A stretch of 64,000 nt of DNA from an uncultured bacterium (GTDB lineage: Bacteria > CSSED10-310 > CAZUFC01). A program made the position numbers and the translations under genes. The notes under the pieces were generated by a model. That model was not told the DNA's origin, searched no databases, and saw only the letters and a program-made list of their open reading frames with translations. The DNA is taken from contig CAZUFC010000004.1 of assembly GCA_964619725.1 (NCBI GenBank), positions 1-64,000 of the forward strand, written 5' to 3'. Shown here in pieces: positions 1 to 64,000 of this stretch. Position 1 is the first letter of the stretch. Every line of letters starts with the position of its first letter.

Positions 1-80
1 GATTATTATTCACCATGAAGAGCATGAAGCACATGTAGGATGACGAGATGAATTTATCGGCATGGATTAAAAATGAATCT

Positions 81-257
81 TTTTCGCGTGGATTCGCGAA
101 AATTCGCGGATAGAAAAAAGAAAACGGTCGTATTTTTTTCTTTTGTTGACAGCCGAAGTTGAACCGTAAAAAAATTGTCCCGAAAAGATGTTTGCAAATG
201 GTGAACGAGTTTCATAAGTAATAATCGTCCGCGAAATTACGCGAATCCTCGCGAAAA
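81..257. repeat. REP-like long inverted repeat (30-bp arms, each with three TTCGCG units)
   Basis: 81-110 ttttcgcgtggattcgcgaaaattcgcgga versus the reverse complement of 228-257 (ttttcgcgaggattcgcgtaatttcgcgga): 27/30 identical, about 117 nt spacer, non-coding. Confidence 0.8.
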
Positions 258-397
258 GAGAAGAGAGGTTTGGTATTATTTATATTTAATGGCGCTTGAG
301 ATATTTGGAGCGGTTAACATTATTTCTCATTGTGATGATGGATTCCGTCATCGATTAATAATGGAAGTATTGCGGTTCCAATTTTTCCGAACATCTC

Positions 398-445
398 ATC
401 ATTTGTTTTCGATCCCGATACCGATACCGACCCCAATTACCGAAA
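398..445 (-). repeat. Dispersed intergenic repeat, copy 1 (GGGGTCGGTATCG-NNATCG type)
   Basis: Reverse complement tttcggtaattggggtcggtatcggtatcgggatcgaaaacaaatgat matches about 26010-26055. Confidence 0.7.
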
Positions 446-629
446 AAAACTGTCGAAAGTTTTGAAAGAAGTGCAGCCTCGGTTTGATCAGTTCCAAGAT
501 TCCGTTTATTTTTTTAGACGGTTAATTTTATGATGCCGGTTTTTGTTTATACAAATGATTTCATATTCCCGGCGTCCCTTCTGTCCCTTGGGTCTTTTAG
601 CCCGGATTTCTCATACAAAGTTAGGGGAA

Positions 630-2963
630 TTAATAAACAAAATAGCCCAATTCTTTCAATTGTTCTTTCAATTCTTCGTTTTCGAGTTCACCTTTGGTAA
701 GACTTGGTTTCCGGTAATGCAAGACATTTACCGCCGCATCAGATTTAAATGACGCGTTGTATTTGGGGCCCGGAGTCTGAGGTTGCAGGATAAATGAATA
801 AGGGTCTTCGTTTGCCTTGTTTTTCGCGCCTGCAGCATCGAAAGCCGAAGCTATTTCTTCGTCATCCAGTTTTATGCCGTTTATTGAGAAATCGAACAAC
901 GTCACCTGTGACGCCTGGAAAATCATCCCGCAAACCGGCATATCCTTATCAGGGGTAAGAAGTACATCAGTAACCAGCTCACCGCTTTTTAATAAAGTAA
1001 AAGAAGAATGCAATTCGGCGAAATAAGCGGTCAAGTTTTCCGGCATCGCTTTCGACTTTATTCTAAAGGATAAATCCTGTTGATCCCGGACCTCGTACCA
1101 TATCTGAACGCTGCTTTCACCTGAAACTGCTGCCTTTTCCACAGCCTCTAAAAACATTCCTTCCTCTAAATCGGTGGTTTTCAGAGGATGCAATTCTCCC
1201 GGATCAGCCTGCGTGTCGAACAATTGAGTTGTGCCTTTTGAATCGTAAATGAATTTATGGGTTTTGGTCGAGGCCGAGACGACGATGTCTGCTCTTCGCT
1301 TTCCAAACCCGTAATAATAACGGTCATTCCGTTGCGGACTGAAAAAATCAAAAAAAGCGTAATGATTTCCTCCGAATTTCCTCAACCGGTAAAGTCTGAT
1401 CAGCGTAGGAAGCGTTTCACGCGAAGAGTGTTTTTCGTTGACGATTCGGATATAGGGACTTTCGACTGGCGGTTTGAAAATAAAAGGTATTTCCATTACT
1501 TCTCTGAATACCGAGTACCCGTGAAAAAAACCTCCGTGTTCGGCGAATTCTTCACCATGATCCGAAAATAATACAATTCCTGTATCCTTGTATAAATTCT
1601 TACGTTTCAAGTATCTGATGAAATTGCCCAGGATGCCGTCCGTATAACGGATTCCGTCGTCATAATGATTGATCAAGCCATTCAACACCTTTTCTGTGCT
1701 GCTCCCAAAGGGGATAGGCGCTTCAGAACCCTGTTCAGTGAAAACTCGATTTTTCGTATTGACGTTATAAGGACGATGAATCTCATAAGTGTGAATGAAC
1801 AGGAAAAACGGTTGATGTGAGGAAAAACCGTTCAGATATTCCTGAGCTCTATCGAAGACGGCCTCAGCTCCTTTGCCCTGAAAATTGTAAATATCAAATC
1901 CCTCCGCAAAACCCCACCAGGGATTCATGTAGCCCCCTCCAGTAAAAGCCGCTGTCTTGTAGGAGGCTTCATGAAAAAATTCCGCCAGAAAAGTAATATT
2001 TTCCGGCGATGGGGTATCCTGCGCCTCCAAAGTCTGGTGTTCCGAAGGAATTTGTCCCGTCAGAAAAGTAAGCATGGAAGGCAATGTCCAGGAACTGAGG
2101 CTTTGCATATTCGAAAACAGCAAGGCCTCACGGGATAATTGATCTATCGACGGCGTAATCGCCCTGGGATATCCATAACAATGAATATGATCCGCACGAA
2201 GAGTGTCCAGGCATATCATTATCAGGTTTTTCGGTATTTTCTCCAGCGATGAAGCGTTAGATTCCAAATACGGTACGCTCCATACTGCCGATTCGTCAGA
2301 ATTTTCTCCATCCGCAGTCAATAGAATATCGATGACTTTTCCTTCATACTTATCCAAAGGTATTTTGTATTCCATCCATTGTTTTTCTGAATCTTTATTC
2401 TGCGGGTCGAGTTCATCCGCAAACGCTGTTTCAGAAAGGTCATCGCAGAGCACAATGATCCTGAATTCAATTTTTGCCGTAAATTCGGCGGAATCAGCAT
2501 CTTTGTTCTTGTCGTAAAAAACAACGCGTCCGTTAATCGCTTCACCTTTCCTTCGCTCAAAATCGATAACCCGGTCGTTTTCTGCCACAGGACGAGTCAC
2601 TCCCTCTAAAAATACTCTGTCATCCTCATATTCCTTATTCTGAGCAATTTGGGAAGATTTAATCCCGTACGCCCCACAGAACAAGTCTCCGGATTCGACG
2701 TTAATATCCGATAGCAGCAGTTTGCTGCCGCTTTCGAATGAAGGCCTGCACTCGTCCTCGAGAGAAACGTACTGCTTGTAATCTTTAAAAAATGTGAGGT
2801 TCTGATTCAACGGAGCGATTTCTGCATTATTATCATTAACATAAAAGGCGAAAAACGTTTTTAAAATTAAAAGACACATCACGACCGTAAAAATGACTGA
2901 AAAAACGTAAATCAACAAATGATCAGCCGTTGCTTTGCCGTTTGTTTTCTTTTCCATTTTCAA
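630..2963 (-). CDS. Membrane-anchored sulfatase-like hydrolase/transferase (alkaline phosphatase superfamily)
   Basis: N-terminal TM helix; LDTLRADH, SSWTLPS, FLFIHTYEIH, FSDHGEEF.EHG and C-terminal LKELGY motifs. Confidence 0.85.
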   Translation of the reverse strand: MKMEKKTNGKATADHLLIYVFSVIFTVVMCLLILKTFFAFYVNDNNAEIAPLNQNLTFFKDYKQYVSLEDECRPSFESGSKLLLSDINVESGDLFCGAYGIKSSQIAQNKEYEDDRVFLEGVTRPVAENDRVIDFERRKGEAINGRVVFYDKNKDADSAEFTAKIEFRIIVLCDDLSETAFADELDPQNKDSEKQWMEYKIPLDKYEGKVIDILLTADGENSDESAVWSVPYLESNASSLEKIPKNLIMICLDTLRADHIHCYGYPRAITPSIDQLSREALLFSNMQSLSSWTLPSMLTFLTGQIPSEHQTLEAQDTPSPENITFLAEFFHEASYKTAAFTGGGYMNPWWGFAEGFDIYNFQGKGAEAVFDRAQEYLNGFSSHQPFFLFIHTYEIHRPYNVNTKNRVFTEQGSEAPIPFGSSTEKVLNGLINHYDDGIRYTDGILGNFIRYLKRKNLYKDTGIVLFSDHGEEFAEHGGFFHGYSVFREVMEIPFIFKPPVESPYIRIVNEKHSSRETLPTLIRLYRLRKFGGNHYAFFDFFSPQRNDRYYYGFGKRRADIVVSASTKTHKFIYDSKGTTQLFDTQADPGELHPLKTTDLEEGMFLEAVEKAAVSGESSVQIWYEVRDQQDLSFRIKSKAMPENLTAYFAELHSSFTLLKSGELVTDVLLTPDKDMPVCGMIFQASQVTLFDFSINGIKLDDEEIASAFDAAGAKNKANEDPYSFILQPQTPGPKYNASFKSDAAVNVLHYRKPSLTKGELENEELKEQLKELGYFVY

Positions 2964-3103
2964 TTTAGCGGTTCCTGCGGCAGAATATTCACATTATTGA
3001 AACGGCTTTTTTGAAACCGCCCCGATAATTAATCGTAACCGCTCCTTCAACTCAGATGAATAAGAAAAAAGCCGAACGAAATTCATGCGAGCGAAGTCTC
3101 AAT

Positions 3104-4666
3104 TCAGTTTTTCAAAAAACGGAATTTCTCCCAGATATTTTTCATTACGTTCACTTTTTCCTCTGTTAATTCAGGCGTAAAATATGCCGCTTCCAGATAC
3201 ATTTCAGTTAAAACCAGGGCTTCTCGCCTGACAGAAGTCAACGGTCCGGGCAGATGATCGATCCTTTCCAGAGGCGTAAAATTCCTCAGGCGACCGTACC
3301 GTTTCATATCCGAATAAGCGGCGAAAGTAAAATAAATCTCGTTTATCGCAGAAAGGAAATCCGACTCGTCCCTGATGGTATACGGAAAAGCCCGCGTGAA
3401 AGGATTGGGTATCGTTTTTGGCTTGTTCCGCACACTCTGTTTTTTTCTTGCATATTCTTCCAGCCTGGAGCGAAGCGACTTGAAGAACAATTTAACTATA
3501 TGTCTTATTCTTTTGAGTTGCTGCAGCAGCAATTTTGCTAAAGTTTGAGAATTTTTTATTCTCTGACGAAGAAGAGGCACGCCGATTTTCATAAATATCC
3601 AGAGGAAAAAGAGGATAAAAATAGCGGCAAAAAGATAGGGCAATTGTTTAAGTATCGCCGGCAAAGCGTTCTCGGAAGTATCAGGCAGGGTCTTTACTTC
3701 GACGTTCTCTAATCTGTCAAGCAAATACATAGCATCACCGAGCGCATCTTCACTTCCGGCGTTTTCCCGGTTACTTTCGCCTTCTGGATAATCGCCATTC
3801 TGCGTCACCAGCCGCGCCTTTATTTCAAAAAAAGTCGTCTCCGAAGAGTGAGGAAGCGCTGAGGCTGTAAATAAGACAGTTAAAGCTGCGAACAAGCTGC
3901 AACACAGCCAGATTATTTGAAACTTGAATGAAACAGGATTTATTTTTTCCCGATAGACTGATTTCAGGTCCAGAAGTTGAGAAAAACTGAGAAGAACGAG
4001 AGAGAAAAACATGTAAGCGAACATTAGTATTGTTGCGTTTTCCAAATGATCTGGAGAAGAGCGTGCGAAAAACGGGAATGTAAAACCGAACGTAAATATT
4101 GCCGTCAGAGAAAGGATAATAATCAACCTTGCCGGATGCTTTCGTCGGGCGATCTTGGGTTTTTGGGGAACAGTCGTTTTTCTGCGAAGTCTTAATTCAT
4201 GCTCGAAAATTTCCTCGGGAGTCAGATTGGAATATTCTATGGACGGAACGTTTTTATCTGAAAGAGTGCATTCTCTCGTCAATTTTCCGGCGTAGCGCCA
4301 AAGCGCTCCAATAATAGCCATATTGGTCAGGAAGTATACAAACGAATATTCTTTTCCTCCCAGCCCGAAAGCGCCTTTTCGAAAACTGAACAGAGCGGTG
4401 AAGAGGAAAATGGATAAACCGAGAGGGATTTGATATTTCAAAGCATGTGATTTCGAAGTTTTTTGAAATAACCTGTTTGAAAGTACGACGGCGGGTATGA
4501 AACATGCCGTTACGAACTTCAGTTGCATAACCGAATCAGCCAGAAATATGCTTCGAAATTCAATGATATAATGAATGAAACATCCGACTGAGCCGATTAT
4601 GGCTGCGGGGATAAAGAAGTCGCGAACAATATCGAATTCAAAAGCCTGTAATTGCCGCTTCGGCAA
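3104..4666 (-). CDS. Multi-pass membrane protein with C-terminal DUF4129-like domain
   Basis: About 8 TM segments; C-terminal R..NFTPLE...LTEMYLEAAY pattern; overlaps DUF58 gene; RBS AAAGGAG before TTG. Confidence 0.6.
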   Translation of the reverse strand: MPKRQLQAFEFDIVRDFFIPAAIIGSVGCFIHYIIEFRSIFLADSVMQLKFVTACFIPAVVLSNRLFQKTSKSHALKYQIPLGLSIFLFTALFSFRKGAFGLGGKEYSFVYFLTNMAIIGALWRYAGKLTRECTLSDKNVPSIEYSNLTPEEIFEHELRLRRKTTVPQKPKIARRKHPARLIIILSLTAIFTFGFTFPFFARSSPDHLENATILMFAYMFFSLVLLSFSQLLDLKSVYREKINPVSFKFQIIWLCCSLFAALTVLFTASALPHSSETTFFEIKARLVTQNGDYPEGESNRENAGSEDALGDAMYLLDRLENVEVKTLPDTSENALPAILKQLPYLFAAIFILFFLWIFMKIGVPLLRQRIKNSQTLAKLLLQQLKRIRHIVKLFFKSLRSRLEEYARKKQSVRNKPKTIPNPFTRAFPYTIRDESDFLSAINEIYFTFAAYSDMKRYGRLRNFTPLERIDHLPGPLTSVRREALVLTEMYLEAAYFTPELTEEKVNVMKNIWEKFRFLKN

Positions 4667-5930
4667 GATTCTCTCCTTTCATCAACCGAAAGACGGGAAT
4701 TTCATCGGTGGTCAGGAAACGCTTAAATTTAAATTCTTCCGAAGGAGCATCCGTCAAAATGATGTTGATTCTGAATCCCGAACGTTTAATATGATGAAGA
4801 ATGAGTTTCGACTCTTGTGGAATTTTCGTCGTTATAATAATAAGGACATTGTTTCGGGAAAGCCGATTATATTCGGAAGCCAGCATATTCCAAAGCGTAA
4901 TTCCGTCAGTCAATTCCAATCGTGCGGCCAGGGCGTGAATATTGTGAAAGGTTTCCAATCCTTTTGAGGGAATGATTTCCAGAGGTTTTAAACGTGTGTT
5001 TCTCGACAAGCCGGAAGCTTCAAGCAGGGCCCTTTTGATATTTTTCGCGTATTTTTTGGATATTTCCCGTTCCATTCTTTCGGCTGCATCCCTGGCATTG
5101 GACAAAAAACCTACTTTTTGATTTCGCGAAGCAATGAGATGCGCCAATGAAACCGTCGTTTCGACGGCTTTTTCCGAGAGGAGAAATCCGTTTTCCTGAT
5201 CATAACTTTTTTTATGAAAATCAAGAATTAAAACCGCGCCTTCAGTCAATGTAGGCTGGAAGACTTTTGATTTGAGTTGAGCGGTTCTGGCTGTAGCTTT
5301 CCAATGAATTCGCTTGAATCCGTCCTGGGGTTGGTAATCTCTGATGCCGATAAGTCGAGTCGGGTCTTCATTCAGATTAGAACGCGTTATGTTTTCTCCC
5401 ACCGGTTTTTTCGAAACAGGCACGTAAGGGGTAAGATCATGCAATTCAGGATACACGGTGATGTAAATTGAATCCGTATAATCCAATTTATATCTCCTGA
5501 TGAAGCCGAAGAGATCGCCTGACTCCAGGATGGCCGGTCCAATGCGATAATATCCCCGGAAACGGAACAGGACTTTGTAGTTTAAATTCAAGAAATTTCC
5601 CGGTTTTATGAAAAGGGCGGCTTTGGTTTTTCCCTTGTACGGAAGAAAACCGGGAAACCATTCTCTTGCCGCCAACCAGGAGAGCGGGAAGGAGCCGTCA
5701 GACTGAAATTCGACTTTTACCTTTGCATGTTCCCCCTTTTTCAGATTGACCTTGTCGCATGATCGCTTAATCCGGATTGAATCCAAGGAAGCGCGCCCCC
5801 ATAACCGGCCGCATAATAACAGCATGATTACAACATACGAACTGAAAAGGAAAAAAGCAGATCGCAGCAAGAAAGCAATCACAAGGAAAGAAAATAATAA
5901 GATGAACCCGAGAAATTTTCCTTTTTTCAT
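4638..5930 (-). CDS. DUF58 domain protein (MoxR-associated, vWA-like)
   Basis: RGYYRIGP, DLFGF, VYP, GIRDYQPQDGFKRIHWKATAR signature; 4-nt overlap with moxR. Confidence 0.9.
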   Translation of the reverse strand: MKKGKFLGFILLFSFLVIAFLLRSAFFLFSSYVVIMLLLCGRLWGRASLDSIRIKRSCDKVNLKKGEHAKVKVEFQSDGSFPLSWLAAREWFPGFLPYKGKTKAALFIKPGNFLNLNYKVLFRFRGYYRIGPAILESGDLFGFIRRYKLDYTDSIYITVYPELHDLTPYVPVSKKPVGENITRSNLNEDPTRLIGIRDYQPQDGFKRIHWKATARTAQLKSKVFQPTLTEGAVLILDFHKKSYDQENGFLLSEKAVETTVSLAHLIASRNQKVGFLSNARDAAERMEREISKKYAKNIKRALLEASGLSRNTRLKPLEIIPSKGLETFHNIHALAARLELTDGITLWNMLASEYNRLSRNNVLIIITTKIPQESKLILHHIKRSGFRINIILTDAPSEEFKFKRFLTTDEIPVFRLMKGENLAEAAITGF

Positions 5931-6907
5931 GCCGTATAATTTTCCAACTCGGCTCTTCCGGGTACAGGAATTTTTTTCAAAATGTCCTGGATGACTTTTG
6001 AGATGGTATAGTTGCGCAACCTGCTTTCCGGATTCAGGATCAGTCGATGGCTAAATGTATTGAGACAAAGACCTTTTACATCATCCGGCAGAACGTATCT
6101 TCTACTTTTTACAGCCGTATAACTTCGGGATAACCGAAATAACGCCTGCGCAGCCCGGGGGCCTGCGCCCAATAAAAGCAGGCTCGATTCTCTCGTTGCA
6201 TTAACCAGCCTGATGATATATCTTCCTATTTCCTCATGCACGGGAATTGTTTTGACATATTCCGTCATACGGAAAAAATCATCTATTGTGACGGATGCTT
6301 CAAGTTCTTCTACCGGGTTTATGTTTTTCGTTCTTTTCAACATTTCAAGTTCAGACGTTGCCGATGGATAACCCACGGAGATGCGCATTAGAAAGCGATC
6401 TAATTGCGCTTCAGGCAGGGGAAAGGTTCCCTCATGTTCTATCGGGTTCTGAGTCGCTATAACCATAAAAGGAGCAGGAAGTTTATAAGTAACCCCGTCA
6501 ATTGTAACCTGATTTTCCGCCATGCATTCCAATAGGCTCGACTGGGTCCTGGGAGTAGCGCGATTGATTTCATCAGCAAGCAGAACATTTGTGAAAACCG
6601 GTCCTTTGCGGAATTCAAACTCGCTCGTTTTCATGTTAAAAACTGACGTACCCGTTACCTCTGTCGGCAGAAGGTCCGGAGTGCACTGTATACGACTGAA
6701 TTTGCCGCCTATCGATACGGCCAGGCATCTGGCCAGCATGGTTTTGGCGACTCCCGGAACGTCTTCGATCAGCAGATGGCCTCCGCTTAAAATGGCTGTA
6801 AGAGCCATCTCTATCGCTTCGCGTTTTCCCACTATGACTTTTTCCATGTTTTGGATTATTTTCTCACAATGTTCTTTAAATTCTGATGCCCCGTAAGCAG
6901 TCATCAT
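5927..6907 (-). CDS. moxR: MoxR family AAA+ ATPase
   Basis: HLLIEDVPGVAKT Walker A, RIQCTPDLLP, LLADEINRATPRTQSSLLE, ATQNPIEHEGTFPLPEAQLDRF. Confidence 0.95.
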   Translation of the reverse strand: MMTAYGASEFKEHCEKIIQNMEKVIVGKREAIEMALTAILSGGHLLIEDVPGVAKTMLARCLAVSIGGKFSRIQCTPDLLPTEVTGTSVFNMKTSEFEFRKGPVFTNVLLADEINRATPRTQSSLLECMAENQVTIDGVTYKLPAPFMVIATQNPIEHEGTFPLPEAQLDRFLMRISVGYPSATSELEMLKRTKNINPVEELEASVTIDDFFRMTEYVKTIPVHEEIGRYIIRLVNATRESSLLLLGAGPRAAQALFRLSRSYTAVKSRRYVLPDDVKGLCLNTFSHRLILNPESRLRNYTISKVIQDILKKIPVPGRAELENYTA

Positions 6908-6926
6908 TTTCCTCCGCCTCGTCCCC

Positions 6927-8198
6927 TCACCGATTTTGTTTTTTCAGTTTTTCACTCAACGAATAACGCAGTTTTTCTATTTGAGCCTCCGATGCCGCTC
7001 TCCATCTTTTTTGAGAAATCCGTCGATCCAGCGATACATGGTCCATATTCATGCTTGTGATGTGCCTGCCTTTAAAATTGAAAACATGAACCCGATTTTT
7101 TGATCCCATGACGATAATAGTTTTTCTGAGCGTATCGAAGAAAAATTTTTCTTTGCCGGCATTTAATGCTTCCTGCAGCGCTTTAGATGTGGGACGGTTT
7201 TGCACTCTTCTTATCTCGGAATGTTGGGTTTTGCGTTCTGATTGTCTTCCGGACCTTTCCAGCGAGCGAATAACCGACCGGAGAATACCGGGAATCTGGG
7301 ACAATAGTTTTTTTCTCTCCTTCATATTTCTAGCGGCAGCAGATTCATTGAGCCGTCGTTCGATTTGCTCCACGGTTCGGCGCAACTTTTGCATGATATA
7401 CCATATTCTATGATGCCCTACATCAACAAAGAACTCTTGACCCTTTAATTCATCAGATACCCCGCAAATGAAATTCACCGATAATCTTGTTTCGCTGTTT
7501 GATTTTCGCGATTCGACTATCTGAACTGTAAATGCAATGCGTTCGGGGCTCTCCTTAGTTTTTTCAGTATGAATGTAACCGGAAATTATCTGTCCTAAGA
7601 TATCATATGTTTTGGATGACTTTCCGTAACTGTGCAGCAGTTTACGTTTCAATTCCTTGCCCGGTATGAACAGGGAGAGGAGCCGGGGAGATTCGTCGTA
7701 AAGCTGATCAATTCTGTTGTCGTTCATATCAAGCAGGACTTGATGAAATGATCGCCACTTGGGCACCCCTGTCGAACCGAAGCCCTCAAATACATCCATG
7801 GATGAAGGGGGAAAGGAATGCTCACACAAGGAAGATTCGCACCGGTGGCAATAGACGCGACCTTTTTGAATGATGTCAGCGCGAGAGGAAATCTCGGTTA
7901 AGGCTTCCAGCAGTTGTTCATATAATGTTAGCGAACTGTTCAGGCGCCAGCGGGAAGGACGACCGTTGGTACTGATCTGAAAATTCAATTCTAAAGGCAA
8001 ATCAAGCGTTTCAGTCTTATTTAGTCCGAATTTTTCTTTATAAATATCTTTCAATAACTCGAATAATTCTTCTTCAAGGCGTTCGGCTTTCGCTTCCAGC
8101 GCGGATTCTGAATTTGACAGGAGCTGCTCGCTGTCGGAATTTTTGAGCGGTTCCGAACTCGACGATTTTTCATCTCGTGAAAAAGCATTCTCTTTCAC
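6927..8198 (-). CDS. Hypothetical cytoplasmic protein with CxxCx4CxH motif; first gene of moxR operon
   Basis: 423-aa ORF, GTG start with AAAGGAGG RBS, 19 nt upstream of moxR; GRVYCHRCESSLCEH. Confidence 0.75.
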   Translation of the reverse strand: MKENAFSRDEKSSSSEPLKNSDSEQLLSNSESALEAKAERLEEELFELLKDIYKEKFGLNKTETLDLPLELNFQISTNGRPSRWRLNSSLTLYEQLLEALTEISSRADIIQKGRVYCHRCESSLCEHSFPPSSMDVFEGFGSTGVPKWRSFHQVLLDMNDNRIDQLYDESPRLLSLFIPGKELKRKLLHSYGKSSKTYDILGQIISGYIHTEKTKESPERIAFTVQIVESRKSNSETRLSVNFICGVSDELKGQEFFVDVGHHRIWYIMQKLRRTVEQIERRLNESAAARNMKERKKLLSQIPGILRSVIRSLERSGRQSERKTQHSEIRRVQNRPTSKALQEALNAGKEKFFFDTLRKTIIVMGSKNRVHVFNFKGRHITSMNMDHVSLDRRISQKRWRAASEAQIEKLRYSLSEKLKKQNR

Positions 8199-8262
8199 GA
8201 TTGATCAACCTCCTTTCAATCATTAGATTTTAAATAATTGGGGATTATTAGGCAAATAATTC

Positions 8263-8303
8263 ATCCGTGCCTGACCGCGAAGGTTTCGCGGTCAGGCACG
8301 GAT
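8263..8303. repeat. Perfect 19-bp inverted repeat (hairpin)
   Basis: atccgtgcctgaccgcgaa-ggt-ttcgcggtcaggcacggat. Confidence 0.85.
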
Positions 8304-8310
8304 AAAAATA

Positions 8311-8337
8311 AAAAAGGGCTGTCTTTTCAGACAGCCC
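8311..8337 (-). terminator. Rho-independent terminator of the FG-GAP gene
   Basis: gggctgtct-tttc-agacagccc stem followed on the minus strand by a T-run (aaaaa at 8311-8315). Confidence 0.75.
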
Positions 8338-8398
8338 CTTGAGTTTGGGGGGTGGGTGTGGTGGGTTGAGGAAACTTCCCTGGAGCTTATCAAGAAGC

Positions 8399-10099
8399 TC
8401 AGGGAAGACTTGATATCGAACTGCCCATTAGAAAACTCGAATCGTAGTTGATGATCAGTTTGTCAGGATCATTCTGTTGACCCAACGGTTTTCCATGGTA
8501 TATGTAAACGCATCCCAATCCGTTCATCATGCGGAACTTGGGTGCGGACACCGCAAAATCATCCCGTCCGTCGTTGTTTATATCGCCTAATGATGTGATG
8601 CTGGTTCCAAAGGCGAAGTTAGGCCCGCCCATGCCAATGGTGGGACCGAGGCCTCTCGCCGGCAGCAATACTCTGGTGTTCGTCTCTTTGCCCCGATAAA
8701 GAACCGCTCTTCCGACTTCACTTTCAAATGTGGTATAGGTATTAGCGCCGACCAACGCTTCCGTATATCCATCCTCATTCAGGTCGCTGACGAATTGTAC
8801 ATCATTGCCGAATCTTGACGGTTCGTCATACGGACTGTAGATGATATGATCGTAATCCTGATTAAGAGTTTCTCCGCCGTTCCAGATGTAGGCTCTGCCT
8901 ATGCTGCCGTTATGAGTAGGGGCGCCTACCAGTATATCCGCATACCCGTCGTTGTTGAAGTCGCCTTCACACGTAACCGAATCCCCGGTTCCCGATCCGG
9001 CATCGCCGTAGAGCACGTAATTCGGTTCAAAGTCCAGCTCAGGTCCGCCGAAATATACGTTTACGGTTCCTTCATAATCGTCTCCGTCACTGGGCGCTCC
9101 TATGACGAAATCAGGATATGCATCTCCATTGATGTCCCATCCGCCGGAAACGCTGATGCCGAACTGACTCTTATCCGTTCCGACAAAGAAAAGGTCCGGC
9201 TCCAAACTGGGAACTCGACCTCCGTAAAACAGGAACGCTGCTCCCTTGCGTTTGGCAGACAAAGGGGCCCCGACGATAAAATCATCAAAACCGTCGTCGT
9301 TAACATCTCCGACGCCGCTGACTGAGTAACCGAAATGCTCTCCGACATCACTGCCCGTGTAAATGATATCTGCAGTAGAATCCATGCTTGGACCGCCGTA
9401 ATACAGATACAATCTTCCAGGACCCGTCATGTCTGCGCATATCGCCACATCAGTATAACCGTCTCCGTTGACGTCGCCGATCATTTTCGCGGTCCGGCCG
9501 AATCTTCCGCCTAAAGCATCCGGCGGCGTATGGATTATTAAGTTAGGCAGCAGATAGGATTCAAAAGGTCCGAAAAACAGCTTTACCTGTCCGTCCAGCG
9601 TGTTTTCTGAGATGCAACCGATGACCAAGTCGGTAACATCGTCCCCGTTTATATCGCCGTGTATCCTGCCGACTTCTATCCTTCTGGGCATTGAAAACAG
9701 CCAACCGTGCACCGCATGATAACGCCCCACTCGCCAGTAAAAAACGCCGTTGCGAGGCAATATCATAATTTGATGCGAATTCTCCACCATCATATCCGTT
9801 ATAATGGTGCCGGGTTGAAAATCGGGCATGTCGGCTATCTGCAACCAGTATACTATCTTCTTGCCCGTGTGAGCTTCTAAATCCTCCCAGTCAAACCTGA
9901 TTAACGTCGACGTCATGCTTACGTTGTTCATCGGTCTGATCAATGAAGGTACAAAATGAACAGCCGAATTCAACGGCTCATCCAGGCTGATCGGTTCTTC
10001 GACGTTATACAGGTCCCCGGCGCTTGCCGGCAATCCGTATATCAGAACGATCGCCATCGAAACCAATACTGCTTTTAAATATTTCTTCCTTGAATTCAT
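8399..10099 (-). CDS. Secreted FG-GAP repeat (integrin-alpha beta-propeller-like) protein
   Basis: Signal peptide ending ASA; seven D-[IVFL]-N-x-D Ca-loop repeats with FG...GAP motifs; N-terminal FN3-like segment; AAGGAGG RBS. Confidence 0.9.
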   Translation of the reverse strand: MNSRKKYLKAVLVSMAIVLIYGLPASAGDLYNVEEPISLDEPLNSAVHFVPSLIRPMNNVSMTSTLIRFDWEDLEAHTGKKIVYWLQIADMPDFQPGTIITDMMVENSHQIMILPRNGVFYWRVGRYHAVHGWLFSMPRRIEVGRIHGDINGDDVTDLVIGCISENTLDGQVKLFFGPFESYLLPNLIIHTPPDALGGRFGRTAKMIGDVNGDGYTDVAICADMTGPGRLYLYYGGPSMDSTADIIYTGSDVGEHFGYSVSGVGDVNDDGFDDFIVGAPLSAKRKGAAFLFYGGRVPSLEPDLFFVGTDKSQFGISVSGGWDINGDAYPDFVIGAPSDGDDYEGTVNVYFGGPELDFEPNYVLYGDAGSGTGDSVTCEGDFNNDGYADILVGAPTHNGSIGRAYIWNGGETLNQDYDHIIYSPYDEPSRFGNDVQFVSDLNEDGYTEALVGANTYTTFESEVGRAVLYRGKETNTRVLLPARGLGPTIGMGGPNFAFGTSITSLGDINNDGRDDFAVSAPKFRMMNGLGCVYIYHGKPLGQQNDPDKLIINYDSSFLMGSSISSLP

Positions 10100-10537
10100 T
10101 GCTTAGCTACCTCCTTAAGTGAGCTGATGCTTTTCTTCTGAATCTTGCTGAAAATTCCGTCAACCAAACCCTTTTTTATCTTAACCCTCTTTCACCCCCT
10201 TTGAGACAACCCAGATTAGGAAAACCCTTTGCCTCAACCACGGCTTCTAATAAAGCAAGCCCCTTACCAAAATCAGCTAATATCGAAAAAAATTTTTCTT
10301 TTCGCTTAAAATCATTAATGCTCAATGAAATACGCAGGCGTTGCATCGCCCCATTCACTGCCTCTATGGACCGACTGATGACTTATACAAGTCGAATTTC
10401 TCGACAAGTCCTTTGCCGCGTGTTCAGAAATACGACTCACGCGAATATTTAAGGATCGAATTATTCCTATTTTTCCTTGATAATCAAGCGAGTTGCTGAT
10501 ATAAGACTTCGGTATTCGTTTCAAAAGGGAGTATCGA

Positions 10538-11812
10538 ATGCAGAGGTCAAATCCTGAGGAATTGCTCAAAATCTTTTCAAAGATAAGTCAAACTCTTAAT
10601 TCTTCCCTGAATCCTCAAGAAGTGTTGAGCAACGCGATGGAATCCGTCATCGAACTCGTTAAGGCCGAACGAGGTCTAATCATGCTTGTGGATAATGGGA
10701 AATTATCTTTTCCCGTCGCCAGAAATTTGGATGAAGAGGGGATCAACAAAGGCGTGGAATTCAGTAAAAATATGGTCAAGAAGGTCATTGAGGAGGGCCG
10801 GCCCATATTAACCATGGATGCGAAAATGGATGAGCGTTTTTCACATGAATCCAGCGTGATCGCATATGGGTTGCGCTCAGTGCTTTTAGTCCCTTTGAAA
10901 ATAAAGGATCGCACCATAGGAGCTATCTATGTCGACAACAGGGCTAAAACAGGCTGTTTTGACGAGCAGGATAAAGAACTTCTGACAATGTTCGCCAATC
11001 AAGCTGCAGTTGCGATTGAAAATGCAAGACTATACGACTCGCTTAAAAAAAGTATAGACGCCCGTTTTAAACTGCAGAAAAAAATCCATCAGGAGGAAAC
11101 TCAAAGGATTATCCTCGAAGAAACAAACAAGGTAAAAGAAGAGCTGGTTCATTATATCTTCCATGATTTAAAAAATTTACTCACTATCGTTATTAACTCA
11201 TTGAAAATTTTTCAAAAACAGATCAATGAAGAACTGGAAAATTCCGCGGCCAAACTTCTTGATACCGCTATGAAAACCTCTGATTCTTCTTTGGAGATGA
11301 CCAATAAAATTCTTGATGTATATAAATTTGAAAGCGGAAGCATGCCGCTCGAAATAGATGTTTTTATAGTGAATCCCGTAATTGAAACTCTGCTTGAAAA
11401 TTCCAATATCCTGGTTTCCGAAAACGTGAAATTAAAATTTTCTTCTGAAAACGACGAAAATTACAGGGTTAAAGCAGATAAGAGCCTCGTAAAAAGAATT
11501 TTGCATAATTTGCTTAGCAACGCTTGCCGGTTCACCCGAGAGGGCTTTATTGAAGTTAAATTGTCGAAAAACGACGAAAAGTCGGTCAAAGTTGAAGTGA
11601 TTGACACCGGACCGGGAATACCCGACAAGTATCATGAAGTCATTTTCGATAAATTTAAACAGGTTGAGACCAAAAGGGAAGGAACTTCTTACAACACCGG
11701 ACTTGGGTTGACCTTTTGCAAGCTCGCTGTGGAAAGCCAGAACGGACGGATAGGTTTAGAAAGTCAGGTCGGTCAGGGCAGTAATTTTTTCTTTACCCTT
11801 CCATCTGCCTGA
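10538..11812 (+). CDS. GAF-domain sensor histidine kinase (cytoplasmic)
   Basis: GAF (LRSVLLVPL..IGAIYVDN...F...D..LL..FANQAAVAIENA), H-box HDLKN, N-box NLLSNA, G1 DTGPGI, G2 GLGLTFC. Confidence 0.92.
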   Translation: MQRSNPEELLKIFSKISQTLNSSLNPQEVLSNAMESVIELVKAERGLIMLVDNGKLSFPVARNLDEEGINKGVEFSKNMVKKVIEEGRPILTMDAKMDERFSHESSVIAYGLRSVLLVPLKIKDRTIGAIYVDNRAKTGCFDEQDKELLTMFANQAAVAIENARLYDSLKKSIDARFKLQKKIHQEETQRIILEETNKVKEELVHYIFHDLKNLLTIVINSLKIFQKQINEELENSAAKLLDTAMKTSDSSLEMTNKILDVYKFESGSMPLEIDVFIVNPVIETLLENSNILVSENVKLKFSSENDENYRVKADKSLVKRILHNLLSNACRFTREGFIEVKLSKNDEKSVKVEVIDTGPGIPDKYHEVIFDKFKQVETKREGTSYNTGLGLTFCKLAVESQNGRIGLESQVGQGSNFFFTLPSA

Positions 11813-12851
11813 AATCGTCTTCGTCTGAAACAGCTTCCTGCTCCTGAATCGCTGACCGATCATCATTCGATTCTTCCGAGTCTGATTCGATATTCGAAGC
11901 AACCTCTATTTCAGTCTCTTTTTCTTTATTTGCTTCTTTCTCGGAAGAAATTCCATTAGGGAAATTCGATTGATCGGGAGTTTCCAGATCATGTATGGAT
12001 TCCAGCAATTCGCCTTTTATTCTGCCGAATATAGCGACTTTTTTGGGCAGAAAACGTCCCAGAATGCCCGAAAGCACATAAAGAAAAGCAATTAAAAAAA
12101 ACATTAATTTCGGTTCATGCATCACCACTATAAAAAACAGGCCGAGAAAAAAAATGGTTCGGACCGGTCGAAGCTCCTTGACGTCAATTTCCTTAAAACT
12201 TCTGAATTTTATAGTGCTGACCATTAGAAAACTCAGCAAATACAATAATCCGATCACGAAATAGGAAAAAAAACTTTTGTATTCCAGATCAGGCTTCAGC
12301 AAAACAAGCGATACGATCGTCATCGCAGCGGCCGGAATGGGCAAGCCTATGAAATATTTTTTATCCGTTTTCACCGACTGAAGGTTGAATCTCGCCAATC
12401 TTACTACGCCGCAAATCAGGAAAAGAAAAGCGGGCAGCCAACCGAAGCGTTTATGTGGCCCCAACGCCCAACTGTAGGCCAGCAGTCCCGGGGCAAGGCC
12501 AAAAGATAATGCGTCCGCCAGAGAATCAAGCTGAAGTCCGAATTCGCTTGTCGTATGCGTCAGTTTAGCTACTTTTCCGTCTATCATATCAAAAAAGGCG
12601 GCTATCAGCAGAAATAATCCGGCTTCCGTCAAAATCTTAGGGTCCGTTGGAAATCCTTTGCTGTGCTGAAACAGAATTATTATGGCGTAAAAACCGAAAA
12701 ATATGTTTAGAAACGTTAACAAGCTAGGTAATATGAAAATTCCTCGCCTTATCTTCCGTTTACGCTTCGCTTTTGAAATTCTGCGGGCAGGATGCTCTCG
12801 AAATTTAGAAGAAATTTTGCTCTTTCCCATCGATATTCCAAGCTTCTTCAA
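11793..12851 (-). CDS. pssA: CDP-diacylglycerol--serine O-phosphatidyltransferase with acidic C-terminal extension
   Basis: LPSLLT, DMIDGKVAKLT..TSEFGLQLDSLADALSFG CDP-alcohol phosphotransferase motif, RLARFN, FIGLPIPAAA. Confidence 0.92.
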   Translation of the reverse strand: MKKLGISMGKSKISSKFREHPARRISKAKRKRKIRRGIFILPSLLTFLNIFFGFYAIIILFQHSKGFPTDPKILTEAGLFLLIAAFFDMIDGKVAKLTHTTSEFGLQLDSLADALSFGLAPGLLAYSWALGPHKRFGWLPAFLFLICGVVRLARFNLQSVKTDKKYFIGLPIPAAAMTIVSLVLLKPDLEYKSFFSYFVIGLLYLLSFLMVSTIKFRSFKEIDVKELRPVRTIFFLGLFFIVVMHEPKLMFFLIAFLYVLSGILGRFLPKKVAIFGRIKGELLESIHDLETPDQSNFPNGISSEKEANKEKETEIEVASNIESDSEESNDDRSAIQEQEAVSDEDDFRQMEG

Positions 12852-13084
12852 AAAGCATTCGCTTTTTCCTTCTGTATCCTTTTCCGGATAAGCTCCATCG
12901 TGTCCTTCATATGAAGCTTCATCTTCTTAAGCTGAACTACTCGCTGCTGTTCAAGAGGAGTTAAAATTCCCCTCTGAACCAACTGCTCCAATTCTGCATC
13001 ATAGCGCTTGTGAGATTCCAGAGCTTTTCTGAATTCTTCACTCCGTTCAGCCAATTCTTGTCTCTCATTTTTGTCATTACTCAA
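12848..13084 (-). CDS. DUF465/YdcH family small coiled-coil protein
   Basis: EFRKALESHKRYDAEL...LKKMKLHMKD pattern; TTG at 13084 follows GGAGGT RBS (track start 13120); 4-nt overlap with pssA. Confidence 0.75.
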   Translation of the reverse strand: MSNDKNERQELAERSEEFRKALESHKRYDAELEQLVQRGILTPLEQQRVVQLKKMKLHMKDTMELIRKRIQKEKANAF

Positions 13085-13234
13085 AATATCCACCTCCGAA
13101 TCTGAATTTCCTGCCGTCAACAGAATGAGTTTATTCGACGTGAATAGTCAATAAGCATTATAAAGAGGAAAAAAGAAATTGTGAAGTCTTTAGAGAAAGA
13201 AATTTGAATTTTCAGGGTGGCATGAAGTTCAACC

Positions 13235-13262
13235 TTGACAAATGCAGTCAAATTCCTATATT
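13235..13262 (+). promoter_or_regulatory. Sigma70-type promoter candidate
   Basis: TTGACA-16 nt-TATATT upstream of ATG 13321. Confidence 0.55.
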
Positions 13263-13320
13263 GAAAATTGGGAAAACCTTCGCGGCAGGGAACGGAAACT
13301 GTCTCACAAAAAGTAGGATT

Positions 13321-14355
13321 ATGAAAAAGCATAAAATCGACATAATTAAGTTACTGACGTGTTTGACGATCATCGGAACGGTAACCGGTTGCGCCGGTGT
13401 TTTCAGCAAAAGAACATTGAAAGATTATTCTCAGCTTGGGCAGGTCAACGCCATAGTAAAGGCCCCTGAAGAAGAAAATTATTATTTTCTTGGAACGACG
13501 GAAGGCATATTCCTGTTGAAATATAACGGTGATGATATGAAGATTTCTTCAGTCGCTTTGAGAAATTTTGAAGTCAACAGTTTGCTGGTTGTCGAATCAA
13601 ACGGGGAAAGCTATTTATACGCGGGAACTTTTTGTTGCGGATTAGTCCGATTCAATTTAAACAAACGAAGGCTTGGCCGGGGTTTTCAGATTGAAGAGAC
13701 GTATGATAAATGTATACATTCGATACGGATGAGAGAGGGAACGGAGAGGGAAATCTGGGTTTCAGCCATTGATGGAATTTATGTGGGAAAGGCAGGAAGT
13801 TTAAAATTTGAGAAAATTCCAACTTTGCCTGAAGATTTTAAACCCTATATTATTTTTATGGACAACTACGATCCTGAAGTCATACGATTAACAAGTCTGG
13901 AGGATTATTACCTGATCTCTGCGGACGGGGGAAAGAGTTGGGAATTGGACCCGACCAGCGAGCCTTCTTATTTTTTGCATTCCTGGCATGTAAAGAAGGA
14001 GACGGAATCCGTATCATCGCGAAAGAACCAGGAACAGGTAATATGCTGGAGGGCATTCAATGTTCTGCTGAATGAAAGAATCAACGACATGATCGTAATG
14101 CCCGATGATCCCCGCTATATTATTCTCGGAACTCTTGGAGACGGTCTTGTATATGTGAGCAGGATCAGAAAGACCTGGACGGTTCACAGGCAAAAGTTTC
14201 GACAGGTCAAAGGTATGGCGGTGTTTTCGATTTATATGAATCCGACCGATCAGAACGAACTGCTGGTCGGTTCAAAAAATGAAATTTTTCACACAGTAGA
14301 CGGCGGTGAAACGTGGAAAACCGTGTTTAATCAATTGGAGTTGAGAAAATCATGA
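13321..14355 (+). CDS. Lipoprotein with BNR/YCF48-like beta-propeller repeats
   Basis: MKKHK... signal with lipobox VTGC; SADGGKSW and TVDGGETW Asp-box motifs; start moved from track TTG 13204 to ATG 13321. Confidence 0.75.
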   Translation: MKKHKIDIIKLLTCLTIIGTVTGCAGVFSKRTLKDYSQLGQVNAIVKAPEEENYYFLGTTEGIFLLKYNGDDMKISSVALRNFEVNSLLVVESNGESYLYAGTFCCGLVRFNLNKRRLGRGFQIEETYDKCIHSIRMREGTEREIWVSAIDGIYVGKAGSLKFEKIPTLPEDFKPYIIFMDNYDPEVIRLTSLEDYYLISADGGKSWELDPTSEPSYFLHSWHVKKETESVSSRKNQEQVICWRAFNVLLNERINDMIVMPDDPRYIILGTLGDGLVYVSRIRKTWTVHRQKFRQVKGMAVFSIYMNPTDQNELLVGSKNEIFHTVDGGETWKTVFNQLELRKS

Positions 14356-15284
14356 GACATCTTATAAATCTTTTTTTGTTTGTTGCTGTTGGAATGTTGG
14401 GTTATGAAATATATCTCAACTTTCAACCTGTGCCGATGCCTGAAGTGTTGGCCGGCAAAACTAATTTGCCCTTATCCTACCGAGATACTCAAGATTTGTC
14501 GCGTAAGACGATAAATTATGAGGATTTTGGAGTCATACCGGAAAAGAATTTATTTCATCCGGACCGTAAATTCGTTGAAGAGGAAGAAGTTGAACCTGAA
14601 CCGGAACCGCCTGAAGAAGAAAAGAAAACTGTACCGCCTCCTAATTTCACTCTTACAGGTGTAATTATATTAGGTGAAGACAGACGCTTCGCTTACATAA
14701 GGAATCCCGAAGATGAGAGACAGGATGCGGAAAAGTACCGAACGGGAGATCAGATCGCGGATTTCACGGTTGCGCAGATACTGCCGGACAGAGTGTATCT
14801 CAACAGGGGAGAGGAGCAATCCGTAGTACGCCTTTATGATGCTGAAAAGAGCAAGAAAAAATCACGGAGATCGGCTAGAAGAAGAGCGGGAAGAAGGACC
14901 AACAGACTCGGAGAAAGAAATGACAGGCGAAGGCGCCCGGCGGCACGGAATATTCCCAACAGAAGAACGAACCTGGATCGCAGAAAAGCAGACTTAAACA
15001 GGGCACGGCAAAAAGCCAGAGAAGAAGCGGAAAGAAAAGCGGCTGCCTATGAAGAACCGGATACCTCGTCCAAAAGGGGAAATGCTGATGATAGCGGCGC
15101 CACTGATTCCAGATCATCGCGCAGCAATTGGCGAGGAGCTGACAATTCTAATGATAATCGCCGGAACAATGCCAAAGATTGGAACTTTATCAGCGGTTCT
15201 CGTTTCAATAACCGCAGTCCTTCAGGACAGCAACCTGCGGCGCGATCCCCGTCTCGACATCGCTGCGGCAATAGAAGACGCTGA
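14352..15284 (+). CDS. GspC/PilP-like type II secretion component with long Arg/Ser/Asn-rich disordered tail
   Basis: Single N-terminal TM, NLFHPDR, Pro/Glu linker, FTLTGVII...AYI...Y.TGDQIADFTVAQILPDRVYL HR-domain pattern. Confidence 0.65.
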   Translation: MRHLINLFLFVAVGMLGYEIYLNFQPVPMPEVLAGKTNLPLSYRDTQDLSRKTINYEDFGVIPEKNLFHPDRKFVEEEEVEPEPEPPEEEKKTVPPPNFTLTGVIILGEDRRFAYIRNPEDERQDAEKYRTGDQIADFTVAQILPDRVYLNRGEEQSVVRLYDAEKSKKKSRRSARRRAGRRTNRLGERNDRRRRPAARNIPNRRTNLDRRKADLNRARQKAREEAERKAAAYEEPDTSSKRGNADDSGATDSRSSRSNWRGADNSNDNRRNNAKDWNFISGSRFNNRSPSGQQPAARSPSRHRCGNRRR

Positions 15285-15351
15285 TTAACGTCAGGCATTT
15301 TAAACTACGGCTTTAAGTTAAGACAACAATTCCAAACGAATAAACAGATAT

Positions 15352-17361
15352 GTGAATATACGAGATTTTACCGTTCCTGAAACAAAGCAAACAGAATCCC
15401 GCGCTTTTTTGAGATGGTTTTTGCCGTCTCTTTTTTTTGTTTCCGCTTTTTTTTATCTTTCATATTGTCAATACGGACTCAACCTTTGGGACGAAGGTTT
15501 AGTTTTTTCGGGAGTTCAGCGATTGAATAGGGGAGAGGTAATCTATCAGGACTTCATGGGTTATCCTCCGTTAAGATACTACATCTATTGGTTTTTTATG
15601 TATTGCGGGGATTTCAACGTTCAGAGCGTGCGTATCGGAATAGCCGTTCTTACGGCCCTTTTTCCCGTGCTCGCTTACTGGATTTCCCTGCAAATGATGC
15701 CTCCTCTGCTCTCTTTATTGCCGGCTCTTGCTGTTCTTGTCGCCCCCTCCTGCTACTATTCCCGCTGGCTGACCCTGAATTTGCTCTGTATTACAGCCGC
15801 GTTAATTTACTACATCAACAGGAAGAGTAAACCGGCTCTTCTTGTCCTGAGTTTAACGACGTCTCTGTCTCTGCTGCTGAGATATACGCCGGGAGCGTTT
15901 GCCCTTTTTTTGTCCGTTGTATTGATTATTTTTATAAATTTGCGCAAAAATCGGGAAAAAAAGCTGAAAGCGCTCCTGAGTTCCTTAAGTTTTTTCTTAT
16001 TAATAACGCTCCTGATCGGGATAGGCGGAAATCTCTTAATGCTTTCCCAGGTTGAGTGGGACTTTGTCGGAGGTTACATCAGCAAGGTTTTGTTTCATAC
16101 GCGTAGCGTATGGTCTAATCCTTTTCCTCCATTCTGGGTTTCCTTAAGAGAAATTTTCAACGATCCTTTATACTTCAATGAAGCTCTCTGGTTCAAAATA
16201 CCCTTCGTTGTTTTGGGCCTGGCGGGAATTTGGCTTTGCAGGAATTTCATGAGGAAGAATTTTTCCGATGAAGTCATCAAAACAGCCGTCCTTTTAACGG
16301 TTTCATGTTTCGGCCTGGGAATAATTTATTACAGGGCAGGATACGGCAATCTTATCAGAGTATTACCCCTCATTATGATTCTTTACGCCTTTATTATCCA
16401 TAAGATCAAAGAAATGAAAAACAAGGCCGGCCGGTTCAGGAAAGCTGCCCTGTTGATTGCCGCTTTGCCTTATGTTTATTTTATGGTCATTACCTGCCTT
16501 TATGATGATGAAACAGTCGGTTCTCCAGGAGAAATTCGATATAGACACAGACAGTTGAATCTCGATAAGGCGAAAGTTATGGCTCCGGAATCAATCGCCT
16601 GGCTCGTAGAAGATTTGGTTTATTATATTAATGAAAATACGGAGGAGGACGATGAAATATTTGCTGTTCCCATGTTTCCTTTTCTTTATTTTTTGACGGG
16701 AAGAACCAATCCGTCCACTTTTGAATGGATTTTGCCGAAACACCCTGATGAGAAAACGATAAAAAATGTCGTGCTGGAGGAACTTCAACGAAATCCCCCT
16801 CAGTTGATCATATACAGCGAAATAGCTATTGACGGAAGAGAGGATCGGCGATTAAGAAATTATGCAAAGAATCTCCATCGGTTTATATATGAAAATTACG
16901 TCTTTAAGTATGCATTTGAAGAATACTGGGTTTTGGAATTGAAGGAGCGATCTTATGCCGACCTCTGCACAGAGTGTTTCGTTGGAATGAATTGCGAGCA
17001 GCAGGGAATAGGGGGATTCAGATTCCTTTATAGAGATCAGGAAATCCACAGATGTTTTTACTCTGTAGGTTCAGGAAAGTGGACTTTTCCCTTGCAGAAT
17101 TCCCGGGAGGGTCTTTTCAGCGTTTCCGCCGTGCTGGCGGAGGATAAAAGTTCCCATCTGTTCATCAGGTATACGGGAGAAAGCGGCCAATCATCGGTGT
17201 TAAAGGACTTTGAAGTTTCCACGTTGGACCAGTGGTATAATGATTCAGATTCAAAAATTTACATGAGAATTCCTTCCGGAAAGGGCAGTCTGGAATTGGC
17301 TCTGGAAACCAAGGAAAATATAGTATACTGGATTGAGCCTGTGATCGAAAACGTGAAGTGA
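15352..17361 (+). CDS. GT-C fold membrane glycosyltransferase (ArnT/PMT-like) with C-terminal extracytoplasmic domain
   Basis: NLWDEG acidic pair in first loop, GEVIYQDF..YPP, about 11 TMs, LYFLTGRTNP. Confidence 0.7.
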   Translation: MNIRDFTVPETKQTESRAFLRWFLPSLFFVSAFFYLSYCQYGLNLWDEGLVFSGVQRLNRGEVIYQDFMGYPPLRYYIYWFFMYCGDFNVQSVRIGIAVLTALFPVLAYWISLQMMPPLLSLLPALAVLVAPSCYYSRWLTLNLLCITAALIYYINRKSKPALLVLSLTTSLSLLLRYTPGAFALFLSVVLIIFINLRKNREKKLKALLSSLSFFLLITLLIGIGGNLLMLSQVEWDFVGGYISKVLFHTRSVWSNPFPPFWVSLREIFNDPLYFNEALWFKIPFVVLGLAGIWLCRNFMRKNFSDEVIKTAVLLTVSCFGLGIIYYRAGYGNLIRVLPLIMILYAFIIHKIKEMKNKAGRFRKAALLIAALPYVYFMVITCLYDDETVGSPGEIRYRHRQLNLDKAKVMAPESIAWLVEDLVYYINENTEEDDEIFAVPMFPFLYFLTGRTNPSTFEWILPKHPDEKTIKNVVLEELQRNPPQLIIYSEIAIDGREDRRLRNYAKNLHRFIYENYVFKYAFEEYWVLELKERSYADLCTECFVGMNCEQQGIGGFRFLYRDQEIHRCFYSVGSGKWTFPLQNSREGLFSVSAVLAEDKSSHLFIRYTGESGQSSVLKDFEVSTLDQWYNDSDSKIYMRIPSGKGSLELALETKENIVYWIEPVIENVK

Positions 17362-17371
17362 CGAAGAACCG

Positions 17372-19879
17372 ATGAGGGAAATGACAAATTGTAAGAAATT
17401 CAAACGCGATGCAGCAGCCTTGCTGCTCATAATCATATCCGTGCTTTTGTTTTTTTTGCCTGTGATCATTCGAGGGCAACGTCTCTATCTGCTCGACGTC
17501 ATTTTTCAAAATCATCCGTTTCGCGCCTATGCGTTCGATCAGCTTTTTCAGGGAAGAATTCCATTGTGGTGTCCTCATATAGGATTGGGATTCCCGCTTT
17601 TTGCGGAAGGACAGAGCGGGGTTTTTCATATATTGAATTTGCTGTTTTATGCATTGCTGGAACCAATTTCGGCTTGTACTTGGAGCATTATCGCCGGTTT
17701 TATATTAACGGCGTGTTTTTTCTATTTATTTCTGAGGACCTGGAAATTCGACCTCTTTCCATCCATCGCCGGTTCTCTCATCTGGGCGTTAGGGGCTTGT
17801 TTCTCCACAAAATACATACTCACGCCCTTCTTCTTCACCGCTCTATGGATGCCCCTCCTTCTCACAATGATAGAGAATTTCATGAGAACCGGAAAAAGAA
17901 CCTTCCTTTTTTATTCGGGACTCATAGTCATTATTCAGAGTTCGGCCGGGCACCCGCAAGGACTTTTCATCTCCCTGGTTTCATCTCTGGTATATCTTGC
18001 TCTTTGCCTTTTCAGGTTTGAATCGAATAGGCAAACGCTGCATCGGATAATTTTTACGCTGTTCGCCCTCTCTCTAGGATTGACGGCTTCTTCTTTCCAG
18101 TTGCTGCCGACCATGGAAGCAGCGGTTCGTTCATCAAGGCAGGGTGGAATGAGCTTTCAAAGCGCTGCTTCGATGTCCTTTTCACCAGCTAATTTCCTTT
18201 GTCTGGCGCTGCCTTTCTATTACGGAAATCCAGCAAACAATACATACTGGCGAATCCAGGACGGATACTTCTGGGAACTGGCCTATTTTCCCGGCGCCCT
18301 TGTGCTTGTTCTGGTCATTGCTGCTTTTTTTCGGAGAACACGCTCAGCAGTCGTATTTCAAATCTTCTCCATCGTCGGATTCGTCCTTATGCTGGGTAAA
18401 TACAGTCCCCTTTATACTCTTTTCGCCCGGCTACCCGGAATTTCTTACTTCAGAATACCCGCTCGGTTCGGCATTTTAATGCATTTCGGCTTCGCAGCCC
18501 TAGCCGCTTACACCCTGCACGAAATCACAAGAAGGACTATCAAGAAGCGACATCTCATTATTTCATCAATCGTCGTTTTGATGGTACTGGCTTCAATCCT
18601 ACTGATTAATAAAGGAATATTCACGGACCATTCGGCGAATCTGTCGTCGAAAGCGCAGATCGAAAAATACAACAAAATAAAAAGCGGCTTCATAAGGGAC
18701 GCGGCTTCAGCGGCATTCGTTATCTGTTCCGGCTTGATCGCCTTGTCCCTCTTCTTCCGCCATCCAAGATTAAAAATTTGGGTTTCCGGCTTCATTTTGC
18801 TTCTGATTCTGGCGGAATTACTCCGATTTTCCTACGCGTTTAATGATTTTTGCGATCCGCTTTTTTTCGCTCAGCCCGAAAACGTTTCCCGCATCAAATC
18901 CCTTCAGAAAAACGGCGACGCCGATTACAGAATCTACAGCAATGTAAGGGAATCCAATTCCATTTTTAAATGGCATAAAGGCTGGAAAACTGACGATTTT
19001 TCCTACAAGGAACTATTTAATTGCGTGCGCATGTATTCCGGCAGTCTCTTCGGCTTAAATAATTGCTCCTTTTTTGGGTGGAGCCCCCTCCATCCAGCTC
19101 GATTGAGAAATTTCGCCGAAAAATTAACCCCAGCAAAATTGAATCTCGCATCGGTTAAATATGTGATCGAACCAGGCCGACAAACTTCTGAAGGATTTCA
19201 GCTCCTTTACCAAAATTACCTCAAGCTGATGAAAAATAATAACAGACTCCCCTGGATTTTTTCTCCATCCAGAATCATCACCCGCAAAGATATCATTGAT
19301 TTCTCACTAGACCATTCTTCAAACGATTCCTCGCTGAGACAGACCATAACCATCGATTGCGAACTCAATGAAAACGATTATCGCTCGGAAAAAAAAATTG
19401 TATTCAACAAACTCGATTATCACAAGCCCGCACCTAATAAAATTATCATAGAACCTAAAGGTGAAGGAATAGGATGGCTGTTTATCTCACAAATGTACGA
19501 CCCCAATTGGAAAGCCTCAAACGGAGACGAAAGCATTAAGGTTTTCCCGGCTGAAGGAGCGATGCAAGCCATTCAGGTGATTGGAGAAAATCAGGCCGTT
19601 CTCGAATATAAGCCGCTGTCCTGGCGGCTGGGATTGTTCATCTCATGCTTCATCTTAACGCTTGCCGTTATTCTCGCTTTGAACCTCACTGATAAAAGCA
19701 AAGCCCTGATAGTCGACTCAGATATCATGAAACGCCTACATTTGCTTTACTTCGCTCAGTTGTTACTCCTTCTTCTGTTCATTTTGATTTCGATTCAATT
19801 TTCGTTCTGGAAGGATGCTTTTTCCAATATAAGACTGGATGATTGGATACATTATCGCCATTATCTGGATATTTTATAA
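17372..19879 (+). CDS. YfhO family membrane protein (GT-C)
   Basis: D...Q.HP.R, GRIPLWCPHIGLGFPLFA, AGHPQ, QLLPT.E, FRIPARF, SQMYDPNWKA, LEYKP. Confidence 0.85.
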   Translation: MREMTNCKKFKRDAAALLLIIISVLLFFLPVIIRGQRLYLLDVIFQNHPFRAYAFDQLFQGRIPLWCPHIGLGFPLFAEGQSGVFHILNLLFYALLEPISACTWSIIAGFILTACFFYLFLRTWKFDLFPSIAGSLIWALGACFSTKYILTPFFFTALWMPLLLTMIENFMRTGKRTFLFYSGLIVIIQSSAGHPQGLFISLVSSLVYLALCLFRFESNRQTLHRIIFTLFALSLGLTASSFQLLPTMEAAVRSSRQGGMSFQSAASMSFSPANFLCLALPFYYGNPANNTYWRIQDGYFWELAYFPGALVLVLVIAAFFRRTRSAVVFQIFSIVGFVLMLGKYSPLYTLFARLPGISYFRIPARFGILMHFGFAALAAYTLHEITRRTIKKRHLIISSIVVLMVLASILLINKGIFTDHSANLSSKAQIEKYNKIKSGFIRDAASAAFVICSGLIALSLFFRHPRLKIWVSGFILLLILAELLRFSYAFNDFCDPLFFAQPENVSRIKSLQKNGDADYRIYSNVRESNSIFKWHKGWKTDDFSYKELFNCVRMYSGSLFGLNNCSFFGWSPLHPARLRNFAEKLTPAKLNLASVKYVIEPGRQTSEGFQLLYQNYLKLMKNNNRLPWIFSPSRIITRKDIIDFSLDHSSNDSSLRQTITIDCELNENDYRSEKKIVFNKLDYHKPAPNKIIIEPKGEGIGWLFISQMYDPNWKASNGDESIKVFPAEGAMQAIQVIGENQAVLEYKPLSWRLGLFISCFILTLAVILALNLTDKSKALIVDSDIMKRLHLLYFAQLLLLLLFILISIQFSFWKDAFSNIRLDDWIHYRHYLDIL

Positions 19880-19977
19880 AATGTTTAAATTCAACGACTT
19901 GTTTGGCTTATTTCTTGAGATTGCCGGAAAAAGGCGTGAAAATTATGAAAAATTATAAAAAAAATGAAGATTTTCAC

Positions 19978-20005
19978 TTGACATACATTTCAGAATTATT
20001 ATAGT
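19978..20005 (+). promoter_or_regulatory. Strong sigma70-type promoter candidate
   Basis: TTGACA-16 nt-TATAGT preceded by an A-rich UP-like tract. Confidence 0.65.
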
Positions 20006-20147
20006 AAATGACAGCAATCGGAGGGAAACGATTGATGAGTCGTATGAAAGCAAATAATGGAATTCGAAATAAAAAAAGTGGCTTTCGGTTCATTATAATA
20101 TTCTTTTCCGAAAGTCATATCCTGTAGAGAAAGGAGGTGACAAACAA

Positions 20148-20576
20148 ATGAAAAAAGTCGGATTATTTTTAGGTTTAGCAGCTATCATGTTGATTGCTGT
20201 CGGTATCGCCATCGGCGATGAAACAGTTCCCTTCCCGTTCTGGCAACATGGTTGGGGATGTACGACATTCTGGTCAGCCTCACAATATGGCGGAACCACG
20301 GATGCCGTAGTAACCATCTCCTTGCTGGGAATGGACGGTGCGCTGGTAGCATCTACAACCGGTACAGTAGCGGAAGGACAAGCTTGGGCTCCTGACAGTG
20401 CTGTTTGGGGCGGCGCTTGGTATACCGCTGGTAACGGAATGGGCTTCGGTCTCTATGAAGTTACGGCAGGTACTGAATCAGTGTACCTCTGGGGTTGTAT
20501 TTATGGCTCTTTGAGCCCTGCCGGACAGGCTGGATATACTCTGGTCATGCCGGGTAACCCTTATGGCGTAGAGTGA
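20148..20576 (+). CDS. Small secreted Gly/Thr/aromatic-rich beta protein (candidate abundant surface subunit)
   Basis: GAAAGGAGGTG RBS, Sec-type signal peptide, own promoter and terminator. Confidence 0.85.
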   Translation: MKKVGLFLGLAAIMLIAVGIAIGDETVPFPFWQHGWGCTTFWSASQYGGTTDAVVTISLLGMDGALVASTTGTVAEGQAWAPDSAVWGGAWYTAGNGMGFGLYEVTAGTESVYLWGCIYGSLSPAGQAGYTLVMPGNPYGVE

Positions 20577-20609
20577 TGCTATTAAGCAGTAACACATGAA
20601 AGCTTAGAG

Positions 20610-20649
20610 AAAACAGCTTCAGCGCTCAAAGGTGCTGAAGCTGTTTTTT
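20610..20649 (+). terminator. Rho-independent terminator
   Basis: aaaacagcttcagcgc-tcaaag-gtgctgaagctgtttttt. Confidence 0.85.
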
Positions 20650-20719
20650 AGAAGTATAATTTCGGAAATGAATGTTGCGTGAAAACTGCTAACTAAAACG
20701 GAAATAAACGAGGCTTGTA

Positions 20720-21820
20720 ATGAAGATTTGGAATTGCCTGATGGAGAAGAAATTCATAGCGCTAATAATTTTAATTTCGATTTTAAATGTTTTCGGATGC
20801 ACGAAAAAAGATGAAAAAACGCTATTGGCCGAAAAAGTTAAACCGCATGTCGATCAGGGAACGAAGGCGTATCAGAGCGGAAACTATGCATTGGCGATAG
20901 AGGAGTGGAGAAAGGCGCAGGAGATAAACCCGAAGCTGGATTATCTGCATTCGAATATGGGAATGGCTTACAAATTCGCAGGACAGCCGGAAAAAGCTCT
21001 GGAAGAATTTCAAAAATATGCAGAATCAAGGCCGAAGGATGCTCATGTATGGAATAACATCGGAAGCATTTACCGTGAGCAGGGGGATAACGCTAAAGCT
21101 ATTGAGTTTTATAAGAAAGCGATTTCCCTTTATGCGGATTATCACTTGCCCCATTATAATTTAGGATTGATATACAGAGAGATGGGTGATTACGACAAGG
21201 CTATTCAGCATCTGACGAAAGCTAATCAGATTCACAATAAAGATTACATGTCACTGCTTTATTTAGGAAAAACATGGCGAGCGAAAGGCAATTCGGCAAA
21301 AAGTCTCGAAGCTCTACAAAAAGCGAAAGAAATTTCCCCGTTGAACCCGGAGGTCAGATATGAATACGCGCTGGAGTTGTATAATCAGAAAAAATATGAA
21401 GAAGCGGAGTCCCAATTCAAGGAGCTGATGGTCGATTATCCGGAATATGGAAACGTATATCATGGACTCGCTCTGGTACTCTGGAAAAAAGACGGTCAAA
21501 CGGACGAGGCGCTGGGTCTGATCGAGGAAGCGTTGAAAAAGGACCCGATGTATAAATATAAATATTTAGAAAGCATGGGTCGAATTTATCTGGAAATTGA
21601 TCAATTGGACAATGCTTTGGAGAGTCTGAAAACAGCACTCGAAAACATTCCGGATTATTTGAAACGTGACAAGGCTGAGATACTTTATTATTTGGGAAAG
21701 TGCTATGAGAAGCAGGATAATACTGCTGAGGCCAGAAGCAATTATGAAAAAGCGCTTCAATTATTCCCCGACATTGCTTTCGCCAAAGAAATAAAAGATT
21801 ATTTGAACAAAGTATCTTGA
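20720..21820 (+). CDS. TPR-repeat lipoprotein
   Basis: Lipobox VFGC; about 9 TPR units (NMGMAY...A...F.K, NIGSIY, NLGLIY, YLGKCY). Confidence 0.9.
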   Translation: MKIWNCLMEKKFIALIILISILNVFGCTKKDEKTLLAEKVKPHVDQGTKAYQSGNYALAIEEWRKAQEINPKLDYLHSNMGMAYKFAGQPEKALEEFQKYAESRPKDAHVWNNIGSIYREQGDNAKAIEFYKKAISLYADYHLPHYNLGLIYREMGDYDKAIQHLTKANQIHNKDYMSLLYLGKTWRAKGNSAKSLEALQKAKEISPLNPEVRYEYALELYNQKKYEEAESQFKELMVDYPEYGNVYHGLALVLWKKDGQTDEALGLIEEALKKDPMYKYKYLESMGRIYLEIDQLDNALESLKTALENIPDYLKRDKAEILYYLGKCYEKQDNTAEARSNYEKALQLFPDIAFAKEIKDYLNKVS

Positions 21821-21830
21821 CGAGGAGGAA

Positions 21831-22304
21831 TTGAAAGTGGTGTCATCACACCGACGCTTATTGCCCTTTTCCGTGATTTTCGCGGTTTTATTTCTGCTGG
21901 GATGCGCTCATAACCCTTTGCAAGTAATAAATGAAGAGAAAATAGTATTGCTGGAGCGTGTTAGGGAATTGTGGAAAGCTTCGGCGGATCAGGACATAGC
22001 CACGATAGCCAAATTCGTCAATCCGAAAACAAAAGGTGGAGATACGAAATTTTTAATGCCCAATGTCAGCGCCGGAACGACTTTCAGAACGGAAAATTTC
22101 CATATTGAGGCGATAGAAATTGCCGCAAACGGAGAAGAAGCGATTATTTATCTAACGAAAAAATTTGTTGTGCCGCCTAGCTTCAAGCCGCGCACGATAA
22201 AAGGCGAACGAATCGAATGGGAAAAAGTAGAAGGTGTCTGGTATCCAAAGGCTGTCGTACAGCCTGAAAAGAAGAGTTTCATTTGCGGAAGGCGAGTGAG
22301 ATAG
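21831..22304 (+). CDS. Hypothetical lipoprotein (NTF2-like fold suspected)
   Basis: GAGGAGG RBS, lipobox LLGC, LLERVRELWKA...WEKVEGVWY. Confidence 0.7.
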   Translation: MKVVSSHRRLLPFSVIFAVLFLLGCAHNPLQVINEEKIVLLERVRELWKASADQDIATIAKFVNPKTKGGDTKFLMPNVSAGTTFRTENFHIEAIEIAANGEEAIIYLTKKFVVPPSFKPRTIKGERIEWEKVEGVWYPKAVVQPEKKSFICGRRVR

Positions 22305-22332
22305 AAAAATAAATTTTGTCGAGGACCCTTGG

Positions 22333-23724
22333 TTGTTTAAAGATGCTAAAAGCGCGGTTTTTTTTGAAACCGTGCTTATTATTTTTCTTGCGGTTTTGAA
22401 TGTCGGGAATATTCCCTCATTTTTTTCTCTTGTCTCGCAGAAATATGCCCCTTCCTTCCCTTTCTCTTCTGCAGGCATCCCCAATCCTCTTCAGTCTTTG
22501 TTAACGGCCGTTCTGACTTTTCTGTGCCTTTCGCTGGTTTTCCTCGGAACAGCATTTTACATAAAGGGCAAGGAATCTGAGAGAACAGCCCGGCTGCGTC
22601 GAATAATCTTAATTGTAATAATTTTATTGACGGTCGGACTGCCTCAACTGCTTCACTCTGCTATAAGAATTACCTCAGGAAATCTTCAATTCACGCACGA
22701 TGGAGGAATTTGCTATACGGAAGAAGCGGCAAGGTATCTGATCAAAGGCGAGAACCCTTATTCTGAGAGTTATCTGGGGACGTCAGTCGAGACAAAATTC
22801 GCCAATGATCCTTTCTGGAGAACGCAATCGTTCAGGCATATTCTTGATCACTATCCTTATTTGCCCCTTCCGTTTCTCTCTGCAGCTCCTTTTTTAGGAA
22901 TCTTTGAATTGTTGGGTATGCCATTCGATCAGAGATTCGTTTACTTTCCGATGCTGTTGTTGTTATTATATATTTTTCCGAAATTATTCAGTGAAAGCCA
23001 CAAAAATTTGTCGACGGCTCTGTTCTTTTTGAATCCTGCCGTATCCATGTACCTAGTTAGAGGAACGACGGATTTGATTTTTTATTTGCCTGTATTTCTT
23101 TTCTTTTTTTATGCTGTACGAAAAAATTGGAAAGCGGCATCGCTGTTCCTGGGATTAGCATGTATTTGCAAACAATTTGCCTGGTTTCTCATTCCCTTTT
23201 TTTTCTTTTATGCCGCACCTTTAAAAATAGAAAAAGCCGGAGTAAAGAAGTATAAATTTTCCAGTTTCAAAGTTTTATGGCGAGCGTTCTATCCATTGAT
23301 TCTTGTAATGACGGCAGTGTTAGGCTTTTTTTTACTGTGGGATAAAAAATCATTCCTGGATGATGTGTTGTTATTTAATTTTGGACTTTCAGGCGCTTCC
23401 TATCCTTTTGGAGGTACTCCGGGATACGGCTTCGCCAACGTTCTTTTATCCCTCGGTATAGTTCCTGACGTTCAGTCTGATTTTCCACTTTGGATATTTC
23501 AGATTCCGCTTTTTCTGCCTCTTCTCATTTTCTCGCTTTATAGAATTTGGAAGAAAAAAAACATGAATGAATTAGTCATCCTTTTTTCCGCTTCAATGTT
23601 CGTTTTTCTTTATTTCTCCAGAATGTTTCATTTCAATTATTTCGGAATGCTTTTCACGTTTTTGCTTACAGGCTGTTTTATTTCGAGCGCCCGTTCGGAA
23701 AGCGAATCATTCTCGGCAGCCTGA
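22333..23724 (+). CDS. GT-C membrane glycosyltransferase (GT87/DUF2029-like)
   Basis: HDGG..TEEAARYLIKGENPY, YPYLP, FFLNP, GTTD, LGLACICKQ; about 11 TMs. Confidence 0.7.
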   Translation: MFKDAKSAVFFETVLIIFLAVLNVGNIPSFFSLVSQKYAPSFPFSSAGIPNPLQSLLTAVLTFLCLSLVFLGTAFYIKGKESERTARLRRIILIVIILLTVGLPQLLHSAIRITSGNLQFTHDGGICYTEEAARYLIKGENPYSESYLGTSVETKFANDPFWRTQSFRHILDHYPYLPLPFLSAAPFLGIFELLGMPFDQRFVYFPMLLLLLYIFPKLFSESHKNLSTALFFLNPAVSMYLVRGTTDLIFYLPVFLFFFYAVRKNWKAASLFLGLACICKQFAWFLIPFFFFYAAPLKIEKAGVKKYKFSSFKVLWRAFYPLILVMTAVLGFFLLWDKKSFLDDVLLFNFGLSGASYPFGGTPGYGFANVLLSLGIVPDVQSDFPLWIFQIPLFLPLLIFSLYRIWKKKNMNELVILFSASMFVFLYFSRMFHFNYFGMLFTFLLTGCFISSARSESESFSAA

Positions 23725-25715
23725 AGGTTCAACCCGGCGGATTCATCCCTTCCAGATAATTCATAAGCTTTTCTGAACTTAGGTAAGTATTCGTCCTTTG
23801 CTGCCCCGCGCTTCCAGTATATCCAGGCTTGCGTCGAAAGGTATCTCCAATTCTGCGGTTCCATTTCAATTGCTTTATCGATCAGGTTCAGCATCTGTGA
23901 ATCGTTGTGATCCGTAAGAAACAAATACCACGCAAGATTGTTGTAATAGCCCGGATTAAAAGGATTCAAAGAAAGCGCTTTTTTGTATAGTTCAATCGCT
24001 GCTTCCTGTTGTCCTACATTAAACAAACGACTGCCGGCCAACGCCAGAATATGATCCATCCCCCATCCCCATCTGCCTGCCTCATCGTAGAGACGTCGGG
24101 CATATCGCCGGCAGCCGGCTTCATTTGCCGCATCGCCCCAATGAATGCAATACTCCGCCATCATCTCACGGTCTGTCATAGGAAGAATCGTAATCGGCAC
24201 ATCAGCTCCCCTCAACTGTGAATCCATTGCGGAGAAATCGAGTTCCCTGCAATATTGCAAAAACCTGGGAATCGTATAGACCAATCCGCAAGACCTCAAC
24301 GGCAAAACAAGATAATTTTTTCCTTGATCCTGAGTATAGAAAACAGGATGTTTACCAAAGAAGATCAGTCGTCTCTCGAATCTTATTTTTTCTCTTAAAA
24401 AATTCTTTTCTTGAGGATGGATTCCATAGGCATTTCGGAATAAATTGCAGTTTTCATCATATATCGTTAATGTCCGATTCCGTTTTTCCAGTGCATTGAC
24501 CACAGATAGGCTCCCGGCAGGATTATCCCCTTTGATGAAAAGAATGGAGTTCTCCGGCACACTTTTTATAATTATATTGCCGTAATCCCTGGCCATAAAT
24601 CTCCCGCTCGCCTCCTGAAAACAATACCCTTTGATGAACAGAAAGCAGAAGACAAAAAGCATGATCAGCGCAGCCAGTTTTTTTTTCAATTTTCGCTGAA
24701 CTAAAAACGATCCGTGAGCGACAAGAATAATGCATCCGATTATCAAAGGAAAAAAATATTCATGAATATCAAAGATATTATAAAAAAAGATTACCGTCAA
24801 ACTGAGCATCATGAAGCTCGCAAGAAATAATTTTTCAGAATTTCTCAGGGTGCGACTGAAAAATCCGGCCAACGCGAAAAGCCACAGAACGGGAGGAAAT
24901 TCAGCGTTGAGCGATATTACTTTTTTAACGAATCGAAAAAGTAACTCACTGATCGGCATATGCAGCATTTGATCCCTGAATTGGACTCCGAACACATGCC
25001 TGATAAAAGATGAGAGATGTTCCGGATTCCCCCAGTCCATTAACGGGTTTTGAACGGATCGGAGAGGAAGATAAATATACGAGGATAAGGCGAGAATTAC
25101 AAAAAAAAGTCCTGTTAGAAATAATTGAGGAAGTTTTCTAAAGTTTTTTCTTGTTGGGGAGACCGATAGAAACAAAAGAGCAGAGGGGAGCAGGATAATG
25201 TTCAGCATATGGTGGGATAATCCCAGTCCAAAGAAGAAACAGAGAAGCAGAAACTGCCGGGTTCCTCCATTGAGAGAAAAAAGGATGCGAATTTGCAGTA
25301 AAAAAAAGAGAACAGCGAGAGGATAGACTTCTAGCGAGAGCGCCTGGGACCATATTTGAGGAACAATCGTAAAGATTGCAGCGCCGAATGCAGCAGAGAG
25401 CGTATTGACGGATTGCAGCAATATTAAGAATAATAGGGCAGCGTTTATGGCCGTAACTAACGCTGAGGAAACGTTCATTTTCACGTCAAAAGCGCCGAAC
25501 GGTAAAAATTGAAATATTTTCAGAAGAGAATGAAATGCCGGATAACCTGTAGGATGAGAGATGCTTAGGCTATAGGCGGTTAAAGTGAGTTCGCCGTGAT
25601 TTCCGCCGGGAGCGACCGTCGGATAACCTGTGGAGGTATGGAGTGTAAAGCTCCAAAGAAAAATGATTGCTGTAAGTAGTTTTTTCGACGAGCTCATTCT
25701 TCCCAGCCGATTCAT
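23637..25715 (-). CDS. DUF2723 (TMEM260-like) membrane glycosyltransferase with C-terminal TPRs
   Basis: GGNHGEL...SISHPTGYP, WSQA..LEVY, GLSHH, YIYLPLRS..NPLMDWGNP, GDN; C-terminal TPRs. Confidence 0.85.
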   Translation of the reverse strand: MNRLGRMSSSKKLLTAIIFLWSFTLHTSTGYPTVAPGGNHGELTLTAYSLSISHPTGYPAFHSLLKIFQFLPFGAFDVKMNVSSALVTAINAALLFLILLQSVNTLSAAFGAAIFTIVPQIWSQALSLEVYPLAVLFFLLQIRILFSLNGGTRQFLLLCFFFGLGLSHHMLNIILLPSALLFLSVSPTRKNFRKLPQLFLTGLFFVILALSSYIYLPLRSVQNPLMDWGNPEHLSSFIRHVFGVQFRDQMLHMPISELLFRFVKKVISLNAEFPPVLWLFALAGFFSRTLRNSEKLFLASFMMLSLTVIFFYNIFDIHEYFFPLIIGCIILVAHGSFLVQRKLKKKLAALIMLFVFCFLFIKGYCFQEASGRFMARDYGNIIIKSVPENSILFIKGDNPAGSLSVVNALEKRNRTLTIYDENCNLFRNAYGIHPQEKNFLREKIRFERRLIFFGKHPVFYTQDQGKNYLVLPLRSCGLVYTIPRFLQYCRELDFSAMDSQLRGADVPITILPMTDREMMAEYCIHWGDAANEAGCRRYARRLYDEAGRWGWGMDHILALAGSRLFNVGQQEAAIELYKKALSLNPFNPGYYNNLAWYLFLTDHNDSQMLNLIDKAIEMEPQNWRYLSTQAWIYWKRGAAKDEYLPKFRKAYELSGRDESAGLNLQAAENDSLSERALEIKQPVSKNVKSIPK

Positions 25716-26009
25716 CAGGATATCTTAGTCAGAAGAAGTTGATTTGTCCAAAAAAAAAGAACCGAAGCGAAAAACGGCGAGGATTAAAATATCCTCTTTT
25801 TTGAATAGAAACAATAACCAATCTCCAGCCGCTTTGGATGAGGGGTTTTGCTATGGATAGACAAGAAATGAATTTCAGGGACTGATCAAACCGGGGTTAA
25901 ACTTTTTCATAAAATATTTGACTGATTGAAACCCCAAGAAGTAACTGCTCCTGATCCACAACTATCTATTTTAAGAATTCACCGCTGTTTTTTCATCAAG
26001 GGCCGTTTG

Positions 26010-26055
26010 TTTCGGTATTGGGGTCGGTATCGCAATCGCAATCGGAATAAATGAT
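26010..26055 (+). repeat. Dispersed intergenic repeat, copy 2
   Basis: tttcggtattggggtcggtatcgcaatcgcaatcggaataaatgat, similar to the reverse complement of 398-445. Confidence 0.7.
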
Positions 26056-26285
26056 TACGAAGAGATATGTTCTGTCTTTACCTGGTTTGCCAAAGCTTCT
26101 CGATTATTCAAGTATTCAAGGCTGCGAAAATCGTAACCTCGAAACACGAATATCTGATCAATGCCGAATTTCCTGATTTCAAATAGATTAATATTTTTCA
26201 GGCCTTACGTAAAATCGGTCGACACTGATTCAAAGATGTGCAAAAGTAGTAATAATGTCAGATCAGTGTCGAAAAAGTTAAACGG

Positions 26286-28061
26286 TTGAGTTCTCTGTTT
26301 CAAGTTTATAAAATCGTATATGGCTTTATGAGCGTTTCGATCATGATGAGAGCGACATTACACATCTTTTTATTTTTAACTGTCTGTGTTTCAACTGAGC
26401 TTTCGGTTTTTTCAAAACAAGAAGAAATAACGCCCGGAGAACAGTTAGCATCGGAGAACATATGGGTTTTTTGTGATGAGAAAAGCGATATTTTTATTAA
26501 GGCGCAACCGCTGCCGGGAGAAAAATGTTCGAAATTCATGCAAAGATTACTGAATATTGAAGGGTCATGTAAAAAGATAAAGCGATATTTGAGTGAGAAG
26601 GACAAGGAATCGGGATTAAGTTTTCAATTTCCGTTATCCGTAACGTCTCCTCGAATAAGGCGAATGGTCTTGAAAGATGTTTTTCCCAGGGATTATTGGC
26701 ATGGAAATGAATATGTGCATGAACTCGTTTTCGAATGGGGAGAAAAACCGGGAGAAACTTTATGGAAAATAGCAAAATGGTTTACCGGGGATTCGCGGAA
26801 TTTTGAGATGATAAGGACATATAACAGTCTGGAGAGTGACGTGCTGGAAAAAGGCGTGAAGATACGGATTCCGAATCATCTGGTATCCGGTTTTCTTTGG
26901 CCCGGCTGGCAGCACGCTTCGTATGAAATAGACGATTTAAAATTTGTGGAGGATGCAAAAGGCAAATATGCGGCCTATCGTTTAAAAAAAGGGGAAGCCC
27001 TTTACAGCAGTGTAATACTGAAGTATACGGACAGGATAAATTATGATGATGTGATGGAGGCGGCTGAAATCATCAAGAAACGAAGCGCCATCGAAGACGT
27101 TAAAAACATTCCGATCGGATATGAGATCAAGATACCAGTTGATTTAATCTCGTATCGATATCTGCCGCCGTCCTTTTCGGACCGAATTAGATATGAAAGA
27201 ATGAAAAACGAATCACTGCGTTACCGGAAGAATGTATTTTCGAAGAATCTGAAAGAGGTCGTCATATTGCTGGATGCCGGGCATGGAGGACCGGACCCCG
27301 GCGCCGTGGGCGTATGCGGAATTTGTGAAGATGAGTATGCCTATGATCTGATGTGCCGCATCAAAGGCTGCATAGAGAGAAACAGTAAGGCGAGAGTCGT
27401 TCCGCTCGTCAAAGACTGGGTGTCCGAATATAGGATTCGGCAGTTGGAGGAGCTCGCTCAGGATCATTCAGAGTTTATACTGAGCGTTCCGCCATATTCG
27501 GGAGACGATACGACCATAGCCGTGAATCTCAGATGGATGCTGGCCAATCAGCTTTATGATGACTTAATACGGCAAAATTATGATTCCGAAAAAATTGTTT
27601 TTGTTTCCATACACGCAGATTCAAGGCATCCGAGTTCTTACGGCGCTATGCTTTATGTGCCGGGGGCCATGTTGAGGGCTAAAAAATGGAAGGGGAATAC
27701 AGAGAGTTATCGAAATTTCAAACTGACCAAAAAGTCCTACAATAAAAAAATTAAACGTGAAGAATCTCTGAAGTCGCAGCGTCTTTCGCTGGATTTCGCT
27801 GAAGAGGTTAAAAACTCGTTTTTACGTTGGAACATTCATATGCATGACCCAAGGCCTATTAGAGATTCGGTTATTCGCAAAGGAAAGCGGTGGCTGCCCG
27901 CCGTCCTGAAATACAACAGGATACCAACCGCAATATTGCTGGAAACCGTCAATCTCAGAAACCAACAGGATTGCAGAAAAATGAAATGCCCGGATTACCG
28001 CAATAAAATGGCTGAAGCTTTTACTGAAGCTCTCATCAACTATTTTGAGGAATCAAAATGA
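26286..28061 (+). CDS. N-acetylmuramoyl-L-alanine amidase (Amidase_3) with LysM-like domains
   Basis: ILLDAGHGGPDPGA, E, VSIHADS, ILLETVNL; LysM-like KPGETLWKIA and KKGEALYS; true start probably ATG 26328-26346. Confidence 0.85.
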   Translation: MSSLFQVYKIVYGFMSVSIMMRATLHIFLFLTVCVSTELSVFSKQEEITPGEQLASENIWVFCDEKSDIFIKAQPLPGEKCSKFMQRLLNIEGSCKKIKRYLSEKDKESGLSFQFPLSVTSPRIRRMVLKDVFPRDYWHGNEYVHELVFEWGEKPGETLWKIAKWFTGDSRNFEMIRTYNSLESDVLEKGVKIRIPNHLVSGFLWPGWQHASYEIDDLKFVEDAKGKYAAYRLKKGEALYSSVILKYTDRINYDDVMEAAEIIKKRSAIEDVKNIPIGYEIKIPVDLISYRYLPPSFSDRIRYERMKNESLRYRKNVFSKNLKEVVILLDAGHGGPDPGAVGVCGICEDEYAYDLMCRIKGCIERNSKARVVPLVKDWVSEYRIRQLEELAQDHSEFILSVPPYSGDDTTIAVNLRWMLANQLYDDLIRQNYDSEKIVFVSIHADSRHPSSYGAMLYVPGAMLRAKKWKGNTESYRNFKLTKKSYNKKIKREESLKSQRLSLDFAEEVKNSFLRWNIHMHDPRPIRDSVIRKGKRWLPAVLKYNRIPTAILLETVNLRNQQDCRKMKCPDYRNKMAEAFTEALINYFEESK

Positions 28062-28990
28062 GAAAAATTCATGGCATAAGCCGACGAATATTTACCCGAA
28101 CGCTCTTAGCCACAACGATTTTTGTTCTCTTTTGTTTTCATTTTCGAGAAACTCGAGGTGATTTACAAGACGTCTATAAAAAAACGACGAACCAGGGCGA
28201 AGTAGTTTGTCGATTCATTGATGTGGGATACGGCCTTTCGATTTTAATTATCGATGAAGCACACAATTGTATTCTAATAGACGGAGGATATGCCCGTTAC
28301 GGAAAAAAAATTAAGAGCATTTTGAGTAAGGAAAAAATAAAAAAAATCAATCTCCTGATCAACACTCATCCTCATCCCGATCACATTGAAGGATTAATTC
28401 CCGTTATCCGACAGTTTCCGGTATCACTCGCTGGAGGCAGTTATCCCCTCGACCATGAACTTGTCCCGCCGGAGTTTACAAAAGCCGTTAAAGAAAAAAA
28501 AATCGAATACAGAACTTTAAGAAGAGGGGACAGCATTTCATTTTCGTCCTCTCTCGTGCTTAACATACTTCATCCGGAACATCTGGAGGAAGATATGAAC
28601 GATTCTTCGCTGGTTATTCAAGTTAAGATAAACCAAATTTCGATGATTCTGGCTTCCGACATCGGCAAAAAGCCTCAAAGAAATTTATCCGAGCTTTTTG
28701 GAAAAAATCTGCACTCTTACCTTGTCCAGATACCTCATCACGGCGGAAAAGGAGATGAATCATTCGCTGAGGAAACAAATCCTCAAATAGCTGTTATCTC
28801 AGTAGGAAAAAATCCCTATGGAAATCCCCACAAGGAGACTCTCGATTGGTACGTCAACAGAGGAGCGGCATTACTGCGAACCGATGCAGTCGGAGACATC
28901 ACTCTGCAGTTTGAATTGGGCGAACCCATGAGCGTCTGTTTGAAAACTTCTGATGCTGAACCGGGCAGAGAAATAGCTGAAACGCTGTAA
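28058..28990 (+). CDS. ComEC/Rec2-type metallo-beta-lactamase fold hydrolase
   Basis: FIDVGYG, LIDGG, THPHPDHIEG, NDSSLV, HHG, ISVGKNPYGNP, RTD. Confidence 0.85.
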   Translation: MRKIHGISRRIFTRTLLATTIFVLFCFHFRETRGDLQDVYKKTTNQGEVVCRFIDVGYGLSILIIDEAHNCILIDGGYARYGKKIKSILSKEKIKKINLLINTHPHPDHIEGLIPVIRQFPVSLAGGSYPLDHELVPPEFTKAVKEKKIEYRTLRRGDSISFSSSLVLNILHPEHLEEDMNDSSLVIQVKINQISMILASDIGKKPQRNLSELFGKNLHSYLVQIPHHGGKGDESFAEETNPQIAVISVGKNPYGNPHKETLDWYVNRGAALLRTDAVGDITLQFELGEPMSVCLKTSDAEPGREIAETL

Positions 28991-29063
28991 TCGGCTGACT
29001 TCTTGTAATATAGATGCAACAGTTTATTCAACAAATAACTAAGCAAGGAAAGGAGGCAATAAC

Positions 29064-30215
29064 TTGAGCTTAAAGAAAAAATATTCCATTCCTTTCAATA
29101 AACCGTCGCTGACCGGACAGGAACTCAAGTATATAAAAGAATCGGTGGAAAGCGGCAAAATATCCGGTGACGGCCTTTTTACAGAAAAATGCCATGAATT
29201 GCTTCAAAATCGTTTCAAAATTAAAAAGGCTCTCTTGACGACTTCATGCACTCATGCCCTGGAAATGTCTGCTCTTCTGCTGAATATCAAGCAGGGCGAC
29301 GAGATTATCGTTCCTTCTTTCACTTTCGTTTCTACCGCCAACGCTTATTATATTTTTGGAGCCCGTCCTGTTTTCGTAGACATTCGGCCGGATACTCTCA
29401 ACATTGATGAGAAGAAAATAGAGCAAAAAATAACCAAAAGAACCAAAGCTATCCTGCCGGTTCATTACGCCGGAATAGGATGCGAAATGGACAGAATTCT
29501 GGATATCGCCCGGAAGTATGACTTGAAAGTCGTTGAAGATGCCGCTCAAGGAGTCAATGCCAGATATTCCGGAAAATACCTGGGAAGCATCGGACATCTT
29601 GGAGCATACAGCTTTCATGAAACAAAGAATTTTATTTGCGGCGAAGGCGGAGCTTTGATTATTAATGATGACGAATTCATGGAGCGAGCTGAAATTATTA
29701 GAGAAAAAGGAACAAACAGAAGCCAGGTTTTCAGAGGGGAAGCCGACAAATACACCTGGCTTGACCGAGGCAGTTCATACTTGCCTTCGGATATCGTTGC
29801 AGCCTTTCTTTTTGCTCAATTGCAGAAAATGGACGATATCACGAAAAAAAGAAACCATATCTATCAGCGATACGTGGAAAGATTGTCGCCGCTCGAAAAT
29901 GAAGGGTTGATTAAATTGCCATACATTCCGCCGTGCTGCGAGACAAATTTTCACCTTTTCTATTTATTGCTCCCGAACAAAAAAATCAGAGACGACTTAA
30001 TAGTTTTTTTGGCAGACAGAGATATATTAGCCCTTTTTCATTATCTTCCCCTTCATCTCTCTCCAATAGGCCTGCAACTGGGATACGCAGTCGGAGACTG
30101 TCCGGTTACGGAGGATGTTTGTGATCGGCTTCTTCGTTTGCCTTTTTACAATACCCTGACCGAAGAAGAACAAAACTACGTGATCGATTCGATTTCTAAA
30201 TGTCTAAAGGGGTGA
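29064..30215 (+). CDS. wecE: dTDP-4-amino-4,6-dideoxygalactose transaminase (DegT family)
   Basis: IPFNKP, SGDG.FT.KC, TSCTHALEM, EDAAQ, SFHETKN..CGEGG, REKGTNR, GSSY. Confidence 0.9.
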   Translation: MSLKKKYSIPFNKPSLTGQELKYIKESVESGKISGDGLFTEKCHELLQNRFKIKKALLTTSCTHALEMSALLLNIKQGDEIIVPSFTFVSTANAYYIFGARPVFVDIRPDTLNIDEKKIEQKITKRTKAILPVHYAGIGCEMDRILDIARKYDLKVVEDAAQGVNARYSGKYLGSIGHLGAYSFHETKNFICGEGGALIINDDEFMERAEIIREKGTNRSQVFRGEADKYTWLDRGSSYLPSDIVAAFLFAQLQKMDDITKKRNHIYQRYVERLSPLENEGLIKLPYIPPCCETNFHLFYLLLPNKKIRDDLIVFLADRDILALFHYLPLHLSPIGLQLGYAVGDCPVTEDVCDRLLRLPFYNTLTEEEQNYVIDSISKCLKG

Positions 30216-30378
30216 AAAGCGCTTTCAAATCGCATTTCATGGCGTTCCAGGAGAGTAGTACGAAGCAAGAGCTTTGATCATGTTTTAAAAATATTTGTGA
30301 AAAGAATTTTTTTCGGGTAAAATAATTTTGATGGAAATGTTGCTCTTTAATGACTCTTCAAGGAAGGTTGAGTTAAAG

Positions 30379-30852
30379 ATGAATGAAAAGGGATACACGC
30401 TGATCGAAATCCTAATCGTCGTTGCAATCATCGGTATACTGGTTACAGGAGCTATTCCGGCATTATTGCGAGCCCGGATGTCCGTCCATGAGATGACGGC
30501 TCAAGCAAATTTAAAAACCATATTGACTGCTCAGACCGATTATTACAACAATTCAAAACCCCACACATACGCCATTGACATGAATTTTCTGGTCACCGGC
30601 TACCATGCCGGCGGCGTGGCGTATCTGCCTGACGGCACATTAGCCGACGGAGTAAAATCGGGTTACACGTATTATCTTGAACCGACCTATACCGTGTCCG
30701 ATGGGTCCTGTCAGCAATTCTACATTACAGCCTGGCCGCTCTTTTATCAGAGCACGGGAATAAGATCTTTTTTCATAGATCAAACAGGCGTGATAAGAGG
30801 GCAGGATATTGGAGGACTGTTGGGCACAGAAAGCATGATGGCCCTTCGATAA
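30379..30852 (+). CDS. Type IV pilin/pseudopilin
   Basis: Class III signal MNEKG|YTLIEILIVVAIIGIL with Glu at +5; ATG 30379 chosen over track start 30328. Confidence 0.88.
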   Translation: MNEKGYTLIEILIVVAIIGILVTGAIPALLRARMSVHEMTAQANLKTILTAQTDYYNNSKPHTYAIDMNFLVTGYHAGGVAYLPDGTLADGVKSGYTYYLEPTYTVSDGSCQQFYITAWPLFYQSTGIRSFFIDQTGVIRGQDIGGLLGTESMMALR

Positions 30853-31060
30853 TTTTAATCCATCAATTAGATTTATTTCATAATTCAGATAATAATTTCG
30901 CTCAGCCCATGAAATCAAAGCAGACTGAATGCTGTCTGTAGGACAGGCTCCATCCGCTGGCCGTGAAGCTTAAAGTGGAGAACCCTTAATTTTATTTGCT
31001 GTTTGTTCTCATCATAAGAAAAAGCGATTTAAGGCAGTCCGTTTTTGAGTTGGATTCCTT

Positions 31061-32830
31061 TTACTGTTTTCTTTGCAATTGAATTAATGCAGCCATGCAC
31101 AGAATGAGGAATATCAATCCTGTTGCGGTTGCAGTAGGGATTTGGGTTGGGATAGAGGGTGTGGCGGTCGGCGTTGAAGTGGCTGGGAGGGTAGGCTGCG
31201 CTGTTGAAGTCCAAGTAGGGGTTGCGGTAGCGGCGCTTGTGGGTGTTGACGTGGGAACCGGCGTAGGGATATAGAGCGTAATGTCGGTCATATCTATGGC
31301 GAGATGGCTGCAATGCGCCTCAATGTCGGGAAAGCTGAAAGAGTTGAAATCAAAAGCCGGCAGGTTATAGGTCATTCCTATCGATGTGTGTTCCCAGGTA
31401 TAGCTTGATCCTGAAGAGGGACCTTCAGGCGCTTCATCAGGCAGGCATGGAACAGTCATGGACAGAGTATCTCCCGGAAGGAGAAATTCCCAGTATATCT
31501 CCTCGCCGTCTGGATTATTCAAACGAATTTTATGAATATCGACGTCAGGACTGCTTGATTCCGGGTTCTGAACATCATTCCATGAAAAAGCGCCGTTTGA
31601 ATAGGAAAGGGTCAACGCTTCGAAGAAAGTAGAAAGAGTTTCCGTATACGTTTGAGAATGAGAGCTTCTATCCATTACTATCATGTAATCATCCGTCGCG
31701 TTCATATCCACTATTGCAGCGGGGAAATATCCCATGCCGGCGAATTCGCCTGAAGCAGCGGTCGTGGTCATAGTTACCTGACCTGCGCAAGGCCCGCTGC
31801 CCTGAGGACAGTCCATAGTATTCAATCCTAAAGACAGGAGTCTGCCCAGGCCGTGCAGATCGTCCAGATCTCCCGCAGAAAAACAATATACGCCGCTGTC
31901 ATCCGGGACGTTATCCAAATTTATGGTCACAGTTTCATTGAGATCAGGATCGACGTTGAGGTCTGCCCCGTAATAATTTCCCGATACTGATACATCAAGA
32001 ATATCCAGTTCCCTCCATTCCAGAAGAGGGATCATATCAACAATCTCACCGCCCTGATTAATGTAATCGAGCAAATCCGCGACCGTCACTCTGCCCGACA
32101 ATGCAGTCAGAGTATATTGTCCCGAGGGCAAATAAAGGTAATAATGGTCCTTGTTGATTTCGACGAATAACTCCCATTGCTGGGGAATAAAAAGATTTGT
32201 CGGCACTTCTACTTCTTCGCTGAGGATTTCAATCGTTTCCATAGGACCCAGGAGGGATTCGAATTTAAAGGTCATGAGGAACTCCATATTGAGCGCCCTG
32301 AGCACGAAGGCCACATCTACATTGCCGTCTCCGTAGTGAAAACTGCCGTTGTTTACGTCTATCCCTGAGACGTAGTCGCCTATTTCATAAATGAACTGAA
32401 ATTGCGTCAGGGGTTTCAACGGTATTACGATATCGTCTGCGTTTACGTCCGCCAATGTGAAAAAAGTATGATTCGAGGCACAGGCGGTTATTGCAACAGG
32501 GCCCTGGAGATCAGGATGGGAAAATTCAATTTCGCCTGTTGATGACGTAAATCCCCAGTTATTGGGAAAAGGATTGTTTTCATGAGGACCAACCATAACG
32601 AAAGCGCCTTCGAAAGCATCCGTGGTTCCATCATGTACGACTTTTATGTTCAGATATCCGTCTATAGGATTGCCTCCTGTACCGCCAAAAGGATCAGTTA
32701 AACTTTTTCCGTCAGCCGGTGATGTAATGTCTCTTGCATGAACGCAATCCATCCTGAAGGTCAGAAAAGAAAAGCAAAGAAAAAAATAGAGCATGAAAAA
32801 AAGTGAAAAAGAGTTTTGATTTCTGGTCAT
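31061..32830 (-). CDS. Secreted acidic protein with Pro/Thr linker and IPTL-CTERM-like C-terminal anchor
   Basis: Signal peptide; GGAGGAGG RBS; C-terminus ...PTATPSIPTQIPTATATGLIFLILCMAALIQLQRKQ. Confidence 0.8.
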   Translation of the reverse strand: MTRNQNSFSLFFMLYFFLCFSFLTFRMDCVHARDITSPADGKSLTDPFGGTGGNPIDGYLNIKVVHDGTTDAFEGAFVMVGPHENNPFPNNWGFTSSTGEIEFSHPDLQGPVAITACASNHTFFTLADVNADDIVIPLKPLTQFQFIYEIGDYVSGIDVNNGSFHYGDGNVDVAFVLRALNMEFLMTFKFESLLGPMETIEILSEEVEVPTNLFIPQQWELFVEINKDHYYLYLPSGQYTLTALSGRVTVADLLDYINQGGEIVDMIPLLEWRELDILDVSVSGNYYGADLNVDPDLNETVTINLDNVPDDSGVYCFSAGDLDDLHGLGRLLSLGLNTMDCPQGSGPCAGQVTMTTTAASGEFAGMGYFPAAIVDMNATDDYMIVMDRSSHSQTYTETLSTFFEALTLSYSNGAFSWNDVQNPESSSPDVDIHKIRLNNPDGEEIYWEFLLPGDTLSMTVPCLPDEAPEGPSSGSSYTWEHTSIGMTYNLPAFDFNSFSFPDIEAHCSHLAIDMTDITLYIPTPVPTSTPTSAATATPTWTSTAQPTLPATSTPTATPSIPTQIPTATATGLIFLILCMAALIQLQRKQ

Positions 32831-33043
32831 GAATTTACCTCCTCCGCTAAAACATAACCCTACTCACCCCAAAGATTTACTTTTACATGAATCACTATGT
32901 CACATTTTTTGATTGAAGTCAAATCAGCCGGGAGGACTTTTTACTCAATGAGCAGTTAAAAATGCAGAATCTCGAATATGCGGAAATATTATTACGAAAG
33001 TTTTTCAGCGACAGTCGATTTGTTCCTCGGTCAGATTTTACGT

Positions 33044-34240
33044 TCAGGCTATTTTCTGTTTGATGACCGATGACAAATTTTGTATGCCTTTTTCAATTTC
33101 ATCCATAGCGGGAAAGGAATAATTAAGTCTTAAAGTATTTTTGCCTGAACTGTCGCAGTGAAATGGCCGTCCGATGACGTATGCGACGTTATTTTCAATG
33201 GCCTGTTTGAGAATTTCAAGGCTGTCGCCGCTTTCGGGGAGGGTAAGCCAGAGGAACATGCCGCCGGTAGGTTTGGACCAGGTGACTTCGGGCGGCATGT
33301 ATTTTTCAAGACATTGCAGCATCAATTCGCATTTCGGCTTATAGCATTTCACGGCTTTCTTGATGGTATCCATCATTTTACCTGTTCGAAAGAACTCGGC
33401 GATGATGAATTGATTGAACGGCGGGGAGCAAAGGTCGACGGACTGTTTGAGCATAACTATTTTATCTATTATTTCTGGTTCTGCGCACAACCAGCCCATT
33501 CTCATACCCGGAAACAGGATTTTAGACAGCGTTTTAAGCATAATAATTCCTTTTCCGCCGGCCAGACTCCAGAGACTTGGAAGCGTCCTGCCGTCAAAGG
33601 ACAATTCCCGATAAGGCGAATCTTCGACAATGGGAATTTTATGTTTCCGTGCTGTTTCGATAAGCTGTTTGCGACGCTCAAGACTCATCGTTATGCCGGA
33701 GGGGTTCTGGTAATCAGGGATAGTATAGATGAATCGGGGCTTTTTCCCTTTTTTGATCTGGTCGTCCAGTAAATTTTGCAGCTCATTTATTTTCATTCCT
33801 TCCTCGTCTAAATGAATGCCCAGCATATCAGCGCCGGCCCGGCGAAAGGCCTGTATGCCCCCCAGGTAGGAGGGAATTTCCATTACGATGGGAGAATTTT
33901 CATCTATGAAAAGCAGTGAAAGCAGGTCCAACGCCTGTTGTGAAGAGGAGGTAACGATGACGTTTCCGGGATCGGCTATATCGTCGTGCTGTTTCATGAA
34001 GTCAATAAAAGCGGCTATGCATTCCTGTTCGCCTTCCGTAGGGCCATACTGCAATGCAAGATACCCTTTTTCTTTTAAAATTTTATCCGCTATTGAAATC
34101 ATATCATCAATGGGGAAAAGCGATGCATCAGGCAAACCGCCTCCGAAAGAAATCACGCCGGGTTTACGGGTCCACTTGAGTATTTCCCGAATTTCAGAAC
34201 GAACGATTCGATTGGCTGTTTTCGAAAAATCCGGAGTCAT
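33044..34240 (-). CDS. PLP-dependent class I aminotransferase (2-aminoadipate/ARO8-like)
   Basis: SEIREIL, ISFGGGLP, ALQYGPTEG, QNPSG, EDSPY, TLSKILFPGMRMGW, GGMFLW, LRLNYS; AAGGAGG RBS before ATG 34240. Confidence 0.9.
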   Translation of the reverse strand: MTPDFSKTANRIVRSEIREILKWTRKPGVISFGGGLPDASLFPIDDMISIADKILKEKGYLALQYGPTEGEQECIAAFIDFMKQHDDIADPGNVIVTSSSQQALDLLSLLFIDENSPIVMEIPSYLGGIQAFRRAGADMLGIHLDEEGMKINELQNLLDDQIKKGKKPRFIYTIPDYQNPSGITMSLERRKQLIETARKHKIPIVEDSPYRELSFDGRTLPSLWSLAGGKGIIMLKTLSKILFPGMRMGWLCAEPEIIDKIVMLKQSVDLCSPPFNQFIIAEFFRTGKMMDTIKKAVKCYKPKCELMLQCLEKYMPPEVTWSKPTGGMFLWLTLPESGDSLEILKQAIENNVAYVIGRPFHCDSSGKNTLRLNYSFPAMDEIEKGIQNLSSVIKQKIA

Positions 34241-34402
34241 GTCGTCCTCCTTTGTATTCTGGATCATTTTATCACTGTGAATGTTAAGCCGGGGACAAAA
34301 AACTCCATCGCTGGATTACCGTTTTTTGATGCCTCCCGATTATTAAGATTAAATAATTGAACGAGAATAGTCAACCTTTGAAGCCATTCCCAATTCTTTG
34401 CT

Positions 34403-36181
34403 TCATTCGAAGTTTTCTTCGAGTAAAGCAAGATTGTGTGCGGCCGATTCATGAGAGGGATTGATGGATAGGCAGAGCTTATAATGCCGGCGTGCTTTAT
34501 CGAGTTTTCCCAAAACTTCAAGCGCTGTGGCAAGATTATAATGCGCTTGCTGTTTTGTTTCTGGAGGCGGCTCCGCTGCAAGTATTTCCGAAAAGACCTC
34601 TGCTGCTTTAGAATACAGGCCTTCCTGATAATATAGAGTGCCGAGAAGTTGCCGTTCATCGAAAAGATAGCGGTCGCAATCCACGGCATCCTGATATTTC
34701 CTTATTGCTTCGCCGGTTATTCCTTTAAACTGGTAATAACGAGCAAGATTGTAATGCCCCAGGTAACTCGCCGGTTCCATTTCAATGGCTGCTTCATACT
34801 CTCTTTTTGCTTTCTCCCATTCTCCAATCTCTTCATATTCCAAGCCCAGGTTGTTATGAGCCAGGTAAGTATCAGAACATTCAGCCGTATTTTTCCAAAA
34901 CACATAAGGGGTAATCCATACCTGGCTTCGCTGATGAGTCTGCCAGGCAAAAAGTACAATAAGACTGAGAAAAATGATGTCTGGCAAATATCGAGCATAG
35001 CTGATCTTCAGATGACTTCGACTCCTTTGCCTGAGTTTATCGTAAGCTGTTGCAAGCAGCATAACGTAACCTGCAGAAGGCATAAAAAGTCTCTGGTCTG
35101 CCAGGGGTCTTATCTCGAAAAATTTCACATTTGAGATGGGAAAAATCGACAGCGCGAGCCAGCCGATCGAGAAAGCCGTTAACTTGAAATTTTTTTTCAA
35201 TGCAAAAAGGAAGGCCAGGCAACTGAGGAAAAGGAAAATGAGAGTAATGAATGTCCCCGAATCAATCACGAAATATTCCGGAGGTAAAGGATAAAGAGCG
35301 CACAAGCGAAAGGGAAAAATGATCTTGCGGAGGTAAAAAATCAAAGTATTTAAAATCAAGGCGATATGTGCTCCAGGAAGCAGATCGCCTTCCCAGGACG
35401 CGTGATTGAAAACTTTTTGGGAAATTAACTCTGACCACAGAAAGAATAGACCAATAGCGACAATCCAAAAAGGCAGAGACAAAATTAAAGCTTTTTTTCG
35501 GAAGTGTTTTTCCGGAAAAATTAAAGCATAGAGAACGATTAAAGGGGGCAGACTTATAGCTGTGGCTTTGGCTGCAAAAGAGAATATATAGGCGGCGATA
35601 CCGAGCGCCCAAAGGGAGAATCGGCTGATAAAAAAATAAAGGAGAGAATTATGGCTGCATCCTCTTGTTTTTTTCTCATATCCGGGAGCTGAAGATTTTT
35701 TTAGAAGATTTATATAGGTAATAAAGGCGATAAGCATAAAAATGAAACAGATCATATTGCTGCGGTTTTTTATCCATGCAACTGTTTCGACATTCAGGGG
35801 ATAAAGAGCGAACAACAGAACGGCCGGAAAAGCTTTTTTGGCATTCCCCATTATAATCGAAAGAAATTTGAAAAGCAGGATCAGGTTAATAACGAACAAA
35901 ATGTTGTTCGTCAAGTGATATCCGAAAGGGTTCAATTTCCAGATGGAATAATCAAGAGCAAAGCTGAAGTCCAGGACGGGTCTGTAGTCCCAGCGCATGT
36001 ACGAATTTATTTTCAGCCATTCGAACGGCTGCAAATAATGAAAGGCGTTTAACAAATTATCCATATGCTCTGGGACTTTTTTAACGATCATGAAATGATC
36101 ATCCCAAATGAATTGTCCTGACAGAAGGGAATCATAGATCAGAAGAGCTGTCACTGCTATGTAAATCGACTTTCTCAGCAT
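34403..36181 (-). CDS. TMTC-like GT-C glycosyltransferase with C-terminal TPRs
   Basis: FIWDD, YRP, GYHLTN, LLFALYPLNVETVAWI..R, AKATA, ADQRLFMPSAG, R..VW, then about 4 TPRs. Confidence 0.85.
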   Translation of the reverse strand: MLRKSIYIAVTALLIYDSLLSGQFIWDDHFMIVKKVPEHMDNLLNAFHYLQPFEWLKINSYMRWDYRPVLDFSFALDYSIWKLNPFGYHLTNNILFVINLILLFKFLSIIMGNAKKAFPAVLLFALYPLNVETVAWIKNRSNMICFIFMLIAFITYINLLKKSSAPGYEKKTRGCSHNSLLYFFISRFSLWALGIAAYIFSFAAKATAISLPPLIVLYALIFPEKHFRKKALILSLPFWIVAIGLFFLWSELISQKVFNHASWEGDLLPGAHIALILNTLIFYLRKIIFPFRLCALYPLPPEYFVIDSGTFITLIFLFLSCLAFLFALKKNFKLTAFSIGWLALSIFPISNVKFFEIRPLADQRLFMPSAGYVMLLATAYDKLRQRSRSHLKISYARYLPDIIFLSLIVLFAWQTHQRSQVWITPYVFWKNTAECSDTYLAHNNLGLEYEEIGEWEKAKREYEAAIEMEPASYLGHYNLARYYQFKGITGEAIRKYQDAVDCDRYLFDERQLLGTLYYQEGLYSKAAEVFSEILAAEPPPETKQQAHYNLATALEVLGKLDKARRHYKLCLSINPSHESAAHNLALLEENFE

Positions 36182-36425
36182 AATCAGTCAACCTTGCATC
36201 ACAGCATGTTATTATGGTTCAAAACGGAACCGAGATCAAGCCGGAGCTTTTTTCAATAATATTGAAATAATTTGACTTGACTACCGATATCTCTAATATT
36301 TAGATAGTGAGAGTCCAGACTTGAAAGCAGAAGCTCGGACGATCACAGAATCGTTTGATCCAGAACAGCGCAAACGAGCGCAGGCTGCTCACGGAAATCT
36401 GGAGAGAAAAAAGGATCATTCATAA

Positions 36426-37925
36426 ATGAGATTAGGTTTAGTTTTTAATCCTTTCACGTACAAAATCCATGAAGAAAACTTGAGGATAGTTCAGAAATAT
36501 TTCGGACTGTTTCCTCCTTTAAGTCTTTGTTGGGCTGCGGGAATAGCCGAAAGCGCCGGTCACGAGGTGGAACTGATTGATGCAAGGACCCTGAGACTAA
36601 CCAAGGAAGAAGCTCTGGAAAGATTGAAGGAGTTTAAACCGGACCTGATCGGCATGATGATGACGACTTATATGTTTCGAGAAACTCTGGAGTGGCTGGA
36701 CTATTTTAAGAAGGAACTGAATGTCGAGACCGTAGTCGGAGGATATAATCTTCGCGTTTATCCGAAAGAGTCGGTAACTCCGCCGGAAGTAGATTACGGA
36801 GTGTATTATTCGGCTTTGAAGACTTTACCGGCCTTGATGAGTGAACTGGAGGGAGATCGTCGTTTTTCCGAGGTGCCTGGATTGGTTTATAAAGAAAAAG
36901 AAGACATTAAACTCAATCCTGGGCCGAATCCTCCTGAGAAATTTACGGATTATCCGTTTCCGGCCAGACATTTGTTGCCCAATGAGTTATATGCTGAGTT
37001 CCCGACTGAGAGGAAAAATTTTACAGTGATGGTTACAAGCAAGGGGTGTCCGTATCAATGTCGTTTCTGTGAAGCGGGGAGAACGCCGCATGATCCTCGA
37101 AGACCGGATCAGATACTCGCGGAAATCAAGGAGTGTTACGAGAGGTACGGAATTCGTGAGATCGATATATTCGATTACGAGTTTGCCGTCGATAATGATC
37201 GAGTCAGGGCTATCTGCGAGGGCATCATAAGAGAGGGACTCGATATTATCTGGGCTTGTCGGACCAGAATCGATTCGGTTAATCCTGAGATACTTGAAGT
37301 AATGAAAAAATCCGGTTGCTCAAGAATTTATTATGGAATTGAAAGCGGAGACCAGGCATTTCTTGACCGAATGAGCAAGGGGATAACTGTCGAGGAAATT
37401 AAGAAAACCATACGTAACACCCGGGATGTAGGAATTCGTCCGCTTGGATTCTTTTTGGTCGGTTCTGAAGGCGAAACGATATCTTCCATCAAACGAACCA
37501 TTAAATTCGCGAAATCGTTGAATCTGGATTATGTTCAGTTTTCTAAGACAACAGCCAAACCTCTCACACGGTTATGGACGGAACTGACTGAGCAAACGGG
37601 CTTCGATTATTGGAGAGAGTATATTCTGGGAAACGTCGAAGAACAGGAATTGCCGAGGCCATGGACTGAGCTGACGAATGATCAAATCGATTTTTGGACC
37701 AGGAAAGCATATATCAAATTTCACGCTCGTTTCCGCTTTCTGCTGAGGTCGACGTTTAAAGTAAGGTCCTTTAAGGAATTTCGGAGAAAATTCCTGGCGT
37801 TTGTTGATATGGTCTTTTTTCAGGAAAAAAGATCGAAAAAGGCCAGAAAATTCGTCGCCTATCATGATCATGCAGGGAAACTTTGGTGGTATCGCAAAAT
37901 CTCAAAATGGAGTCTGCCGTTTTAG
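36426..37925 (+). CDS. Cobalamin-binding radical SAM protein (1)
   Basis: N-terminal B12-binding Rossmann (PPLSL...), SKGCPYQCRFC, GIESG. Confidence 0.92.
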   Translation: MRLGLVFNPFTYKIHEENLRIVQKYFGLFPPLSLCWAAGIAESAGHEVELIDARTLRLTKEEALERLKEFKPDLIGMMMTTYMFRETLEWLDYFKKELNVETVVGGYNLRVYPKESVTPPEVDYGVYYSALKTLPALMSELEGDRRFSEVPGLVYKEKEDIKLNPGPNPPEKFTDYPFPARHLLPNELYAEFPTERKNFTVMVTSKGCPYQCRFCEAGRTPHDPRRPDQILAEIKECYERYGIREIDIFDYEFAVDNDRVRAICEGIIREGLDIIWACRTRIDSVNPEILEVMKKSGCSRIYYGIESGDQAFLDRMSKGITVEEIKKTIRNTRDVGIRPLGFFLVGSEGETISSIKRTIKFAKSLNLDYVQFSKTTAKPLTRLWTELTEQTGFDYWREYILGNVEEQELPRPWTELTNDQIDFWTRKAYIKFHARFRFLLRSTFKVRSFKEFRRKFLAFVDMVFFQEKRSKKARKFVAYHDHAGKLWWYRKISKWSLPF

Positions 37926-37959
37926 ACTGCAAATATCTGTCCGGAGCTTGCCGTAAGCG

Positions 37960-39474
37960 ATGAAGGTCTTGTTCGTCCATCAAGGTCGAGAGAATTTAGG
38001 CATTGAGTATCTTTCTTCGTATCTGAAAAATCGGGGAATTGAGACATATCTCGCATACGATCCGGGTTTATTCGGCGTCAATGATAATTTATTTTATATT
38101 CCCCGTCTCGAAAAATTATTTTCTGACGAACGAATTATCTTGGAAAGAATCGAAAAGATCGGTCCCGACTGGATTGCCTTTTCCGTTTATACTAATACTT
38201 ATCAATGGTGTGTGCGGCTGGCGGGAACAATCAGGAAATCCTATCCGGGAATTCCGATAATATTCGGAGGCATTCATCCTACTCTGACGACGGAAAAGGT
38301 CCTGGAACAGGATTCTGTTGATTTCGCAGTCGTCGGCGAGGGAGAAGAGTGTCTCTATGAATTAATTACTGAAAAGAATCAGGAGAATTATCGATTCATA
38401 GAGAATTTAGCTTACAGAAAAAACGGAAAAATCATTATGAATCCGGTCAGGCCCCCTGTTGCCGAGCTTGATGAATTGCCCTTGCCGGATAAAAAACTGT
38501 TTGAGGAGCACTTTCCCATCAAGGAGGATTATCTTATCCTGTCCTCCAGGGGCTGCGTTTTTAACTGTTCTTATTGTTGCGAAAGTTACTGGAACCGGCT
38601 CTATAATCGCCGTTATTTTCGAAGAAGAAACGTTGAATCGATTTTGGATGAGCTTAAGATAATGAAGAAAAGATACGGATTTCGGGAAGTTATGTTCAAT
38701 GATTCGATTTTTTTTACGGACGAAAAGCGATTGGAACGCCTTATGTATGAATACGCTGAAGAAATCGGAGTAAAATTCAGATGTTTTGGCGAGTTTTGTT
38801 TTATGACTCCTCGCATAGCGCAATTATTAAAGCTGGGGGGATGCTACTCCGTCGAATTCGGATTACAGACTTTAAACGAGAAGATCAGGAAAGAAACGCT
38901 GAACAGAACAGACAGGATAGATCAGGTCCGTAAGGCATTAGAATGCCTGGATGCGGTCGGCATAAGATATGACGTCGACTATATCTTTGGCCTGCCCGGA
39001 GAGAGCGAATCGGATCATCGGCGCGCCGCCTTTTTCTTTAATTGTCTGAATTATTTAAACAGGGTGAAGCCTCATAATTTATCGTATTTCCCCTCACTGA
39101 AGATCATTGATATTGCGAAAGAGATGAATATTCTCAGCGACCGGGATATTGAGAGCATAAATCAGGGATTGATCGGTGATTTCTTCCATGAAATGTCCAG
39201 TCAAAACGAGGAGATGCGAAAAACAAACGATAATTATCGCACCTTGTTTAAATTTATTCCTCTGTTAAAAAGGAAACATCTTGATCGGTTGCTCAACTCA
39301 AGCATGATGGAAAAACTGCATGCGACGCCGTCATTTGTCATTTTACTTTTACAGGTTTTGACGGCAATTCGGGGAAGAGATTATCGTTATATCGTGTACC
39401 TTAAAACGTATCCGTTCAGGGTTTTAAGAGCTGTTAAAAATTTATTGAGTTTAAGAAAATATGACGGAAAATAA
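37960..39474 (+). CDS. Cobalamin-binding radical SAM protein (2)
   Basis: LGIEYLSS, FGGIHPT, GEGE, SRGCVFNCSYC, FGLQT, FGLPGE. Confidence 0.92.
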   Translation: MKVLFVHQGRENLGIEYLSSYLKNRGIETYLAYDPGLFGVNDNLFYIPRLEKLFSDERIILERIEKIGPDWIAFSVYTNTYQWCVRLAGTIRKSYPGIPIIFGGIHPTLTTEKVLEQDSVDFAVVGEGEECLYELITEKNQENYRFIENLAYRKNGKIIMNPVRPPVAELDELPLPDKKLFEEHFPIKEDYLILSSRGCVFNCSYCCESYWNRLYNRRYFRRRNVESILDELKIMKKRYGFREVMFNDSIFFTDEKRLERLMYEYAEEIGVKFRCFGEFCFMTPRIAQLLKLGGCYSVEFGLQTLNEKIRKETLNRTDRIDQVRKALECLDAVGIRYDVDYIFGLPGESESDHRRAAFFFNCLNYLNRVKPHNLSYFPSLKIIDIAKEMNILSDRDIESINQGLIGDFFHEMSSQNEEMRKTNDNYRTLFKFIPLLKRKHLDRLLNSSMMEKLHATPSFVILLLQVLTAIRGRDYRYIVYLKTYPFRVLRAVKNLLSLRKYDGK

Positions 39475-40402
39475 GGAAAAAAAAGCGACGAAGGAGTCAA
39501 AAACTCTGCTGAAGTGGGTTATGGGTTGGATACTGACGGTGACTTTCGTCGTCGTTTTGTTTTATAAGATACCTTTCGCCGATACGTGGAAAACCGCCAA
39601 ATCTGCCGATCCGCTTATTTTACTGGCAGCAGCGGCGATTTCACTTTTCGGGAATCTATTCGGAGCGATAGAAAAATTCCGTCGGCTCGTGGAGGCGTTC
39701 GGGGGATCGATGAGATTCCGGGAAACGTTCAAACTGAAAATGGGACTTATACCCTTGGACAGCATAATGCCGATGAAATCGGGAAAGCTATTTCTGGCCT
39801 TATACTTGAAAAAAGAGAAAGGCATGGCTTTATATCTGGGTGGGCTCATTCTGCTGACGAGTGTGGGATTGAGTTATTCAAGTCTTTTTTTGTTGAGTCT
39901 GCCGGGCTGGCTGATATTACATGGAGGATTAATAACCATAACGGGAACCGCTGTTCTGTTTTTTTCTGATTCTTCATTATTCGGGAAACTGGCGACTCAA
40001 ATAGAAAATATAAAAAAGGGGTTCTTTTTTGCAGGATGGAAACTCAGGTTGATCAAGCTGGGAAGCGTTTCCTTATTATTTGAGACATGCAAAGTATTGA
40101 TGAGTTACGCTGTTCTAACTTCCGTAGGCATTGAAATCGGACCGGGAACAGCCCTGACGGTTCTGCCGGTGAGCGTACTCGCCTCTATGCTTCCTCTGAC
40201 GGCATTGGGCATTGGATTGCGTGAGTCATCTCTGCTTTTGCTCCTTGCCGGCCAGGGAAACGAAGCGGAAATTCTCGCAGCCGGATTCCTGATATCTTTT
40301 ATAGATAGAGTATTGCCGTTATTGATCGGAATAATTTTCGTACGGGATGCTGTTCGAACGATCATTCCTCAGAATAAAGCGAACGAGAACCCTGCCCGAT
40401 GA
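39461..40402 (+). CDS. Lysylphosphatidylglycerol synthase TM-domain (flippase-like, UPF0104) protein
   Basis: About 8 TMs, IMPMKSG, LPLT..GIGLRE. Confidence 0.75.
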   Translation: MTENKEKKATKESKTLLKWVMGWILTVTFVVVLFYKIPFADTWKTAKSADPLILLAAAAISLFGNLFGAIEKFRRLVEAFGGSMRFRETFKLKMGLIPLDSIMPMKSGKLFLALYLKKEKGMALYLGGLILLTSVGLSYSSLFLLSLPGWLILHGGLITITGTAVLFFSDSSLFGKLATQIENIKKGFFFAGWKLRLIKLGSVSLLFETCKVLMSYAVLTSVGIEIGPGTALTVLPVSVLASMLPLTALGIGLRESSLLLLLAGQGNEAEILAAGFLISFIDRVLPLLIGIIFVRDAVRTIIPQNKANENPAR

Positions 40403-40453
40403 CTAAAAATTTCAGTTCGGGAAATAATATTAATGCTGTGGGGAGCATTGAAG

Positions 40454-41515
40454 ATGATCGATTATGAAAGCCGAAGCGCTGAAACCGTTAATTTCCTTAA
40501 AACGATTTATTTTGACTATCCAAAATGGGTTCCCTGCCGGGTGGGATTAATGCCGGCGACCTGGATGAAGCGCCGGGAAAAATTGGAAGACCTGGTCTTA
40601 AAACATCCTCGGCTTTTTCCGGAATACATTAAAGGAAGCAGGGATTTTGACTATATTTATAATCCTCTTTACGAATCAGGAACTCATGTAGACTGCTGGG
40701 GAGTAGTCTGGAAAAATATTTCCCGGGGATTGGACAGTATTCCGGTCAGTCATCCTCTGGAAGATTGGTCCGATTTCGATCATTATATTCCTCCTGATCC
40801 CTTGAAGGACGACATGTTCGGACCGCGGGACTGGAACAAAATTGAACAGGAATTAAAAGAAAAGAAGAAAAAGGGAGGGCTGGCCGTTGGTCGGGAGCTT
40901 CCTCACGGATTCATGTTCATGAAGCTTTATTATCTGAGAGGTTTTGAAAATTTAATGCTGGATATGGCGACGGGAGAGCCGCTATTGGACAGTCTTATTT
41001 CAATGGTTGAGGACTACAATTCGGCTGTGATAGAAAAGCTGCTGAATCTCGGCGCGGAATATATGCATTTCGGCGACGACCTCGGTATGCAACGCTCATT
41101 GCCCATCAGTCCGGCCATGTGGAGGCAATACCTCAAACCTGCTTATGATCGCATGTTCAGGCCGTGTAGAGAAGCGCAAGTCCCTATATATTTTCATTCA
41201 GATGGTCATATCCTGGAAATCATCCAGGATTTGATCGACGTCGGCGTAACAATAGTAAATCCTCAAAGCGGAGCAAACGGAATGGATAATCTGGCAAAAA
41301 TCGTCAAAGGTAAAGCGGCTGTTGATCTTGACCTGGACAGACAAATCTTTCCTTTTGCATCGCCTGATAAAATCAGAGAGCATATCCGCCAAGCTTATGA
41401 AAAATTTTACATGCCTGAAGGCGGCTTCATGTTGTATGCAGAATGCGAACCTGATGTTCCGCTTGAAAATATCCAGGCGATATGCGTAGAGTTTGAGGAA
41501 ATTATGTCGGCTTGA
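40454..41515 (+). CDS. Uroporphyrinogen decarboxylase / methylcobamide methyltransferase family protein
   Basis: VDCWGVVW, LRGFENLMLD, FGDDLGMQ...ISP..WR..LKP.Y, FHSDG, GGF; GGGAG RBS before ATG 40454. Confidence 0.85.
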   Translation: MIDYESRSAETVNFLKTIYFDYPKWVPCRVGLMPATWMKRREKLEDLVLKHPRLFPEYIKGSRDFDYIYNPLYESGTHVDCWGVVWKNISRGLDSIPVSHPLEDWSDFDHYIPPDPLKDDMFGPRDWNKIEQELKEKKKKGGLAVGRELPHGFMFMKLYYLRGFENLMLDMATGEPLLDSLISMVEDYNSAVIEKLLNLGAEYMHFGDDLGMQRSLPISPAMWRQYLKPAYDRMFRPCREAQVPIYFHSDGHILEIIQDLIDVGVTIVNPQSGANGMDNLAKIVKGKAAVDLDLDRQIFPFASPDKIREHIRQAYEKFYMPEGGFMLYAECEPDVPLENIQAICVEFEEIMSA

Positions 41516-41806
41516 CGGGCGCAGCGCTTTTATGATCTGAATCAGAATAATTCCTTCTGCGAAACGCTGAGGCTCTCCACAGTCACTTCTTCGATTGGAA
41601 TAATGACCAACCTGCCGCCTGAAACTTCCCGGTTTTATGCTCAGAATTAACGATTGATCCGGATAAACGGGAGACTGCTGAATTACGGACAGAATCAAGA
41701 GAATAAACGACGGTCTTTCGCGGGTTCGGGCCCAGAACCAGGCGCTTTTTTCTTTCAATTGTCTGGTGATTCCTTTAATATTAACGGCTGGAGAATTCCG
41801 ATCGTC

Positions 41807-43765
41807 ATGGATGAACACTTTCAGAAAAATAAATCGATTCAGAAAAAACACATACCTTTGGGAGCAATTGACGTTTTTCCGGCCCTGATTTTAATCGTCG
41901 CAGCTTTCCTGGTTCACTGGGGAACCCTGAAAGCAGGATTCATAAGTGATGATTTCGTGTTGCTTTCCATGACGGATAGGGCTGATTCCGTTTTTTCATT
42001 TTTTCACACAAATTGGTTATTGGAGCAGCATTCCGGCGGTTTTTATCGACCGATGGTAATGGTCTTGTGGAAGATAGACAGGATGATGTGGGGATTCAAT
42101 CCTCTGGGTTATCATTTCACGAATATTCTTTTGCACGCTATCACCGTTATGCTGATTTTTTTCCTTACTTTCGCACTTGTCGGCCGAAGAAGTACGGCAT
42201 TCTTCTGTTCATTGTTTTTTTGCGTCCATCCTGTTCATAGTGAAGCTATCGCATGGCTAAGCGGGAGAACGGATTTATGCTGCGCGGTTTTCTTTTTTTC
42301 GGCGTTATTGTTTTATGTCGTTTATCTGAAATATTCCAGGCGCGTGCTGTGGTATTTGCTGAGTCTACTAATGTTCATTTTTTCTTTGCTGTCAAAGGAA
42401 ATGGCCTTTACCTTGCCTGTAGCGGCTATCATCCTGGATTTTTTAATTAAAAGTAAACCATTGAAAGGCAACAAGTCTCCAAGAAGCGCCTTCGTATTCA
42501 GAACCGTTCCTTTTTTTATTATTTTGGGAGTAGTCGTTTACATCAGGTACAGAATACTTGGAGGTATCGGCGGGTATGGGGAATCAAAACATTTTCGATT
42601 CGATTTAATAATTTTCAATTATTTTAAGCATTATTTCAATTGGATGCTGACTCCATTTCGATTCATCACGCTGGAAAGAAGTCATCACGACATCGTAGCC
42701 TGGGGAACCCTGGCCGTATTGGCTTTGGGGTTATTGAAGAGGCAATTGAGAACAGGAATTTTAATTTTCGTCGTAACGCTATTACCTGTTTTGAATTTAT
42801 GCCGGCCGCAATATCTTTACATACCGTCCTGGGGACTGTTGCTTGTTTTGTCTGTTCTGATATTCTCCGGCCGAAGAGGTTGGACGAATACGTTTTTTCG
42901 GCTGCTTCTGATTGTCATTCTGGTCCTTTTCTGGACGGTGGAAGTCCGTTATCGAAACCGGGAATGGGTTAGAACAGGAGGCGTGGGTTTGGGTGTAAGA
43001 GATATTATGACCAATATGCATCCTTTTTTCCCGGATGATTCCGAATTATATTTTAGAAATCTTCCAATAAATACGGCGATACCGATAGGAGTCTTCCAAA
43101 ACGGGTTGCAGGAAGCTGTGCGTATGTGGTATGGAAATGGGACGCTGACGGCAAAGCATGTTTCTGATTTCAGGAGCTACGCTGGGGAGCTGGAAAATGA
43201 AGGTAAAAGATACTTTTTCCATATGGATCGGGGATTTTTTTATGATATGACGGACGCCGTGCGTTCGAAGGGAAATGAGACGGTTATTATAAAAGAAGGT
43301 GAGTCGATTACTCTGGATTATCTTCACAAGAAGGAAAGCATTCGATTTAACGAACCGGTCAGGGCTTATGAAATGGAGTTGTGGTCCCTTCTGGCCGACG
43401 GCGCCGACATGGAAAACGGCAGCAAGGCAGGGGAAATTGAATTGAAAAATAATGATGATACGTTGAAAACGTTGTCTTTACGGGCCGGCATAGAGACTGC
43501 CGAATGGGCGTATCATCGAGAGGATTTAAAGGACAGGATAGAACACAATTTTGCCGATGCCGTCTCTGCGAGACTGTTAAATGTATTCAGCAGGCCGGTT
43601 CAAATCGAGTATATCTACCGCAGCCGCTTTGAACTTGATCCTGAACAAACGATAACAGGATTGATTTTCCGGTATGCGGGCCCTCCGTCGCAACCGCAAC
43701 GAAAAACTTTAATTCAAATCAGAAAACTGTTGTTTCGTTCAAAACAGAAAGAGGCTCCCTTGTGA
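41807..43765 (+). CDS. TMTC-like GT-C glycosyltransferase without TPRs, with C-terminal extracytoplasmic domain
   Basis: GFISDD, FYRP, GYHFTNILLH, HPVHSEAIAWLSGR, LLSKEMA, YLYIPS; ATG 41807 after GGAGA (track start 41654). Confidence 0.82.
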   Translation: MDEHFQKNKSIQKKHIPLGAIDVFPALILIVAAFLVHWGTLKAGFISDDFVLLSMTDRADSVFSFFHTNWLLEQHSGGFYRPMVMVLWKIDRMMWGFNPLGYHFTNILLHAITVMLIFFLTFALVGRRSTAFFCSLFFCVHPVHSEAIAWLSGRTDLCCAVFFFSALLFYVVYLKYSRRVLWYLLSLLMFIFSLLSKEMAFTLPVAAIILDFLIKSKPLKGNKSPRSAFVFRTVPFFIILGVVVYIRYRILGGIGGYGESKHFRFDLIIFNYFKHYFNWMLTPFRFITLERSHHDIVAWGTLAVLALGLLKRQLRTGILIFVVTLLPVLNLCRPQYLYIPSWGLLLVLSVLIFSGRRGWTNTFFRLLLIVILVLFWTVEVRYRNREWVRTGGVGLGVRDIMTNMHPFFPDDSELYFRNLPINTAIPIGVFQNGLQEAVRMWYGNGTLTAKHVSDFRSYAGELENEGKRYFFHMDRGFFYDMTDAVRSKGNETVIIKEGESITLDYLHKKESIRFNEPVRAYEMELWSLLADGADMENGSKAGEIELKNNDDTLKTLSLRAGIETAEWAYHREDLKDRIEHNFADAVSARLLNVFSRPVQIEYIYRSRFELDPEQTITGLIFRYAGPPSQPQRKTLIQIRKLLFRSKQKEAPL

Positions 43766-45201
43766 CTGACAAATACAAAGTTTTATTGATCTTGCCGAGT
43801 TTCAGTTCGGAAAAGCATTACGGAAAACTCAGCAATGTCGCTCCATCGCTGTTGCCGGTCAGTTTGGTTTATCTTGCGGCCTGGCTGGAAAAGCACAATT
43901 ACAGGGTTGAAATTTTCGACGGACAGGTCCAGGAAATGACCGAGAGGACCCTGAAAGAAAAATTGTCGCAGTTTAAGCCTCAGGTCGTAGGAATAACCTG
44001 CATGACGCCCATGGCTTATGAAGCTCATAAAACAGCGGAGGTCGTTCGTAATTTTGATGAAAATCTTCTTATAGTCATGGGGGGCATTCATCCGTCCATA
44101 TTGCCGGACGAGACGTTGGAAGATGAAAACGTTGATATTGTGGTGAGGGGAGAGGGTGAGTTCACTTTTCATGAAGTTATTTCCGCGTATGAAAACGACG
44201 AAGGTTTCGATAAGATCAAAGGCGTGTCTTACAGAGATGGAAACTCCGGCAGGATTATTCATACCGAAGAGCGGGAATTGCTTGAAGAATTGGATATCTT
44301 GCCTTTTCCGGCTCTTCATTTGATCCCGATGGATGATTATCATCAAATACCTGATGCTGTTTTTGCTCTTCCTCTGCGCGCCATGATCACTTCTCGCGGC
44401 TGCCCCTTCAAATGTATTTTTTGTTCGGCGCGGCTGATGTCGGGATACAAATACAGGTACAGGAGTCCTGAAAACGTTCTGGGAGAGATGGATATTCTGA
44501 TAAACAAATATAATGCAAAGCAGATCGCCATGCTGGACGATAATTTTGTTGTTAATCGGGAAAGAACAGTAAATATATGCGAAGGGATGATCCGACGGGA
44601 CTTCCACAAAAGAACGGTATGGACCTGCGCCGCGAGAGCCGATCAGGTCGAAGAAGAACTGATGCGGATTATGAAAAAAGCGGGATGCAAATTAATTTCT
44701 TTCGGAGTAGAAACGGGGACGCAGCGGATTATGGACCTTATTCAGAAGGATGAAACGCTGGAGCAAATTCAGAAAGCGGTCGAATTGGGTAAAAAAGCGG
44801 GTTTGCTTATCCGAGGTACATTGATGCTGGGATTGCCGACCGAGACGGTTGAAGAGTCTCGAAAAACGATAGAATTCGCTAAAAACATCGGACTTGATTT
44901 CGCCAAATTTTCCATTGCTACTCCTTATCCGGGAACAGTTCTTTATAATCTGGCCAAAAAGCAGGGATTAATAGACGCTGATGACTGGTCGAGATTCTCA
45001 TCTATGGCTGGTTTCAGTGATTATGATCCTGTTTACGTGCCGGAAGGACGCGAGCCCGGTGAATTAAAAAAACTTCAAAAAACGGCGACTCGTGAGTTTT
45101 ATCTTCGACCCAGGCAAATCTTTCATCTCCTCAAAAATATGAAGGGTTGGAAAGATTTTAAAATGTACTTCTATGCAGCGCGTTCTTTGCTGGATAAATA
45201 A
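43762..45201 (+). CDS. Cobalamin-binding radical SAM protein (3)
   Basis: GGIHPS, GEGE, TSRGCPFKCIFC, DDNF, GVETG, TPYPGT. Confidence 0.93.
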   Translation: MTDKYKVLLILPSFSSEKHYGKLSNVAPSLLPVSLVYLAAWLEKHNYRVEIFDGQVQEMTERTLKEKLSQFKPQVVGITCMTPMAYEAHKTAEVVRNFDENLLIVMGGIHPSILPDETLEDENVDIVVRGEGEFTFHEVISAYENDEGFDKIKGVSYRDGNSGRIIHTEERELLEELDILPFPALHLIPMDDYHQIPDAVFALPLRAMITSRGCPFKCIFCSARLMSGYKYRYRSPENVLGEMDILINKYNAKQIAMLDDNFVVNRERTVNICEGMIRRDFHKRTVWTCAARADQVEEELMRIMKKAGCKLISFGVETGTQRIMDLIQKDETLEQIQKAVELGKKAGLLIRGTLMLGLPTETVEESRKTIEFAKNIGLDFAKFSIATPYPGTVLYNLAKKQGLIDADDWSRFSSMAGFSDYDPVYVPEGREPGELKKLQKTATREFYLRPRQIFHLLKNMKGWKDFKMYFYAARSLLDK

Positions 45202-45217
45202 ACGAGGACATAATGAA

Positions 45218-46321
45218 ATGTTGAATCATGCAGATTTATATCGGAAAATCGGAGAGCTATACAGCAAGATTCCCATGACTTTTTTCAATGGGTATGCTTT
45301 CCCTCCTTTGCGGATTGCTTTTATATTGACGCATCGTTGCAACTTGAAATGTGAAATGTGTTTTGTATGGAAACACTCCAACCCCGCTGAAGAAAAGAAA
45401 AAAGAATTAAGCACACAAGAGATAATCAACCTGATCGATCAGACGCCCTTCTATTCCGTGCTGACCTTTACCGGCGGAGAACCGCTGGTCCGGAACGATA
45501 TACGCCAAATACTGGAATATTCCATCGCCAAAAGAAGAGTTCATCTGGTAACGAACGGAACGCTGGCCGATGATAGCCTGACAGAGTTTTTAATTGACAA
45601 TGCGGCTGATAATTTCTGGAATAAGGGTCTGCTTTCTTTAGGGGTTTCATTGGAAGGTCCCGCGGAAATTCATGACCGGGCCGTGCAGGTTCAGGGGGCG
45701 CGAGACAAGACAGTGGCGTTTATCAAGAAGGCATCCGAGTTGAAGCGGAAGCGCGGCAAAAAATTTCCCATTATTGATCTGAAAGTAGTCATGAGCCGTT
45801 TCAATTTTGATTATTTGACTGATTTATTCAGAACAGCGGAGGAATCGGGAGCAGATTTAATATCATATCAGATAGAGAACAGTCAGTCGTCTTCGTACGG
45901 AGTGCCGCTGGGCGGTCCGAATGCTCATGCCCATTTGCCGCCGAAGATCGAAGAGGTGTCGCCTGAAAAAGTTAAATCAGCATTAATCGAATTGAAAAGT
46001 GCAGCAGTTGATTCAAAAGTTTCCATCCGTTTTAATCCCGAAATGCCTATAGAAAGAATGGCGGATCGATATCAGAATCGTTTTCGAAGCGAATACTTTT
46101 ATTGTGACACGGCCTGGACGGTCCTTCACATCGGACCGTTCGGTCATGTTTACCCCTGTTTCACCTATTCCATGGGCGACGTACGCAAGAGCAGCTTAAA
46201 CACTATCTGGAACGGGGAAAAATACCGGAAATTCAGAAGAATGCTCAAAAAGGAAAGAATTTTTCCAGGTTGCGCCGGTTGTTGTGTGATGAAATGTAAT
46301 AATCAGGGGCGAGATTCTTGA
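45218..46321 (+). CDS. Radical SAM protein with SPASM/twitch domain
   Basis: CNLKCEMC, GGEP, VTNG; C-terminal C..AW....I...G.VYPC...G.V...SL..IWN...CAGCC; GAGGA RBS before ATG 45218. Confidence 0.9.
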   Translation: MLNHADLYRKIGELYSKIPMTFFNGYAFPPLRIAFILTHRCNLKCEMCFVWKHSNPAEEKKKELSTQEIINLIDQTPFYSVLTFTGGEPLVRNDIRQILEYSIAKRRVHLVTNGTLADDSLTEFLIDNAADNFWNKGLLSLGVSLEGPAEIHDRAVQVQGARDKTVAFIKKASELKRKRGKKFPIIDLKVVMSRFNFDYLTDLFRTAEESGADLISYQIENSQSSSYGVPLGGPNAHAHLPPKIEEVSPEKVKSALIELKSAAVDSKVSIRFNPEMPIERMADRYQNRFRSEYFYCDTAWTVLHIGPFGHVYPCFTYSMGDVRKSSLNTIWNGEKYRKFRRMLKKERIFPGCAGCCVMKCNNQGRDS

Positions 46322-47082
46322 GAAATATGGAAAACAATCATTACAGCTACGAAATTTACAGAGACCCGACACATGCTGCGGAATTTGAACAGGATCGATT
46401 TGGAGGAAAATTCGGAGAATACATACGTCGGTACGATGAACAGCTTATCTGCAAACTCTTGCCTGATGACCTCAGTGGCTGCAGCATCCTGGACGTCGGC
46501 GCCGGAACGGGAAGGCTTTCCATACCGCTTTCCGGAAAAGGCGCTCATGTTACGGCCCTGGACGCCTCTTCAGCCATGCTCAAAATTGCCGTTCAGAAAA
46601 GCAGGAACAGCAAAAAAATAAATATTGTGGAAGGGGATGCCCATTTCCTTCCCGTCGCTGATTTTGCTTTTGATTACGTCGTTTGCACTCGCTTGCTCAT
46701 GCATGTGATTCACTGGAAGAAGGTAATTTCCGAAGTTTGTCGCGCTGCACGCGTGGGAGTTATCATTGATTTTCCGACAATTTCCAGTTTCGCCGGCACC
46801 GCTCCGCTTGTAAACGGCATAAAAGAATTTTTCGATATCAAAGTTCAGAATTACAGGGTTTTCTCTGTGGCTGACATCTATTACGCCTTTGAAAAACAGA
46901 ATTTTCAGGTGGATAATATGCAACGCGTTTTTCTGCTGCCCTTTTTCGTTCATCGAAAACTGGATAATCCGAAACTTTCCGAAAACATAGAAGCTTTCTT
47001 CAGAAAAATCAGGGCCACCGAATATTTCGGTTCGCCGATGTTGTTGTCTGCTTTCCGAAAAAACAAGAGTGATAAATTATGA
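46318..47082 (+). CDS. Class I SAM-dependent methyltransferase
   Basis: ILDVGAGTGR, ALDASSAML, GDAHFLP, FDYVV. Confidence 0.9.
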   Translation: MRNMENNHYSYEIYRDPTHAAEFEQDRFGGKFGEYIRRYDEQLICKLLPDDLSGCSILDVGAGTGRLSIPLSGKGAHVTALDASSAMLKIAVQKSRNSKKINIVEGDAHFLPVADFAFDYVVCTRLLMHVIHWKKVISEVCRAARVGVIIDFPTISSFAGTAPLVNGIKEFFDIKVQNYRVFSVADIYYAFEKQNFQVDNMQRVFLLPFFVHRKLDNPKLSENIEAFFRKIRATEYFGSPMLLSAFRKNKSDKL

Positions 47083-48257
47083 AAAGGATTTTAATGATCG
47101 CTCCGGAACCTTTTTTTAAAATAAGGGGAACTCCTTTCAGCGTTTTTCATCGATGTCGCGCTTTAACTTCTCTGGGTTATGAAGTTGACCTTATAACTTA
47201 TCATCTTGGTGAAAACGTTGATATGAAAGGATTAAATGTCATCCGGTCGCCCCGGTTCAAATTTATCAAAAACGTCCCCATAGGATTTTCAATTCAGAAA
47301 ATGTTTCTGTGGTGGATATTGCTGGGAATGGCGTATCAGCGATTGAAACAATTTGATTATCTATGCGTTCATACTCACGAAGATGCCGTCTTTATGGGCG
47401 TTGTGCTCCGTAAAATGTTCGGGATAACCCATGTTTACGACATGCATTCCAGCCTGCCCCAGCAATTTGAAAATTATAAAACGACGAGTTCAAAAGCTTT
47501 TCTGAAATTCGCTTATATGATGGAGCGAATGGCTTTAAAAAATTCAGACGCGGTCATTACGATCTGTTCAAGCCTTTTTGAGCATGCAAAATCTGTAAAC
47601 AGGGAGAATTTTAAAGCTTTGATTGAAAATGTATCTTCAACGATCGGATGCAGCGCCGATGATGAACAGGTTAAAAATTTAAAAGAAGAATTGGGCATCA
47701 TAGGGGAAAAAGCGGTCATATATACAGGGACGCTGGAAAACAACCAAGGCATAGATTTGATGATAGATGCCTTTGCTGAAGCCGTCGATTTAATTCCTCC
47801 GGCCAAACTAATCATAGTCGGCGGAGAGCCTGAACAGGCAGAGTTCTACCGCAGATACGCCGAAAAGCGTAATATTGCAAACAAGGTTTTGCTGACCGGT
47901 AAAATGCCCGTTGAAACAATGGCGGTTTTTATGAAAATTGCTGACATCCTGGTTTCTCCACGGTCCATCGGCACTAACACGCCTTTAAAAATTTACACAT
48001 ATCTTGAGGCAGGCAAACCCATCCTCGCGACCAATCTCAAAACCCACACGCAGGTGCTTTCAAAAGATGACTCCTATCTTGCAAAACCGACGGTTGAGGG
48101 ATTAAAGGAAGGACTTGTCCGGCTGATGAATGATGAAAATTTGCGTTTCAAATTGTCGAAAGGAGCGCGAAGCTTATTTGAAAATTCTTACAGCGATGAA
48201 ATGTTCGTCGCTAAAACGAAGAAATTTTATGAAAAGGCGCTAAGTCTTATGAAATAA
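47079..48257 (+). CDS. GT4 family (GT-B) glycosyltransferase
   Basis: YTGTLE..QGIDL, ADILVSPR..GTNTPLKIYTYLEAGKPILAT. Confidence 0.9.
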   Translation: MKRILMIAPEPFFKIRGTPFSVFHRCRALTSLGYEVDLITYHLGENVDMKGLNVIRSPRFKFIKNVPIGFSIQKMFLWWILLGMAYQRLKQFDYLCVHTHEDAVFMGVVLRKMFGITHVYDMHSSLPQQFENYKTTSSKAFLKFAYMMERMALKNSDAVITICSSLFEHAKSVNRENFKALIENVSSTIGCSADDEQVKNLKEELGIIGEKAVIYTGTLENNQGIDLMIDAFAEAVDLIPPAKLIIVGGEPEQAEFYRRYAEKRNIANKVLLTGKMPVETMAVFMKIADILVSPRSIGTNTPLKIYTYLEAGKPILATNLKTHTQVLSKDDSYLAKPTVEGLKEGLVRLMNDENLRFKLSKGARSLFENSYSDEMFVAKTKKFYEKALSLMK

Positions 48258-48283
48258 TACCTAATGAAACGAATCAAACTGAT

Positions 48284-49174
48284 ATGGGTGAAAAGATGAA
48301 AAGAAAAACGCAGGTCTCGGCAAAAATTCGTGATGTCCAGCAAACTGAATTGCAGGCCCAAATAATGACCGAGAAAACCCCGGCTTTCAAAAAATATCAG
48401 AAACTAGTTATCGGTAATACGAAACTGGGCTCATTGTTGAAATATGAATTGATCACGCTGCTTTTCGGTAATCTTCCCGGCGCATTAGGCTACATTACCC
48501 GAAGACTTTTTTATCCTTTTTTGTTCGCCTCATGCGGAAAGGGCGTGACATTCGGCCGCAACATGACTATAAGGCATCCCAATAAAATAAAGATCGGCGA
48601 CTGCTGCGTTTTTGATGACTATAGCGTCCTGGATGCCAAGGGCGAATCGAATGCCGGAATAAACATCGGCAACAATGTCCTGATAGCTCGCAATACAGTT
48701 ATATCATGCAAGGGGGGCGACATCACGATCGGGGACAACTCCAATATTTCTCTGAACTGCATGATTCATTCGGAAAGTTCGGTGATACTAGGCCGCAACG
48801 TTTTAATAGCCGCGTATTGTTATATCATCGGCGGCGGCACGCACGATTTCGACCGCACGGATATACCGATCATTCAGCAGGGCAGTACATCCAAGGGGAT
48901 AATCATAGAGGAGAACGTCTGGTTGGCTGCCGGAGTAAAGATTCTGGACGGTTCGAAGATTGGAAAAGATTCGATTATCGGCACGGATTCGGTGGTGAAT
49001 AAGAGGATACCGGATTTTTCCATAGCGCTGGGGTATCCGGCCAAAGTCATAAAAAACCGGCTGAAACACAAGGTTACCCGCAGAGAGCGAGAGGAAACGC
49101 CAAAATCGCAAAGCGATGAGAGACAGAGCGATGAAGGTGATCCTGAAAAGAGTTCAGATGATTCAGCCGAATAA
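48284..49174 (+). CDS. Hexapeptide-repeat (LbH) acyltransferase
   Basis: [IL]G[DN]N hexapeptide repeats, IIEENVWL, GYPAKVIK. Confidence 0.9.
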   Translation: MGEKMKRKTQVSAKIRDVQQTELQAQIMTEKTPAFKKYQKLVIGNTKLGSLLKYELITLLFGNLPGALGYITRRLFYPFLFASCGKGVTFGRNMTIRHPNKIKIGDCCVFDDYSVLDAKGESNAGINIGNNVLIARNTVISCKGGDITIGDNSNISLNCMIHSESSVILGRNVLIAAYCYIIGGGTHDFDRTDIPIIQQGSTSKGIIIEENVWLAAGVKILDGSKIGKDSIIGTDSVVNKRIPDFSIALGYPAKVIKNRLKHKVTRREREETPKSQSDERQSDEGDPEKSSDDSAE

Positions 49175-49183
49175 GAGTTAGAT

Positions 49184-50158
49184 ATGAAGTTCAGCGACAG
49201 GCTATTTTTTTTCTTCAAGTTTTTTCTGTCCTTCGGCATCATCGCAGCTTTTTTTCTATGGGGAAGAGTAGACTGGGGAGAAACCTGGCAGGCCATAAGA
49301 AACGTCAATGTGAAGCTTTTGATTCTGGCCGCCTGCTTTCATATCCTTGGCCTTTTATTCAGTTCCATTAGATGGAAGAATCTGTTGGCCGCTCAGGGAT
49401 TACGCTACAATATCACTGAATTGTTTAAGTTTTATCTGGTTGGCGGTTTTTTCAATACTTTTCTGCCGGGGAGGGTCGGCGGAGATATTATGCGTATTCA
49501 TGACGTCAGCAAGAAAAAAGGATCGCATGTAGAACCGACGGCTGTCGTTCTTATCGAGAGAGGATCGGGAGTATTGACTTTGCTTGGATTAGCCGCTTTC
49601 GTCATGATAATGAATTTTGACGTCGGTTTTGACATCGCTCCGTTCCAGAAAAGTTTCTGGATTTCACTATTTTTTCTTTTATTAATCGTCGTTTTTTTCG
49701 TTATGTTATTTCATCCTTCAATGGTGAAAATATTATTGAATTTATTTGAGAAAAAATGGTTGAACAGAATGAAACCCTTTGCCGAAAAATTTTACCGCGC
49801 CGTCGTGATTTACAAAAACAGAAGACTGTATTTATTTAAAGCGTTGGCAGCAGGCGCCGCCCTCCAGGTAAATTACGTGATGCATTACTACGTTATTGGG
49901 CTTGCATTGGGGTTCCAGAGCATCAATCTCGCCTTTTATTTCTTTTTAATACCGGTTAGAGCGGTTCTGTTGATGACCCCGGTTTTCATTAACGGATTCG
50001 GATTACGGGAAGCCATAGACATATTTTTCTTTGAAAAAGCAGGAATATCAGCCGGAAAGGCGATATCATTTTCCTGGGTATCCGTCGCTATGACGATGGT
50101 TTATGGATTGATAGGCGGACTCGTGTACATTTTCAGGAAAGAAGCGAAAAGAATATGA
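49184..50158 (+). CDS. Lysylphosphatidylglycerol synthase TM-domain (flippase-like) protein
   Basis: RWKNLL, FFNTFLPGRVGGDIMR, IER, P...NGFGLRE. Confidence 0.85.
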   Translation: MKFSDRLFFFFKFFLSFGIIAAFFLWGRVDWGETWQAIRNVNVKLLILAACFHILGLLFSSIRWKNLLAAQGLRYNITELFKFYLVGGFFNTFLPGRVGGDIMRIHDVSKKKGSHVEPTAVVLIERGSGVLTLLGLAAFVMIMNFDVGFDIAPFQKSFWISLFFLLLIVVFFVMLFHPSMVKILLNLFEKKWLNRMKPFAEKFYRAVVIYKNRRLYLFKALAAGAALQVNYVMHYYVIGLALGFQSINLAFYFFLIPVRAVLLMTPVFINGFGLREAIDIFFFEKAGISAGKAISFSWVSVAMTMVYGLIGGLVYIFRKEAKRI

Positions 50159-51129
50159 TATTGATAACGGGGGCAAGCGGATTTATCGGGAGACATCTGT
50201 CGGAAACTCTGCTGCGATCTGGACATCAGGTGCGGGTTCTTTTGCGAAGGGAAACCGATGAGCATTTTTTTTCAGTGCAACCGACGGAAACAGTCAGGGG
50301 GGATTTAAGAAGCCGCGAAACAATAGACAAGGCTGTATCGGGCGTTGACGTCGTAATACATCTTGCTGCTGTTTTGGGACCGTCTCAGATTCGGGAGAAA
50401 ATCTTCTATGACGTTAACGTCCGGGCAACGGCTGATTTGCTGAAAACAGCACAAAAGTCAGGCGTGAGACAATTTATTTATGGGAGCACGGTCGGCGTTC
50501 TTGGAGACGTCGCCGGAGTCGTTGCGGACGAGTCGGCAGAATGCAGCCCGGAATCTGTTTATGAAAAGACGAAATGCGAGGCTGAATTTATCGTTCGAGA
50601 GGCTCAGAGTCAATCATTCAACATAACTGTAATTCGCCCGGCCTGGGTATACGGACCGGGAGACAGGCGAACCTTCAAGCTGATAAACGCCATTGCATCA
50701 AAGAAATTTATGTTTGTCGGGAAAGCCGGGAACCTGCAGCATCCCGTGTTTATTTCCGACCTTGTAACGGGCATAATGCTCTGTGTGAATAATGAGAGAG
50801 CTGCAGGAGAAATATATCATTTAGGTGGTCCGGAAATTGTAACAGTAAGAAAACTATGCACAACAGCGGCTTCCATCCTGGGAGTATCACTGCCGAGAGT
50901 TTCTCTGCCCTTATTTGCAGCTAAGATACTAGCCCGTTTTTCCGAAAAAATTTTTGATTTAGCTGGAAAAGAAGCGCCGGTAGACCGGGGAAAAGTTGAT
51001 TTTTTCGTCAAAAATCGCGCTTACAGCATAGAAAAGGCGAAAAGAGAACTGTCGTACAATCCGGAAACTTTTCTTGAACAGGGTATGACTGCTGCGATAA
51101 AGTGGTATCGGGAACAATGCTGGTTATGA
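50155..51129 (+). CDS. NAD-dependent epimerase/dehydratase (extended SDR)
   Basis: ITGASGFIG, HLAA, YEKTK (YxxxK), RPAWVYGPG. Confidence 0.92.
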   Translation: MILITGASGFIGRHLSETLLRSGHQVRVLLRRETDEHFFSVQPTETVRGDLRSRETIDKAVSGVDVVIHLAAVLGPSQIREKIFYDVNVRATADLLKTAQKSGVRQFIYGSTVGVLGDVAGVVADESAECSPESVYEKTKCEAEFIVREAQSQSFNITVIRPAWVYGPGDRRTFKLINAIASKKFMFVGKAGNLQHPVFISDLVTGIMLCVNNERAAGEIYHLGGPEIVTVRKLCTTAASILGVSLPRVSLPLFAAKILARFSEKIFDLAGKEAPVDRGKVDFFVKNRAYSIEKAKRELSYNPETFLEQGMTAAIKWYREQCWL

Positions 51130-51218
51130 ATGAACCGGTGAGTTGCTTTTTTAGAGGAACGAACGATGGAGTTCTTCAGCGCGTGGTTCTCAGAGGATCA
51201 GGAATGAGGTTAATATAG

Positions 51219-52682
51219 ATGGATATGCTTTTAATAGTACCGCCGGGAGGTTATTACGCGGAGAGGTGGCAAAAAGGCGTGCTGATGCCTCCTTTGGGAA
51301 TCGGTTATGTCGCTGCTGCGCTTGAAAAAGCAGGTTATGAAGCAGGCATTCTGGATGCCCATGTGAAGAAAATGTCCATGAAGGAGATTGCACGATATCT
51401 CGAAAATAATACTCCGAAATGCATAGGGTTGACATTTACGACAGAGACAAGATTTGAGGGATTTCAGACGGCTGCAGAGATCAAGCGAGTCCTGCCTGAT
51501 GTTCCGATTGTTGCAGGCGGACCTCATGTTTCGCTCGCGGCCGCAGACACGCTGGAACATATCCGCGAAATTGACTATGTCGTGGTGGGGGAAGGCGAGC
51601 TCACAGCAGTCGAATTAATGGATGTAATTCTAAAGAATCGAAAACCTGAGACGGTTGACGGCCTGGCTTACAGGCAAGAAGACAGGATTTTGTTTTCAAA
51701 ACCGCGGCAACCTATAAAGAATCTGGACGAAACTCCTTTTCCCGCCAGGCATCTTTATCCCATGAACGATTATAATTTTCAATTCGATGTTCCGGGGCGG
51801 GGTTCGATACCCTTCGGCAACATTATGACCAGCAGAGGTTGCCCATTTCATTGCAACTTCTGCGCCTCGCCCATAATGTGGGGCAAGAGATGCAGGCTTC
51901 GCTCGCCGGATAATATTGTCCGGGAGATTGAAGAAATCGCCGCTTCATATGATGCAAAAGGACTCTGGATATTTGACGATACTTTTAATTCGGTTCCCGA
52001 ACGGGTCGTTAAAATTTGCGATCTTATCATTGAGAGAAAATTAAATCTCTCCTTCTTCTGTGAAGTCCGGGTCGACAAAATGTCCAAACCCCTTTTAGAG
52101 AAAATGAAAGAAGCGGGTTGTTACTGTATCGGTTTCGGAGTCGAATCCGGCTCTCAGCGTATATTGGACGAAGTAATCAGAAAACATCTGGACCTCAAAA
52201 AAGTAGAACAATTGATCGAATGGTGCCTGGAACTCGACGTGAAACCAAATCCCTTCTACATCTTCAGTCACCCTACAGAAACGATGCAGGATGCCCAGCA
52301 AACCATGGACCTTATTCTCAAATATAAAGACAAAGCTCAAGCCAGCATGGCTTTGCTGCATGTTTACCCCGGAACGGCCCTGGAAAAAACCGCTTATGAA
52401 AAAGGCGTTTTGCCCAGAGACTTTTCTTGGACGCACAAAGATCGGAAAGAGGTCAAAACGTTGCCGTCAGCTCAGGGAAACGTCCCTATATTCCAGGATA
52501 AACTTACCTGGGATCAAATCAGCGGCCTCCTGTTCCAGTGGGCTGAACTGCAGAATTATCCCATATGGAGACATATCCCGAAAGTAATAAGAAGCGTTAA
52601 ATCTTTCGATGACTTTAAAAGATATGTGATTATGGGTAAAAATTTTTTGAAAAGGAAATTATCTTCTTCGAAAACGCATTAG
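51219..52682 (+). CDS. Cobalamin-binding radical SAM protein (4)
   Basis: PPLGIGYVAA, GGPHVS, GEGE, TSRGCPFHCNFC, DDTF, GVESG, YPGT. Confidence 0.93.
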   Translation: MDMLLIVPPGGYYAERWQKGVLMPPLGIGYVAAALEKAGYEAGILDAHVKKMSMKEIARYLENNTPKCIGLTFTTETRFEGFQTAAEIKRVLPDVPIVAGGPHVSLAAADTLEHIREIDYVVVGEGELTAVELMDVILKNRKPETVDGLAYRQEDRILFSKPRQPIKNLDETPFPARHLYPMNDYNFQFDVPGRGSIPFGNIMTSRGCPFHCNFCASPIMWGKRCRLRSPDNIVREIEEIAASYDAKGLWIFDDTFNSVPERVVKICDLIIERKLNLSFFCEVRVDKMSKPLLEKMKEAGCYCIGFGVESGSQRILDEVIRKHLDLKKVEQLIEWCLELDVKPNPFYIFSHPTETMQDAQQTMDLILKYKDKAQASMALLHVYPGTALEKTAYEKGVLPRDFSWTHKDRKEVKTLPSAQGNVPIFQDKLTWDQISGLLFQWAELQNYPIWRHIPKVIRSVKSFDDFKRYVIMGKNFLKRKLSSSKTH

Positions 52683-52710
52683 CGCCATTCAACCATTTCC
52701 TTACCTCGCT

Positions 52711-53238
52711 TTATTCCTCATCGATTTCTCTCAACCAGGCTCCGACTTTTTTCATCTCCCGCTCCCAATCGGACGATATGCGCAATTCAAGAAAGCGGTA
52801 GAAAAGGGCATCCATAATATTTATAAAAGTAGCGAAAGCATCGGCTCTGTCGTAAAAAACCTGTTCATCTTCTGTCGACAATGTTTTGGGTATTTTCATT
52901 GATTTGAATTGCAATTTTTCAGCATTGATCGTCAGATAACAGATTGATTCGTCAACATCAATTCGCAGGCGGGCTTCTTTGACCTTCTTTCCGTTTTTCA
53001 GCGCAAATTTGGCTTCCTGGATGTTCAATACTTCGCCTTTGAATGTCGATACTTCCTCGTCCAAACCCAAGACTATTTTGTTGTCGAAAAAAAGCGTAAA
53101 ATCGCCGACAGGCGATACCGTGAAGCTGCCTTCTCTGATTTCACTTTCAGCAAGTAACCAGGTAAGGAAATCGCTGCCCATGAATTCTTTTGCATCCTGA
53201 TCTTCGATATTGTGTATTTCATTTTCATTATCGTTCAT
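52711..53238 (-). CDS. RdgC-like protein, C-terminal-half type
   Basis: FMGSDFLTWL, EAKFALKNGKKVKEARL pattern; ATG 53238 after GGAG. Confidence 0.55.
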   Translation of the reverse strand: MNDNENEIHNIEDQDAKEFMGSDFLTWLLAESEIREGSFTVSPVGDFTLFFDNKIVLGLDEEVSTFKGEVLNIQEAKFALKNGKKVKEARLRIDVDESICYLTINAEKLQFKSMKIPKTLSTEDEQVFYDRADAFATFINIMDALFYRFLELRISSDWEREMKKVGAWLREIDEE

Positions 53239-53443
53239 TTTTATACTCCGAAAAGGAATCAAGCAATCACCCTTACAGCAGGCCGATTGTCATTTCCTCT
53301 GAAAGAAGGTATGAAAAACTGATGTATCGTAATTCCTACGTAAATCAAGCGTTTTTCCTTTGAAGCGAACTTTCATCCGTTTATTCTTTTCCTCTCCATA
53401 AAGCGGACTGCTCCATCATCAAACTCCCGGCATTTATAAAACA

Positions 53444-54055
53444 TTAAACAAACACTGTGGGTTCAGCCTGATCCCATTGTTCGATCGATTTACGCAAATC
53501 GCCGTTTTTCCAGAATAGAGAACGCATGCTTGCCTCATAGAGCTTGACGGAAAAAGAATCTTCAAACAGATTCATAAATTGTTCAATGACCTTCGAGGAA
53601 ACGGAGCCGAGAAGAACGAAGTTTTCCTGAAGGTTCCAGGCCATTTCAAAGAAATCTGGGACTGCGGGCATTTTTTTGAGTAAATTTCTTTCCACGCGTT
53701 CATTTATTTGTCTGTTTTCTTTAAAACCCGGCCGTTTTTTTCCGGTAGCTTTGATGAATTCATTGATAGCCAGTCTTCGTTCCAGTTTGAGAAGTTTGGG
53801 AGGTATTCTTCTTTTATCGATTCGCATCTGGAGTGTGAGAAATTCACCGTAGAAGATGTTCCCCGTATGAAACTCCGTACTGGAAAAATCATCGAACAGA
53901 GTCCATCCGCAGCTTTCTTTCAGTTCGCTGTCCGGCGGAATGGATTGAAAACGATTGTCATTGACTCCTTTTAACAAGGAATCGTGATAATTTTCAGGAA
54001 GCGCATCAAAAACAAAAAATCGGGTAAAACTGAATGTTCCTGTTAATAAGCTCAT
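53444..54055 (-). CDS. RdgC-like recombination-associated protein, N-terminal-half type
   Basis: SFTRFFV, F.......ESCGW, MRIDKRRIPPKLL...A, LLKKMP; AAGGAG RBS. Confidence 0.6.
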   Translation of the reverse strand: MSLLTGTFSFTRFFVFDALPENYHDSLLKGVNDNRFQSIPPDSELKESCGWTLFDDFSSTEFHTGNIFYGEFLTLQMRIDKRRIPPKLLKLERRLAINEFIKATGKKRPGFKENRQINERVERNLLKKMPAVPDFFEMAWNLQENFVLLGSVSSKVIEQFMNLFEDSFSVKLYEASMRSLFWKNGDLRKSIEQWDQAEPTVFV

Positions 54056-54087
54056 TTGTCAGCTCCTTGAAGACAGAGTGGAGATTG

Positions 54088-56025
54088 TCATTCTTTTTCA
54101 AGGTAAGAATAACCATTGAGGCCATCCTGGTAAATTTTGAGAAATTTGGCTGATTCTCTCAACGAGAGTTTTTTGGATTTAACGCCGGCTTCGACTGCAT
54201 TCCTTAATTTGTTGATGAGTGTTTCGACGTCGTACTGAACATATCTGAGCAGAGCTCCGACGGTATCGCCTGCGATAAATTTGTCAATGATATAATTCCC
54301 GTCTTTTAAGACCGATACATGTACCGTATTTGTGTCTCCGAAGAGGTTATGGAGGTCGCCGAGTATTTCCTGGTAAGCGCCGATAAGGAAGATGCCTAAA
54401 TGATATCCTCTGTCGTCGGGATAATGCAGGCTCAATGTGTCCTTGACTCCGCGCAGGTCAATGAATTGCTCGATTTTTCCATCCGAATCGCATGTGATGT
54501 CTACTAATGTGGTCTTGCAATCGGGTTGCTCATCCAAACGGCTTATAGGCATGATGGGAAATAACTGGTCGATAGCCCAATGATCCGGTAATGATTGGAA
54601 TACGCTGAAATTACAGATATAAGTATCTGCCAGAAAACGTTCCAATCCTGATAATTCTTCAGGGATATAATCCAGCGCCTGAACGATTTTCAAAATTTTC
54701 ACGCAAATTTGCCAGAACAGGTCCTCAGCTATTGCCCGTTCCTCAATATTCAAAAGCCCCAGATTAAATCTGGCCAACGCATCGTCTTTGTAATGCATCG
54801 CATCATGGAACGACTCCTGGTAATTTTTTATTGTAATATTTTTTAGTACATCCTTCATGTCGATTAATAAGTCGGGGGGATTGTCCGGAAAATGCAAATT
54901 GCTGAATCGTCCGGAATAACTGGAAACGTCTGTTACGTCGACCAGCAGAACAGAATGGTGCGCAACCAGAGCTCTGCCGCTTTCCGAGATAATATGGGGA
55001 TGAGGAACAGAGCGTCTTTCGCATTCTTCGCAGACGGACCACACTATGTCTGCGGCATACTCCTGCATTGAATAATTCGCGCTTGATGCGAAATTGGTTT
55101 TGCTGCCGTCATAATCAATGGCCAAACCTCCTCCGACGTCAAAATAATTCAGCGGCGCTCCGAGACGATATAATTCGGAGAAAATCCGTACGGCTTCCCC
55201 CATCGCTTCCTTTATGCTTCTTATGGCAGTAATTTGCGAACCCAGATGAAAGTGCAACAGCTTAAAGATATGCAACATGTCCCTTTCGCGCAAGATTTGA
55301 ACGATTTGCAGTATTTCAACAGTCGTTAATCCGAATTTTGAAAATTCACCTCCTGATCCTTCCCATTTTCCCGCACCTCGTGAAGAAAGCTTGCATCTTA
55401 CCCCAATTGTGGGCTCCACATTCAACTTTTTCGCACAGGATAAAATCAAATCCATTTCATTGAGTTTTTCCACGACGAGTATAATATTTTTGCCGATTTT
55501 CGATGCCAGAAGCGCTGTTTCTATGTATTCCTGATCTTTGTAGCCATTGCAGATGATAAGGGCTTTTTCGTTTTCCATAAGGGCGACGGCTATAAGAAGT
55601 TCAGCTTTGCTGCCCGATTCCAGGCCGAAGTTATATTCCTTCCCGAAATCCAGTATGTCTTCCACAACTTGCCGGCTCTGGTTGACCTTAATCGGATAAA
55701 CCCCCATGTATTCACCCTTGTAAGAAGCTTCATCCATTGATTTTCTGAAAGATTGGTAAAGCTCTTTGACTCTTTGTTTCAATATGTCCGTAAAACGAAG
55801 GAGCACCGGAGTATTGATGTCCCGTTGCATTAATTCTTGCACGAGGAAAGAAAGATCGAGCTCGTATTGCATGTTTTTGTAAGGTCTTACGACAGCATGC
55901 CCCTGCTCATTGATGGAAAAGAATCCCTGCCCCCAATCTGTGACTCTGTAAAAATCTTTTGAATCCTGAACGGTCCATTTTTTTTTGAGTTTCTTTTCTT
56001 TCTTCTTGATATGAGCCTTTTTCAT
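54088..56025 (-). CDS. speA: Biosynthetic arginine decarboxylase
   Basis: YPIKVNQ (PLP Lys), GLESGSKAEL, CNGYKD, HFHLGSQI, DVGGGL, ESGRA, DITCDSDG, GAYQEILGDLHNLFG; AAGGAGGT RBS before ATG 56025. Confidence 0.96.
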   Translation of the reverse strand: MKKAHIKKKEKKLKKKWTVQDSKDFYRVTDWGQGFFSINEQGHAVVRPYKNMQYELDLSFLVQELMQRDINTPVLLRFTDILKQRVKELYQSFRKSMDEASYKGEYMGVYPIKVNQSRQVVEDILDFGKEYNFGLESGSKAELLIAVALMENEKALIICNGYKDQEYIETALLASKIGKNIILVVEKLNEMDLILSCAKKLNVEPTIGVRCKLSSRGAGKWEGSGGEFSKFGLTTVEILQIVQILRERDMLHIFKLLHFHLGSQITAIRSIKEAMGEAVRIFSELYRLGAPLNYFDVGGGLAIDYDGSKTNFASSANYSMQEYAADIVWSVCEECERRSVPHPHIISESGRALVAHHSVLLVDVTDVSSYSGRFSNLHFPDNPPDLLIDMKDVLKNITIKNYQESFHDAMHYKDDALARFNLGLLNIEERAIAEDLFWQICVKILKIVQALDYIPEELSGLERFLADTYICNFSVFQSLPDHWAIDQLFPIMPISRLDEQPDCKTTLVDITCDSDGKIEQFIDLRGVKDTLSLHYPDDRGYHLGIFLIGAYQEILGDLHNLFGDTNTVHVSVLKDGNYIIDKFIAGDTVGALLRYVQYDVETLINKLRNAVEAGVKSKKLSLRESAKFLKIYQDGLNGYSYLEKE

Positions 56026-56401
56026 TTCGTCGACCTCCTTGTCACTCATATCTGAGGATTGGGAAATGAGAGGACGATATTAACATAATAACGAGGATTT
56101 CCAATTAAAAAACTGAAATTTCCCAGTGAAGTATTCGTAACAGGAATCAGGAAAGTTTCATTTCGCCTGATGAGGATCAGTTGCCTGGAGAATTCGAATA
56201 TGTTTTTTGAAAAATGGACTCCTTTTGATGTAATTGATAGATCAGCCGCAGGTTCTATAATCAGGTCGACTCCGCAAAACAGAATTCCTGTGAAAAAAAT
56301 CTTTTCATTTGAAGACAGAAAGATATCTTTTTGCTGCGAGCCTTCCTGATTACAGCCACGCTGCAGTCCATTATTTCATACCGCCGGCATTGGTTTTCCG
56401 A

Positions 56402-56800
56402 CTATTTTTTTCCCTTTCGGAACACGAATCCATAAGTTTTATTTCCGGCGACTTCCCGAATCACGTCGGTTTCAGCTATCAGCTTATCTCCTGTTTTGAC
56501 GTTTGCGTCTCTAATCTGTCCCAATGCTTTTATGCCATTGTCGAATTCCACAATACCGAAGGTTAAAGATTTGGTTTCAAAGCCTTCGGGAAGAGCGAAA
56601 ACCTGAGAATATGCCAGTAATTTGCATTTTCCTTTCAGAGGCACCTTGATGAAATCATCATAAATAACTTCTGAGGGGTCCCGTCGGGTTCTGCATTTTT
56701 CGCACACCATTGGTGCGGGGTAGTAGAGTTTTTCGCATTTCGGGCATTTATAGGCATAAACATTTTTGTCTACAGCATAGAGGTCTTGAATTTCGTACAT
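56402..56800 (-). CDS. DUF35 (Zn-ribbon + OB-fold) thiolase partner protein
   Basis: CPKC..YYP....CEKC, G.L.AYS....P.GF......GIVEFDNG; directly downstream of the thiolase. Confidence 0.88.
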   Translation of the reverse strand: MYEIQDLYAVDKNVYAYKCPKCEKLYYPAPMVCEKCRTRRDPSEVIYDDFIKVPLKGKCKLLAYSQVFALPEGFETKSLTFGIVEFDNGIKALGQIRDANVKTGDKLIAETDVIREVAGNKTYGFVFRKGKK

Positions 56801-56818
56801 CTCGATTCTCCTCTGTTG

Positions 56819-57994
56819 TTATTTAGCTAATATCGTCGTCAGTACGTTGTTTCCGAATCCTCCGAAATTGACGGCAAGTCCATACTTCGGATTCTTGACC
56901 TGTCTTCCTTTTTCAGCTTCGCCTCTCAACTGTTTTACAAGTTCGTGTATTTGAGAGACGCCGGTAGCGCCCACTGGATGTCCTTTTGCTTTTAAGCCGC
57001 CGGAAGCGTTGACGGGAATCTTGCCGTTAACTTCCAAATCGCCGCGTTCGATGGCGGCTTTGGCTTTGCCCTTCGCGAAAAAACCGACCTCTTCACTGAT
57101 GGCTGCTTCCAGAATAATAAAGGCGTCATGAAGTTCTGCCAGCGAGATGTCTTTTGGTCCTATTCCAGCCATTTTATATGCCTTTTCAGCAGCCGTCCGG
57201 ACGGCTTTTAAATCCAGAGGGTCTTTCCTGTTATGGACGCAATGAGTATCGGTTGCCTGTCCGATTCCTGCTACACGGATCGGTTTCTTTTTAAATCGGT
57301 CCGCTACGTCCATGCCGCACATGATGACTGATGCTGAGCCGTCGGAAACAGGACATATACCGTAAAGCCTTAACGGGTCCGCCATGATCGGATTGGCGGA
57401 TTCTTTATGCGGATTATTCAATATGCCGTCCAACGATGCTTGTTGCTCCACATGGCTGAAAGGATTAAGATCAGCGTTCCTGTGTGCTTTTTCTCCTAAT
57501 ATGGCTAAATGCTTCTCCTTCAGACCATATTTTTCCATGTACATTCTTGTGAACATCCCTGCGAATCCCGAAAGAGTTATGCCGTACGGATATTCAACTT
57601 CCGGATGAGTCAACGTGGAAATAAAATCAGTGCTTCGCCAGCCGGTCGTTTCGCGCATGCGTTCGCCGCCCGTAACCATCACGATGTCCGCCATGCCTGA
57701 CGCGATAGCCATGTATCCGCATTTGATCGCAGAAGCGCCCGATGCGGGACCATTCTCAACGGTTTCCGCCATAGCGGGTTCAAGAAATATCCGGCTCACC
57801 AGAGATGATGCGATGCCTGTCTGATGATTAAGAAACGCCGAGCCCATGTTTGCAACGAATACCTGATCGATTCCCTTGTCGATTCCTGCATCTTCCATTG
57901 CCTCCAACGAAGACCAGGCCAATATGTCCACAAGATCATAATCCAATCTGCCGAATTTTATATGACCGATTCCTACTATTCCAACTTCTCTCAT
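56819..57994 (-). CDS. SCP2-type thiolase-fold protein lacking the nucleophilic Cys
   Basis: CPVSDGSA, ELHDAF, VNASGGL..KGHPVGATG, NFGG; VENGPASG where VExACASG is expected. Confidence 0.9.
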   Translation of the reverse strand: MREVGIVGIGHIKFGRLDYDLVDILAWSSLEAMEDAGIDKGIDQVFVANMGSAFLNHQTGIASSLVSRIFLEPAMAETVENGPASGASAIKCGYMAIASGMADIVMVTGGERMRETTGWRSTDFISTLTHPEVEYPYGITLSGFAGMFTRMYMEKYGLKEKHLAILGEKAHRNADLNPFSHVEQQASLDGILNNPHKESANPIMADPLRLYGICPVSDGSASVIMCGMDVADRFKKKPIRVAGIGQATDTHCVHNRKDPLDLKAVRTAAEKAYKMAGIGPKDISLAELHDAFIILEAAISEEVGFFAKGKAKAAIERGDLEVNGKIPVNASGGLKAKGHPVGATGVSQIHELVKQLRGEAEKGRQVKNPKYGLAVNFGGFGNNVLTTILAK

Positions 57995-58665
57995 CGTTTA
58001 AACTCCGGAATTTGCGGATACTCATCAGGCGGAATGAGATTATCCGCGGTTTTAAGTAAATCAGCCGGAACCGGACGAGTCCCGGATAACAGTCTTGATC
58101 TGGCTTTATCGAACAGTTCTTTCGTCAGAACGTAAGAAGGCACGCCCCCCAGTTCATGCTGAAATTCCATACGAGGTTCAAGTTGATACTCTATCATCCA
58201 TCTTTTGAATCCGATAAAACTTTCCGCAACGATATATACTTCTTCCTGGTTGAGAAAATCCATGTGATATTCCATTTTGGCGGCAAACATCATCGCTCCG
58301 CAACGCAACCCTCTCCGTATCGTCATTGTGTGATAACTCATTCCCCGAGCCTCATCGATCATTCTCCCGTTTACTATGCTCGCAATAACTCCATCAATGG
58401 ACCCGACCAAACAATAAGGGTCCCTCACCCGATACAGCAACTGCCCTAAAAGCTCGCCGTACATCCTGGTTGCGACAATGTCATAAAAGTCCCTTCTTAC
58501 TTTCATTAAAGGACTGACTGTTTCCAATAAAGCGGGTATGTCTTCGCTTGTCGCTTGACGGATTACCAATTTTTCGCCGGATGCCAATGTAATGAATTTA
58601 GGCGGATACGGCGTCATCTTCCTTGACGGCGGTCTCAGTTTTAATTCTAAATCCTCAATAAACAT
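57991..58665 (-). CDS. GNAT-like hypothetical protein
   Basis: LVIRQATSEDIPALL and RRGLRCGA (acetyl-CoA-binding motif A-like); GGAGGT RBS before ATG 58665; 4-nt overlap with the thiolase. Confidence 0.65.
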   Translation of the reverse strand: MFIEDLELKLRPPSRKMTPYPPKFITLASGEKLVIRQATSEDIPALLETVSPLMKVRRDFYDIVATRMYGELLGQLLYRVRDPYCLVGSIDGVIASIVNGRMIDEARGMSYHTMTIRRGLRCGAMMFAAKMEYHMDFLNQEEVYIVAESFIGFKRWMIEYQLEPRMEFQHELGGVPSYVLTKELFDKARSRLLSGTRPVPADLLKTADNLIPPDEYPQIPEFKR

Positions 58666-58772
58666 GAATTGTAAACCTCCCTTCCATGAAGCCGTTAACA
58701 ATAGCATGCCGAAACTAACTACGCAAGGCATAAGCTCAAATATGCTAATATTTTTTCTCCCTCTTTTCAATC

Positions 58773-58801
58773 TTGACATACGAACACTTTGATACTATAC
58801 T
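58773..58801 (+). promoter_or_regulatory. Sigma70-type promoter of pckG
   Basis: TTGACA-17 nt-TATACT. Confidence 0.7.
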
Positions 58802-58909
58802 CCCGAATCTTGATGTGATTTCCGTAATTACTTACGAAATTACATTTTGTACCGTTTTAAGTTTTATCGTCCTCTGACTTTTCAGTTAAGAGACAACCGG
58901 AGGTAATAA

Positions 58910-60784
58910 ATGGAAAAAGAGATGGAGCTATTGAAGGAAAAGTGTGGAGAGAAAAATTACCGGAAATTGATGGAGATCGATAATCCTGATATTCATCAAT
59001 TTGTAGCTCGATGGACTGCTCATTGCAATCCAGATAAGGTTTTCGTTTGTACTGATTCATCGGAAGATTTACAGTTTGTCAGGCAGGCGGCGATCGACAG
59101 CGGAGAAGAGAAGGAATTGGCGACAAAAGGGCACACAATTCATTTTGATGGTTATTACGATCAAGCCAGAGATAAAGAGCACACCAAGTTTTTACTTCCA
59201 AAGGACGTGGATTTGGGTCCGAACATTCAGGCAATAGACAGAGATGAAGGATTAAAAGAGATTCACGGCATTATGAAAGACATCATGAAGGGCCATATGA
59301 TGTTCGTCCGTTTTTTTGCTCTGGGACCTACGAATTCTGAGTTTACTCAACCCAGTCTCCAGTTGACCGATTCGGCATACGTCGCCCATAGCCTGGATTT
59401 ACTTTATCGACAAGGTTACGAGGAATTCAGGAGACTGGGAAGAAAGGCGAGGTTCTTCAAAGTCGTTCACAGTCAGGGTGAGTTGGAAAATTATGTGAGC
59501 AAGAATATTGAGCAGAGACGCGTTTACATAGACTTGAAAGATGAATTAGTATACAGCGCCAACACTCAATATGGAGGAAACACGCTGGGGCTGAAAAAAC
59601 TCTCCATGCGTCTCGCCATCAATAGAGGGGCAAAAGAAGGTTGGCTGACGGAACATATGCTGCTCATGGGCATTCATGGGCCGAATCAACGGAAAACCTA
59701 TTTTACTGGAGCTTTTCCCTCCTTGTGCGGAAAAACCTCGACATCAATGATGGAAGGCGAAACAATCGTAGGCGACGACATTGCCTACCTACGTCGAATC
59801 GACGGGGAAATAAAAGGCGTTAACGTGGAATCGGGCATGTTCGGTATCATTATGGGCGTCAATGAAAAAGACGATCCTCTTATCTGGAAAGCCTTGCACG
59901 CGCCTAATGAAATCATCTTCTCGAACATATTGGTAACCAAAGATGGTGGAGTTTACTGGATCGATAAAGGAACGGAAATGCCTTCTGAAGGAATCAATCA
60001 TTCAGGAGCTTGGAAGCCGGGTAAGATAGACAAAGATGGAAATGAAATCCCGCCGTCTCACAGAAACGCCAGATTCACTTTGAAACTCGAATACCTGGAT
60101 AATTTAGACCCCACCCTGAACGATCCCGCGGGCGTGAAGGTCGGAGGAGCCATATACGGGGGACGAGATTCGGATACATGGATGCCCATCAGAGAAGCAT
60201 TCAACTGGCAACACGGCATCATCACCATCGCCGCCTCTCTCGAATCGGAAACCACCGCTGCGACTCTGGGAAAAGAAGGCGTCCGAAAATTCAATCCTAT
60301 GTCTAACCTTGACTTTCTATCCGTCCCTATCGGTAAATACATTCAGATGAACCTTGACTTTGTTGAGGGCGTGGAGAATCCGCCTTTGATCTTTGGGGTG
60401 AACTACTTCCTCAAAGATAAGAACGGAGATTTCCTCAATGCAAAAACAGACAAAGCTATCTGGTTGAAATGGGCGGAATTGAGAGCCCACCAGGATGTGG
60501 AAGCCATTGAAACGCCGATCGGATACATTCCGAAATACGAAGACCTGAAAAGACTCTTCAAAGACATACAGTCCAAAGAATACTCAAAAGATGATTATGA
60601 AAAGCAGTTTAAGCTGAGAATTCCTGAGAATCTGGCGAAAATTGACCGAATTTTGAACATTTACCAGAACAAAGTTAAAGATGCGCCGCAAGTCTTTTTC
60701 GAAGTCCTGAACAAGGAAAAAGAAAAACTGATAAAAGCAAGAGAGAAATACGGAGATTACGTGGTTCCGGATGCCTTTTTGTAA
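58910..60784 (+). CDS. pckG: Phosphoenolpyruvate carboxykinase (GTP)
   Basis: YGGNTLGLKK, EGWLTEHM, GAFPSLCGKT, VGDDIA, HRNARFT, YGGR, NPMS. Confidence 0.95.
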   Translation: MEKEMELLKEKCGEKNYRKLMEIDNPDIHQFVARWTAHCNPDKVFVCTDSSEDLQFVRQAAIDSGEEKELATKGHTIHFDGYYDQARDKEHTKFLLPKDVDLGPNIQAIDRDEGLKEIHGIMKDIMKGHMMFVRFFALGPTNSEFTQPSLQLTDSAYVAHSLDLLYRQGYEEFRRLGRKARFFKVVHSQGELENYVSKNIEQRRVYIDLKDELVYSANTQYGGNTLGLKKLSMRLAINRGAKEGWLTEHMLLMGIHGPNQRKTYFTGAFPSLCGKTSTSMMEGETIVGDDIAYLRRIDGEIKGVNVESGMFGIIMGVNEKDDPLIWKALHAPNEIIFSNILVTKDGGVYWIDKGTEMPSEGINHSGAWKPGKIDKDGNEIPPSHRNARFTLKLEYLDNLDPTLNDPAGVKVGGAIYGGRDSDTWMPIREAFNWQHGIITIAASLESETTAATLGKEGVRKFNPMSNLDFLSVPIGKYIQMNLDFVEGVENPPLIFGVNYFLKDKNGDFLNAKTDKAIWLKWAELRAHQDVEAIETPIGYIPKYEDLKRLFKDIQSKEYSKDDYEKQFKLRIPENLAKIDRILNIYQNKVKDAPQVFFEVLNKEKEKLIKAREKYGDYVVPDAFL

Positions 60785-60811
60785 TTTAGACGAAAATTGA
60801 TTCATAAATTG

Positions 60812-60971
60812 ATACGGCGCTTGTCGGTTTGATTGATTCTATTTGGCCGCTTTCCGCAAGTTCGAGTACCGCTTAAAATTTTACTGCTGTAAAGAAACTA
60901 TCAGGTCATCGCCCCATTCTCTGTAATCCCTTCATTATCCTCAAGAATCTTTCACACCGAAGGCGCCGTAT
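60812..60971. other. Long-range imperfect inverted repeat enclosing about 100 nt (structured RNA or MITE-like remnant)
   Basis: atacggcgcttgtcggtttgattgattct (60812-60840) pairs with agaatctttcacaccgaaggcgccgtat (60944-60971). Confidence 0.5.
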
Positions 60972-61064
60972 TTCTTTCTGCCTTAATCAGGATGTCTGTT
61001 GGCGTTCAATCATTATCAGGCCCTGGCTTCCATCGCCGGAACATAATGGTGATTGCTGTTTTTG

Positions 61065-61092
61065 TTGCAATATCGCAATCCTGAGGTATAAT
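61065..61092 (+). promoter_or_regulatory. Sigma70-type promoter candidate for the oxidative-stress cluster
   Basis: TTGCAA-16 nt-TATAAT. Confidence 0.55.
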
Positions 61093-61136
61093 CGACCAAC
61101 GTTCCATCTCATGCACTTCAAAAAGGAGGATAAGGA

Positions 61137-61523
61137 ATGAAAGAATTATTTCAAACAGCTGACTGGAAATCGGAAAAACACGCGCCTGTCATTACGGTAC
61201 GCGAATCCGCTGAAAAAGGGGAAATCCTGGATATAGAATTAAGCGTCGGCAAAGAGATACCGCATCCCAATACCACTGAACATCACATTTCGTGGATCGA
61301 ACTTTATTTCCATCCCGAAGGTGAGAAATTCCCTTATGCCCTGGGCAAATTTGAGTTTTCATGTCACGGCGCTTCAGTCCAGGGGCCTGACTCGAGTACT
61401 GTATATACTCATCCCAAAGTCGTTTGCTCTATGAAAACGGAAAAGTCCGGAAGCATCCACGCAATGGCTTATTGCAACATCCATGGGCTGTGGAGCAGTG
61501 TTGCGGAATTGAAGGTTAAATAA
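61137..61523 (+). CDS. sor: Class II (1Fe) superoxide reductase / neelaredoxin
   Basis: EKHAP, HPNTTEHHI.WI, YCNIHGLW; no desulforedoxin domain. Confidence 0.93.
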   Translation: MKELFQTADWKSEKHAPVITVRESAEKGEILDIELSVGKEIPHPNTTEHHISWIELYFHPEGEKFPYALGKFEFSCHGASVQGPDSSTVYTHPKVVCSMKTEKSGSIHAMAYCNIHGLWSSVAELKVK

Positions 61524-61630
61524 ATTACGTCGTCGAACTCCTGTGAATTCGATAAAGCCGTTCGAACAAACGGTTTCAACGAATTGAACGATTCAGGAGG
61601 AAATGTAGAGTTCATTTTTAAAGGAGGAAA

Positions 61631-62149
61631 TTGATCGTGCTTAAAGAAAATATGGAAAAAGCATTGAATGAACAGATTAACGCTGAATTGTTTTCAGCGT
61701 ACCTTTATCTTTCGATGTCAGCTTATTTTGAATCAATTGATCTGGCGGGATTCGGAAACTGGATGAAACTTCAGGCTCAGGAAGAAGCGGAACATGCTAT
61801 GAAAATATACGATTTCGTCAATCAAAGAGGTGGCCGAGTCATCCTTACGGCGATAGAAGCCCCACAGAGTGAATGGAAGTCCCCTTTGGACGCTTTCGAG
61901 GATGTATACAGTCACGAGCAGAAAGTGACGAAAATGATTCACGATCTCGTAGATTTGGCGCTGCAAGAGAAAGATCACGCCTCCAATAATTTTTTACAAT
62001 GGTTCGTATCAGAACAGGTTGAAGAAGAAGACTCAGCTCAGACAGTCCTTCAGAAGCTCAAACTCATCGGAGATAAAGGGCATGGTCTTTTTATGATCGA
62101 CAGAGAATTGGGAAACAGGAAGGCAGAGTCTGGCTCTGAAGAGGAATAG
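61631..62149 (+). CDS. ftnA: Non-heme ferritin
   Basis: [43 protein letters not shown]. Confidence 0.95.
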
Positions 62150-62318
62150 GTATTCCGGATTTTTAGCTGACGGTTTTCTTTTATAGTTCGGAATCGCATG
62201 AGTTCCGAATTTCTGTAAGTTTAGTGAATCGACGTGTGAATTATTGTATCAGTTAAGAGGGAACGAAGGATATGTTTGTTTTGGATGACGTCTCAATTGC
62301 TGAAAAGGAGTTTTTATA

Positions 62319-62783
62319 ATGAAAGAATTCAATTCGACCGAAGAAATTTTGGATTTTGCGGTACAGGAGGAAGAAAAAGCGTTTCAGTTTTACAAGAGTC
62401 TGGCTGAGAAAACTGAAAAACCCTGGATGAGGGAAGTTTTTATGGAATTTGCTCGTGAAGAGGCGTCTCACAAAGAAAAATTGCTCCAGGTTAAAGAAGG
62501 GAAGCAGGTACTGGTTGATGTTAAGGGAAAAGTAATGGATTTAAAAATAGCCGATTATCTTGTAGAAATGGAACCGAACCCGGAAATGGATTACCAGCAA
62601 GCCTTAGTCGTTGCCATGAAAAAAGAAAAAGCTGCATTTAAATTGTATTCGGACCTGGCGGGAAGAATAGATGATCCGGAACTCAAGTCAGTTTTCCTGT
62701 CATTGGCTCAGGAAGAGGCAAAACATAAATTGAAATTTGAAATTGAATATGATGATAATTTCCTTACAGAAAAAAAATGGTAG
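62319..62783 (+). CDS. Rubrerythrin-like ferritin-family di-iron protein
   Basis: Two E..A..FY/LY...LA.EE..H repeats (EEASH, EEAKH). Confidence 0.9.
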   Translation: MKEFNSTEEILDFAVQEEEKAFQFYKSLAEKTEKPWMREVFMEFAREEASHKEKLLQVKEGKQVLVDVKGKVMDLKIADYLVEMEPNPEMDYQQALVVAMKKEKAAFKLYSDLAGRIDDPELKSVFLSLAQEEAKHKLKFEIEYDDNFLTEKKW

Positions 62784-62876
62784 GCCTGAGCAGAGCCTTT
62801 CGCGGGATACCATTGATCATGATATCGGAACTTAAATTAAATCGTTCCACATCATTTATTGCAAAGGAGCTCCATC

Positions 62877-63365
62877 ATGGTCGAAGATAAAAAAGCGGAG
62901 ACGGGTGATAAGGCCCCTGATTTCGTATTGCAAAACGCGGAAGAACAGGAAATACGCTTGAGCGATTTGGTCGGAAAATGGATTACGCTTTATTTTTATC
63001 CTAAAGACAATACGAGCGGGTGCACGTTGGAAGCCGTAAATTTTACCAATGCTTTGGATGAATTTAAGAAACTTGGCGGCATAATCATCGGCATCAGTCC
63101 GGATTCCTGTCAGAGTCACAGGAATTTTAAAGCGAAACATGACTTAAAAGTCGTGCTGTTGAGCGATCCTGATAAATCCATAATAAAGCGTTATGGGGTT
63201 TGGGCATTGAAGAAAATGTACGGTAAAGAATATTACGGCGTCGAAAGAAGCACCTTTCTTATTGATCCCGACGGAAAAATAGCTCATGCCTGGCGAAAAG
63301 TAAAAGTTAAAGGGCATGTGGAAGAAGTGAAAGAAAAATTAAGGGAGTTGGTCGGCAAGGCTTAA
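62877..63365 (+). CDS. bcp: Bacterioferritin comigratory protein (peroxiredoxin Q)
   Basis: LYFYPKDNTSGCTLEA, GISPD, LLSD, ERSTFLID; AAGGAG RBS before ATG 62877. Confidence 0.93.
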   Translation: MVEDKKAETGDKAPDFVLQNAEEQEIRLSDLVGKWITLYFYPKDNTSGCTLEAVNFTNALDEFKKLGGIIIGISPDSCQSHRNFKAKHDLKVVLLSDPDKSIIKRYGVWALKKMYGKEYYGVERSTFLIDPDGKIAHAWRKVKVKGHVEEVKEKLRELVGKA

Positions 63366-63543
63366 TCCTGTGGATGAAATTTCGGTGAGATGAAAATACC
63401 CAGCTTTTATGGAATCGATTGCAAAGATCACGCAACCACGGATGGCAAGGATTTTTACTGGCAGAGAAGAAGCGATTCGCAAAAATTGCAGCTCTCGTTT
63501 GATCATTACCGAAATTACTTACTTTTAAAATGAAGGATGCAAT

Positions 63544-64000
63544 ATGGAGTTGATGGAAGCGATAGAGAAAAGAAGGGCTTATCGGGCGCTGGAGAAAACC
63601 CGGATCAACGAAAACATGATAAGGCAATTGGTTCAAACTGCACAATTAGCGCCCTCTTGTTATAATCATCAACCCTGGCGTTTTGTTTTCATTCATAGCG
63701 AAAAACAAATGACAGCAATGAAATACGCCTTGTCAAAAGGAAATCGTTGGGCTTACAGAGCATCTGGGTTCGCCGTCGTATTCAGCCGAAAAGATTTCGA
63801 CTGCGTAATTAAAAAACGTGAATATTTCCTGTTCGATTCCGGCATGGCCACGGCCTTTCTTATCCTCAAGGCTGTTGAATTGGGACTGGTCGCTCATCCC
63901 ATTGCCGGATACGACGAAGAAAAAGTTAAAGAGATACTTAATATTCCAAAGGATATGAGAGTTATTACGGTTATTGTGCTTGGAAAACATTCCGCAAAGT
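63544..64000 (+). CDS. Nitroreductase family protein (truncated by window end; absent from ORF track)
   Basis: Manual translation MELMEAIEKRRAYR...AQLAPSCYNHQPWRFVF...DSGMATAFLILKAVELGLVAHPIAGYDEEKVKEILNIP. Confidence 0.9.
   Translation, partial: MELMEAIEKRRAYRALEKTRINENMIRQLVQTAQLAPSCYNHQPWRFVFIHSEKQMTAMKYALSKGNRWAYRASGFAVVFSRKDFDCVIKKREYFLFDSGMATAFLILKAVELGLVAHPIAGYDEEKVKEILNIPKDMRVITVIVLGKHSAK

What the first reader, a model, noticed from the sequence alone, without database searches (positions are those of the whole stretch)
56402..58665. GNAT-like / Cys-less thiolase / DUF35 operon: possible new C-C-forming or acyl-transfer complex
Seen: three tightly coupled genes (4-nt overlap, 18-nt gap). 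The thiolase keeps the HDAF and GHP histidine motifs but has Pro83 (VENGPASG, codon at 57746-57748) where SCP2-type thiolases have the acyl-accepting Cys (VExACASG). The nearest Cys is residue 92. Established: thiolase+DUF35 complexes include archaeal acetoacetyl-CoA thiolase/HMGS, PhlABC and BbsAB, which use the Cys, and the Cys-independent aldolase Ltp2-ChsH2(DUF35). Inference: this enzyme cannot run the classic ping-pong thiolase mechanism. It may act as an acyl-CoA aldolase/condensing enzyme, with the GNAT-like protein in the slot that HMGS or PhlA fills elsewhere. It is divergent from pckG, which hints at central carbon metabolism.
Basis: partly seen in the sequence, partly recalled or inferred. 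Interest (0 to 1): 0.72.

Follow-up and report, generated by a model that had tools for sequence, protein, structure and literature searches.

The report
Cysteine-less thiolase–GNAT–DUF35 catabolic module
Three co-transcribed genes encode a thiolase-like protein that has permanently lost its reactive cysteine, a zinc-ribbon adaptor and an acetyltransferase-fold partner; the trio is conserved in hundreds of anaerobes beside genes that look like an undescribed route for breaking down uracil.

Summary
The thiolase-like ORF (56819-57994, minus strand) has Pro83 (CCC, 57746-57748) where solved relatives have the nucleophilic Cys. This is not decay or a sequencing error: 120 of 120 close homologues and 79 of 79 genomic loci carry the same N-G-P-A motif. 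The upstream 224-aa protein has no Pfam match but a confident GNAT fold. The downstream protein is a DUF35 zinc-ribbon protein.

The gene order GNAT-thiolase-DUF35 holds in 80 of 80 loci drawn from at least 580 species. A complex prediction supports the GNAT protein docking on thiolase and DUF35 (0.78; best control 0.00).

The link to pckG and central carbon metabolism is not supported (0 of 80 loci). Instead the module sits with an XDH-type molybdenum hydroxylase, an AllFGH-like carbamoyltransferase, a cyclase-family hydrolase, carbamate kinase, PucR and a uracil-type permease. In the window's genome these genes are scattered, and the XDH operon also carries a uridine phosphorylase.

My best reading is a non-thiolytic, CoA-dependent complex that converts the malonyl-type remainder of oxidatively opened uracil to an acetyl unit plus CO2. 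The reaction itself is inferred, not shown. An Ltp2-type aldolase is unlikely because the catalytic Tyr motif is missing.

The parts
57991..58665 (-). GNAT-fold protein, 224 aa, the first gene of the operon. No Pfam or NCBIfam family.
   Evidence: ORF. Homologues of 213-240 aa set the start. AF2 model has pLDDT 90.3. Foldseek best match is 8gxj/1yre at E 1.5e-7. VIA-align gives Z 13.4, rmsd 2.9, 158 aligned to 1yre_A, and all 50 listed rows are GNAT-type acetyl/acyl-transferases or putative ones.
56819..57994 (-). SCP2/archaeal-type thiolase-like protein, 391 aa, without the nucleophilic Cys.
   Evidence: Pfam Thiolase_C_1 1e-41 and Thiolase_N 2.3e-17. NCBIfam PRK06064 scores 375 bits, below the cut-off of 420. 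Best PDB match is 7yvy at 7.5e-74.
57746..57748 (-). Codon CCC = Pro83, at the position of the acyl-accepting Cys.
   Evidence: Conserved in 120 of 120 homologues and 79 of 79 loci.
57398..57418 (-). Seven-residue insertion (about residues 193-199) found only in this family. Predicted docking surface for the GNAT-fold subunit.
   Evidence: In the alignment of the query with the 150 representatives, only P0001, P0241 and P0243 carry it. Thiolase residues 183-202 lie in the predicted interface.
57128..57130 (-). His289 of the HDAF motif. The Cys of the SCP2-type HDCF motif is Ala here.
   Evidence: alignment. Invariant in alignment A3. HDAF in 72 of 73 loci.
56978..56980 (-). His339 of the GHP motif, the retained thiolase catalytic His.
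   Evidence: Invariant in A3. GHP in 72 of 73 loci.
56402..56800 (-). DUF35 protein, 132 aa, with a Cys4 zinc ribbon and an OB fold. Probable adaptor between the other two subunits.
   Evidence: Pfam zf-ChsH2 at 25.4 bits against a cut-off of 23.2. C19, C22, C33 and C36 are invariant in 18 sequences. Residues 75-77 touch the GNAT-fold subunit in the predicted complex.
58666..58909 (.). Intergenic region shared with the divergent pckG. Presumably holds the promoter of the operon.
   Evidence: Promoter-like hexamers are no more frequent than in shuffles: 6 found against 5.6 expected. No Rfam match.

Best explanation
The three genes encode one heteromeric enzyme. It consists of a thiolase-fold subunit that has lost both thiolase cysteines (Cys to Pro83; HDCF to HDAF) but keeps the two histidines that polarise a (thio)ester carbonyl, a DUF35 zinc-ribbon/OB adaptor, and a GNAT-fold subunit that docks on a family-specific loop of the thiolase subunit. 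The module belongs to a widespread and, as far as I could find, undescribed anaerobic pathway for a pyrimidine, most likely uracil. Inferred pathway: uracil is hydroxylated by an XDH-type Mo enzyme to barbiturate. The ring is opened by a hydrolase (cyclase family or another amidohydrolase) to ureidomalonate. An AllFGH-like enzyme phosphorolyses this N-acylurea to carbamoyl phosphate, which carbamate kinase converts to ATP, plus malonamate. Inferred role of the module: it takes the remaining malonyl-type C3 unit (malonamate, malonate or ureidomalonate). The GNAT subunit moves the acyl group between N/O and CoA-SH. The Cys-less thiolase subunit decarboxylates the malonyl thioester through an enolate held by His289/His339. 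The product would be an acetyl unit, probably acetyl-CoA, plus CO2, with no covalent acyl-enzyme and with the CoA ester channelled between adjoining sites. Shown: the motif, its conservation, the folds, the operon and the gene context. Supported by prediction: the complex. Inferred: the substrate and the chemistry.
For: Loss of Cys is fixed: 120 of 120 homologues and 79 of 79 loci. The family is sharply separated from its neighbours: 489 bits for its own 50% representative, then 311. His289 and His339 and the GGFG loop are invariant in 24 sequences with 73% mean column identity, which argues for a working active site rather than a relic.

Operon: of the best 80 of 580 confirmed loci, 80 of 80 have the thiolase gene directly downstream of the GNAT gene. 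DUF35 follows in 77 of 80; the other 3 end at a contig edge.

Complex: ipSAE 0.78 (runs 0.76, 0.82, 0.78) against a best of 3 controls of 0.00. This mark was reached by 116 of 157 solved complexes and 2 of 215 mismatched pairs. The runs share at least 95% of contacts and the partner pLDDT is at least 84. The interface uses the family-specific insertion and the GNAT beta4-alpha3 loop, residues 119-125.

Context: within 8 kb in the 80 loci I found FdrA 54, AllG 48, cyclase 48, XDH-FAD 48, XDH-FeS 42, XDH-Mo 38, permease 26, PucR 21, AllH 17 and carbamate kinase 8. At least one of these (leaving out the permease and PucR) is present in 53 of 59 loci of 10 kb or more.

Co-occurrence: in the window's phylum the same 4 of 14 genomes have the GNAT protein and AllG. 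In a Clostridiaceae sample 11 of 188 scored genomes have the GNAT protein. All 11 have an AllG within 5 kb, against 34 of 194 genomes with any AllG.

Pyrimidine link: 'uracil permease' is the top family for 9 of 9 permeases tested and above its cut-off in 4. In the window's own genome the best XDH match is followed by a cytosine-deaminase-like hydrolase (400 bits, cut-off 438) and a uridine phosphorylase (294.5 bits, cut-off 280.3). In locus L007 the counterpart XDH plus the same hydrolase (61% identity) lie next to the module.

Malonamate link: the extra amidase between the cyclase and GNAT genes in two spirochaete loci matches malonamidase E2 best among solved structures (2e-46, 162 bits; next family 136 bits).

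Precedents: AllFGH phosphorolyses the N-acylurea oxalurate (PMC11326118, listing and abstract start). GNAT folds can act as malonyl-CoA decarboxylases (PMC3701320, passages). In the archaeal thiolase/HMGCS/DUF35 complex CoA binds at an interface formed by all three proteins (PMC6392133, passage).
Against: No reaction was measured, and no intermediate has been shown in any organism.

The substrate could be purine-derived. AllFGH is characterised for oxalurate from allantoin, and PucR is named for purine catabolism. The XDH subunits score highest against xanthine dehydrogenase models, although below their cut-offs (538 against 780; 506 against 780). Five of 9 permeases and 3 of 3 cytosine-deaminase-like proteins score below their family cut-offs.

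The window itself and 6 of 59 long loci show none of the catabolic neighbours.

HDAF also occurs in Cys-containing relatives such as 7yvy, so the loss of the HDCF Cys is not specific to this family.

The GNAT loop that normally binds the CoA pyrophosphate reads G-L-R-x-G-A, not Q/R-x-x-G-x-G/A, and lies in the predicted interface. CoA binding by this subunit is therefore open.

The nearest folds are N-acetyltransferases. No malonyl-CoA decarboxylase or CurA row is among the 50 listed.

The 80 loci are those most similar to the query and are not an even sample of the 580.
Confidence: 0.4

Rival explanations
1. The GNAT-fold subunit is the only catalyst. It would be an N-acyltransferase that tags or untags an amine or ureide intermediate with an acyl group from acyl-CoA. 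The Cys-less thiolase and DUF35 would be a non-catalytic scaffold or CoA-holding pseudoenzyme.
For: All 50 listed fold matches of the partner are GNAT-type acetyl/acyl-transferases or putative ones. In PhlABC two of the three subunits are thought to be needed only for assembly (PMC6392133, passage). Both thiolase cysteines are gone.
Against: The thiolase subunit is as conserved as a working enzyme: 73% mean column identity across phyla, with both catalytic His, N81, E77 and the GGFG loop invariant. The canonical CoA-binding loop of the GNAT protein is altered and sits in the predicted interface.
Confidence: 0.2
2. This is the first reader's idea: a Cys-independent acyl-CoA aldolase / retro-aldol lyase that works like Ltp2-ChsH2(DUF35) or Sal-Shy.
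For: It has a thiolase fold plus DUF35 and no nucleophilic Cys, as in Ltp2. 6ok1 'lipid-transfer protein' appears among the PDB matches at 5.9e-21.
Against: Ltp2 and Sal depend on a Tyr base in YDHF/YDCY (PMC12329534, passages). This family has His there, with HDAF in 72 of 73 loci. No hydratase or MaoC gene accompanies it in the 80 loci. The pathway context offers no beta-hydroxyacyl-CoA.
Confidence: 0.1
3. A PhlABC-like, CoA-independent C-C acyl transfer or retro-Claisen reaction on barbiturate itself. Barbiturate is a 1,3-dicarbonyl ring that resembles phloroglucinol. The GNAT-fold protein would take the place of PhlA.
For: The same three-part architecture: thiolase-like, DUF35 and a third subunit. 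The DUF35 loop residues 75-77 contact the third subunit, and the PhlB loop 74-87 closes the shared cavity (PMC6392133, passage). PhlC appears among the PDB matches at 8.8e-24.
Against: PhlC catalysis runs through acetyl-Cys88 and the Cys-to-Ala variant is inactive (PMC6392133, passages). That residue is Pro here. No catabolic logic requires acylation of barbiturate.
Confidence: 0.08
4. An ordinary thiolase that uses another Cys, or a decayed or mis-sequenced gene.
For: Cys214 is invariant in the family.
Against: Pro is fixed in 120 of 120 homologues and 79 of 79 loci. CCC is at least two substitutions from a Cys codon. Position 214 is also Cys, Ser or Ala in Cys83-bearing relatives, so it is not a relocated nucleophile. 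Cys92 is not conserved. The genome carries a separate canonical HMGCS / thiolase (Cys, HDCF) / DUF35 operon on contig C53.
Confidence: 0.02

Closest known systems
[quoted passage not shown]
   Same: The thiolase subunit is of the same subfamily type (6esq 1.9e-66, 7yvy 7.5e-74). There is a stand-alone Cys4 DUF35 and a third subunit encoded in the same operon. A predicted ternary complex is supported. The likely rationale is also shared: coupling an unfavourable step to a favourable one across adjoining sites (inference).
   Different: The nucleophilic Cys is Pro. The third subunit has a GNAT fold, not the HMGCS/KAS III fold. A 7-residue insertion forms the docking site. The context is catabolic, not the mevalonate pathway. 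The canonical version exists separately in this genome on C53.
Ltp2-ChsH2(DUF35) and Sal-Shy steroid side-chain aldolases
   Same: Thiolase fold, DUF35 partner, and no acyl-Cys mechanism.
   Different: Their catalytic Tyr (YDHF/YDCY) is His here (HDAF). Their DUF35 is fused to a hydratase, whereas here it is free. Their substrates are steroid CoA esters (PMC12329534, passages).
PhlABC Friedel-Crafts acylase
   Same: A heteromer of a thiolase-like PhlC, a DUF35 PhlB and a third subunit. A DUF35 loop lines the shared cavity.
   Different: PhlC needs Cys88. PhlA is KAS III/HMGCS-like. The complex is biosynthetic (PMC6392133, passages).
ST0096 of Sulfolobus tokodaii (PDB 4yzo), a thiolase-like protein of unknown function
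   Same: The closest solved Cys-less relative (9e-63). It has 'vdntSGsg' at the site. Ser-type and Pro-type representatives form one clade of 25 with support 0.998. I assign 4yzo to the Ser type by its motif only; it was not in the tree.
   Different: Ser, not Pro. It lacks the insertion and no GNAT partner is known. The name is taken from PMC6392133 (passage).
GNAT-fold decarboxylases (malonyl-CoA decarboxylase, CurA loading GNAT)
   Same: A GNAT fold used for something other than N-acetylation, acting on malonyl thioesters (PMC3701320, passages). This fits the proposed substrate class.
   Different: No sequence match, and none among the 50 listed fold matches. Their His/Ser-Thr dyad could not be mapped here.
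Oxamic transcarbamylase AllFGH with carbamate kinase (E. coli anaerobic allantoin branch)
   Same: Homologues of all three subunits and of carbamate kinase are the module's most constant neighbours.
   Different: In E. coli the amide product, oxamate, is not processed by any thiolase/GNAT module. 23 of 34 AllG-bearing Clostridiaceae genomes lack the module. The module therefore marks a distinct variant of that chemistry.

Membership tests
Thiolase superfamily (fold and domains) | Thiolase N- and C-terminal domains | tested here: met
   Pfam Thiolase_C_1 142 bits and Thiolase_N 63.7 bits, both above their cut-offs.
Catalytically canonical thiolase (acetyl-CoA C-acyltransferase) | Nucleophilic Cys at the N-terminus of the active-site helix | tested here: not met
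   Pro83 aligns with the Cys of 7yvy and 6esq. Pro in 120 of 120 homologues and 79 of 79 loci.
Catalytically canonical thiolase (acetyl-CoA C-acyltransferase) | Second (acid/base) Cys, which is the Cys of HDCF in SCP2-type enzymes | tested here: not met
   HDAF, found in 72 of 73 loci. Caveat: some Cys83-bearing relatives also have HDAF.
Catalytically canonical thiolase (acetyl-CoA C-acyltransferase) | Catalytic His of the GHP motif | tested here: met
   His339 is invariant. GHP in 72 of 73 loci.
NCBIfam PRK06064 (thiolase domain-containing subfamily) and AcCoTHIOL_METTL (equivalog) | Score above the curated cut-off | tested here: not met
   375 bits against 420, and 313 against 600. The paralogue on C53 scores 517 against 420.
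Ltp2/Sal thiolase-fold aldolases | Catalytic Tyr in a YDHF/YDCY motif | tested here: not met
   The motif reads HDAF. The definition is from PMC12329534 (passages read).
Ltp2/Sal thiolase-fold aldolases | DUF35 domain borne by the preceding hydratase | tested here: not met
   DUF35 is a free 132-aa protein. No hydratase was found among the recurrent neighbours.
Thiolase/HMGCS/DUF35 complex | An HMG-CoA synthase subunit in the operon | tested here: not met
   The third gene has a GNAT fold. An HMGCS (532 bits, cut-off 244) lies in the separate operon on C53.
Thiolase/HMGCS/DUF35 complex | A ternary complex with DUF35 bridging the other two subunits | tested here: inconclusive
   The prediction scores 0.78 against a best control of 0.00. 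The GNAT subunit touches mainly the thiolase subunit and DUF35 residues 75-77. This is a prediction, not a measurement.
PhlABC acyltransferase | Acyl-accepting Cys88 of PhlC | tested here: not met
   Pro at the equivalent site. The definition is from PMC6392133 (passages).
DUF35 (ChsH2-type zinc ribbon plus OB fold) | Cys4 rubredoxin-like zinc ribbon | tested here: met
   zf-ChsH2 at 25.4 bits against a cut-off of 23.2. Four Cys are invariant in 18 sequences.
DUF35 (ChsH2-type zinc ribbon plus OB fold) | C-terminal OB-fold domain | tested here: inconclusive
   OB_ChsH2_C scores 14 bits, below the cut-off of 27.1. It was not folded separately.
GNAT superfamily | GNAT fold (mixed beta sheet with splayed beta4/beta5) | tested here: met
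   Model pLDDT 90.3. Foldseek E 1.5e-7, probability 1.00. VIA Z 13.4, rmsd 2.9, 158 aligned. No sequence-family match.
GNAT superfamily | Motif A, Q/R-x-x-G-x-G/A, the CoA pyrophosphate loop (motif recalled) | tested here: inconclusive
   The family has R-G-L-R-x-G-A with G119, R121 and G123 invariant. The central Gly is Arg.
GNAT-fold malonyl-CoA decarboxylases (MCD, CurA) | His plus Ser/Thr catalytic dyad | not testable with these tools
   No residue-level superposition was available. Candidate invariant residues are S110, H112, T113, H134 and H170. No MCD or CurA row is among the 50 listed, which does not exclude the family.

The most novel reading that the evidence does not exclude
The module is the missing last enzyme of a previously undescribed, energy-conserving anaerobic 'oxidative' uracil pathway. 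In this reading it turns a plain amide, malonamate, into acetyl-CoA. An uphill N-to-S acyl transfer on the GNAT subunit would be coupled, through a shared CoA site, to an irreversible decarboxylation in a thiolase fold that has given up both cysteines. This would be a new reaction type for both folds, and a second substrate-level ATP per uracil on top of the one from carbamoyl phosphate.
Probability: 0.2. Interest if true: 0.85.

Novelty: new variant of a known kind. Interest (0 to 1): 0.68.

Why it matters
Complexes of a thiolase, a DUF35 protein and a third partner are a small, recently recognised class of channelling enzymes: HMGCS, PhlABC, BbsAB and Ltp2/Sal. This would add a member with a new kind of partner (GNAT fold) and a thiolase subunit that cannot form an acyl-enzyme. 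The family is not rare. It occurs in at least 580 species, including acetogenic Clostridium and Moorella species, Spirochaetota, Acidobacteriota and candidate phyla.

Its fixed association with an XDH-type hydroxylase, an AllFGH-like carbamoyltransferase and carbamate kinase points to a whole pathway for fermenting a pyrimidine that I could not find described. That makes the old question of how strict anaerobes oxidise rather than reduce uracil directly testable in cultivable organisms. It would also correct the annotation 'acetyl-CoA acetyltransferase' that these proteins carry in public records.

Tried and rejected
Sequencing error or single-genome decay: rejected.

Another Cys as nucleophile: Cys92 is not conserved. 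Cys214 is invariant, but that position is also Cys, Ser or Ala in Cys-bearing relatives. Distances in a structure could not be measured.

A link to pckG or speA: 0 of 80 loci.

Riboswitch or other RNA in 55800-59200: no Rfam match at E up to 1. Promoter-like and terminator-like sites are no more frequent than in shuffles.

None returned a paper on a GNAT/thiolase/DUF35 module or on an anaerobic oxidative uracil route. Two recent anaerobic purine-degradation papers (PMC12507026 and bioRxiv 10.1101/2025.04.24.650524) contain none of the words thiolase, DUF35, cyclase, FdrA, GNAT or acetyltransferase. The library holds only open-access PMC papers and bioRxiv, so a paper in a subscription journal could exist. 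No supplements were consulted. The 2018 PNAS paper on the thiolase/HMGCS complex is not held, so I cite that complex through PMC6392133 and otherwise from recall.

The Na+-decarboxylase beta subunit beside the module in some Bacillota loci first looked like support for a malonyl-CoA decarboxylase. No carboxyltransferase partner was found next to it, so I do not count it as evidence.

No malonyl-CoA decarboxylase or CurA row appears among the 50 listed fold matches of the GNAT protein.
Full report
**Observation.** The three minus-strand ORFs are as described.
- DUF35: 56402-56800.
- Thiolase-like: 56819-57994.
- Upstream ORF: its longest frame starts at 58779, but homologues of 213-240 aa place the start at 58665, which gives 224 aa.
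- The genes overlap by 4 nt and are separated by 18 nt, with a GGAG before the DUF35 start.

The DNA reads E-N-G-P-A-S-G with CCC at 57746-57748. In residue-by-residue alignments to solved thiolases the Pro lies under the nucleophilic Cys of 7yvy (E 7.5e-74) and 6esq (E 1.9e-66). HDAF (His289) and GHP (His339) are present. The Cys residues are 92, 214, 226 and 252.

**Is the loss of Cys real?** Yes.
- All 120 listed homologues (63-100% identity) carry N-G-P-A at the site. 108 read [VI]ENGPASG, 11 read V[SG]NGPASG, and one has a deletion just after the motif.
- In 80 genomic loci from named species, 79 of 79 that cover the site have G-P-A-S-G.
- HDAF occurs in 72 of 73 and GHP in 72 of 73 full-length ORFs.
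- Against 1.84 billion 50%-identity representatives, the family collapses to essentially one full-length representative (489 bits, 58% identity), followed by a drop to 311 bits.
- Among the query plus the 150 best representatives the site reads Cys 86, Ser 20, Pro 15, Asp 9, Glu 3, Gly 2, Asn 2, Ala 1, Thr 1 and gap 12. Cys-less members are therefore common in this DUF35-associated branch of thiolases.
- In a FastTree of the 134 full-length rows (17 short or gapped rows dropped; midpoint root), the 10 Pro and 15 Ser tips form one clade with support 0.998.
- The solved protein 4yzo (ST0096 of Sulfolobus tokodaii, function unknown; name from PMC6392133) has Ser at the site.
- The window's genome also holds a canonical operon on contig C53: HMG-CoA synthase (532 bits, cut-off 244), a thiolase with 'ESACASG' and HDCF (517 bits, cut-off 420) and a DUF35. 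The gene studied here scores below that subfamily cut-off (375 against 420).

**The partners.**
- The 224-aa protein has no Pfam, NCBIfam or PDB sequence match. It is 57-79% identical across phyla.
- Its AlphaFold model (pLDDT 90.3) matches GNAT acetyltransferases. Foldseek gives E 1.5e-7 to 8gxj/1yre. An independent full scan gives Z 13.4, rmsd 2.9 and 158 aligned residues to 1yre_A, and all 50 listed rows are GNAT-type acetyl/acyl-transferases or putative ones.
- Language-model look-alikes are unnamed 'putative N-acetyltransferase' clusters.
- Its counterpart of the CoA-pyrophosphate loop reads G-L-R-x-G-A, with G119, R121 and G123 invariant.
- The DUF35 protein passes the zinc-ribbon model (25.4 against 23.2 bits). 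Its four Cys are invariant.

**One module.**
The best 80 were kept.
- In 80 of 80 the thiolase gene follows the GNAT gene directly. In 77 of 80 DUF35 follows; the other three contigs end inside the thiolase gene.
- A controlled complex prediction of the three proteins, with the GNAT protein as the scored partner, gave 0.78 (runs 0.76, 0.82, 0.78) against 0.00 for the best of three controls. That mark was reached by 116 of 157 solved complexes and 2 of 215 mismatched pairs. The runs agree in at least 95% of contacts, and the partner pLDDT is at least 84. No like complex with a GNAT partner is known to me, so memory of a solved structure is an unlikely source of the pass. It remains a prediction.
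- The interface uses thiolase residues 117-119, 183-202 and 210-211; DUF35 residues 75-77; and GNAT residues 25-30, 119-128, 150-161, 191-196 and 217.
- Thiolase residues 193-199 are a seven-residue insertion present only in this family among the 151 aligned sequences. I read it as the docking element for the GNAT subunit (inference).

**Context.**
- The window's neighbours are arginine decarboxylase and GTP-PEPCK. Neither recurs: 0 of 80 loci.
- The genes that do recur within 8 kb (tblastn, at least 40% query coverage, 80 loci) are FdrA 54, AllG 48, cyclase-family hydrolase 48, XDH FAD subunit 48, XDH FeS subunit 42, XDH Mo subunit 38, NCS2 permease 26, PucR 21, AllH 17 and carbamate kinase 8.
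- At least one of these, leaving out the permease and PucR, occurs in 64 of 80 loci and in 53 of 59 loci of 10 kb or more.
- In two Moorella-group genomes AllG lies just beyond the fetched flank.
- In the window's own 9.2-Mb, 344-contig genome the same genes exist but are scattered: FdrA and AllG on C156, the cyclase (62% identity) on C2, the XDH on C159 and carbamate kinase on C22.
- Co-occurrence is tight. In the window's phylum the same 4 of 14 genomes have the GNAT protein and AllG, and in the three other than the window's own the two genes lie on the same contig.
- In a Clostridiaceae sample, 11 of 188 scored genomes have the GNAT protein and all 11 have an AllG within 5 kb. AllG occurs in 34 of 194 scored genomes (13 and 7 genomes were not scored). 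Related genomes are not independent, so I give no test statistic.

**Which substrate?** FdrA/AllG/AllH are the E. coli oxamic transcarbamylase, which splits the N-acylurea oxalurate into carbamoyl phosphate and oxamate (PMC11326118, listing and abstract start). With carbamate kinase this yields ATP. Several results point to a pyrimidine rather than allantoin.
- 'Uracil permease' is the top family for 9 of 9 permeases tested: above its cut-off in 4, at 418-428 against 477 in 3, and near 254 in 2.
- In the window's genome the XDH operon on C159 continues with a cytosine-deaminase-like hydrolase (400 against 438 bits) and a uridine phosphorylase (294.5 against 280.3 bits, so it passes). Both would make uracil.
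- In locus L007 the best counterparts of that XDH (46% identity) and that hydrolase (61%) lie head to head with the module.
- The XDH subunits score below every curated xanthine dehydrogenase cut-off.
- In two spirochaete loci an amidase-signature gene sits between the cyclase and GNAT genes. Its best solved relatives are the eight malonamidase E2 entries (2e-46, 162 bits; next family 136 bits).

These fit an oxidative route: uracil to barbiturate, to ureidomalonate, to carbamoyl phosphate plus malonamate. The aerobic version (uracil dehydrogenase, barbiturase, ureidomalonase) is known from my recall of the Rhodococcus work. The phosphorolytic, ATP-yielding version is my inference. A purine-derived acylurea is not excluded: PucR and AllFGH are purine/allantoin names, and xanthine dehydrogenase models are the XDH's best, if sub-threshold, matches.

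**Mechanism of the module (inferred).** After the steps above, one substrate class is left without an enzyme, the malonyl-type C3 piece. One conserved enzyme is left without a substrate, this module.
- The thiolase subunit lacks the acyl-accepting Cys and the HDCF Cys, but keeps both His and the Gly-rich loop. In thiolases these stabilise a thioester enolate (recalled).
- An enolate made by loss of CO2 needs neither a nucleophile nor a base, as in Cys-to-Gln ketosynthase-type decarboxylases (recalled).
- GNAT folds handle acyl-CoA and can themselves decarboxylate malonyl-CoA (PMC3701320, passages).
- I therefore propose acyl transfer between the amide, ureide or acid and CoA on the GNAT subunit, followed by decarboxylation of the malonyl thioester in the thiolase subunit, with the intermediate passed between adjoining sites.
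- The archaeal thiolase/HMGCS/DUF35 complex, where CoA binds at an interface formed by all three proteins (PMC6392133, passage), is the model for such coupling.
- Which subunit does which step, and whether the product is acetyl-CoA or acetate, is open.

**Against this.** Nothing was measured. HDAF also occurs in Cys-bearing relatives. The GNAT CoA loop is atypical and lies in the predicted interface. The 80 loci are the best-scoring ones, not a random sample.

**Comparison and membership.**
- The protein is a member of the thiolase superfamily by domain. It fails the defining catalytic features of a thiolase (Cys83 and the HDCF Cys) and the curated subfamily cut-offs.
- It is not an Ltp2/Sal-type aldolase by their defining Tyr motif (PMC12329534).
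- It is not a PhlC by the Cys88 requirement (PMC6392133).
- In architecture it works like the thiolase-DUF35-partner complexes, with a new partner fold.

**Novelty and limits.**
- Ten literature searches and word searches in two recent anaerobic purine-pathway papers found nothing on this module or on the proposed pathway.
- The library lacks most subscription journals, and no supplements were read.
- Public records name the thiolase 'acetyl-CoA acetyltransferase' and the partner 'hypothetical' or 'N-acetyltransferase domain-containing'.

I rate it a new variant of a known kind of complex, embedded in a probably new pathway.

Noticed in passing
G000 contig C53, about 48352-50969 (locus L083): A canonical archaeal-type operon in the same genome: HMG-CoA synthase (532 bits, cut-off 244), a thiolase with Cys and HDCF (517 bits, cut-off 420) and a DUF35. 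By first-residue inspection it is followed by biotin-carboxylase-like and carboxyltransferase-like ORFs; those two were not scanned.
   Followed up: partly
G000 contig C159, 7437-13462 (locus L082 3438-9463): XDH-type Mo, FAD and FeS subunits, followed by a cytosine-deaminase-like amidohydrolase (400 bits, cut-off 438) and a uridine phosphorylase (294.5 bits, cut-off 280.3). This looks like a feeder operon for uracil oxidation, away from the module.
   Followed up: partly
Loci L029, L036, L037, L038, L067 (and L048, L053), upstream of PucR and the module: An ammonium-transporter/P-II fusion, a Na+-translocating decarboxylase beta subunit (OAD_beta, 522 bits) and a beta-lactamase-family protein recur next to the module in one group of Bacillota MAGs. 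No carboxyltransferase partner was seen beside the beta subunit.
   Followed up: partly
Loci L070 and L080, between the cyclase and GNAT genes: An amidase-signature protein whose best solved relatives are malonamidase E2 entries (2e-46).
   Followed up: partly
window 61137-63365 (+): An oxidative-stress gene row: desulfoferrodoxin, ferritin, rubrerythrin and an AhpC/TSA peroxiredoxin (Pfam). This is typical of an anaerobe.
   Followed up: no
window 52711-54055 (-): Two ORFs of 183 and 203 aa downstream of speA have no Pfam match at E 1e-5.
   Followed up: no
window 51219-52682 (+): A B12-binding radical SAM protein (Pfam) at the end of a long plus-strand gene row, 36426-52682.
   Followed up: no
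Representatives P0242, P0244, P0255, P0261, P0262: More distant thiolase-like clades also carry Pro at the Cys site but lack the 7-residue insertion. Whether they have a GNAT partner is unknown.
   Followed up: no
G000 as a whole: The genome is 9.17 Mb in 344 contigs (completeness 90.9%, contamination 6.5%). It belongs to a small phylum with only 14 species genomes in the collection. The pathway genes that are clustered in its three carrier relatives are scattered here.
   Followed up: partly
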